DNA of 32,296 bases from an uncultured Gemmatimonadota bacterium (GTDB lineage: Bacteria; GCA-2686955). Positions 1 to 32,296 of this stretch are shown in pieces. Under the pieces are notes generated by a model. The model worked only from the letters and a program-made list of their open reading frames with translations. It was not told the DNA's origin and ran no database searches. Within the stretch, counting starts at the first letter, position 1, and every line of letters begins with the position of its first letter. The position numbers were made by a program, and so were the translations under genes. The stretch spans positions 1 through 32,296 of the forward strand of contig CAZBBK010000067.1 in the NCBI GenBank assembly GCA_964490075.1, in the 5' to 3' direction.

Positions 1-54
1 TTCGGTCGCTCCGCGGTCGCTCGCGGCGGCTGAGTCGGGTCAGCGGGTGGTTCT

Positions 55-234
55 GGCTCTGGAGTTTCGACTTGGCGAGCCTCTACGCAAGGAGCGGCTG
101 GCACGCGAAGAAGTTCAGTCGAGACCGCCCCTCCAACCGCGGATGGATCCCCGGATGCCCGCGGAATCCCGCCGGATCCGCGCCTCTTCGCGGAGTGCGT
201 CGATCGAGAAGCGCCATGTCGAGACGCCAGAGCC
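55..234. repeat. Non-coding hairpin/MITE-like element, copy 1
   Basis: Imperfect terminal inverted repeat 55-77 / 212-234 (20 of 23 complementary) and an inner stem CGCGAAGAAG/CCTCTTCGCG. Positions 102-233 align without gaps to 14606-14737 with 26 mismatches in 132 bp (hand count). Confidence 0.75.
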
Positions 235-255
235 CCACCCGCTATCATCGCGCCC

Positions 256-2268
256 ATGCCCCACTCCGCCCCTGGCGCCGCCACCGACTACACCCACCCC
301 GCGCTCGATCCGGCCCGCTGGCGCCTGCTCTTCGCCGCGATCCTGGTGCTCGGCTTCGCGCTGCGGGCGCTCTACCTCTTGCACTTCTCGGCCTCCCCCC
401 TCTTCGATGCCCCGGTCGGCCCCGATGTCACGGAGTACCTGCGGCGCGCCAAGGAGATCCTCTCCGGTCGCATCTTGTGGACCAAGGTCCAGTTCCACGG
501 CCCCGGCTACGCCTGGTTTCTGGCCGCGCTCTACCGTCTCTGCGGCGGCAATCTCTTAGCCGTCCGGGCCCTGCAGCTGCTCGCCGGCCTGGGCTCGATG
601 ACCTTGATGACGCTGACCCTGCGGCGCCTGGCCGGTCCGCGGCCGGCCCTGCTCTGCGCCCTCTTCTGGGTGCTCTACGCGCCCCTGATCTACTACGAAG
701 CCGAGCTGGTCAGCGAGGGCTTGGTGCTGCTCCTGCTCAGCGCGGCGCTCTACACGCTCGCCCGCTACCAGAGTGCGCGCCATTGGCGGCTTCCCTTGCT
801 GGCCGGGCTCTTCTGTGGCGGCGCCGCGATCACCCATCCGACCTCGCTCTTGCCCGCCGCCGCGCTCTTCGCATGGATGCTCCTGCGCTCGATCCGGGAA
901 GATCGCTCCCTTCCGGCCACGGCGAAGCTGCTGCTGATGCCCCTGGCGATGGCCTTGGTGGTGCTGCCCGTCACCGCCCGGAACTACGCGGTTTCGGGCG
1001 AGCTGGTGCTGATCCAGAAGCGTGACGGCCTCAACTTCTTCATCGGCAACAACCCCGAGGCCGACGGCACCTGCTATGTTCGGCCGGGCGCGCCCTGGCT
1101 GATGCTGAACGCGCTTCCGGGACCCGGCAGGACCCTCTCCGAACGCAACGCTTTTTTCTACGGGAAGTCGCTCGAGTTCATCAAGGAGCAACCGGGCGAC
1201 TATCTGCGCCTGCTGCTGCGCAAGCTGCTCTACGCGGTGAACCACCGCGAGCTGACAGCGGGCGCCGACTCCGAGGAGCTCTACTTCGCGACACCCTTCA
1301 TGCGCTGGCCCCTGCCGGGCTTCGGCGTGCTCGGCGTGCTGCTGATCGTCGCGCTCGGGGTGGTGCGCGGCCCCCCTGCTCTGCTGCTGCCGATCATCGC
1401 CGGCTACTGGGGCGGAATGACGATCTTCGTGGTCAGCGGCCGCTACCGCGTCGGCATGCTCGGCGCGGCCATCGCCCTGGCCGCCTGCGCCGTCGACCAA
1501 ATCGTGGTGCGGCGCCGGGAGCGGAAGGTGCAGCTGGCGGTGCTCGCCGGCCTGCTGGCCGGCGCCGCAATGGTGTTTCTACCAGATCCCCCCGCGCTGC
1601 CGAGCGCGCGCCTGGAAAAGCTCGAGCTCTACGCCGAAGCCTACCTGCACCAGCGACGCTTCGAGGACGCGGCGCGCAGTGCCGAGGAGCGCATCGCGCT
1701 CGCCGACGGGTTTGGAGCACGGCTGATGCAGGGCCAGGCGCTGCTGCAGCTGGGACGCATCGGGGAAGCCCGCGACGCCTTCGAGCGGGCCTGCGAGCTC
1801 AACCCCCGCTCACTGCGCGCGCGGGTCTACCTGGCGAGCTGCCTGCGTCGCGAGGGTGCGCTCGGGCAGGCGCTCGGCGAGATCGAGCGCTGCGAAAGGA
1901 CCAGCCCGCGCTCGCCGGAGGTGCTCTTCGAGGCCGGGATGATCCACGCACGCCTCGGCGACCCCGAGCGGGCACGCTCCTACTACGATGCCACCTTGGC
2001 GCGGCAGCCCGGCCACAGCGGTGCCTTGACCCGCCGCGGCAAGCTGCGCCTCGACGCCGGGGATACGCGCGCGGCGCTGGGCGACCTGGAGCGGGCCTGC
2101 GAGCTCGATCCCAGGAGCTTCATGGCCGCCTATCATGCCGCGCTCTGCTGCGAGCGCCTGGGCGCCGCCGACCAGGCGCGGGCCCATGCCGAGCAGGCCT
2201 CGCGGCTGGATCGCACCGGCGATCCGGGGCTGCGCGCGCTGCTGCGGCGGCTCGACGCTGCGAAGTGA
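256..2268 (+). CDS. Polytopic membrane glycosyltransferase (GT39/ArnT-PMT-like) with C-terminal TPR repeats
   Basis: Many hydrophobic helices, early acidic loop (GPDVTEY...HGPGYAWFLA), RNY...GLNFFIGNNPEADG and RYR motifs, then TPR-like helical repeats (e.g. AFERACELNP). Confidence 0.8.
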   Translation: MPHSAPGAATDYTHPALDPARWRLLFAAILVLGFALRALYLLHFSASPLFDAPVGPDVTEYLRRAKEILSGRILWTKVQFHGPGYAWFLAALYRLCGGNLLAVRALQLLAGLGSMTLMTLTLRRLAGPRPALLCALFWVLYAPLIYYEAELVSEGLVLLLLSAALYTLARYQSARHWRLPLLAGLFCGGAAITHPTSLLPAAALFAWMLLRSIREDRSLPATAKLLLMPLAMALVVLPVTARNYAVSGELVLIQKRDGLNFFIGNNPEADGTCYVRPGAPWLMLNALPGPGRTLSERNAFFYGKSLEFIKEQPGDYLRLLLRKLLYAVNHRELTAGADSEELYFATPFMRWPLPGFGVLGVLLIVALGVVRGPPALLLPIIAGYWGGMTIFVVSGRYRVGMLGAAIALAACAVDQIVVRRRERKVQLAVLAGLLAGAAMVFLPDPPALPSARLEKLELYAEAYLHQRRFEDAARSAEERIALADGFGARLMQGQALLQLGRIGEARDAFERACELNPRSLRARVYLASCLRREGALGQALGEIERCERTSPRSPEVLFEAGMIHARLGDPERARSYYDATLARQPGHSGALTRRGKLRLDAGDTRAALGDLERACELDPRSFMAAYHAALCCERLGAADQARAHAEQASRLDRTGDPGLRALLRRLDAAK

Positions 2269-2274
2269 GAGGGC

Positions 2275-3126
2275 TCAGGGAGCTTCGCCGCCCCCCCATC
2301 CCTCGATCAGCCGCCGCACCACCGCCGGCACCCCCTCTCCGGCCGCCAGCGCCAGATGACCACCGCCGCGGCTCTGCTCGGCCATGCGCGCGAACACGCC
2401 CGCCTCGGGGTTGATGTCGACGATCGGGATCTCCCGCCGCAGCGCCGTCTCACCGATCACCGCCGGCAGCGTGGTGGCGCCGGTGGTGCCGATCACCAGC
2501 AGCAGATCGGCCCTCCCGGCCACCTCGAGGGCGCTGTCGGAGCGACAGTTGGCCTCGGTGTAGTACTCGTCGAACCAGAGCACGTGGGGCCGCATCCAGG
2601 CGCCGCAGCGCCGGCAGTGCAGAATCTCCACCTGCTCCCTGCTCAGAGCCGGCCCCTCGCCCACGCTGTCGACCGACTCGGGCAGGGGCCGCGGGGCGCC
2701 GCCCGCGCATTCCACCGAGCAGCGCATGCGGGCGATGCTGCCGTGGATCTCGTAGATGCGCGCGTGCGAGCTGCCCGCCGCGCGGTGCAGGCCGTCGACG
2801 TTCTGCGTGACCAGGGCGAAGCGATCATCCAGCGCCCGCTCCAGCTCGACCAGCGCGTGGTGGGCCGGGTTGGGTTTCGCCGCCAGGCATTTCGAGCGCC
2901 GGAACAGATACCAGGCCCACACCGTCTCCGGATCGCGCAGAAAACAGGCCTTGGTCGCCATCTCTTCCGGCGTGTGGTTGGCGGAGCCCTGGGTCCAGAA
3001 ACCGTCGGCGCCGCGGAAGGTGGGGATGCCGCTCTCGGCCGAGATCCCGGCGCCGGTCAACGCCACCACGAAGGGATGCGCCGCGGCCAGCTCGCCCACG
3101 CGGTCCAGGAGCGAATCGTGCGTCAT
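2275..3126 (-). CDS. cobB: NAD-dependent protein deacylase (sirtuin, CobB/class III-like)
   Basis: GAGISAESGIPTFRG, TQNVDGLH, HGS, Zn-binding CSVEC/CRRC, RPHVLWFDE; YLFR fits the YxxR desuccinylase signature. ATG at 3126 overlaps the upstream stop (ATGA). Confidence 0.9.
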   Translation of the reverse strand: MTHDSLLDRVGELAAAHPFVVALTGAGISAESGIPTFRGADGFWTQGSANHTPEEMATKACFLRDPETVWAWYLFRRSKCLAAKPNPAHHALVELERALDDRFALVTQNVDGLHRAAGSSHARIYEIHGSIARMRCSVECAGGAPRPLPESVDSVGEGPALSREQVEILHCRRCGAWMRPHVLWFDEYYTEANCRSDSALEVAGRADLLLVIGTTGATTLPAVIGETALRREIPIVDINPEAGVFARMAEQSRGGGHLALAAGEGVPAVVRRLIEGWGGGEAP

Positions 3127-4574
3127 GGTTCTCTTCCTTCCAACACCAGCGCGCCCCACAGATCGGGCGTCGACCAGCACCAGGTGGAGGCATCGACCGA
3201 GTAGCACCACTGGTGGGTGGGCTCGGGCCCCAGCAAGACGACGTTGAAGGCGAGACCGGCCCCGGCGGCCCCCTCCCAGCCCGGCAGAGCCTCGGCCGGA
3301 AGCGCGACCCGCGTCCACCACCGCTCGCCCGTCTCGCCGGCGGTCATCACCTGCGGCAGCGGCCGGCCGCGGGTCGGGCCCAGGGAACGCGGCGCCGGCG
3401 GCGAGTGCGCGCCCTCCCAGAGCAGCGACCAGGCAGGGTTGCCTTCGTCCGCCGGCCCGGCACCGGTGGGCAGGGCCGACACCATGATCATCGCCAAGGG
3501 CTCGCCTCGGTCGACCTGGGGGCGATCGGGCCAATACAGGTCGAGCACCAGCCCGCGCTCGGTCCAGCCCAGCGCCGCCGCGACCCGGGGCAGATCCGCC
3601 GGCGGCGGACCCGGAGGACTGTAGATTCCGGGGCGGCTCCAGCGCAGCGGAATCGGCGTCGCCGGCGAGCCGTCGGTGAGGGCGCGGGCCACCGCAAGTG
3701 GAGCTGGCGGCTCGGCCACGTAGCGCCGCTCTCGGCGCCAGATCGAGGGCCCGATGCGGTGCAGCTCGCAACTCTCGCTGACCACCAGGAGATCCTCCCC
3801 GTCCCAGGCGATCCCTTCCGCCTGCCCGACTTCGATGCGGGAGCGCCGCGGCGGGTTCGCGAGCAAGGGCGCGCCCGGTCCGGTGCGTTCGAAAACCTGG
3901 ATCTGGTCGTAGCTGAGCACCGCCAGACGGCGCCCATCCGGGTGCAGGTCGGCGCCGGTCACCATCGAGAAGCTGGCGACCGAGTCGTTCGACTCCAGGC
4001 GCTGCTTGGCGTCGCCCACGATCGGCTCGAATCGGTAGAGACGGGTGCGGGGTTGGCTGCGGTCCTTGGTCAACAGGTGCAGGCGACCGTCGGCGAAGAA
4101 GCTGGCTTCGACGTCGAAGGGCAACCCCTCGCGCGGCGGGAAGTGCTTCTGGTCCCGATATCCGAAGGGAACGCGCCACTTCACCCGCACCGAGCGTTTC
4201 CGCCAGGGATCGGGCTCCTCGACCACGTAGATCAGAAGATTCCGTCGATCGTTCTTGTTGTTGCCGGTGTCGGCGATGTAGAGGCGGCCGGAGTCGTCGA
4301 GGGTGAGCGACTCCCAGTCCCGGTTCTGCGCGCCGCGCACCTTCACGATGCCGATGTGTTTCCCGTGGCGGTCGAAGGCGAAGAGCTCGGCCTTGCCGCC
4401 GGAATCGTTCAGGGTCCACAGCACGCCGGGGTGGCGCCGGCTCTGCACCAGGGCCGAGGGCTCCTGCAACCCCTTGGCACGCCAGCGGCGCTCCGGCGAC
4501 CACGACGAGTCGGCGGCGGCGCTCTCCGCGAGAAGAGCGGCGCAGGCCAGGAATGTCAGCGCGTGAGACAGCAA
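3123..4574 (-). CDS. Secreted protein: beta-propeller-like N-terminal domain plus possible CBM9/DOMON-like C-terminal domain
   Basis: Signal-peptide-like N-terminus; EPSAL...LWTLNDSG...DWESL...LYIADTGNN...DVEA...GQAEGIAW pattern; overlaps both neighbours as in an operon. TTG start uncertain. Confidence 0.65.
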   Translation of the reverse strand: MLSHALTFLACAALLAESAAADSSWSPERRWRAKGLQEPSALVQSRRHPGVLWTLNDSGGKAELFAFDRHGKHIGIVKVRGAQNRDWESLTLDDSGRLYIADTGNNKNDRRNLLIYVVEEPDPWRKRSVRVKWRVPFGYRDQKHFPPREGLPFDVEASFFADGRLHLLTKDRSQPRTRLYRFEPIVGDAKQRLESNDSVASFSMVTGADLHPDGRRLAVLSYDQIQVFERTGPGAPLLANPPRRSRIEVGQAEGIAWDGEDLLVVSESCELHRIGPSIWRRERRYVAEPPAPLAVARALTDGSPATPIPLRWSRPGIYSPPGPPPADLPRVAAALGWTERGLVLDLYWPDRPQVDRGEPLAMIMVSALPTGAGPADEGNPAWSLLWEGAHSPPAPRSLGPTRGRPLPQVMTAGETGERWWTRVALPAEALPGWEGAAGAGLAFNVVLLGPEPTHQWCYSVDASTWCWSTPDLWGALVLEGREP

Positions 4575-7021
4575 TGCTTGTACTTTCTACCGCTGCCACA
4601 GGGACAGGGATCGTTCCGTTTTGGGGCCCGGACGCCGGGTGCGGCGAGCGGCACGGCCTGCGCCTGCGCGATCTCGCGGCTGCGCTTGTCGCGCATGCGA
4701 ATCTCGAGCATGGCGTTCGCCGCTTCCTCTAGCTGCTGCGCTTCGCTCTCCAGAGCCGGGTTCGCTTCGATCTCGAGCTTCATGCGCGCTCGGGCGCTGG
4801 TCACGGCGTCGAGGGCCCGCTGGCAGTCGCGGTCTTCGAGGTGGGCCAGGGCGCGGATCAGGTCGGATTCCGCGGCGCGCAGCCCCTCGAGCTCGCTCCA
4901 GGCGTCGCCGATGCGGCCCAGGGCCAGCAGCCGCCGCGCCTTCAGCATCCGCGCCGCGGGAAGATCGGCATCGTAGCCCTCGGCCAGGAACGCGCGCACG
5001 CTGGTGAACGCGCTGCCGTCGGCGGCACGCAGCTGCGCCGGGCGCAGCCCCGGACGGTCCCTTTCGGCCACCAGTGCCATCGCCGAGCTGACCAGGGGCG
5101 CCAGCTCGTCCACCGCATCGCAGCAGGGGCAGCGGATGGAGCTGCCCGGCAGCACTCCGGCGCTGCCGTTGGTGCTCTGCACCAGCTCCGGATCGACCGC
5201 GACCCGATCGACCGGCGCGGCGGAGATGCGGCCGCAGGCGCTGCAGCGCAGCTCCAGCCAGCCATCCGGAAGTTCGCCCTGCTCGCCGCTCTTGGTCCCC
5301 GTGCGCACCACTTTTCGGAGCCGCTCCATGACCTCGGCGTCGGCGCCGACCAGCGCCGCCAGGGCCAGGGCGTTGGCCGCCGTACGCGGCGTGCGCGGCA
5401 CGCATTCGGCGATCATCCGTTCGCAGATCCCGGCGTGAGGCAGGCGCTGGACCAGCGCCACCAGCGACTCCATGTCGGCGGCCGCGCAGCGCTCCCAGTC
5501 GCCGGCCAGGCGTTCGGCCCAGGCGTCGCGGGTGGGGCTGGCGGCCAGCACGCGCAGCGCCCGCGCCCGGCGCCATTCCTGGTCCCCGGTCAGGAGCTCC
5601 TCGATCTGTTGCGCGAACTCCTCGAAGCGGAAACCGACCGCGCGGCAGGCGCGCACCAGGCGCGGTGCGTCCACCTCCTCCGCGTCCAGCGTCGACCGCA
5701 CGAAGCCGATCCCGCGCTCGTCGCCGCAGGCCACCAGCAGCAGCAGTCCGGCGTGGGCCTTGCTCAGGTCGCCGTCGGTCCAGAGCTTCCCGGCCGCTTC
5801 GCGGATCGCCGCCTCGGCGTCTTCCGCGGGCCGGGCGCTCCCCGCCTCGGAGAGATGCCCGGCCAGACGCAGGGCGCGCAGCGCGAGCTCTTCGCGGTCG
5901 CCCGGCGAGAGGTGATCGCTGCCCAGGGCCACCAGCACCGTGTCGAGCGACGCGTCCCAGCGCGGCAGCGGATCGGGGCGCGGCGCGCGCGCCCGGCGGC
6001 GCCGCTCGGGCGACAGACGCAGCCTCGATCCGGCCGCCACCAGCGCCGCCCAGGGCATCATGATCGGCGGCACGCTGCCGGATCGCTGCAGGGCGGCCAG
6101 TGCCCGCAGCAGCGCGGCCGGCAGCTCGGCGCGCGGCGGCGGATCCTCGATCACGTCGTCGAGATCCTCCAGCAGCGCCCGCAGCACCGGCACCCACTGC
6201 CCGGCGGCGGCCCGCTCCTGCAACCCCTCGACCTCGACACCCGCCGCGCCCAGATGCCGCAGGGCCGGCGTCAACCAGTTCGTCGCCGTGGCGGGCCGCG
6301 GCTGGCCGAGCTCTCGAAGGTCGGGCGCCTCGATCTCGCGGTCCTCCGCCAGTCCCAGGAAACCGGCGATCAGGACCAGGGCGAACCAGTGGGTCACCGG
6401 CGGCTCGGCGTCGCCGAAACGCTGGTGGCCGACGCTCACCAGGATCGCCGCGGCGGGGGCGAAGTCGAGCTCGACCACCGCGTTCATCAGCGAAGGGATC
6501 ACGTCGACCGCCTCGGGCGCGCCCCGCCCCCCCTCTCCGAGCAGCCGCTCACACGCCGGCCCGAGGATCGACGCGTCGCCCGATTCGAGCGCCCAGAGCA
6601 AAGCCTCCGCCAGCGCCTCGGAGAGGCCGCCGGCGCCGGCCTGGTCGCTACGCCGCAGGTGCTCACTCAGGGCATCGTTGACCCGCTCCGGCGCCAGCCA
6701 GCGCAGCGTGGTCAGGGCGCCTTCGTGACCCACCCTCGCGCGTCGCGCCACGTGGTCCGCCAGGCGCCCGATCAGGGCGTCGTCGAGAGGGGCGGTCAGC
6801 CGCGGCGCCAGTTCGGAGAGCGAGCGCAGTGCCGCCCGCTGCACTCTCTGATCGTCATCCTCCAAGAGCTCGATCGCGAGCTCGGCGGCCGCTTCGCAGC
6901 GCGTGCGCTCCCACATCAGCAGGGACGCCGCCCAGAGACGCGCTTCGGCGACCTCGTCGGCAGCACGTGCTCGGAGCACGGACAGATCGTGGGGGCAGGA
7001 ACCATCGAGGAGCGTAGACAT
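4556..7021 (-). CDS. Large helical-repeat protein with a Zn ribbon and C-terminal SEC-C motif
   Basis: C-terminal RNDPCPCGSGRKYKHCC; CSAC...CPCC pair; HEAT/TPR-like helices. ATG 7021 has a GGAG upstream and is preferred over the track start at 7057. Confidence 0.8.
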   Translation of the reverse strand: MSTLLDGSCPHDLSVLRARAADEVAEARLWAASLLMWERTRCEAAAELAIELLEDDDQRVQRAALRSLSELAPRLTAPLDDALIGRLADHVARRARVGHEGALTTLRWLAPERVNDALSEHLRRSDQAGAGGLSEALAEALLWALESGDASILGPACERLLGEGGRGAPEAVDVIPSLMNAVVELDFAPAAAILVSVGHQRFGDAEPPVTHWFALVLIAGFLGLAEDREIEAPDLRELGQPRPATATNWLTPALRHLGAAGVEVEGLQERAAAGQWVPVLRALLEDLDDVIEDPPPRAELPAALLRALAALQRSGSVPPIMMPWAALVAAGSRLRLSPERRRRARAPRPDPLPRWDASLDTVLVALGSDHLSPGDREELALRALRLAGHLSEAGSARPAEDAEAAIREAAGKLWTDGDLSKAHAGLLLLVACGDERGIGFVRSTLDAEEVDAPRLVRACRAVGFRFEEFAQQIEELLTGDQEWRRARALRVLAASPTRDAWAERLAGDWERCAAADMESLVALVQRLPHAGICERMIAECVPRTPRTAANALALAALVGADAEVMERLRKVVRTGTKSGEQGELPDGWLELRCSACGRISAAPVDRVAVDPELVQSTNGSAGVLPGSSIRCPCCDAVDELAPLVSSAMALVAERDRPGLRPAQLRAADGSAFTSVRAFLAEGYDADLPAARMLKARRLLALGRIGDAWSELEGLRAAESDLIRALAHLEDRDCQRALDAVTSARARMKLEIEANPALESEAQQLEEAANAMLEIRMRDKRSREIAQAQAVPLAAPGVRAPKRNDPCPCGSGRKYKHCCLTR

Positions 7022-7041
7022 CGAAGGGCTCCGGAAGAGCT

Positions 7042-7088
7042 GCGCAATCAGATGCACAAGTTCAGGGCACCCGTGCAGTCGATTGCAC
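7042..7088. promoter_or_regulatory. Two related 16-bp dyad boxes, candidate regulator binding sites
   Basis: GCGCAATCAGATGCAC (7042-7057) and near-palindromic GTGCAGTCGATTGCAC (7073-7088), 31 bp apart, in a divergent intergenic region. Confidence 0.35.
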
Positions 7089-7188
7089 GTCGCCCAATCC
7101 AGCAGAAAGGCTCAGAATGGAAGAGTAGCGGTTGGTTTCGTTCCGATCGACGCGCGCCTCTCGGACCCACGCTCTCTGGGGCAAGACG

Positions 7189-7472
7189 ATGAAACATCTG
7201 CGCAGTCCCTTGCAAGTCCCGCTTCTCCTGGCGGCCACCATCGCGGCGCTCGGCTGGGCCCCTCGGGTGCGGGCCGACTTCCATTCCAACCTGCCGCTGC
7301 TCGACGAAGATCCCGACCAGAGCATCCGCCTCGATCAGGCCTGCCCTCAGCCCTGCAGCAGCGACGCCGAGCGCGACATCCCACCCTGGTTCTGGGCCTG
7401 GCTGCGCGGCTTCTGGCGCGAGCACGGAGTCCTGGAGCGGGACGCGCAGCGCGCCGACCAGGGGACCGAACG

Positions 7473-7476
<4 letters not shown>
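7189..7476 (+). CDS. Small secreted hypothetical protein (95 aa)
   Basis: MKHLRSPLQVPLLLAATIAALGWAPRVRA looks like a signal peptide; stop overlaps the ATG of the activator gene (ATGA 7473-7476). Confidence 0.65.
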
Positions 7477-10265
<2,789 letters not shown>

Positions 10266-10288
10266 TCGCTTTCCGATATCATCCCGCC

Positions 10289-11122
10289 ATGCGCAACGTC
10301 GTCCTCATCAGCGCGCTCGTGTTGGCGTGGAGCAGCGGGCTCGGCCCGGCCGCGGCGCAGGGCGATCGCGACCTGCAGTTCCCTCGCGGCGTGCTCGATG
10401 TCGAGGAGCCGATCGCTCCGGCGGGACCCATCGTCCTGCGCCTGGAGCGGATCGAGCTGCTCGCCGATCTGGGGCCCGGAGCGGGCGCCCGCGCGCCGCT
10501 CGACCGCCTGCTGCTGGTCGCCCGCCTCGGCGGGGAGATCGATCGCCTGCTCGGCTCCAGCTCTGTGCCTTTTCCGATTCGGCTGGCGGCGCTGCCGCCC
10601 GGCGCTCTGCCCCCCGACGATCGCCCGATCCTGCCGCTGCCGCCGCACGGCCGACCGCTGATTCCCGGTGCCCTGCTGCCGGAGTGGCTGCAGCGGATCG
10701 AGGAGGCGCTCTCGATCGAGCTGCCGGAGCCGGACAACCCGGGCGGCACCTACTGGCCCCATCGTCTCTACACGGTCAAGGTCGAGGGCACTCTCGATCA
10801 CACCGACGCCCGCGAGACTCTGCAGCGCCTGGAGCAGGCCTGTGAGCCCTTCACCGGCTGGCGCCCCGATCCCAGCGTCGACTGGAACACCTTCCCCTTG
10901 ATGGTGCGCGGCCCGGGCGCCGATCCGATCTACGTCGAGCGAGCCAGCGCCGACGGTCGCCGATTCCGCATCGGCTTCGGGCTCTTCCTGCGCGAAGACG
11001 ACGCCCGGCGCCTGGCGACATCGATCTCGAGCTGCCTGGGGCGCTCGCTGGGGGTCGCCGCCATCCAGAACGAGGGCCGCAACCTGGCCCTGGTGCACGG
11101 CTCTCGGGTGAGAATCCCGTAG
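10289..11122 (+). CDS. Secreted hypothetical protein with possible C-terminal SPOR-like domain
   Basis: Signal peptide MRNVVLISALVLAWSSGLGPAAA; C-terminal RFRIGFGLFLREDDARRLA resembles a SPOR repeat. Confidence 0.55.
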   Translation: MRNVVLISALVLAWSSGLGPAAAQGDRDLQFPRGVLDVEEPIAPAGPIVLRLERIELLADLGPGAGARAPLDRLLLVARLGGEIDRLLGSSSVPFPIRLAALPPGALPPDDRPILPLPPHGRPLIPGALLPEWLQRIEEALSIELPEPDNPGGTYWPHRLYTVKVEGTLDHTDARETLQRLEQACEPFTGWRPDPSVDWNTFPLMVRGPGADPIYVERASADGRRFRIGFGLFLREDDARRLATSISSCLGRSLGVAAIQNEGRNLALVHGSRVRIP

Positions 11123-11129
11123 GACCAAG

Positions 11130-12848
11130 TTGAAGATCGGATTCGCCTCGACCCGACGGCTTCGGCTGATCGCGCTTGCGACGCTTGCGGCCCTCGCTCC
11201 CCTCGCCACGGGCACCGCGCGCGCCGCTCACGCCCCTCCCACGCGGGCTGCGCGGGGCATGGTGGTGGCGGGGCATCGGCTGGCGGTGGAGGCCGGCGTG
11301 GAGGCGCTGCGCGCGGGGGGCACCGCGGTCGATGCCGCGGTGACGACGGCCTTCGCGCTGGCCGTGGTCAGCCCCAAGGACGGCAACCTGGGCGGCGGCG
11401 GATTCCTGGTGGCGCGCGGCGCCGGCGGCCGCGAGCATGCCCTCGACTTCCGCGAGGTGGCACCGCTGGCGGCCGGCCGCGACATGTTCCTCGACGAGCG
11501 CGGCGAAGTCGTGCCGCGGCGCTCCTTGGACGGCTGGTTGGCGGTCGCGGTGCCGGGGGCGGTGGCCGGCTACCTGGAGGCGGCCGAGAGACTGGGCCGG
11601 CTGCCGCGCGCGCGCTTGCTGGCGCCGGCGATCGCGCTGGCCCGGCAGGGCTTCGTGCTCGACCAGACCGACGCCCGGTGGCTGGCGCGGGGCGCCGAGA
11701 GGCTGCGCGGCGATCCCGGCGCGCGCGCCCTCTTCGTGCGCTCCGATCGCCCCTGGGCCGCCGGCGATACGCTGCGCCAGATCGACCTGGCGCGCACCCT
11801 GGAGGCGATCGCGCGGAGCGGCCGCGAGGGCTTCTACGGCGCCGACACCGCCGCCAGGATCGCGGCCGCGATGCGCGCGCGGGGCGGCCTCATCAGCCGC
11901 GCCGACCTGGCCGGCTACCACCCGCGCTGGCGGGAGCCCCTGGTCGGCAGCTACCGGGGGCTGCGCGTGATCTCGATGCCCCCGCCATCTTCGGGCGGCG
12001 TGGCGCTCTTGCAGATGCTGGCGATGACCGAGGCGCACGATCCGGCCGCGCTGGGCGCCGGCTCCTCGGCCTGGATCCACCTGCGGGCCGAGGTGGCGCG
12101 CCGGGCCTTCGCCGACCGATCCCGACACCTGGCCGATCCCGACTACTGGCCGGTGCCCCTCGCCGCGCTCCTCGATCCGGCCCACCCGCGCCGGCGGATG
12201 GCCGACTTCGACCCTCGGCGGGCCTCGTCCAGCGTGGCGCCCACCCCCCTGCCGCCCCCCGAGGGCGACCACACCACGCACATTTCCGTGGTCGACGCCG
12301 AGGGCGCGGCGGCTTCGATGACCGTCACCCTGAACGCCTACTTCGGCGCCGCGGTGGTCGCTCCGGGGACCGGCTTCCTGCTCAACGACGAGATGGACGA
12401 CTTCTCCGCCAAGCCCGGGATCCCCAACCAGTTCGGCCTGGTCGGGGCGGAAGCCAACGCGGTGGCGCCGGGCAAGCGTCCGCTCTCCTCGATGACCCCG
12501 ACGATCCTGACCCGCGACGACCGGGTTTGGATGGTGGTCGGCAGCCCCGGCGGCTCCAAGATCATCAGCACCGTCTACCAGGTGATCTGCAACGTGGTCG
12601 ACCTGGGCATGGACATCCAGGCCGCGGTCTCCTGGCCGCGCACCCATCATCAATGGCTGCCGAACCGGCTGCGCGCGGAGCCCGACGCGCTCTCGGCCGA
12701 CGTCGCCCGGGCGCTCGAGGAGCGCGGCCACGAGCTCGACATCCGCGCCGAGCCCTGGAGCCGCGCCGATGCCATTCTGGTCGCCGATGACGGCCGTCTC
12801 GAAGGCGGCGCCGATCCGCGCGGGCCGCACGTGGCGGGGGGGTACTGA
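11130..12848 (+). CDS. ggt: Gamma-glutamyltransferase
   Basis: GGTAVDAAV, LGGGGF, DFREVAP, PPSSGG, catalytic HTTHISVVD, LNDEMDDF, PLSSMTP, GSPGG, ADPR; signal peptide. Confidence 0.95.
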   Translation: MKIGFASTRRLRLIALATLAALAPLATGTARAAHAPPTRAARGMVVAGHRLAVEAGVEALRAGGTAVDAAVTTAFALAVVSPKDGNLGGGGFLVARGAGGREHALDFREVAPLAAGRDMFLDERGEVVPRRSLDGWLAVAVPGAVAGYLEAAERLGRLPRARLLAPAIALARQGFVLDQTDARWLARGAERLRGDPGARALFVRSDRPWAAGDTLRQIDLARTLEAIARSGREGFYGADTAARIAAAMRARGGLISRADLAGYHPRWREPLVGSYRGLRVISMPPPSSGGVALLQMLAMTEAHDPAALGAGSSAWIHLRAEVARRAFADRSRHLADPDYWPVPLAALLDPAHPRRRMADFDPRRASSSVAPTPLPPPEGDHTTHISVVDAEGAAASMTVTLNAYFGAAVVAPGTGFLLNDEMDDFSAKPGIPNQFGLVGAEANAVAPGKRPLSSMTPTILTRDDRVWMVVGSPGGSKIISTVYQVICNVVDLGMDIQAAVSWPRTHHQWLPNRLRAEPDALSADVARALEERGHELDIRAEPWSRADAILVADDGRLEGGADPRGPHVAGGY

Positions 12849-12893
12849 GCCGAGGGCGCGAGGACGTTAGACTTCCTCAGGCGGTTTTCGGCT
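12848..12893 (+). terminator. Stem-loop after ggt, possible terminator
   Basis: AGCCGAGGGC can pair with GTTTTCGGCT (three G-U pairs) around an inner GAGGA/TCCTC stem; no strong U-tract. Confidence 0.3.
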
Positions 12894-12917
12894 TCCACCT
12901 CACACCTGAGATCGACC

Positions 12918-14129
12918 ATGGCGCATTTCAACGCCGCAGCGGCCGCTCCGCTCCTGCTCGCCCTCCTGGCTCCGAGCGCCCCGGCACAGGTCGGATCGCT
13001 GGTGTCGTGGGGATCCGACTCCTACTACCTGGTCTCGAACACCCCCGGAGGGGAGGACTTCACCCAGGCGGCGGCGGGGGAGTATCACTCGCTCGCCCTG
13101 CGCTCCGACGGCTCGATCGTCTCGTGGGGCTCCAACTCCCATGGACAGGTCTCTCTGACGCCGCCGGAGGCCGACTTCCAGCACCTCTCCGGCGGCCTCT
13201 ACCACTCGCTGGCGGTGCGCCTGGGCGGCACCTTGGCCGGCTGGGGATCCGACGCCTACGGCCAGTCGACTCCTCCCGGAGGGTCGGGATTCGTGCAGGT
13301 CGCGGCGGGAGATCTGCACTCCCACGCGCTGAACGCATCGGGCGCAATCGTCTCGTGGGGCGCCGACAACGCCGGCGTGGTCTCGGACACGCCGAGCGAT
13401 GCCGACTACGTGCAGCTGGTCAGCGGCGGCGCCAACTGCTATGCGCTGAGAACGAACGGCGCGATCGTCGCCTGGGGAAGCGACAGTTACGGGCAGGTGT
13501 CGCTGATTCCTCCCGGCAGCGGCTACCAGGAACTGGCCGCGGGCCTCTTGCACGCCTGCGCCCTGCGCTCCAACGGCGGCCTGGTCTCCTGGGGCTACGA
13601 CGGCCAGGGACAGGTTTCCAACACGCCGCACGATCAGGATTTCGTGCAGGTGGCGGCCGGCTCCAACCACACCATCGCACTCAAGAGCGACGGCAGCCTG
13701 GTGGCCTGGGGCAACGACAGCTACGGCCAGGTCTCCGACCTTCCCGGCGGCAACGATTTCGCGCAGGCCGCCGGCGGTGCCTATCACTCTCTGGCGCTGC
13801 GCCTGCGGGCGACACCAGTCTACGGGATCACCAACCTGGTGGCCGGCGAGCTCGCGATCCTGGAGTGCTCGGGCTGCCCGATCGGCAGCCAGGTCGCCTT
13901 CGGCTACTCGACCACCGGACCGGGCCCGACCCAGACCGAGTACGGAGAGCTCGAGATGAGCATGCCGATCCAGCACATCGGACCGGTGCCGACCGCCAAC
14001 GGCGTGGCCCTGCTCGCGGTACCGATCCCGGACGGCACCAGCGGCGTGGCGGTGCACACCCAGTGCGTGGTCTTCGCCGACGGCGGCGAGACGCTGGTGT
14101 CTAATGCGCTGCACGAGACGATCGAGTAG
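12918..14129 (+). CDS. Secreted RCC1/BLIP-II-like seven-bladed beta-propeller protein with a C-terminal beta domain
   Basis: Signal peptide; seven ~39-aa repeats of the form WG.DSYGQVS..P....F.QVAAG..HSLALRSDG. Confidence 0.85.
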   Translation: MAHFNAAAAAPLLLALLAPSAPAQVGSLVSWGSDSYYLVSNTPGGEDFTQAAAGEYHSLALRSDGSIVSWGSNSHGQVSLTPPEADFQHLSGGLYHSLAVRLGGTLAGWGSDAYGQSTPPGGSGFVQVAAGDLHSHALNASGAIVSWGADNAGVVSDTPSDADYVQLVSGGANCYALRTNGAIVAWGSDSYGQVSLIPPGSGYQELAAGLLHACALRSNGGLVSWGYDGQGQVSNTPHDQDFVQVAAGSNHTIALKSDGSLVAWGNDSYGQVSDLPGGNDFAQAAGGAYHSLALRLRATPVYGITNLVAGELAILECSGCPIGSQVAFGYSTTGPGPTQTEYGELEMSMPIQHIGPVPTANGVALLAVPIPDGTSGVAVHTQCVVFADGGETLVSNALHETIE

Positions 14130-14174
14130 TTCTGCTCTGGCGCTTTCGAGGGCCCGAAGAGGGTTTTCGGCTTG

Positions 14175-14340
14175 TGTGGATCGGGGTCACCGGCATCGAT
14201 GCAGGGGGAGCCCGGCATCGGCCGGAAGTCTCCCTGGTCGGGGGCGAAGAGCAGAGGGTCGGAGTGGATGATGGCGCTGGTATCGATCAGCGCGCCGCCG
14301 AAATCGCCATCGGCGTTTTGCCACATCACATTCGCCACCG
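14175..14340 (-). pseudogene. Orphan C-terminal fragment of a right-handed beta-helix-type secreted protein
   Basis: NVMWQN...SDPLL...GDFRPMPGSPCIDAGDP. The upstream part of this frame is REP DNA, so there is no credible N-terminus. Boundaries approximate. Confidence 0.65.
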
Positions 14341-14350
14341 CCTTCCCCCG

Positions 14351-14583
14351 CCATTCCGGCTTCCTCCTCTCCGTCATTCCGGCTTCCTCCTCTCCGTCAT
14401 TCCGGCGAAAGCCGGAATCCAGTCGTGGGTGCAGCCCCCTGCGCTGATCAGGCATTTGCGGGGCTCGGCGCAAGGGCGCCCTCGGGCCGTGCCCCTGCAT
14501 CGGCGCGGGCAGTGGATTCCGGCTTTCGCCGGAATGACGAGACGGGGCGGGCCGGAATGACGAGACGGGGCGGGCCGGAATGG
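14351..14583. repeat. REP doublet (REPIN-like) with 23-bp tandem half-REP extensions on both sides
   Basis: CGTCATTCCGGCGAAAGCCGGAATCCAG (14395-14422) and inverted copy (14513-14539); 2x CATTCCGGCTTCCTCCTCTCCGT (14352-14397) and 2x GCCGGAATGACGAGACGGGGCGG (14528-14573). Confidence 0.9.
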
Positions 14584-14737
14584 GGTTTCGATATAGCGCC
14601 TCCTCCACGCGAAGAAGCGTGGTCGAGGCCGCTCCCCCAACCGCGCATGGAGCCCCGGAGGCCAAAGGACTCCCGCTGGGCCCGCGGTTCCTCGCGGAGT
14701 GCGTCGCTCGAGAGGCGCTATGTCGAATCGCCAGGGC
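14582..14737. repeat. Non-coding hairpin/MITE-like element, copy 2
   Basis: Inverted ends 14582-14602 / 14712-14732 (18 of 21); about 80% identical to 102-233; followed by half-REP GCGGGAATGACG (14736-14747). Confidence 0.75.
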
Positions 14738-14770
14738 GGGAATGACGGTTGGGAGAAGGGCCCAGGCCGT

Positions 14771-15970
14771 CTAGCCCGAATCCCCCCGCTCCGGCGAGTC
14801 CACCAGCCGCGCCGGCAGAATCGCCGCTTCGCCGAAGCGGTCGCGGATCTGGTCGGCGGCGCGATCGAGCTCGGAATCCGCCTCGGCCGGGTCGGCGAAG
14901 AGCTCCCGCTGCGGGTGCTCCCCGAAGCCGGTGAGGGAGACGCCGATCAGGCGCACCGCCCGATTCGGGTGCCGGGCCAGCAAGGGCCGCAGCTTGGCGC
15001 GCGCGCGGTGGAAGATGTCGAGGGTCGACTCGGTGGCGGGATCGTGGGTGTCGGCGCGGGTCAGGGTGCTGAAATCCGACCAGCGCAGCTTGAGCTGCAC
15101 CGTGCGTCCGCGCAGGCCCAGGCGCCGCAGGCGCCGCCCGACGTGGTCGGCCAGCATCAAGAGGGTGCGCTCGATTTCTTCGTGATCGGCGACATCGACG
15201 TCGAAGGTCAGCTCGTGCCCCACCGATTTGGCCTCGATCCCGCCCTCGACGCGGCGCGGATCTTCGCCGCGCCCGAGCGCCAGGAAGTGCTCGGCGTGGG
15301 CGCTGCCCAGGCGGCGCCGGAGCAGCGCCGGATCGACCGCGTAGAGGTCGGCGACCTTGCGGATCCCGAGCTGCTCCAAGAGCTCGGCCGCCTTCGGTCC
15401 CACCCCCCACAGGCGACGGATCGGCAGGGGCGCCAGGAACTCGATCTCGGCACCGCGAGGAACGATCACCAGTCCGGCCGGCTTCTCGAGATCGGAGGCG
15501 ATCTTGGCCACCGACTTGCAGGCCGCCACGCCGATCGACACCACCAGGCGCTCGCGGCGCCAGATCTCGCGCCGCAGGGCGCGGGCGATGGTGGGCGGGT
15601 CGCCGAAGAGGCGCCGGCTGCCGGTCACCTCGAGAAAGGCCTCGTCGAGCGAGAGCGGCTCCACCTCGGGCGTGAAGTGGCGGAAGATCTCCATCACGCG
15701 GCGCGAGATCTCGACGTAGCGGCCCATGCGCGGGCGCAGGTAGACGCCCTGGGGGCAGCGCTTGAAAGCCTGGGAGATCGGCAGCGCCGAGTGCACCCCG
15801 AATTCGCGCGCTTCGTAGGAAGCGGTGGAGACCACGCCGCGGCCGCGGCCGCCCTGCGGATCGGAGCCGACGATCACCGGCCGGCCGGCCAGCTCCGGCC
15901 GGTCGAGCACCTCGACCGCGGCGTAGAACTGGTCGAGATCGGCGTGGATGATCGCCCTGGGTCGTTCCAT
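14771..15970 (-). CDS. dinB: DNA polymerase IV (Y family)
   Basis: IIHADLDQFYAAVE, STASYEAREFGVHS, SLDEAFL, AKIASDLEKPAG, LWGVGPK, KSVGHELTF; start at ATG 15970. Confidence 0.95.
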   Translation of the reverse strand: MERPRAIIHADLDQFYAAVEVLDRPELAGRPVIVGSDPQGGRGRGVVSTASYEAREFGVHSALPISQAFKRCPQGVYLRPRMGRYVEISRRVMEIFRHFTPEVEPLSLDEAFLEVTGSRRLFGDPPTIARALRREIWRRERLVVSIGVAACKSVAKIASDLEKPAGLVIVPRGAEIEFLAPLPIRRLWGVGPKAAELLEQLGIRKVADLYAVDPALLRRRLGSAHAEHFLALGRGEDPRRVEGGIEAKSVGHELTFDVDVADHEEIERTLLMLADHVGRRLRRLGLRGRTVQLKLRWSDFSTLTRADTHDPATESTLDIFHRARAKLRPLLARHPNRAVRLIGVSLTGFGEHPQRELFADPAEADSELDRAADQIRDRFGEAAILPARLVDSPERGDSG

Positions 15971-16082
15971 GATCGGGCTCGATGGAGGCTCGCTCGCGCT
16001 GCTCGGATCATACTCCCTGGGAAACCGTCCGGGCGGATCGGTCGAGTCAGGTGCCGCCCCGCGCCAGCAGAACCACCGGGGG

Positions 16083-16116
16083 CGCGACGCTGGAATCCTC
16101 CGCGGCCAGCGTCGCG
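16083..16116. other. Perfect 11-bp stem hairpin in the dinB / kinase divergent region
   Basis: CGCGACGCTGG-N12-CCAGCGTCGCG. Confidence 0.5.
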
Positions 16117-16266
16117 GCCCGATCGGCGTCGCCGAACCAGGAAAGGCCCCGGGGGAACGCGCCCACTCCATCCCATCACCCTTACAAAAGGGCCTCTCCC
16201 GCTGGTGGACTCCCGGGGCTGGGTACTCCATGATCCCGGGTGCCGTCCCTTTCCGTGAAGTGTCCG

Positions 16267-18246
16267 ATGAGCAACTCCTCCCCCCCCACTGTCGCGTCCC
16301 TCGCCGAACGCCCCCTGCCCGACCTGGTGCGGGCGGCGGTCGCCGGGCGTGATCGCTATTTCCTGGACGCCGGCGACCCGATTCTCGCCTGCGATCTCGG
16401 CGGGCGGATCGTCGATCTGAACCCGGCCGCCGAGCGCGCCTACGGCTGGAGCCGGCGAGAGCTGTTGGGACGTTCGGCCAGGACGCTGGTCGCCCCCGGC
16501 GACCGTGCCCGCCACGACCAGCTGATGGAGCGGGCGCGGCGCGGCGAGACTCTCGGCTGCATCGCGCTGCGGCAGCGCAGCCGCGACGGCCGTTCGTGGC
16601 CTGGGCTGCTCACCCTGGCGCCGACCATGGACGCGCTGGGCGAGCCGCTCGGCATCACCACCAGCGTCAAGGAGACCAGCGCCCTGGAGCGCGCCCACGG
16701 CGGGCCCTGCGCGGCGGAAGAGCGGCTGCGCGCGCTGATCGACCGCATGATGGAGGGCTTCGCGCTCTCGGAGATCATCGCCGACGCGAAGGGACGCCCG
16801 GTCGACTTCCGCTATCTCGACATCAACCCGGCCTTCGAGCGGCTCACCGGACGCAGCCGCGACCAGGTGGTGGGGAAGCGGGCATCCGAGGTCTTCCCCA
16901 AGCTCGACCCCTTCTGGGTGGAGACCATGGGTCAGGTCGCCACCAGCGGCCGCTCGCTGCGCTTCGAGCGTCACGGCACGCGCACCGACCAGTTTCTCGA
17001 GGTGCTCGCCTACTCCCCGGCCCCGGGCCAGTTCGCCTGCCTCTTCATCGATATCACCAAGCGCAAGCGCCTGGAGGAGAAGCGGGTCGACGACGAGCGG
17101 CGGCTCCAGCAGGCGCAGAAGATGGAGAGTCTGGGGGTGCTGGCCGGCGGCATCGCTCACGACTTCAACAATCTGCTGGTGGGGGTGCTGGGCCACGCCG
17201 AGCTGGCGCTCGACAGCATGGCTGAGGTCGATCCGTCGCGCGGCAATGTGCGCGGCATCGTGCGCGCCGCCAAGCGCGCTTCCGACCTGACGCGGCAGAT
17301 GCTGGCCTACTCGGGCCGCGGCAAGTTCGAGGTCGAGATTCTCGACCTGAACGCGCTGCTGCGCGGCATGAACGAGCTGCTGCGGGTGTCGATCGCCAAG
17401 ACCGCGGTCCTCAAGCAGGATCTGGCCGACTCGGTCCCGCCGATCGAGGCCGACGCCGCCCAGGTGCGCCAGGTGGTGATGAACCTGCTCACCAACGCCT
17501 CGGAGGCGATCGGCCAGAAGAGCGGGGTGATCTCGATCCGCACCGGGGCGCGCGAGCTGAGCGCGGACGATCTGGCCGACTGCGTCGTGGACGGGGTCGA
17601 GGCGGGCGCGCTCTACTCCTATCTGGCGGTGGCCGACACCGGCTGCGGCATGGACGAGGAGACTCGGGCGCGGATCTTCGAGCCCTTCTTCACCACCAAG
17701 TTCACCGGGCGAGGCCTGGGGCTGGCCGCGGTGCTGGGCATCGCCCGGGGTCATGGCGGCACCATCGAGGTGCGCAGCGAGGTGGGGCGCGGCACCGAGA
17801 TCCGGGTGCTTTTTCCGGCGCGGAGCGAGCCGCTCTCTCCCGAGCGCTCGGCGCAGGGTCGCGAGGCCCAGACCTGGCGCGGCGAGGGGACCGTGCTGCT
17901 GGTCGACGACGAGGAGACGGTGCGCGGTGTGGGCAAGCAGTTCCTGATGCGGGCCGGATTCGAGGTGATCACCGCGGTGGACGGGCGGGAGGCATGCGAG
18001 ATCTACCGCGCCCGAGCCGACGAGATCGTGGCGGTGGTGCTCGATCTGACCATGCCGCGGATGGACGGCGACGCCTGTTTCCGCGAGCTGCGGCGGATGC
18101 GTCCCGAGGTCAAGGTGCTGCTCTCCAGCGGCTACAACGAGCAGGAGCTGAGGACGCGCTTCGACGGCCGCGGCTTCGCGGGCTTTGTGCAGAAGCCCTA
18201 TTCCGGCACCGTGCTCCGCTCCAAGCTGAGGGAGTTGCTGGGGTAG
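16267..18246 (+). CDS. Cytoplasmic PAS-PAS hybrid histidine kinase with receiver (CckA-like architecture)
   Basis: Two PAS repeats (NPAAERAYGW, INPAFERLTG), AGGIAHDFNNLL, MNLLTNA, DTGCGM, IFEPFFTTK, GRGLGL, receiver LVDDE/LDLTMP/KP. Confidence 0.92.
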   Translation: MSNSSPPTVASLAERPLPDLVRAAVAGRDRYFLDAGDPILACDLGGRIVDLNPAAERAYGWSRRELLGRSARTLVAPGDRARHDQLMERARRGETLGCIALRQRSRDGRSWPGLLTLAPTMDALGEPLGITTSVKETSALERAHGGPCAAEERLRALIDRMMEGFALSEIIADAKGRPVDFRYLDINPAFERLTGRSRDQVVGKRASEVFPKLDPFWVETMGQVATSGRSLRFERHGTRTDQFLEVLAYSPAPGQFACLFIDITKRKRLEEKRVDDERRLQQAQKMESLGVLAGGIAHDFNNLLVGVLGHAELALDSMAEVDPSRGNVRGIVRAAKRASDLTRQMLAYSGRGKFEVEILDLNALLRGMNELLRVSIAKTAVLKQDLADSVPPIEADAAQVRQVVMNLLTNASEAIGQKSGVISIRTGARELSADDLADCVVDGVEAGALYSYLAVADTGCGMDEETRARIFEPFFTTKFTGRGLGLAAVLGIARGHGGTIEVRSEVGRGTEIRVLFPARSEPLSPERSAQGREAQTWRGEGTVLLVDDEETVRGVGKQFLMRAGFEVITAVDGREACEIYRARADEIVAVVLDLTMPRMDGDACFRELRRMRPEVKVLLSSGYNEQELRTRFDGRGFAGFVQKPYSGTVLRSKLRELLG

Positions 18247-18247
18247 C

Positions 18248-20275
18248 TCAAGGCACGATCCGGCAGGCATCCGCCGCCACCCGGGTCGAGCCGTAGGCCT
18301 CGCCGGTGACGTCGACCACCGCGACGATGTTGCGGCCGGATTTGAACTCGAAGCGGCCGAGCGAGACCCATTCGTCGAAGTAGCGGCTCTGGTCGACCTG
18401 GTGGGGGCCCTGCCAGCCGCCGGTGGTCCGCAGGTAGTAGTGGGCGCTGCCGGTGGTGGCGTAGTTGGCGGGGATGTGGACCTGGACCTGGTAGCTGCGG
18501 GCGGCGGTGTCGAAGAGCCAGGCGGCGGCGTTCTCGTAGGGCATGGAGGAGATGTTCCAGGTCCAGCGGGTGGAACCACCGTAGCCCCAGCCGGTGGCCA
18601 GCCACCACTGATCGGGCGGGCCGACCATGCGGAAGTTCGGATCGTCGTTGTCGACCACCACCACGCCGCCATCTCCCTCGCATTCGTCGGTCGGCCAGCC
18701 CATGTTCTGGTCGGTCCAGAAGCTCTCGGGACCGGAGCAGGTGCCGGCGAAGGGGTCGTCGAGCGGATAGCCGTAGCGCAGCACCTCGAAATGGAGGTGG
18801 GGACCGCTGGAGTTGCCCGAGTTGCCGCTGCGGCCGACCTCGTCGCCGCAAGCCAGCGCCGAGGCCTGGGTCGGCGTGCCGGCCTGCATGTGGGCGTAGA
18901 TGGTCTGGCCGTCGCCGTGATCGAGCCTGATCATGTTGCCGAAGCCGCCGCAGTCGGTGTTGCCGGGCCAGCCCTCTCCGAAGCCGTCGCAGCGCATGCT
19001 CACAAGGCCGTCGGCGCCGGCGTAGATATGGGTCCAGCGCGGGGCGCCGATGTCGGTGCCGCGGTGGCCGTTGTAGCTGAAGCCGCCGCATTTCCAGTCG
19101 AGCACGCCGGCGCCGGCGTCGTTGTCGTAGTAGGCGGTGTAGCCGGGGTGATAGGAGAGCGGGAAGCGGAAGGTGGTGGAGGGCACGGGATCGGGTCCCC
19201 GCGGGGGATGTGGCGGCGGCGCGGGGAGCTCGCGAGCGGGGCCGGAGCCGGCGCCGGAGCCGGCGGGGATGCGCCGCAACGGGTCGGCGGGCGGCGCCAG
19301 GTCGGCGGCCAGGGGGCGGAAGCGGGTCGGATCGGCGCCGCTCGCGATCACCAGTCGCTCGGCACCGTCGGCGCCGGGGCGGCGCGCGACCAGCTCGCCG
19401 GCGGCGCTGAAACCGGGCTGGCGGCCCGGGCCCAGCTCGCGCAGCTCGCCGGAATCGAGGTCGGCCCACCAGAGCGTGGGGGCGCCGGCGCCGGGCGCGC
19501 ACCAGGCGAGTCGGTCGCGGTGGGGCGAGATCGCCAGAGAGCCGTCGGAGGTCGGTGGATCGAGGCCGTCGGCACGGCCGCGAAAGAGCGCCCGCGGGGT
19601 GCCGCCGGGGCGATCGAGAAGGTAGAAAGAGGCGCGGCCGCTGCGCGCGCCGCTGGTGAAGAGCAGTGCTCCGCCGGGCAGCGGGCGCGGCCGGCTGTCG
19701 TCGACTCCGTCGGTCCAGGGGATCGGCTCGCCGCCGGACAGATCGATCGCCTCGATGCGCAGAGGCCCCGGAAAGGCCGCCGGCGCGCGTGCGCAGCGCG
19801 CCACGAAGAGCCAGCGACCGCAGGGCGAGAAGCACGGATCGACGGCACCCTCGAGGGTCATCCGAGGCTCACCGCTGGCCGCTTCGCGCAGCTCGACCGC
19901 GAGCTCGCGGGTCCAGATCGCCACCAGCTCGCCATCGGGCGAGAGGCGGGCATCGACCACCCGCGGCCGCCCCTCGAGCACACGCGGCTCGCCGGGACTG
20001 CGCGAGGAGAGCAGCACCAGGTCGGTGCCGAGCAGCGCGTCGGAAGCAGCCCGGCGCGCGTCGGCACGGGTGACTCCCAGCACTCTGAGCTCCCCCCGCG
20101 GGCCGCGCGCCGCGGCGCGCAGCGCCACGACACCGGGCGCCGGCAGCCGCCGCAGACCGTCGGCGACCACGATCGCCTCGCCCTTGGCCGTCAGGGTAGC
20201 GGGGACCGGCTCTGCGCCGGCCGGCAGCGCCGGAGCCAAGAGCGCGAGGCGGAGAAGTGCGCGAGAGACACCCAT
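18248..20275 (-). CDS. Secreted M23 metallopeptidase with N-terminal TolB-like propeller and C-terminal golvesin-like domain
   Basis: AAGGAG RBS before ATG 20275; signal peptide; LSPDG/FSPCG repeats; HRGTD, YAH and HLHFE Zn motifs; VVVDNDD...WVSLGRFEF...AADA tail. Confidence 0.85.
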   Translation of the reverse strand: MGVSRALLRLALLAPALPAGAEPVPATLTAKGEAIVVADGLRRLPAPGVVALRAAARGPRGELRVLGVTRADARRAASDALLGTDLVLLSSRSPGEPRVLEGRPRVVDARLSPDGELVAIWTRELAVELREAASGEPRMTLEGAVDPCFSPCGRWLFVARCARAPAAFPGPLRIEAIDLSGGEPIPWTDGVDDSRPRPLPGGALLFTSGARSGRASFYLLDRPGGTPRALFRGRADGLDPPTSDGSLAISPHRDRLAWCAPGAGAPTLWWADLDSGELRELGPGRQPGFSAAGELVARRPGADGAERLVIASGADPTRFRPLAADLAPPADPLRRIPAGSGAGSGPARELPAPPPHPPRGPDPVPSTTFRFPLSYHPGYTAYYDNDAGAGVLDWKCGGFSYNGHRGTDIGAPRWTHIYAGADGLVSMRCDGFGEGWPGNTDCGGFGNMIRLDHGDGQTIYAHMQAGTPTQASALACGDEVGRSGNSGNSSGPHLHFEVLRYGYPLDDPFAGTCSGPESFWTDQNMGWPTDECEGDGGVVVVDNDDPNFRMVGPPDQWWLATGWGYGGSTRWTWNISSMPYENAAAWLFDTAARSYQVQVHIPANYATTGSAHYYLRTTGGWQGPHQVDQSRYFDEWVSLGRFEFKSGRNIVAVVDVTGEAYGSTRVAADACRIVP

Positions 20276-20303
20276 GCGGGGCTCCTTTCGGGATCCCCTC
20301 TCT

Positions 20304-20328
20304 TCAAGAATCACACAACTTTGGGCGA
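20304..20328 (+). repeat. 25-bp direct repeat, left copy
   Basis: TCAAGAATCACACAACTTTGGGCGA, identical to 24035-24059. Confidence 0.95.
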
Positions 20329-20370
20329 ATTGGGCGATTTCGCCGGCGACGGGTCGTCGCAACGCGCCGC

Positions 20371-21099
20371 CTACCGCGCGTACGCGACCCGCTCGCGATC
20401 CAGACGACGCCCCAGAGCGAGCGCGGCCAGCACCAGGAAAGAGAGAATCGCGACATAGGGCCCAAGCGCGGACCACGAGAAACTCTGCTCCCACTGGCGC
20501 AACGACGACACGGCCATATAGGCCATGAGCGTCAGCATGTAGATCACCCGGGCCAGGACCGGGCTGACGCTCAACAGTTGCAGTGCGCCCACGACCAGGC
20601 AGATCGCAAAGGCCGTCGGCGGCATCAAGAGCACGAGGAACACCAGGGCGGGGACACTCGGAAGCTGAAGCGGCGCAGGAGCGACCATCAACAGATGGGT
20701 CTCCACGACCAACAACGCGCTCCCGACGAACGCCGTGCAGCATCCGAAGCAGAGCAGAAGCAGGCTCTTGCCCAACCACAGGGAGCGCACCGGCAGATGG
20801 GTGGAAAGGACGAACTCCAGGGTGCCGGTCAGCCGTTCCTGAACAAATGCGGTATTCAGCGAGCTCAACATCACCAGGAGACACAATGACATCGCGTGGT
20901 GCGTGAGGGCGCCATCGATCAGCGCCTGGGCCATCTGCTCCCGAACCCCGTCGGGAGCATGGTACGCCGCCAAGCCATTGGCGAAGAGTAAGAGCAGCGG
21001 CAAGAGCAGCATCCCGCCGAAAGTCGTCGCTTTGTTCTTGACCTCCCTGAGGTCCTTCCACATGATCGCCCTGATTTGAGAGGTAAAGAGTGTCGTCAC
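20371..21099 (-). CDS. ABC-2 type exporter permease
   Basis: IMWKDLRE, about six TM segments, ERLTGTLEFVLSTHLPVRSLWLGK; GTG start overlaps the ATPase stop. Confidence 0.88.
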   Translation of the reverse strand: MTTLFTSQIRAIMWKDLREVKNKATTFGGMLLLPLLLLFANGLAAYHAPDGVREQMAQALIDGALTHHAMSLCLLVMLSSLNTAFVQERLTGTLEFVLSTHLPVRSLWLGKSLLLLCFGCCTAFVGSALLVVETHLLMVAPAPLQLPSVPALVFLVLLMPPTAFAICLVVGALQLLSVSPVLARVIYMLTLMAYMAVSSLRQWEQSFSWSALGPYVAILSFLVLAALALGRRLDRERVAYAR

Positions 21100-22025
21100 T
21101 AGACCCTGCCCTCCGCCAATTCGAAAACATCGTCCAGGTCAACGTGGAGGGGTTCGACTCTCTGGGCCTCGATCGACGCATCGGCCAGCCGACCGATCAC
21201 CTGAACGATCGACTGAGGGCTGCTCGTAAGCAACACTCCCGGCTCCGAGGCGCGTCCAGGGCGCAGCAATCCCAGACCGGGAATCAGAACACGGCGGCGT
21301 GAGCGGGGAAGCTCGCAGGTGCCATCGAGCCACACTCGGTATTTCCTGCCTTCGAAGCCGCGAGTGATCTCCTCGACCGTGCCGCACATCACTCCGCGCC
21401 CCTCCTGCATGAACGTGAGGCGATCACAGAGCTCCTGCACCTCTCGCAAATTGTGAGAGCTCAAGAACACGGTCCGGCCTTCTTCAGCCGACTCGGAAAC
21501 CAGCTCCTGGAAATCCTGTTGGAAATGGGGATCGATGCCGGAGGTCGGCTCATCGAACACCAGCACGGGCGGATCGGGCATCAGAGCCCGCGCCATTGCC
21601 AGCTTTCGTCGCATCCCCTTGGAGAAGGTCGAAGCTCTCTGGTTGGCGCGATCGTCTAGACCGAATCGCTCGAGAAGGGATCGAGCCCGTGCCGCGGGGT
21701 CTGGCACGAGCTGGAGCTTGCCAAAGTAGACCAGGTTGTCCAGCGCCGTGAGGCCCGCGTAGACCGTCGAGTCTTCGAGCATGGCACCGGTCGTCGTTCT
21801 CACGTTTCGGTCCCGATAGGGATCGGTTCCCGAGACCAGGACCCGGCCGCTGGTCGGCCGGATCAAGCCGAGAATCGAGCGAATCGTGGTGGTCTTGCCC
21901 GCCCCATTCGGACCCACCAGACCATAGATCTCTCCCGCCATGGCACGAACGTCGAGATCAACGACCGCATCCTTCGCGCCGTAGCGTTTGCAGAAACCGC
22001 TGACTTCAATTTGCGGATCGCTCAT
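21099..22025 (-). CDS. ABC exporter ATP-binding subunit
   Basis: GPNGAGKTT, FSKGM, VFDEPTSGID, SSH; ATG 22025 overlaps the radical SAM stop (ATGA). Confidence 0.95.
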   Translation of the reverse strand: MSDPQIEVSGFCKRYGAKDAVVDLDVRAMAGEIYGLVGPNGAGKTTTIRSILGLIRPTSGRVLVSGTDPYRDRNVRTTTGAMLEDSTVYAGLTALDNLVYFGKLQLVPDPAARARSLLERFGLDDRANQRASTFSKGMRRKLAMARALMPDPPVLVFDEPTSGIDPHFQQDFQELVSESAEEGRTVFLSSHNLREVQELCDRLTFMQEGRGVMCGTVEEITRGFEGRKYRVWLDGTCELPRSRRRVLIPGLGLLRPGRASEPGVLLTSSPQSIVQVIGRLADASIEAQRVEPLHVDLDDVFELAEGRV

Positions 22026-23425
22026 TGGAATCGAGGTTCGCCGGCGTCGAATTCCAGGCTCTTGCAAGCTCCGAGAAGCTCCTGGGCGCCATGGGCATGG
22101 GCCCATTGGCACAGGCGCCCTTCACGCTCCAATGCCGCGATGGGGCGGACCACGCAACCGGCGCAGTAGCCCGCATAGCGACAGCCTTCGCAGTCCTCCG
22201 GTCCCGGCGTCTTGAGGTTCCGCATTCTGTCCAAGATCGGCTTGCGCAGAGCTTCTTCGAGGGTCTCTCGTCGCAGATCCGCGAAGCTATCGCTTTCCGG
22301 GAGCACGATGCAAGTACGAAGCTTGGCGTGCGGAGAGAGAATGAGGTTCTTATGGCCGGCGCCGCAGTTCTCGGACCCGGATGCCCTCTGCTCCTCGTCC
22401 AGCACGGTCAGGAATCCCGCGTACTTTCTCGCCAACTCAGTTTCCATCTCGGCAACTGCCTCGACGTCGAGGCCCTGCCACCTCCAGGCCAGCTCGGTTC
22501 CGTGACCAAAGGGAGTGACAGGGCTGTAGGAAAAGAGGCGAGCGCCCAATGCCTTCGCCAGCAGCAGCGTTTCCTCGATCTTGAATGCGGACTCGGGAAG
22601 AGCGGTCATCGCCGCTCGTACGAAGATCCCTCGCTCCGCGAGCAGGCCGATCGCGCGCGTTGCCGTGGCGAAGGCCCCAGGGGCGCTGGTTCGGTCGTGC
22701 GTTTCTGCATCCGGACCGTCCAGACTGATGCCAACGAGCAGCCGATCGTACCATTGCAGCAGTTCGTCGGCGACAACGCGGTCGATCAATGTGCCGTTGG
22801 TCAGCAAGGCAACACTTCGGAACTTCCGGAAGCAGTACTCGAGGATCTCTCCGATCTGGGGATGCAGGAAGGGCTCGCCGCCCGATATTTCGATGCTCCC
22901 CAGGCCCAGGTCGGCCCACTCGTCGAGAATCGATCGCAGCTCTTCCACGTCCATGTCCCCGCAGCGGCTCTTCTCGAAGTCGTTGTAACAGTAGGAGCAG
23001 GCGAGATTGCACCGGCTCGAAACCTCGATCGTAATGTGGATCGGAACGTAGAACTCGTGGCTACCGGAAACCGGCGGCGTGCGCGCGGGAGTTTCGTGGT
23101 CGTTCAACACGATCTCTCCGCGCTGCCGCGCTTCGCCGAGGAAATCACACAGCTTCGCTGTGACCTCCGGGTGGTCGGGGATGCCCAACGCCTTCGGTAA
23201 GTCAGCGATGCGTTGCGACCCGTCGCAGAGCGACAACACCCGCGCCGCGTCATGGTTCACGCGCCAAAGCTTGTCACGAAAGGGGAAACCGGGACGCTTC
23301 GCGCCGGCGCCGGAGAACTGACGTACATAGCAGTCACCCGGTGTGAGGTGAATAGACGTCAGTTCCTCCACGCAGGGGAAGAGCGATTCGGCATTGCCGA
23401 TGAGGGCCGCGGTATCGGTACGCAT
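22022..23425 (-). CDS. RRE(PqqD)-radical SAM-SPASM peptide maturase, AlbA-like sactisynthase (467 aa)
   Basis: PqqD-like VNHDAARVLSLCDGSQRIADL; CNLACSYC; SGGEP; TNGT; ISLDG; seven SPASM Cys (CGAG, RTC, CEGCRYAGYCAGC, LCQW). Several blocks match Bacillus AlbA as recalled from memory. Confidence 0.9.
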   Translation of the reverse strand: MRTDTAALIGNAESLFPCVEELTSIHLTPGDCYVRQFSGAGAKRPGFPFRDKLWRVNHDAARVLSLCDGSQRIADLPKALGIPDHPEVTAKLCDFLGEARQRGEIVLNDHETPARTPPVSGSHEFYVPIHITIEVSSRCNLACSYCYNDFEKSRCGDMDVEELRSILDEWADLGLGSIEISGGEPFLHPQIGEILEYCFRKFRSVALLTNGTLIDRVVADELLQWYDRLLVGISLDGPDAETHDRTSAPGAFATATRAIGLLAERGIFVRAAMTALPESAFKIEETLLLAKALGARLFSYSPVTPFGHGTELAWRWQGLDVEAVAEMETELARKYAGFLTVLDEEQRASGSENCGAGHKNLILSPHAKLRTCIVLPESDSFADLRRETLEEALRKPILDRMRNLKTPGPEDCEGCRYAGYCAGCVVRPIAALEREGRLCQWAHAHGAQELLGACKSLEFDAGEPRFQ

Positions 23426-23484
23426 CAGATCCTGACCTGGCGTCGTGGGAGCGAAAGCGCATGGTGCTCCGGAAGACTCGCCTA

Positions 23485-23643
23485 CTAGGGAGAATCCTCG
23501 CAATTGTGCAGATGGACGAGGAAGGCGGAGCCGGTGACGGCCGCGCCGACCATGGGCGAGGTTCCACACGCCGCACAGATCAGGCACGCGCCGCAAGCGT
23601 TGCACTCGGGAATCGAGATCGATGAATGGCCGGGGTTGAACAT
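23485..23643 (-). CDS. Sactipeptide-type RiPP precursor (52 aa)
   Basis: GGAGG RBS 6 nt before ATG; MFNPGHSSISIPECNACGACLICAACGTSPMVGAAVTGSAFLVHLHNCEDSP with Cys at 14, 17, 20, 23, 26 and 48; lies directly upstream of the maturase. Confidence 0.88.
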   Translation of the reverse strand: MFNPGHSSISIPECNACGACLICAACGTSPMVGAAVTGSAFLVHLHNCEDSP

Positions 23644-23785
23644 CGTGACCTCCAGGGGGCCGCGCAAGACCACTGCCGGAAAGGGTGGGAATCCGGGCGC
23701 CGAAGCGCCATCGCAGCGGTCGCGGTGCCTGACGAAGTAGGGAATCGCCGCCACCGGATCTCGGGACGGCTGCTTCGCGAGGCGG

Positions 23786-23802
23786 CGCAGATACGGTGCC
23801 AG
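23786..23802 (-). promoter_or_regulatory. Candidate sigma-54 (-24/-12) promoter for the RiPP operon
   Basis: Minus strand CTGGCACCGTATCTGCG: TGGCAC with GG-N10-GC spacing, CTGC instead of TTGC; ~140 bp upstream of the precursor ATG. Confidence 0.55.
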
Positions 23803-24034
23803 CAAGCCATGAAGGCGCCGCGCCCCTGGCGTCAGACCGGGCTCGGGATGCGGAATCCGGGCGAAGTGGCCCAGCAGAGCCGAATTGCGCGACCAGCGCG
23901 ACGCCGTCCCTGGCACCTGAGTGCGGCCCTCGATCGCCACGCGCCGCTCTGCGGCGGACAGTTCGAGTCGTTCGGCTGCGCGCGGGACTTGCGCGGTGAA
24001 CGCCCGCGCACCGCTCTCTTCGTTCCCCTTCCGA

Positions 24035-24059
24035 TCAAGAATCACACAACTTTGGGCGA
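24035..24059 (+). repeat. 25-bp direct repeat, right copy
   Basis: Identical to 20304-20328. Confidence 0.95.
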
Positions 24060-24110
24060 TTCGGGCCGATCCAATGGAAAGCGACCCCTTGGCGTTTCAG
24101 AGGAGGCAGT

Positions 24111-25421
24111 TTGACCACCGCATCCGGGAACGGCGCGCTCGGCGCCGCGATACTGGACGACCCGGCCGCGTTGCGGGCGCGGCTGGCGGAGCTCGGGCTT
24201 TTTTTCCCGGTCGCCGATCGACCCTTCGTCGGCTCCGGGTCGCCGATCGGCAGTCCCTTGCGGGCCGGCGGTTTCGAGCTGGCGAATCGAGTCTCCTTGC
24301 TGCCGCCGGTGGCCGGCGACGCCGGCGAAGAGGGAGAGCCGAGCCCGGCCACCCTGGAGCGCTGGCGGGGCTACGGTCTGGGCGGCGCGGCGCTGATCTG
24401 GGGCGAGCCGATCGCGGTCTGTGAGAGCGGTCGCTCGCATCCCGCACAGCTCCTTCCGCATCCGGGAGCGCTCGCCGATCTGCGTGCCGCCGTCGCCGGC
24501 GCCCGGGAGGAGCGTTGGGGCGAGCGCGGCTGGTGCCTGGGGCTGGGGCTGGGACACGCCGGTCGCTGGGCGGTCGACGCCGCCGGGACTTCCGCGCCGC
24601 GTCCGGTGCGCCGCCACGACGCTCTCGATGCGCGCGCCGGGGTCGGCGCGGAGCAGGAGCTCTTGAGCGACCTGGAGCTGGAGGGGATCGGCGAGGAGAT
24701 CATCCGCGCCGCGCACCTGGCCTGGAACGCCGGCTTCGACTTCGTCGACCTGGTGCACACCGGCGGCGAGCTGCTGCACGAGCTGCTGGGGGCCGAGAGC
24801 CGCGGCGGTCGCTACGGAGGGTCGCTGGGGGCGCGCACCCGGCTGCTACGGCGCATCATCGCCGGGATCGCGGCGGAGGCACCGGGGCTCAGCATCGCGG
24901 TGCGGCTCTCGCTCTTCGACCGGCTGCCGGGTGCGGCGCCGGTCGCGGCCGACCTGGCCGCCGGCGAGGAGGCCCCGGTCCCGCTCGATCCCGCCGGCGC
25001 GGCGCGGCCCGAGGGCGACGCGGCGCCTGCTGCGAGCAGCCGACCCGGCGATCCGCTGGAGCCCTTCGAGGTGGTTGCGCTGCTGCGCTCGCTGGGAGTT
25101 CGGATCGTCGCCGGCTGCGGCGGCAGCCCCCACTACTCCCCCGACCTCCATCGCCCGGGGAATCGACCCTCCGACACCGACACGGGCGTCGCCGAAGATC
25201 CCCTGGTCGCCGTCGCCCGCCACCTGGCCGCCACCCGGGCGCTCAAGGCCCGCTTTCCCGATCTGCTCTGCGTGGGGGCCGGCTACTCGGCTCTGGGACC
25301 GCTCCTGCCCCACGTCGCCCCGGCCACCATCGAGCGCCAGTGGACCGACATGGTCGGACTCGGCCGTCTGGCCAACGACGACCCCACGGCCGCCTGGAGC
25401 CTGATCGGGGCGCCCGAGTAG
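24111..25421 (+). CDS. NADH:flavin oxidoreductase / Old Yellow Enzyme-fold protein with degenerate active site
   Basis: LANRV, GGAALIWGE, HAGR, AGFDFVD, YGGSLGARTR, IAVRLS, DMVGLGR; the usual HGY segment reads GGE. TTG start uncertain. Confidence 0.75.
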   Translation: MTTASGNGALGAAILDDPAALRARLAELGLFFPVADRPFVGSGSPIGSPLRAGGFELANRVSLLPPVAGDAGEEGEPSPATLERWRGYGLGGAALIWGEPIAVCESGRSHPAQLLPHPGALADLRAAVAGAREERWGERGWCLGLGLGHAGRWAVDAAGTSAPRPVRRHDALDARAGVGAEQELLSDLELEGIGEEIIRAAHLAWNAGFDFVDLVHTGGELLHELLGAESRGGRYGGSLGARTRLLRRIIAGIAAEAPGLSIAVRLSLFDRLPGAAPVAADLAAGEEAPVPLDPAGAARPEGDAAPAASSRPGDPLEPFEVVALLRSLGVRIVAGCGGSPHYSPDLHRPGNRPSDTDTGVAEDPLVAVARHLAATRALKARFPDLLCVGAGYSALGPLLPHVAPATIERQWTDMVGLGRLANDDPTAAWSLIGAPE

Positions 25422-25475
25422 CGCCTCGCCGCCTGGGTTATCTTTCGAGGCGATCCATCCTCGAAGGAGCAGCCC

Positions 25476-26954
25476 ATGATCCCGAGTCGCGCGCGCCCTC
25501 TCGCCGCCCTCCTCCCCCCTGTCGTCCTGGTGGCGTGGCAGCTCTGCGCCGCGCCCGCGGCCTGCGCCGATGGAATCGGTCCCTGGCCGATCTGGGCCCA
25601 GGAGTGGAACGACGATGCCAACGACAACCGCCTCGACGACCACCTCGAGGGCTTCGGCGCGCCGGGTGAGACGGTCCTGGTCGACCTCTTCATCACCTTC
25701 GGGCGCAGCGACTGGGACGAGCGCAAGGCCGAGCTCCTGAGCGACGTGCAGGCGGTGCTCGACATGCACTCCGGGACGGTCGCCGACGACTACGAGGTGA
25801 TGCCGACGCTCCTGGTGCAGGACGCCGAGCTGCTCTACCCCCTGTGGATGGAGGGCGAAGGCTACTTCGATCCGCTGCTCTACGACCTCTTCGAGACCTT
25901 CGAGCTGCCGATCGTGATGTGCCAGTCGCTACACCGTTTCGCGCCCGCGCTCACCGACTACCTGCTCGCCGATCGCATCGCCCCCGATCTCTGGGTCCCG
26001 GCGGCCTTCCCGAACATCCCCGGGCCCGGCGCCGGCATCGCCTCGCTGGTGGCGATCGTCGACACCGGCGCCGAGGAGCTGGGCATCGACCACTACCTCT
26101 ACGCCGGCGGTTACGACGCTTTCAACCAGGTCGAGGAGGACCCGCACGATCTGAGCGCCAACAGCGGCCTCTACCACGGAACCCGGGTCGGCTACGCCGC
26201 CACCGGCTGGGATTTCGCGCCGATCGACCTCTACGGCGCCGCCCCCCTCTCGGCCTTCATCGACATCCGGGTGGCCGAGGAGGACACCGCCTACGGCGCC
26301 CACAGCGGCACCATCATGAACGCCATCAACTGGCTCTGGGCGAAGCGCGCCGACACCTTCACCGCGAACTACGGCGCGCAATTCGACGGCATCGACGTGG
26401 CCAGCATCAGCTACGCCGACATGGGCCCGGTGGCGCACCGCTTCGTGCCGGGCTCGGGCGACTGCGCCACGATCGCGCCCTCCGACGGCAACGATCCGAT
26501 CTCGTTGGCGGCCGACACCCTCTCCGAGCTGGGCGGGGTGTCGGTGGTGGCGGCGGCCGGCAACTGCGGCACCTATCCCACCACCGGCTTCGGCCAGCTG
26601 GCGGCGGCCGACGAGGTGATCACGGTCGGCGCCTACGACATGGCCGACCCGGCGACCCGTGCCGACGACCTGATCTTCGACTGGACGAGCCACGGCCCCG
26701 GCCCGCAATCGACGCCCAAGCCAGATCTGGTGGCCCCCGGCGCGGTGCTCTTCGACCAGGGCACCTCCTTCGCCGCCCCGCAGGTCGCCGGGGCGGTGGC
26801 GCTGCTGCGCGAGATCGACCCCCTGGCGACCCCGGCCGAGATCAAGCAGGCGCTGATCGAGAGCGCGGTCAAGGCGCCGGGCTACTTCCAGCACGACGAT
26901 CACTGGGGGCACGGTCTGCTGGACGCGGCGGCGGCGCGGGACTCGCTGGACTGA
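25476..26954 (+). CDS. Secreted S8 subtilisin-like serine peptidase
   Basis: AAGGAG RBS; signal peptide; IVDTG, HGTRV, AAAGN, KPDLVAPG, GTSFAAPQVAG, WGHGLLD. Confidence 0.92.
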   Translation: MIPSRARPLAALLPPVVLVAWQLCAAPAACADGIGPWPIWAQEWNDDANDNRLDDHLEGFGAPGETVLVDLFITFGRSDWDERKAELLSDVQAVLDMHSGTVADDYEVMPTLLVQDAELLYPLWMEGEGYFDPLLYDLFETFELPIVMCQSLHRFAPALTDYLLADRIAPDLWVPAAFPNIPGPGAGIASLVAIVDTGAEELGIDHYLYAGGYDAFNQVEEDPHDLSANSGLYHGTRVGYAATGWDFAPIDLYGAAPLSAFIDIRVAEEDTAYGAHSGTIMNAINWLWAKRADTFTANYGAQFDGIDVASISYADMGPVAHRFVPGSGDCATIAPSDGNDPISLAADTLSELGGVSVVAAAGNCGTYPTTGFGQLAAADEVITVGAYDMADPATRADDLIFDWTSHGPGPQSTPKPDLVAPGAVLFDQGTSFAAPQVAGAVALLREIDPLATPAEIKQALIESAVKAPGYFQHDDHWGHGLLDAAAARDSLD

Positions 26955-27387
26955 CGCCGCCCTTGGCGGTGCCGCGGGCCCAGGCCTCGAAGAGCCGCTC
27001 CAGCTCGGCGACGAAGTCGGCCAGGGCGCGCGGCTTGGGGATGTAGCGCCGGGCTCCGAGGCCGTAGGCCTCGCGGATGTCGTGCTCGGCTCGTGACGAG
27101 GAGAGCACCACCACCGGAATCGAGCGCAACGCCGGATCGGCTCGCAGGCGGGCCAGCAGCTCGCGGCCGTCGATCCGCGGCAGGTTGAGATCGAGCAGCA
27201 CCAGGTCGGGTTGCGCCGTCGCACCACGGCCGGCGAGCCACCGATGAGCCTGCTCGCCGTCGCGCGCCACGCTCAGCTCCACCGCCACCGGGGCGTCGCG
27301 GGCGATGCTGCGGATCAGCTCGACTTCGGCGGGGTGGTCCTCGACCAACAGCACCGCCAGCGGACGCGTGGGACCGTTCCGGCTCAT
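26869..27387 (-). CDS. Single-domain response regulator (Rcp1-like)
   Basis: LLVED, PDLVLLDLNLPRIDG, IPVVVLSSS, KP; ATG overlaps the kinase stop; tail overlaps the S8 gene. Confidence 0.9.
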   Translation of the reverse strand: MSRNGPTRPLAVLLVEDHPAEVELIRSIARDAPVAVELSVARDGEQAHRWLAGRGATAQPDLVLLDLNLPRIDGRELLARLRADPALRSIPVVVLSSSRAEHDIREAYGLGARRYIPKPRALADFVAELERLFEAWARGTAKGGVSPASPAPPPRPADRAPSDRRAGSSPAP

Positions 27388-29015
27388 CGTTTCGTCTCCG
27401 CGATCCGGCGCAGCGTGAAATGAAAGGTCGCCCCGGCGCCCTCCTCCGACTCGACCCAGATCTTCCCCTCGTGCAGCTCCACGACCCGCCGCGCGATCGC
27501 CAGTCCGACTCCGGTTCCCGGGAACTCCTCGAGCAGGTTGAGCCGCTTGAAGGGCTGGAACACCTGCGCGGCGTAGCGCGGGTCGATGCCGATGCCGTTG
27601 TCGCGCACCCAGCAGTGGCACATCTCCCCCTCGCGGCTGCCGCCGATGTGGATGCGCGGCGCCGGCTCGCCGCGGAACTTCAGCGCGTTGCCGACCAGGT
27701 TGCGCAAGAGCCGCACCAGGTGCAGGCGGTCGCCGCGCACCGTGCACAGCTTCTCGCGGCTGATCTCGGCGCCGGCGGCCTTGATCTCCGCGCGCAGCAC
27801 CCTGAGCGCCTCGGCCAGCGCGTCGTTCAGATCGACCGGCTCGAAGCGCGGCGGCCGGGTGGAGGTGCGCGAGAGCTCCAGCAGGCTGTCGATCATCGCC
27901 TGCATGCGCCGGGTCTCGCTGACGATATGACCGAGCCAGCCCTCGACCCTCTCGTCCCGCGGACCGCCGCCCCGGATCGCGATCAGCTCGGCGAAGCGGG
28001 CCACGATCGCCAAGGGCTCCTGCAGGTCGTGGGAAGCGGAGTAGGCGAACTGCTCCAGCTCGGCATTGGAGCGCTGCAGATCGCCCGCGCGGCGCGCCAG
28101 CTCGGCCTCGGCCCGCCTCACCGCCCCGATATCGTCGACGATCACCACCGCCCGGCCGTAGTCCGGGGGATCGCCGGGCACGTTGATATGCAGCCGCACC
28201 TCGAGCCGCTCGCCGTCCAGAGTGCCGTGCACCGTCTGGGTCGCGAAGCGGGTCTCGCCCTTCAGGAGGGCCAGGCAGTTGGCGCGGAAGGTGGGCAGGG
28301 TCTCGGGCAGGAAGATTCGCTGCAGCGAGTCCAGGAGCTCGTTCTTCGACTCCGCCTTGTGCATGCGCAGCGTGGCCGGGTTGACATCGAGGATTCGCAC
28401 CGTCCCCAGCAGCTCGTCCAGCACCGCCGGGTCGCTGTCGAGATGCTTCTCCAGCGCGTCGCCGTGGCGCGCCTCGAGCCGCTCCAGCGCCTTCTTGAGC
28501 TCCCAGAGATCCTCCTCCCAGATCGCCACCGGCGCCCCCTCCGCCAGGGAGCGGTAGCGCGCCTCGCGCAGGCGCGCGCTGCGCTGGGCGCTCTTGCGGG
28601 CCGAGAGATCGTGGACGATTCCGCAGACGCCCTTCAGGCTGCCCTCGGCCGAGAGGATCGGCGCCAGGCTGATGCGCACCGGGATGCGCCGTCCGCTCTT
28701 GGCCAGGCGCACGGTTTCGTACTCCTCCACCCGCTCGCCGCGCCGCATCCGTGCCAAGATATCCATCCCCTCGTCGCGCAGCTCCTCGGGCATGAGGATG
28801 GTCAGATCGCGCCCCAGGATCTCCTCGGCTGTGTAGCCGAAGAGCTTCTCCGCGGCGGGGTTCCAGCTGCGGATGGCGCCCTGGCGGTCGACCGAGATCA
28901 GCGCGTCGGGGGACGCGGCCACCAGGGCGGCCAGCTCGGCCGCGGCCTGCTCGCCGGAGGGGACCGGCGCGGCGCCGGAAGAGCGGCTTCCTGTTTCGAG
29001 CTGCTGGGGGCTCAT
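27384..29015 (-). CDS. Cytoplasmic PAS-PAS sensor histidine kinase (Cph1-type kinase core)
   Basis: WNPAAEKLFGY PAS, second PAS (IWEED...VNPATL), FAYSASHDLQEPL, NLVGNALKF, DNGIGI, GTGVGLAI; start at ATG 29015. Confidence 0.92.
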   Translation of the reverse strand: MSPQQLETGSRSSGAAPVPSGEQAAAELAALVAASPDALISVDRQGAIRSWNPAAEKLFGYTAEEILGRDLTILMPEELRDEGMDILARMRRGERVEEYETVRLAKSGRRIPVRISLAPILSAEGSLKGVCGIVHDLSARKSAQRSARLREARYRSLAEGAPVAIWEEDLWELKKALERLEARHGDALEKHLDSDPAVLDELLGTVRILDVNPATLRMHKAESKNELLDSLQRIFLPETLPTFRANCLALLKGETRFATQTVHGTLDGERLEVRLHINVPGDPPDYGRAVVIVDDIGAVRRAEAELARRAGDLQRSNAELEQFAYSASHDLQEPLAIVARFAELIAIRGGGPRDERVEGWLGHIVSETRRMQAMIDSLLELSRTSTRPPRFEPVDLNDALAEALRVLRAEIKAAGAEISREKLCTVRGDRLHLVRLLRNLVGNALKFRGEPAPRIHIGGSREGEMCHCWVRDNGIGIDPRYAAQVFQPFKRLNLLEEFPGTGVGLAIARRVVELHEGKIWVESEEGAGATFHFTLRRIAETKR

Positions 29016-29194
29016 GGCCCTCCGGGGGTCGGATCGGCGGAAGACCGGGGCGGGGCGCGCGAGGGGCGGGGGAGTCGCGCCGCCGTGGCCACCACCGTCT
29101 CGAGCGGAGGCCCACGCCCGACCATAGCCCTTCCCCGGCGCGCGGTCTGTCCGGGGTTTCACGGATCGAAGGGGATTTTTCGCGGCGCGGCTCC

Positions 29195-30034
29195 TCAGAG
29201 CGGCGGCGCGCCGCCTCGGTGCGGCGGCTCCAGGTCGCGCGCCAGGAAGGGCACGCCGCCGATCACCCAGAGCCCGAGCAGCCCGCCGCGCAGCGCCGCC
29301 ATCGCACCCTCGCCGTCCAGCGACTCGAAGGTCCACCAGCGCAGGGCGAGGCTGGTGGCGGCGCCGATCGCCAGGCGGGCGAGCGCGGCGCGAACGCCGG
29401 CGGGCGGGCGCAGGCGGGGGCCGAGCAGGTGTAGAACCGCCGTGCCCGCGAGGATCGCGCCGGCGAGCAGAGCCCCGAGCTCGAGCCCGGCGCCGGTTGC
29501 CGACCCACCCAGCACGATGGCGGGGGCGAGCAGCGTCGCGGCCAGCAGCGCGCTCCCGCGAGTCCTCCCCCGCGAATCCCCTCCCCCGCGACCCACGATC
29601 CGGCGCCGGATCCACACCAGGAGGGGCAGCGCGAGCAGCAGCGCGATCGCCACCGGCGCCGCCCCGCGCCCGACCAGCTCGGCGGCCAGCACCGCACTCG
29701 CGGCCGCCGCCGCCGTCCAGCGCGCCGCGCCGCGGCTCACCAGCGCCCAGCCGCCGAGCACCACCGCCGCCAGGCCCGCGCGCCCCGAGAGCAGCGCCTC
29801 CGTCCCTTCGGGGCCGCCGGGCAGCCACCACCAGGGAGCGCTGGACCCGGCGCCGGACCCACCCCAGGCCGCGAGCGCAAACCACAGCCCCCCCGCCGCG
29901 GCGCCGCTCACCGCCGCGGCACGAAAGCGGGCGCACCAGAAGCCCCACCCGACCACGATCAAGAGCGCAAAGGGGCTGCCCAGGCCCGAGAGAAGCGCCG
30001 TCAAGGTCGACCATTGCATGCTGCATTGGATCAT
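29195..30034 (-). CDS. Hypothetical multi-pass membrane protein (possible degenerate PAP2-like)
   Basis: Seven to eight hydrophobic segments; the N-terminal LSGLGS...WGFWC resembles PAP2-family starts but no catalytic motifs are seen. Start may be 30019. Confidence 0.55.
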   Translation of the reverse strand: MIQCSMQWSTLTALLSGLGSPFALLIVVGWGFWCARFRAAAVSGAAAGGLWFALAAWGGSGAGSSAPWWWLPGGPEGTEALLSGRAGLAAVVLGGWALVSRGAARWTAAAAASAVLAAELVGRGAAPVAIALLLALPLLVWIRRRIVGRGGGDSRGRTRGSALLAATLLAPAIVLGGSATGAGLELGALLAGAILAGTAVLHLLGPRLRPPAGVRAALARLAIGAATSLALRWWTFESLDGEGAMAALRGGLLGLWVIGGVPFLARDLEPPHRGGAPPL

Positions 30035-30060
30035 GAAGCGCCCCGGAGGGGGCGATGCAT

Positions 30061-30083
30061 TTCTCGAACAGCGCGCTCGAGAA
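30061..30083. promoter_or_regulatory. Inverted repeat, candidate upstream activator site
   Basis: TTCTCGA-N9-TCGAGAA about 115-140 bp upstream of the sigma-54 motif. Confidence 0.3.
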
Positions 30084-30198
30084 TCTGCGCGGGGCCTGAA
30101 CAGAGGGGGTCGTGGCGGGACCCGCCGGGAGCGCCCGCGATCGGCGCAAAAGCCCGTGACACTGCAAGATATCCGCGCATCGCCGGGCCCTCCCGAGC

Positions 30199-30214
30199 TG
30201 GCATGCCGATTGCG
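30199..30214 (+). promoter_or_regulatory. Sigma-54 (-24/-12) promoter
   Basis: TGGCATGCCGATTGCG: GG-N10-GC with TTGC, 60 bp upstream of ATG 30274. Confidence 0.7.
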
Positions 30215-30273
30215 TAGTAGGCGGCCGAACCGTGCCGCCGGTGCACGGGACGCGCAGCCAAGGGGATTCCGCC

Positions 30274-31701
30274 ATGCTTCAGCGACAGATCCATCGGGTG
30301 AGCTTCGCCGCCGTCATCACCCTCCTCGTCACCAGCTCGCCGCTCGCCGCCGAGCTAGACCAGTACATGGGCTACCTCGACCTGCACGACGAGGATCGGG
30401 TCACCGGCCGCTTCACCATCGGACCCGACGACGAGGGGCGCCTGTGGTTCTGGACCCCGGAGGGCAACGCCTTCTTCGGCTGCGGCGTCAACAAGATGTC
30501 GAGCCACTGGATCGAAGCCTTCAACCGGCAGGACTGGGTCGACACCTACCAGGGCAACCGCTGGATCTGGGGCGAGCAGCAACGCGAGAAGCTGCTCGGG
30601 TGGTCGTTCAACAGCATCGCCTACCGCTCGATCTCCGGTCCCTCCGACGACCGTTTTCTGTTCGGCGATCCGCGTCTCTACCGGCGCATGCAGCTGCCCT
30701 ACGCCCCGGCGATCTTCTTCACCGCGCACGGCGACATCGAGCACCTGGTGCCGGGCAGCCGCGAGGACTTCCTGCGCGATCGCTATCCCGACGTGTGGAG
30801 CGACGAGTGGGCCGAGCTGGCCGACGTGCGCGCCGAGCGGCTGATCTCGCAGGTCCACTCCGATCCCTTCCTGATCGGCTACTACATGGGCGAGGAGCCG
30901 CACACCGGCTACAGCTACGAGTGGGGCAAGATCTGGGCCGACTACATCATCGATCTGTCGCCCTCGGCGCCGGGCAAGGCCGAGTGGGTGGCGATGATGG
31001 AGGAGCTCTACGTGGAGCCGGCGGAATTCAACCAGGTCTATGGCGACAGCCTCGGCTACGACATCGCCTACTTCGACGAGCTCTTCGACGTGATGGAGCT
31101 GCGCATGGTCTCCGAGGATGCCGGCGAGTTCACCGGGCGCATCATGTCGCAGTACGCCCAGGTGGCGCACTCAAAGATCCGCAAGTACGACTCCGAGCAC
31201 CTGATCCTCGGCATCCGCAACATGTGCAACCACGACCACCTGAACAAGGAGGTGCTGGACGCCTACGCCCCCTACGTCGACGCATTTTCGTTCAACGCCT
31301 ACGGCACCAATCCCGACAAGTGGGACCTCATCTACGACTACTACCAGAAGCCGATCATCATCTCGGAAACCTCGTACCTGGCCGACGACACCGGCTACAA
31401 CAACGATCCCTATCCGCGGGTGCCGAATCAGCGCCAGCGCGGCCGCACCTATCGCTGGCTGGTGACCGAGCTGGCATCCAAGCCCTTCGTCATGGGGATC
31501 TGGTGGCACGCCTACTACGACCACGGCGAAGACACCCACTGGCGCAACTGGGGGCTGATCGATCCCTTGACCGACACTCCCTACCAGCAGTTCCTCGACT
31601 ACGCCCAGCCGACCAACGAGATGCTCTTCGACATCCACAGCGGCTTGGTGGAGAAGAGCTGGTGGGGGACGCCGATCGGCCACGTGCGCGCGCCGCGCTG
31701 A
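30274..31701 (+). CDS. Secreted clan GH-A glycoside hydrolase (GH50 / agarase-like)
   Basis: Signal peptide; GRLWFWTPEG..FF..GVN, WSFNSI, DPFLIGYYMGEEP (acid/base), IRKYDSEHLILGIR, KPIIISE (nucleophile), NWGLID. Substrate unknown. Confidence 0.75.
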   Translation: MLQRQIHRVSFAAVITLLVTSSPLAAELDQYMGYLDLHDEDRVTGRFTIGPDDEGRLWFWTPEGNAFFGCGVNKMSSHWIEAFNRQDWVDTYQGNRWIWGEQQREKLLGWSFNSIAYRSISGPSDDRFLFGDPRLYRRMQLPYAPAIFFTAHGDIEHLVPGSREDFLRDRYPDVWSDEWAELADVRAERLISQVHSDPFLIGYYMGEEPHTGYSYEWGKIWADYIIDLSPSAPGKAEWVAMMEELYVEPAEFNQVYGDSLGYDIAYFDELFDVMELRMVSEDAGEFTGRIMSQYAQVAHSKIRKYDSEHLILGIRNMCNHDHLNKEVLDAYAPYVDAFSFNAYGTNPDKWDLIYDYYQKPIIISETSYLADDTGYNNDPYPRVPNQRQRGRTYRWLVTELASKPFVMGIWWHAYYDHGEDTHWRNWGLIDPLTDTPYQQFLDYAQPTNEMLFDIHSGLVEKSWWGTPIGHVRAPR

Positions 31702-31759
31702 GCGCTGCGTCTCGAGCCCGCGCCCCACGCCTCGTCGACCGGAGCTGGAGTCCGTTCCG

Positions 31760-32224
31760 TTACCGGGCGGCGCGCGCGGACCGCATCCGGGCCGGATCGT
31801 CGTCGTCGAAGAGGTCCAACCAGCCCCAGTTGCGCGGGCCGCCATAGGCGCCGAGGTCGCACTCGGGACCGTTGCGGATCCGCTCGGGCCAGTGCGGCCA
31901 GGTGTCGTAGAGGTGATCGTGTGAATCCGGATCTCCGGCGTCGATGCAGGGGGAGTCGGGGTGCAGCAGGTATTCCCAGCCGAAACGCCCCACGAAAAGC
32001 GGATCCGCGTCGATGTTGCCCACACCCTCGTGCCCGCCCTCGATGTCGCTGAAGCTGACCTCCACCGGCTCCTGATCGGACATGATGAAGACCGAAGCGA
32101 GAGTGTTGCCCCAGACAACGCTGTTGGTGAGCTTCGTCCCCCGGTTGTGGGAGCGGGATGCTCCGAACCGGCACCTTGTACGACCCCGCTCGCCGCTGCA
32201 GTGCACCTCAGCGTTCCGCGGCAT
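31760..32224 (-). pseudogene. C-terminal part of a beta-helix-type secreted protein, probably truncated
   Basis: LTNSVVWGN...FSDIEGG...GNIDADPLFV...LHPDSPCIDAGDP...DLGAYGGP from ~32137 down; the first ~29 codons look random and an in-frame stop lies upstream. Confidence 0.6.
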
Positions 32225-32281
32225 AGTGCTCTACTTTCTTGGAATCGGGCGGGCGCCCGCGGCTTGGGCCGTCGTGCAGGC

Positions 32282-32296
32282 GTGGATTCCGGCTTT
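32282..32296. repeat. REP copy cut by the window edge
   Basis: GTGGATTCCGGCTTT is identical to 14512-14526. Confidence 0.75.

What the first reader, a model, noticed from the sequence alone, without database searches (positions are those of the whole stretch)
20304..24059. RiPP cluster bracketed by an exact 25-bp direct repeat with no integrase or tRNA
Seen: TCAAGAATCACACAACTTTGGGCGA at 20304 and 24035 (3731 bp apart), AT-rich for this genome, with weaker similarity on both sides. Spot counts show lower GC in the enclosed genes. Removing the segment would leave the M23 gene (start 20275) and the OYE-like gene (start 24111) as a divergent pair about 100 bp apart. Inference: the cluster was inserted at this site by a recombinase acting in trans or by homologous recombination, and may excise. 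Alternatively the repeat is a duplicated promoter/operator shared by the RiPP operon and the M23 gene.
Basis: partly seen in the sequence, partly recalled or inferred. Interest (0 to 1): 0.7.

Follow-up and report, generated by a model that had tools for sequence, protein, structure and literature searches.

The report
Sactipeptide cassette flanked by duplicated promoter sequence
A four-gene cluster for a small modified peptide sits between two older genes and is flanked by two identical 25-base copies of what is probably the neighbouring gene's promoter; this looks like an ordinary past insertion, not a new kind of mobile element.

Summary
TCAAGAATCACACAACTTTGGGCGA occurs exactly at 20304 and 24035 and nowhere else in the 5.7-Mb assembly. 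It brackets a low-GC four-gene cassette (GC 0.62; flanking genes 0.74-0.75): a 52-aa Cys-rich precursor, an AlbA/SkfB-like radical SAM maturase, and an ABC ATPase and permease.

Insertion is supported. In a sister genus (G003) the same cassette (79% DNA identity) lies between two other genes, and those two genes are adjacent in this genome. In another genus (G001), M23 has one copy of the repeat's 13-base core upstream. About 94 nt from the M23 start there is an OYE-like start (TTGACCACC), just before the contig ends.

The core reads like an extended -10 promoter (TGnGATTCT) pointing at M23 (copy 1) and at the cassette (copy 2). The similarity may extend about 55 nt into the M23 leader and first codons.

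The contig has no integrase, transposase or tRNA, and the segment has no terminal inverted repeats. No empty-site or circle joint was seen, but only assembled contigs could be checked. The G003 insertion has no flanking repeat.

Verdict: a real insertion-linked duplication, probably of a promoter. Excision and a trans-acting recombinase are unsupported. Modest interest.

The parts
20304..20328 (.). Repeat copy 1. It lies 29-53 nt upstream of the M23 start. On the - strand it reads TCGCCCAAAGTTGTGTGATTCTTGA.
24035..24059 (.). Repeat copy 2. It lies 52 nt upstream of the OYE-like TTG start (+ strand) and about 390 nt upstream of the precursor ATG (- strand).
20249..20303 (-). M23 5' leader, ATG and first 9 codons. 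Weakly similar to 23982-24034, so possibly part of the duplication.
   Evidence: 36 of 57 columns identical. The score was reached by 2 of 1000 shuffles and 57 of 3000 random genomic pairs.
23982..24034 (-). Diverged counterpart of the M23 leader and start. The position matching the M23 ATG reads GCG here.
   Evidence: read against the sequence.
20342..20356 (-). 15-mer CCGGCGACGGGTCGT just past the permease stop, also present after the permease stop in G003. It probably marks the cassette's end (hairpin or terminator-like).
   Evidence: 14 of 15 identical with L056 568-582. The score was reached by 2 of 500 shuffles.
20371..21099 (-). ABC-2 type permease, 242 aa.
   Evidence: Weak Pfam ABC2_membrane hit, E 0.0019. 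84% identical to the G003 copy.
21099..22028 (-). ABC transporter ATPase, 309 aa.
   Evidence: PF00005, E 6.8e-29. DrrA-type and lantibiotic-protection ATPase models hit. 80% identical to G003.
22022..23425 (-). Radical SAM peptide maturase, AlbA/SkfB-like, 467 aa.
   Evidence: PF04055, E 1.7e-23. NCBIfam AlbA scores 196.5 bits, E 5.3e-58, below the 850-bit cut-off. Closest solved structure is SkfB 6efn, E 1.3e-19. 76% identical to G003.
23485..23643 (-). Precursor peptide, 52 aa with 6 Cys (MFNPGHSS...CNACGACLICAACG...).
   Evidence: 85% identical to the G003 ORF. Homology begins about 10 nt before this ATG. No Pfam or NCBIfam hit.
23644..23981 (-). Orphan stretch between the duplicated region and the precursor. 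Probably a long 5' leader of the cassette transcript.
   Evidence: No homologue in G000-G004 and none among 1.84 billion representative proteins apart from its own ORF. No Rfam hit. RNA fold z-score +0.9. GC 0.71.
18248..20275 (-). M23 peptidase with a Golvesin_C domain: the native left neighbour.
   Evidence: Orthologues in G001, G002 and G003 at 55-61% identity.
24111..25421 (+). OYE-like flavin oxidoreductase with a TTG start: the native right neighbour.
   Evidence: PF00724, E 4.5e-7. Orthologue in G003 at 60% identity, with the same TTGACCAC start and GGAGGCAG ribosome-binding site.
24050..24086 (.). Stretch similar to an internal part of a ~185-bp MITE family found in this bacterial family. 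It starts inside the last 9 nt of copy 2.
   Evidence: 31 of 38 identical to the G000 C3 MITE copy, positions 39-76. The score was reached by 0 of 1000 shuffles.

Best explanation
A ~3.7-kb segment was placed in the short divergent intergenic region between the M23 peptidase gene and the OYE-like gene. The segment carries a four-gene sactipeptide-type cassette (precursor, AlbA/SkfB-like radical SAM maturase, ABC ATPase, permease) and a ~340-nt orphan leader. The event left two copies of the sequence just upstream of M23: certainly 25 bp, possibly ~90 bp reaching into the M23 leader and first codons.

The exact 25-bp core probably contains the M23 promoter. On the - strand it reads GTTGTGTGATTCT, that is TGn plus a -10-like GATTCT. 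Copy 1 would then still drive M23 from about 25 nt upstream of its ribosome-binding site. Copy 2 would drive the cassette through the long leader.

Shown: the repeat, the cassette's identity, its different location in a sister genus, the unoccupied site here for that other location, and conservation of the core upstream of M23 in a third genus. Inferred: that the core is a promoter, how far the duplication extends, and how the event happened. The most likely route is a single crossover or homology-facilitated illegitimate recombination by host functions, not a dedicated recombinase. Nothing shows that the segment moves today.
For: Repeat: exact, and only two copies in the genome.

Cassette: family hits. 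The same four genes, in the same order, lie on a G003 contig at 76-85% aa and 79% DNA identity. There they sit between a ferredoxin-like gene and an aldehyde dehydrogenase gene. Those two genes are adjacent and divergent in this genome, about 300 nt apart on C31.

Synteny at this locus: in G003 the OYE gene is divergent with dinB. In G001, dinB and M23 are adjacent, and 94 nt beyond the M23 start comes TTGACCACC, which is how OYE starts in G000 (TTGACCACC) and G003 (TTGACCACG). The G001 contig ends 44 nt later. No cassette gene was found in the five relatives' contigs that hold M23 or OYE.

Core motif: the 13-mer AGAATCRCACAAC occurs twice in G000 (the two copies) and twice in G001, once at the matching place upstream of M23. 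It does not occur in G002, G003 or G004, and controls gave 0. The single G000/G001 difference inside the 13-mer falls on the n of TGn (by sight). In G003, where OYE faces dinB instead of M23, the motif is missing, which ties it to M23 rather than OYE.

Left-flank similarity runs through the M23 leader and ATG. A conserved 15-mer, hairpin-like by sight, follows the permease stop in both genomes, so M23 plausibly needs its own promoter downstream of the cassette.

No integrase or transposase family was found in the 22 ORFs scanned on the contig. There is no tRNA, and none of the 25 longest inverted-repeat pairs has its arms at the two ends of the segment.
Against: Promoter function is read from the sequence only. 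The sigma-70 scan, which needs both a -35 and a -10 box, found nothing at either copy, and no transcript data were available. TGnGATTCT occurs 59 times in the genome, against roughly 45 expected from base composition by my estimate, so the motif is not distinctive by itself.

Only 14 of the 25 positions match G001. Exact identity of all 25 in both copies is therefore more than a 13-nt promoter constraint explains. It needs a young duplication, a lineage-specific operator, or a crossover inside the core.

The extension beyond 25 bp is only nominally significant (57 of 3000 random genomic pairs reach the score). The G001 'empty site' depends on 44 nt at a contig end, and the N-terminal part of OYE is not assembled there. 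The G003 insertion shows no duplication, so a duplication is not a regular feature of how this cassette lands. Cassette divergence (79% DNA) is within the range of core genes (67-82%), so the timing is open.
Confidence: 0.55

Rival explanations
1. The duplication is neutral. A circular or linear DNA carrying the cassette integrated by a single crossover, or by homology-facilitated illegitimate recombination, at a short stretch of identity. Alternatively, a staggered break was filled in. The 25-mer is then simply the crossover or duplicated stretch and does nothing. Its exactness reflects either youth or the crossover having occurred within identical sequence.
For: Identity falls off sharply at both ends of the 25-mer. 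All 25 positions are identical, although only 14 of 25 match G001. 25 bp is close to the minimal length reported for RecA-dependent recombination (recalled, not checked). No recombinase gene is nearby.
Against: The 13-base core is conserved at the same place in another genus, so at least part of the repeat is under constraint. The orientation and spacing fit a promoter for both downstream units.
Confidence: 0.25
2. The repeats are att-like sites of a non-autonomous integrative cassette. A recombinase encoded elsewhere recognises the 25-mer, inserted the cassette, and can excise it as a circle.
For: The cassette sits at different loci in two genera, both times between divergently transcribed genes and in the same orientation relative to the left gene. 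It has exact direct repeats and lower GC than the host in both genomes.
Against: The genome holds no other copy of the 25-mer. There are no flanking repeats and no copy of the 13-mer core at the G003 insertion. Cassette homology between G000 and G003 stops at the gene ends apart from a 15-mer, so the two cassettes share no end sequences. No integrase, transposase or tRNA on the contig. The 25-mer is not a palindrome and does not look like a dif-type site (by sight). No joint was seen in contigs of 4 runs, which is weak evidence because contigs drop rare forms.
Confidence: 0.12
3. The cassette was already between M23 and OYE in the common ancestor. G001 lost it by recombination between the two repeats, and the G003 lineage moved it elsewhere.
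For: G001 keeps a single copy of the core. Cassette divergence between G000 and G003 equals that of core genes, consistent with long residence in the family.
Against: It needs more events. In G003 OYE faces dinB with no M23, and both g3 genomes have M23 at another locus. The two G000 copies are identical to each other but differ from G001 at 11 of 25 positions, which favours a duplication after the split.
Confidence: 0.08

Closest known systems
Subtilosin (sbo-alb) and sporulation killing factor (skf) type sactipeptide clusters
   Same: A radical SAM maturase that matches the AlbA model over profile positions 95-433 of 442, with SkfB as the closest solved structure. It sits next to a short Cys-rich precursor and an ABC-2 transporter pair. 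The precursor has its cysteines in the N-terminal half and a hydrophobic C-terminal half, as I recall for subtilosin.
   Different: Only 196 bits against an 850-bit cut-off, so it is not an AlbA equivalog. The precursor matches no family. There is no dedicated protease or further alb-type genes. The host is a high-GC marine lineage; the record title of the G003 contig names an uncultured Gemmatimonadota MAG. The maturase family is very rare: 16 proteins at E<=1e-20, and only 2 above 50% identity, among 5.8 billion.
Genomic islands and islets flanked by att-type direct repeats
   Same: A lower-GC gene block bounded by exact direct repeats, inserted between conserved neighbours.
   Different: No integrase, no tRNA target, no other copy of the site, no evidence of excision, and no repeats at the second insertion in G003.
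Campbell-type (single-crossover) or homology-facilitated illegitimate integration
   Same: It yields a direct duplication of the homologous stretch on both sides of the inserted DNA, needs only host recombination functions, and can leave flanks of different origin around an identical core.
   Different: The presumed circular or linear donor, and its own copy of the M23 upstream sequence, are hypothetical. The mechanism cannot be told from the end product.
Target-site duplications of IS elements, transposons and MITEs
   Same: A direct repeat of target sequence on both sides of inserted DNA.
   Different: As I recall, 25 bp is well beyond the usual 2-15 bp. There are no terminal inverted repeats and no transposase. 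The family's own MITE leaves about 3 bp (TWA-like) and has TIRs that are absent from the window.

Membership tests
Sactipeptide-type RiPP cluster (AlbA/SkfB-like) | Radical SAM core with a CxxxCxxC motif | tested here: met
   PF04055, E 1.7e-23. CNLACSYC at residues 139-146.
Sactipeptide-type RiPP cluster (AlbA/SkfB-like) | C-terminal SPASM/twitch auxiliary Fe-S domain | tested here: inconclusive
   The AlbA model aligns through position 433 of 442, and CEGCRYAGYCAGC is visible by sight. However, Pfam SPASM (PF13186) was not reported for this protein at E<=0.01. It is precomputed for relatives P0002 and P0003.
Sactipeptide-type RiPP cluster (AlbA/SkfB-like) | Short Cys-rich precursor gene next to the maturase | tested here: met
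   52-aa ORF with 6 Cys, 85% conserved in G003.
Sactipeptide-type RiPP cluster (AlbA/SkfB-like) | Cys sulfur to alpha-carbon thioether links in the product | not testable with these tools
   Needs expression and mass spectrometry or NMR.
AlbA equivalog (NF012164) | Score above the curated cut-off | tested here: not met
   196.5 bits against 850.
Integrase-mediated genomic island / integrative element | Integrase or recombinase gene in or beside the segment | tested here: not met
   No such Pfam or NCBIfam family in the 22 ORFs scanned on the contig.
Integrase-mediated genomic island / integrative element | tRNA or tmRNA gene as target | tested here: not met
   ARAGORN found 0 genes in the window.
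Integrase-mediated genomic island / integrative element | Flanking direct repeats | tested here: met
   Exact 25-mer at both ends.
Integrase-mediated genomic island / integrative element | Excised circle or empty site in the population | tested here: inconclusive
   No joints in 4 runs, but only assembled contigs were available.
IS / transposon / MITE | Terminal inverted repeats and a transposase (or a known MITE TIR) | tested here: not met
   None of the 25 longest inverted pairs has arms at both ends of the segment. The MITE TIR has 0 matches in the window. No transposase family found.
Extended -10 sigma-70-type promoter | TGn directly upstream of a -10 hexamer with A at position 2 and T at position 6 | tested here: met
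   TGTGATTCT on the - strand in both copies and TGCGATTCT in G001 (by sight). This is a sequence match only.
Extended -10 sigma-70-type promoter | Transcription start a few nt downstream | not testable with these tools
   No RNA runs could be examined.

The most novel reading that the evidence does not exclude
The cassette is a small, promoter-less, non-autonomous unit that relocates between divergent promoter regions. In both genomes it lies between divergently transcribed genes in the same orientation. Here it would have acquired its promoter by copying the resident one during integration. The 25-mer would then be both the recombination site and the captured promoter, and the segment could still excise through it.
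Probability: 0.1. Interest if true: 0.6.

Novelty: new member of a known kind. Interest (0 to 1): 0.3.

Why it matters
This is a clean, dated-by-comparison example of how a rare peptide-antibiotic-type gene cassette is slotted into a bacterial chromosome without its own mobility genes. It also shows how both the cassette and the gene it displaced may keep being expressed through a duplicated promoter core.

The cassette belongs to a very sparsely sampled maturase family (two relatives above 50% identity among 5.8 billion proteins) in a poorly known marine lineage, so its product is probably a new sactipeptide-like compound.

The repeat itself does not open a new mechanism. Its value is as a marker of the insertion boundaries and as a testable promoter candidate.

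Tried and rejected
- Exact 25-mer in JGI metagenome contigs: 0 hits.
- OYE alignment in metagenome contigs: 80 loci kept of 518 confirmed relatives, all at 37-45% identity. None has M23, dinB or cassette genes beside it and none has the core motif. Uninformative for an empty site.
- Maturase in genome contigs: nothing with the single sequence; only the G003 contig with the alignment. In viral contigs: nothing.
- Reads: only Logan contigs of one study, and no joints. This says nothing about rare excision.
- The 23644-24034 stretch: no DNA or protein homologue in G000-G004. No relative among 1.84 billion representatives. No Pfam or NCBIfam hit for either long ORF. No similarity to M23 N-termini (best E 0.24). 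No Rfam hit. No unusual RNA stability. It does show a 3-base GC periodicity that remains unexplained.
- Idea that the G002 M23-upstream region is orthologous to the flank of copy 2: rejected. The similarity comes from a MITE inserted there.
- Idea that the whole repeat is MITE-derived: only 24050-24086 is significantly MITE-like. The left half of the 25-mer, the G001 and G003 intergenic regions, and the C76 site are not.
- A third genomic site resembling the right half of the repeat (C76:12155-12180) lies at the 3' end of a beta-helix-type ORF. It is not treated as a regulon member.
- The sigma-70 and terminator scans found nothing at the repeats.
- ALDH-site polarity: the G001 contig is too short and G002 has no orthologue.
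- Earlier notes of this scan: none for this place.
- Literature: two full-text searches, seen as listings only, returned nothing bearing on this locus.


Full report
**Observation.** The 25-mer TCAAGAATCACACAACTTTGGGCGA is present exactly at 20304-20328 and 24035-24059, on the same strand and 3731 bp apart. There is no further match in the window at up to three mismatches, and no shuffle gave two matches. The window is the whole contig C67 of a 5.7-Mb, 136-contig assembly. That assembly holds only these two copies at up to three mismatches. GC falls from about 0.74 to about 0.62 between roughly 20400 and 23500. The four enclosed genes are at 0.62-0.63, against 0.736 for M23, 0.754 for OYE and 0.684 for the genome. 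Contigs assembled independently from three further runs of the same study bridge copy 2, and one bridges copy 1, all without differences. The arrangement is therefore not an assembly artefact.

**What is enclosed.** All genes are on the - strand.
- A 52-aa precursor with six Cys (23485-23643).
- A 467-aa radical SAM enzyme (22022-23425). It matches the Radical_SAM family and the subtilosin maturase AlbA model across most of the profile, but scores far below the equivalog cut-off. Its closest solved relative is the sactipeptide maturase SkfB.
- An ABC ATPase (21099-22028).
- An ABC-2 type permease (20371-21099).

This is a sactipeptide-type RiPP cassette with an export or immunity transporter. 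The maturase family is very rare: 16 proteins at E<=1e-20 among 5.8 billion, and only two above 50% identity. The 186-aa ORF that a gene caller made of the precursor is over-extended. Conservation with G003 begins about 10 nt before the internal ATG.

**The cassette sits elsewhere in a sister genus.** Only three genomes of the same family are held, all fragmentary (83-84% complete). G003 carries the same four genes in the same order on a 6.3-kb contig, at 84, 80, 76 and 85% aa identity and 79% DNA identity over window 20367-23389 and 23497-23653. There the cassette lies between a ferredoxin-like gene (-) and an aldehyde dehydrogenase gene (+). In this genome the orthologues of those two genes (81% and 84% aa) are adjacent and divergent on contig C31, about 300 nt apart. 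The G003 site is therefore unoccupied here.

Homology between the two cassettes stops at the permease stop, except for a 15-mer just beyond it, and stops just upstream of the precursor. The upstream leaders (about 390 nt here, about 630 nt in G003) are unrelated. The G003 insertion has no flanking direct repeat. Cassette divergence (79% DNA) lies within the range of core genes between the two genomes (67-82%), so nothing points to a recent transfer between them. In both genomes the cassette is about 5-6 GC points below its surroundings.

**The site in this genome.** In G003 the OYE orthologue is directly divergent with dinB, the orthologue of window 14792-15970. There is no kinase, M23 or cassette between them. 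In G001, dinB and M23 are adjacent. Upstream of M23 lies TTGAGAATCGCACAAC, and 94 nt from the M23 start comes TGTCGATGGATTGACCACC. TTGACCACC is the OYE start in G000, and TGTCGATGGA lies upstream of the OYE start in G003. The G001 contig ends 44 nt later. A separate short G001 contig begins inside the C-terminal part of OYE. The N-terminal part is not assembled, and no overlapping contig exists.

So G001 probably shows the predicted empty site: M23 and OYE divergent, 94 nt apart (104 nt predicted here), with one copy of the core. The 13-mer AGAATCRCACAAC is rare. It occurs twice in G000 (the two copies), twice in G001 (one at this place, one in another intergenic region) and not at all in G002, G003 or G004; controls gave none. 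Its presence at the matching place is therefore very unlikely to be chance. No closer relatives could be found.

**What the repeat is.** Read on the - strand, the strand of both M23 and the cassette, the core is TCGCCCAAAGTTGTGTGATTCTTGA. It contains TGT-GATTCT, an extended -10-like element with A at position 2 and T at position 6 of the hexamer. G001 has TGC-GATTCT, so the only difference within the 13-mer falls on the free position of TGn.
- Copy 1 ends 29 nt before the M23 ATG, and an AAAGGAG ribosome-binding site lies between them.
- Copy 2 is about 390 nt upstream of the precursor.
- The motif is absent where OYE faces dinB (G003), and absent where M23 sits behind another gene (G002, G003).

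This ties the motif to M23 at this locus. A 15-mer conserved in both genomes, hairpin-like by sight, follows the permease stop. M23 would then need a promoter of its own downstream of the cassette.

Beyond the 25-mer, the copies match over 41 nt at 85% without gaps. With gaps they give 36 of 57 identities on the M23 side, running through the M23 leader, ATG and first nine codons. In copy 2 the ATG position reads GCG. This extension is nominally significant (reached by 2 of 1000 shuffles, and 57 of 3000 random genomic pairs). The other side is not significant (55 of 1000 and 531 of 3000). Unanchored flank alignments are not significant.

**Reading.** The most economical account is a past insertion of the cassette plus an orphan leader into the M23|OYE intergenic region. 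The sequence just upstream of M23 was duplicated, so both M23 and the cassette lie behind the same promoter core.

One difficulty remains. Only 14 of 25 positions match G001, yet all 25 are identical between the two copies. A 13-nt promoter constraint alone does not explain that. The duplication may be young, or the whole 25-mer may be a lineage-specific operator, or the crossover may have occurred inside an identical stretch, as in a Campbell-type integration with flanks of different origin.

I could not separate these possibilities, nor show promoter activity. The consensus scan, which needs a -35 box, finds nothing at the repeats. TGnGATTCT is not enriched genome-wide: 59 found, against roughly 45 expected by my estimate.

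**What speaks against an active element.**
- No integrase, transposase or other recombinase family in the 22 ORFs scanned on the contig.
- No tRNA.
- No terminal inverted repeats at the segment ends.
- No other copy of the site in the genome.
- No repeats at the G003 insertion.
- No shared end sequences between the two cassettes apart from the 15-mer.
- No empty-site or circle joint in four runs. Those were contigs only, which cannot show rare forms.

**A side result.** The family carries a ~185-bp MITE with TIRs GGGTCCGGAAAGAAAC... and a TWA-like duplication. The search gave 4 matches in G000, 7 in G002, 61 in G003 (many at contig ends), 6 in G004 and none in G001. One copy sits in the M23 leader of G002. 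This explains a similarity I first took for orthology.

The OYE-side flank of copy 2 (24050-24086, starting inside the last 9 nt of the repeat) is 31 of 38 identical to an internal MITE stretch, a score reached by 0 of 1000 shuffles. The left half of the repeat and the G001 and G003 intergenic regions are not significantly MITE-like, and no MITE end occurs in the window. The intergenic region may therefore hold an old MITE fragment. This does not explain the duplication.

**Comparison and verdict.** The cassette is a new, rare member of the AlbA/SkfB-type sactipeptide clusters. The bracketing repeat resembles the att repeats of islands and the duplications left by single-crossover integration. 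It fails the defining tests for an integrase island, a transposon or a MITE. It is of modest general interest.

Noticed in passing
window 15971-18247: The hybrid histidine kinase gene (16240-18246, +) lies between dinB and M23 here, whereas in G001 dinB and M23 are directly adjacent. It therefore looks like a second, separate insertion in this variable region. No exact repeat of 8 nt or more is shared between its two flanks.
   Followed up: partly
L043 (G002:C14) about 2570-2770; G000 C3:162427-162609, C32:3097-3248, C44:23205-23324, C43:8361-8514: A ~185-bp MITE family with ~25-nt TIRs (GGGTCCGGAAAGAAAC...) and a TWA-like target duplication. Each half is roughly the inverted copy of the other. 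The search gave 61 matches in G003 (many at contig ends), 7 in G002, 6 in G004, 4 in G000 and none in G001. One copy is inserted in the M23 leader of G002.
   Followed up: partly
window 24050-24086: The OYE-upstream sequence just after and overlapping the end of repeat copy 2 is 31 of 38 identical to positions 39-76 of that MITE. It may be an old MITE fragment in the intergenic region.
   Followed up: partly
G000 C76:12155-12180 (L153 2656-2681): ACTTTGGGCGAATCGGGCGGATC resembles the right half of the repeat plus its flank. It is the only other genomic match to TTTGGGCGA[AT]T[TC]GGGC. It lies at the 3' end of a beta-helix-type ORF that looks frameshifted.
   Followed up: partly
G000 C31:61780-61812 and L056 356-395: A noncoding motif, CTTCTTGGACAGTAACTCTTTACG (with CTTCTTGGACAA repeated just before it in G000), is conserved between G000 and G003 in the ferredoxin|ALDH intergenic region. 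The G003 cassette begins shortly after it.
   Followed up: no
L148 (G001:C135) 3150-3260: The second G001 occurrence of the 13-mer core lies in an intergenic region next to a (GACCCGT)n tandem array.
   Followed up: no
window 23644-24034: This stretch has no homologue anywhere searched, yet shows a three-base GC periodicity (0.76-0.78, 0.60, 0.76-0.78). The periodicity fits the frame that runs into the precursor, or its antisense. A + strand ORF (23626-24114) ends in TTGA, overlapping the OYE start.
   Followed up: partly
window 24111-25421: The OYE-like protein is a weak Pfam match, but it has more than 500 relatives at 37-45% identity in metagenome contigs. This looks like a distinct, widespread subfamily.
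   Followed up: no
window 6852-10262: A large sigma-54 activator (AAA+ domain and HTH_8) with an N-terminal TPR region lies upstream in the window. No sigma-54-type -24/-12 element was seen in the repeat by sight.
   Followed up: no

Follow-up and report, generated by a model that had tools for sequence, protein, structure and literature searches.

In the window, the whole 32,296-nucleotide stretch of DNA that was analysed, four genes on the minus strand probably form a compact RiPP operon that would produce a nested-hairpin sactipeptide of the AlbA/ThnB type and that was acquired horizontally, a reading to which a probability of about 65% is assigned. The cluster is best regarded as an addition to the known hairpin sactipeptides of this type and not as a new class, with its chemistry predicted from sequence. 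Leader binding, alpha-carbon chemistry, the bridge pattern, a role in export or immunity and any antibacterial activity are what we infer from the comparisons described below.

Gene order and the precursor peptide

The precursor gene (23485..23643, minus strand) encodes 52 amino acids and ends in TAG, with its ATG at 23643 and its stop codon at 23487-23485. It occupies the 3' portion of a longer, mechanically called open reading frame (23485..24045), in which it is masked, and it has its own GGAGG ribosome-binding site at 23649..23653 (minus strand), 5 nt before the ATG, just as the initial annotation had described. The radical SAM/SPASM peptide maturase gene (22022..23425, minus strand; 467 aa) starts with an ATG about 60 nt past the precursor, and its TGA stop overlaps the start of the ABC transporter ATP-binding protein gene (21099..22025, minus strand; 308 aa) as ATGA. 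The TAG stop of the latter in turn overlaps the GTG start of the ABC-2 type permease gene (20371..21099, minus strand; 242 aa) as TAGTG, and GGAGGG is located 8 nt 5' of this GTG. This agrees with the arrangement annotated earlier, namely four co-oriented genes of which the last three overlap stop to start.

The non-coding leader region 5' of the precursor (23654..24025, minus strand) is part of a segment bounded by a direct repeat. It matched no Rfam family and showed no nucleotide homology to G003, a genome of a sister genus that carries the cluster. The promoter is presumed to lie within this region; a search for a sigma-70-like site on the minus strand found none, and a terminator was likewise undetected. 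Within the conserved four-gene block, no gene for a leader protease or a regulator was found.

The precursor consists of a leader of about 13 residues, a CxxCxxCxxCxxC ladder with the donors Cys14, 17, 20, 23 and 26, a 17-residue Ala/Gly/Thr/Val-rich stretch with the acceptor segment, and a 9-residue C-terminal tail, inside which a conserved sixth cysteine, Cys48, is located. The peptide has neither Lys nor Arg, its C-terminus is Asp-Ser-Pro, and profile searches matched it to no Pfam or NCBIfam family. A run of donor cysteines with a C-terminal acceptor segment is encoded beside a maturase, as is expected of a sactipeptide precursor.

All four genes are present in G003. The precursor is 85% identical there, with 19.2 synonymous versus 10.8 non-synonymous differences (dN/dS 0.114), and its ribosome-binding site is GAGGAG at the equivalent position. 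Homology at the locus is confined to the ribosome-binding site, the 52 codons and the stop, and collapses directly outside. Because the conserved unit ends exactly at these borders and the dN/dS value is low, the 52-aa reading frame is a genuine gene, and purifying selection acts on it. Over the four genes, dS is 0.8-0.9 and dN/dS is 0.10-0.18 (for the permease, 84% identity and 0.105). Four intact frames in two genera with such ratios at a dS of about 0.85 indicate long-term purifying selection after the split. Among 5.8 billion called proteins, one relative of the precursor was found, and another was recognised by eye in a Bacteroidales MAG, where the precursor-maturase pairing recurs and the maturase carries an in-frame TAA.

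The comparison with thurincin H/thuricin 17 was based on plasmid pBMB431 of Bacillus thuringiensis HD-1 (NZ_CP004877.1). The description of the precursor as thurincin H-like is upheld by this comparison: all four thurincin H donor cysteines and three of the four acceptor positions align with the window precursor, and BLASTP against the thuricin 17/thurincin H precursor P0167, a tool-derived sequence, gave 8/16 identities with an E-value of 8e-5. C17, C20, C23, A24, C26 and A35 are invariant in the four aligned precursors (window, G003, Bacteroidales MAG and thuricin 17/thurincin H). The thurincin H and window precursors have in common a short leader, a Pro-x motif with CxxC-spaced donors directly behind it, and an acceptor segment of small residues further on. 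The thurincin H acceptors T22, T25 and S28, which are included among its bridge acceptors in the available text of PMC8172795, align with A34, T37 and A40 of the window precursor. However, the window precursor has five ladder cysteines instead of four, its tail with the sixth cysteine has no counterpart in thurincin H, and it is encoded in one copy, whereas the thurincin H cluster has three or four. Close membership of the thuricin 17/thurincin H family was rejected, as the two aligned precursors share 28% identity, the maturase is 24% identical to the ThnB equivalent, and the two maturases belong to different branches.

The maturase, the transporter and the predicted reaction

The motif blocks SGSHEF, KFRSVALLTNGTL, GIFVRAAM, LGARLFSY, NCGAGHKNLILSP and CQWA are all present in the translated maturase. 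Their proposed colinearity with AlbA is reflected in one continuous match that pairs residues 111-445 with positions 95-433 of the AlbA model NF012164, which has 442 positions (E 5.3e-58). The radical SAM core was detected by Pfam (Radical_SAM, 1.7e-23), and both its CxxxCxxC motif (C139/C143/C146) and the seven C-terminal SPASM cysteines (C354, C372, C412, C415, C421, C424 and C439) are invariant in 72/72 family members, so that the enzyme has the radical SAM and auxiliary-cluster cysteines of an AlbA/ThnB-type maturase. The Pfam SPASM match is sub-threshold in the window enzyme (E 0.013) and was found in 61 of the 72 relatives. A putative N-terminal PqqD-like (RRE) region extends over approximately residues 46-110; the Pfam PqqD match at residues 52-103 is also sub-threshold (E 0.033, 15 bits versus a cut-off of 23.4), and 15/72 relatives pass E 0.001.

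Among the NCBIfam models, AlbA gave the best score of 196.5 bits, 94 bits ahead of the others, with MftC at 102.5, StsB at 101.3, AhbD at 91, NirJ2 at 87.5, SkfB at 72.9 and PapB at 55.8. The AlbA model matches all 72 family members (best E-value 3.5e-112), and the equivalent of the thurincin H maturase from B. thuringiensis HD-1 reaches only 152.8 bits on it. The alignment of the family profile with this equivalent using hhalign gave a probability of 100% and an E-value of 2.1e-55 over 407 columns, starting at residue 46 and thereby including the N-terminal domain. The earlier designation of the maturase as AlbA-like is well founded on these results. Assignment as an AlbA equivalog was rejected: 196.5 bits is far from the cut-off of 850, which none of the 72 relatives reaches, and the maturase is therefore not an AlbA orthologue. 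A mycofactocin assignment was rejected as well, since the MftC model TIGR03962 gave 102.5 bits versus a cut-off of 265, MftC lies outside the clade of the window enzyme, and the window precursor does not end in Val-Tyr, as the mycofactocin precursor does according to the accessible part of PMC10288494.

Searches against the PDB with the family profile gave SkfB (1.8e-55), PqqE (1.4e-28), CteB (4.8e-26), anSME (1.4e-19) and SuiB (4.5e-17), and the best solved structure for the single protein is also SkfB (6EFN, E 1.3e-19). In the IQ-TREE quick tree of 40 rows, the window maturase and the ThnB equivalent fall in one 35-row clade with an SH-aLRT support of 97, from which the MftC, AhbD-like, ScmE, ScmF and StsB-family references are left out. 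The FastTree of 147 rows gave the same picture with a weaker support of 70, and in both trees the two enzymes are on different branches within the family clade. Together with the AlbA score against those of AhbD, NirJ2 and MftC and the SkfB structure match, this clade places the enzyme with the sactisynthases and away from the non-peptide SPASM enzymes, a grouping on which the initial annotation had staked its proposal.

Six positions near the catalytic site, taken from the accessible part of PMC10288494, were mapped via an StsB-family homologue that reproduces the published Y, T, I, S, K and L. Compared by eye, the window enzyme reads Y-S-L-S-I-V, the ThnB equivalent Y-T-L-D-T-M, the StsB family Y-T-I-S-K-L and MftC L-G-S-S-P-F; CteB is given as F-F-T-S-H-Q in the same portion of PMC10288494. 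By eye, the window profile resembles ThnB and StsB more closely than it does MftC or CteB, and that of ScmE, an enzyme with unknown chemistry, is also fairly close (F-S-L-S-N-I). According to the text of PMC10288494, the region of the SPASM tree around AlbA, ThnB and SkfB has diverse functions and also contains enzymes for C-O and C-C bonds and rearrangements; therefore, membership of the clade alone leaves the chemistry unfixed.

The AlbE/F-type genes of the alb operon are responsible for head-to-tail cyclisation of subtilosin A. AlbA is the best-scoring curated family for the window maturase and its domain order is alike, but the window precursor is not subtilosin-like and the cluster has no AlbE/F-type genes. 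SkfB, the enzyme of the sporulation killing factor, installs one thioether and no ladder; the excerpted text of PMC8172795 describes in it a twitch domain that holds an auxiliary [2Fe-2S] cluster, and the match to 6EFN ends at profile position 391/463, before the last five SPASM cysteines of the window enzyme. StsA/StsB is a hairpin sactipeptide system from the high-GC organism Streptomyces sparsogenes (PMC10288494, consulted in part), and by eye its six-position profile resembles that of the window enzyme. However, this system has its RRE on a protein of its own (StsC), uses Gly residues as acceptors and spaces its donors as CxCxC, and the StsB family is MftC-like and outside the clade of the window enzyme.

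The earlier call of an ABC transporter is supported by Pfam and NCBIfam matches to an ABC ATPase and an ABC-2 permease, the latter below cut-off. The ATPase matches Pfam ABC_tran (6.8e-29) and, below cut-off, the NCBIfam models of the DrrA subfamily (198.8 bits) and a lantibiotic-protection ATPase (157.6 bits). The permease matches Pfam ABC2_membrane (E 0.0019) and a MutG-type lantibiotic immunity permease model (E 0.0018), both below cut-off, and its hydrophobic 19-residue windows correspond to about five separate stretches, some of them overlapping. The thurincin H/thuricin 17 cluster consists of thnA1-3/tucA, thnB, thnP, thnD/E/T, thnR and thnI. A radical SAM-SPASM maturase, homologous from end to end and with a candidate RRE in the window enzyme, and an ABC ATPase with an ABC-2 permease are common to it and the window cluster; the ATPases are 31% identical, whereas the permeases have no detectable similarity. 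The window block is without the S8 protease (also named in the available text of PMC8172795), the GntR regulator, the ThnT-type ABC protein and the ThnI of the thn cluster.

In the proposed mechanism, the PqqD-like domain of the maturase would bind the short N-terminal leader of the precursor, and the SAM-binding [4Fe-4S] cluster at C139/C143/C146 would initiate hydrogen abstraction from the acceptor alpha-carbon. With two SPASM auxiliary clusters held by the seven conserved cysteines, each ladder cysteine sulfur would then be joined to an acceptor alpha-carbon. The alignment with thurincin H suggests the bridges C26 with M31 or V32, C23-A34, C20-T37 and C17-A40, and the extra Cys14 could form a fifth, outermost bridge near V43. 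The leader would be cleaved by a protease encoded elsewhere, and the ABC ATPase and ABC-2 permease may export the peptide across the inner membrane, protect the producer, or both.

Host and origin of the operon

The uncultured marine host has a genome of 5.7 Mb with about 70% GC and encodes BamA and LpxC, both above cut-off. It is a diderm from a phylum with five genomes in the collection searched, two of which carry the cluster, whereas the host of thurincin H is a Bacillus; the earlier view of a high-GC, non-Firmicute host is sustained. To our knowledge, the sactipeptides of the AlbA/ThnB type characterised so far originate from Bacillus and bacteria related to it. The broader claim of the initial annotation, which placed nearly all characterised sactipeptides in low-GC Firmicutes, is out of date: StsA/StsB was established as a sactipeptide of Streptomyces in 2023 (PMC10288494), and clusters in Proteobacteria had already been predicted by genome mining (PMC8172795), each as stated in the part of the source at hand. 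The former also catalogues 3,421 putative sacti/ranthipeptide clusters.

The GC content of the cluster is 62.3%, compared with 71.4% in the rest of the window, and its GC3 is 0.73-0.83, compared with 0.88-0.94 around it. The flanks of the cluster differ between its host and G003. A 41-nt direct repeat bounds the segment: one copy (20295..20335) lies 36 nt past the permease stop and about 25-65 nt upstream of the start of an M23 peptidase gene, and the other (24026..24066) is located some 380 nt upstream of the precursor and precedes a divergent flavin-oxidoreductase-like gene by 45 nt. The copies are 85% identical and have a 25-nt perfect core, which occurs only at these two places in the 5.7-Mb genome and was absent from the four other genomes (G001-G004) in a search allowing up to 3 mismatches. 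Horizontal acquisition of the operon is probable, judging from its anomalous composition, its dissimilar flanks in the two genomes, the direct repeat and its detection in only two of the phylum's five genomes, and the foreign composition implies that this lineage probably borrowed the cluster.

Competing readings and implications

It is unlikely that the RiPP operon performs another chemistry, such as thioethers to beta- or gamma-carbons as in ranthipeptides, or thioethers combined with another cross-link or a Cys48 disulfide. This would be in line with the polyfunctional tree neighbourhood (PMC10288494, in the portion available), the mere 24% identity of the maturase to a proven sactisynthase, the ScmE-like active-site profile, and the conserved sixth cysteine and tail. 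However, ranthisynthases score far lower (PapB 55.8 bits versus a cut-off of 340; CteB 4.8e-26 versus 1.8e-55 for SkfB), which led to rejection of a CteB/PapB-type assignment, the active-site positions differ from those of CteB at 5/6, and both the ladder of donors and the distances between the candidate acceptors reproduce those of thurincin H. CxxC repeats can serve as metal-binding sites. The presence of such repeats in the precursor, together with weak matches of the precursors to the model of the DVU_1557 redox protein family (E-values of 0.19 and 0.092, well short of its cut-off), could suggest a cysteine-rich metal- or iron-sulfur-binding protein or redox partner, with the radical SAM enzyme acting elsewhere and the ABC pair exporting an unrelated compound. 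We regard this as very improbable: those matches lack significance, the peptide can be aligned to the precursor of a proven sactipeptide, its gene is directly upstream of an enzyme that has a putative PqqD-like peptide-binding domain and whose family matches the AlbA model throughout, and the pairing recurs in the Bacteroidales MAG.

The operon could also be a recently transferred passenger that is no longer functional and yields no product in this host. Its foreign composition, the promoter search without a hit, the absence of a protease and a regulator from the block, the patchy presence in the phylum and the fact that no sequencing run with this DNA is on record as RNA are compatible with such a state. 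It nevertheless appears improbable, as the four frames have stayed intact under selection in two genera and the ribosome-binding sites and translational coupling have been kept.

Within the preferred reading of a hairpin sactipeptide operon, a bolder and rather doubtful picture would combine a five-rung nested sactionine ladder, a diderm host of a barely sampled marine phylum, site-specific capture of the operon, a Cys48 tail acting as a sixth link or with a new function, and delivery by the ABC-2 pair to the periplasm only, so that the role of the peptide may differ from that of a classical secreted bacteriocin. If true, the five-rung ladder would have one bridge more than thurincin H and would exceed every hairpin sactipeptide described so far in its number of bridges. 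The cluster suggests that the logic of an enzyme plus a cysteine ladder has been transferred to an uncultured, Gram-negative marine lineage of high GC content, in which purifying selection has maintained it, and it may serve as a case for how a diderm cell handles a hydrophobic bridged peptide. The compact three-part system of precursor, one enzyme and one transporter suits heterologous production, and its natural five-donor ladder offers a test of the number of nested bridges that an enzyme of this kind is able to form.

Organization and conservation of the cluster

The four co-oriented genes that the initial annotation had recognized at 20371-23643 were borne out and stand in tandem on the minus strand. 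The precursor gene starts with an ATG at 23643, with a GGAGG five bases upstream, and encodes 52 residues without a Pfam match; the translated sequence agrees with the earlier view that this gene is concealed within a longer mechanical ORF (23485..24045). The maturase gene (23425-22022, 467 aa; Pfam Radical_SAM, E 1.7e-23) begins about 60 nt downstream of the precursor. It is followed on the same strand by the gene of an ABC ATPase (308 aa; ABC_tran, E 6.8e-29), whose ATG overlaps the preceding TGA (ATGA), and by that of a permease (242 aa), whose GTG overlaps the TAG of the ATPase gene (TAGTG) and has a GGAGGG 8 nt upstream. The ABC2_membrane match of the permease (E 0.0019) is below the Pfam cut-off, and its hydrophobic 19-residue windows group into about five distinct stretches, some of which overlap. 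No Rfam match, no sigma-70-like promoter on the minus strand and no credible terminator downstream of the operon were found, and the spacer between the precursor and the maturase folds no better than its shuffles (z −0.29).

The same four genes are present in identical order in G003, a genome of the same family as the source genome G000 and of another genus. The nucleotide similarity between the two loci is limited to 20367-23389 and 23497-23653 of the window, and in the precursor it starts at the ribosome-binding site and stops at the stop codon. The two precursors are of equal length and 85% identical; of the changes between them, 19.2 are synonymous and 10.8 non-synonymous (dN/dS 0.114). 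The corresponding dN/dS values of the other three genes are 0.179, 0.138 and 0.105, at dS of 0.8-0.9. The Cys ladder is free of the eight amino-acid differences, and so are the proposed acceptor positions. As judged from the sequences, the precursor gene is a real gene, and one copy is present in each of the two genomes.

The collection searched contains five species genomes of the phylum, all of them fragmented assemblies, and the maturase is present in two of them (G000 and G003); no maturase was detected in G001 (83% complete), G002 (84%) or G004 (95%). BamA and LpxC are both encoded in the host genome (5.7 Mb, 136 contigs, 95% complete), at 493.6 bits against a cut-off of 297 for BamA and 250.1 bits against 187 for LpxC, and the host therefore appears to have an outer membrane bearing LPS. 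The window DNA occurs in four sequencing runs of one marine-metagenome study, and no RNA run is listed among them.

Relationships of the maturase

The maturase was compared with AlbA solely through the NCBIfam model of this subtilosin maturase, which is its best match (196.5 bits, E 5.3e-58, one colinear stretch); the score is far below the equivalog cut-off of 850 bits, and the assignment as an AlbA orthologue was therefore rejected. The scores for MftC (102.5), StsB (101.3), ScmF (93.4), AhbD (91), NirJ2 (87.5), SkfB (72.9) and PapB (55.8) are lower. In a word-indexed search, only P0002 (76% identity), P0003 (56%), P0004 (32%) and P0005 (32%) had scores exceeding the background of generic radical SAM proteins. 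Across 1.84 billion representatives, a full HMMER search gave 310 clusters with E values of 1e-30 or lower, among which P0003 (56%) and P0018 (41%) ranked first. The clusters nearest to P0003 in an Atlas look-up are mostly from Bacillota, with others from Bacteroidota and Fibrobacterota; this Bacillota-dominated neighbourhood is taken as a lead only. A scan of the genome collection with the maturase alignment, run with generic patterns, yielded a single family member, in the Bacteroidales MAG locus L009, and the other 79 loci kept had E values of 1e-28 or weaker.

The 72 aligned family members retain, without exception, the cysteines of the CxxxCxxC motif and seven further ones in the C-terminal part, and each of the 72 matches the AlbA model with an E value of 1e-30 or lower. 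By Pfam, 61 of these proteins have a SPASM match and 15 a PqqD match, and both matches of the window maturase itself are sub-threshold (SPASM, E 0.013; PqqD, E 0.033). When the family profile was compared with the PDB, the sactisynthase SkfB was the best match (1.8e-55), followed by PqqE (1.4e-28), CteB (4.8e-26), anSME (1.4e-19) and SuiB (4.5e-17).

A tblastn search of plasmids with the maturase gave 35 records, 32 of which are from Bacillus; all 25 records among the matches listed are from Bacillus, and they cover 85% of the query at about 24% identity. The region found on plasmid pBMB431 of B. thuringiensis HD-1 (L221) contains four tucA genes annotated as thuricin17, a radical SAM/SPASM gene whose product is the equivalent of the thurincin H maturase ThnB, an S8 peptidase, an ABC-2 permease with its ATPase, a GntR regulator and a further ABC transporter. 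This gene content is that of the thurincin H (thn) cluster in the text of a review (PMC8172795). The AlbA model score of the ThnB equivalent, 152.8 bits, is below that of the window maturase. The 72-member profile was aligned with the ThnB equivalent by hhalign at a probability of 100% (E 2.1e-55) over 407 columns; the alignment starts at window residue 46 and thus takes in the N-terminal domain. Thioether formation by ThnB reportedly requires its PqqD-like domain.

The outgroups of the trees were labelled with NCBIfam. L014 (Spongiactinospora sp. TRM90649, NZ_JARLTC010000056.1, 3689-5146) is a StsB-family maturase in an actinomycete, at 887.9 bits against a cut-off of 625; L017 is ScmE (415.5 bits, also above cut-off), L003 (ScmF-like) and L006 (AhbD-like) are just under the cut-off, and the MftC sequence comes from a plasmid record in which it is annotated. 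The 147-row tree was built with representatives of at least 400 aa, and 32 of these were hand-picked for the 40-row tree. In the IQ-TREE quick tree of 40 rows, the window maturase, 33 family members and the ThnB equivalent form a 35-row clade (SH-aLRT 97), outside which all five outgroup references are placed; FastTree with 147 rows gave the same grouping at a weaker support of 70. Within the family, the window maturase, its G003 counterpart and P0003 form a trio with 100% support in a 16-row clade (96-99%), and the ThnB equivalent is on a long branch elsewhere. The maturase does not group with non-peptide enzymes of the anSME or NirJ type, a grouping that the initial annotation had named as refuting its reading.

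The six positions described in the text of PMC10288494 as near the catalytic site were also compared. The mapping of these positions is valid, since the StsB-family homologue gives Y, T, I, S, K and L at the expected offsets. The residues are Y-S-L-S-I-V in the window maturase, Y-T-L-D-T-M in the ThnB equivalent, Y-T-I-S-K-L in the StsB family, L-G-S-S-P-F in MftC and F-S-L-S-N-I in ScmE, and F-F-T-S-H-Q is given for CteB in the same text. Read by eye, the profile of the window maturase leans towards the hairpin sactisynthase group.

Precursor peptide and predicted bridges

The precursor has Cys residues at positions 14, 17, 20, 23, 26 and 48 and contains neither Lys nor Arg. It was aligned with the G003 copy, a 58-residue reading of the L009 ORF upstream of the maturase, and the thuricin 17/thurincin H precursor; C17, C20, C23, A24, C26 and A35 are invariant in the four sequences. 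BLASTP of the window precursor against the thuricin precursor gave 8/16 identities (E 8e-5 as a single comparison). The five-Cys ladder is common to the window and Bacteroidales peptides, and the tail bearing Cys48 is confined, among the aligned precursors, to those of the window and G003.

According to the text of the review, the thurincin H bridges are C4-S28, C7-T25, C10-T22 and C13-N19 (PMC8172795), and the 40-aa product of pBMB431 has its Cys and acceptor residues exactly at these positions. In the alignment, the four donor Cys of thurincin correspond to C17-C26 of the window precursor and its first mature residue to Cys14; the acceptors T22, T25 and S28 correspond to A34, T37 and A40, and N19 has a one-residue gap opposite it, between M31 and V32. 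The bridge map predicted from thurincin H by analogy would follow these correspondences, and Cys14 would pair with V43 if the three-residue register continues. Cleavage of the leader would be expected near E13/C14. The first of the four tucA copies (L221, 4684-4809) is a variant, with Ser for the second ladder Cys and an extra Thr in the acceptor segment.

The search with the window precursor gave no relative besides the G003 copy, which was also the only match of the three-sequence alignment A4 (52 profile positions), and none of the curated precursor families or models matched the peptide even at E values of up to 10. Weak precursor-like tblastn matches in G002 and G003, which have a 63-aa frame in common, were set aside; the G002 match is out of frame within a longer ORF. 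A metagenome scan for the Cys ladder, expressed as a degenerate DNA pattern, gave at least 119 stretches, and nearly all of the matches listed were discarded as trinucleotide-repeat noise; tblastn found a maturase at none of the 80 metagenome loci among the matches listed. The one look-alike ladder among them, at locus L124, was also rejected as an out-of-frame match within a longer unannotated ORF.

At L009 (JAFTXI010000023.1, 1468-3644), a distant version of the precursor-maturase pairing is present, in which a small membrane protein is encoded between an ORF ending in a CxxCxxCxxCxxC ladder and, downstream of it, a maturase of 32% identity. The flanking genes, as read by eye from translations, appear to encode an ECF sigma factor with its anti-sigma partner and a TonB-dependent receptor. 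The L009 maturase is split by an in-frame TAA at 3060-3062, where relatives have Ala or Val.

Comparison with known systems and genomic setting

In architecture and homology the cluster resembles the thurincin H and subtilosin systems, and its function is predicted on this likeness. Membership in either peptide family was rejected, the maturase being 24% identical to the ThnB equivalent and below the AlbA cut-off, and the peptide matching none of the curated precursor models. In contrast to those systems, the window cluster has five donor Cys and a Cys-bearing tail, has neither a protease nor a regulator nor a second transporter, and belongs to a diderm host. No description of the cluster or of a sactipeptide with a five-Cys ladder was found in the main text of papers; large catalogues of predicted clusters exist, and the family may already be listed in the RODEO/SSN datasets of PMC10288494. 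The high GC content of the host, stated in the initial annotation, is confirmed (71.4% in the rest of the window). The view of high-GC hosts as unexpected is weakened by the Spongiactinospora StsB-family enzyme and by StsA/StsB, a sactipeptide system from the high-GC host Streptomyces in the text of PMC10288494. The cluster is a clean candidate for heterologous expression.

The GC content of the cluster is 62.3% compared with 71.4% for the rest of the window, and its GC3 is 0.73-0.83 compared with 0.88-0.94 for the neighbouring genes; the corresponding GC contents in G003 are 59.3% and 64.7%. The flanks differ between the two genomes. The gene next to the G003 cluster is unannotated and was taken by eye for an aldehyde dehydrogenase; in G000 its counterpart (80% identity) is on another contig. 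The window neighbours, an M23 peptidase and a flavin-oxidoreductase-like gene, are on other contigs in G003. These two neighbours are not adjacent in G002 or G003, the G001 contig ends too soon, and no empty site was recovered.

A direct repeat of 41 nt, with copies at 20295-20335 and 24026-24066 that are 85% identical and have a perfect core of 25 bases, brackets the cluster and could be an insertion scar or a duplicated upstream element such as a promoter or operator. The core of the repeat occurs only twice in the G000 genome and is absent from the four relatives even with up to three mismatches allowed; no flanking repeat was found at the G003 copy, no recombinase, transposase or tRNA lies near the cluster, and the whole window has no tRNA. 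The duplicated element is considered because the first copy sits about 25-65 nt upstream of the M23 peptidase start codon.

The M23 peptidase (18248-20272, minus strand), directly downstream of the cluster, is secreted, has a C-terminal Golvesin_C domain (E 8.5e-14) and has conserved counterparts of 51-58% protein identity in G001, G002 and G003. An S8 subtilase, a protease type also employed by the thurincin H cluster, is encoded two genes upstream of the precursor (25476-26954, plus strand), outside the block common to G003; it may trim the leader. Its gene is probably a resident one, since G001, a genome without the cluster, has a 72%-identical counterpart of part of it. Further along the plus strand, two ORFs without a Pfam match both have a strong GC3 signal of coding, at 27577-27930 (GC3 0.97, with unusual GC1 of 0.47 and GC2 of 0.69) and at 30160-31701 (GC3 0.92), where the overall GC is lower (64.5%).
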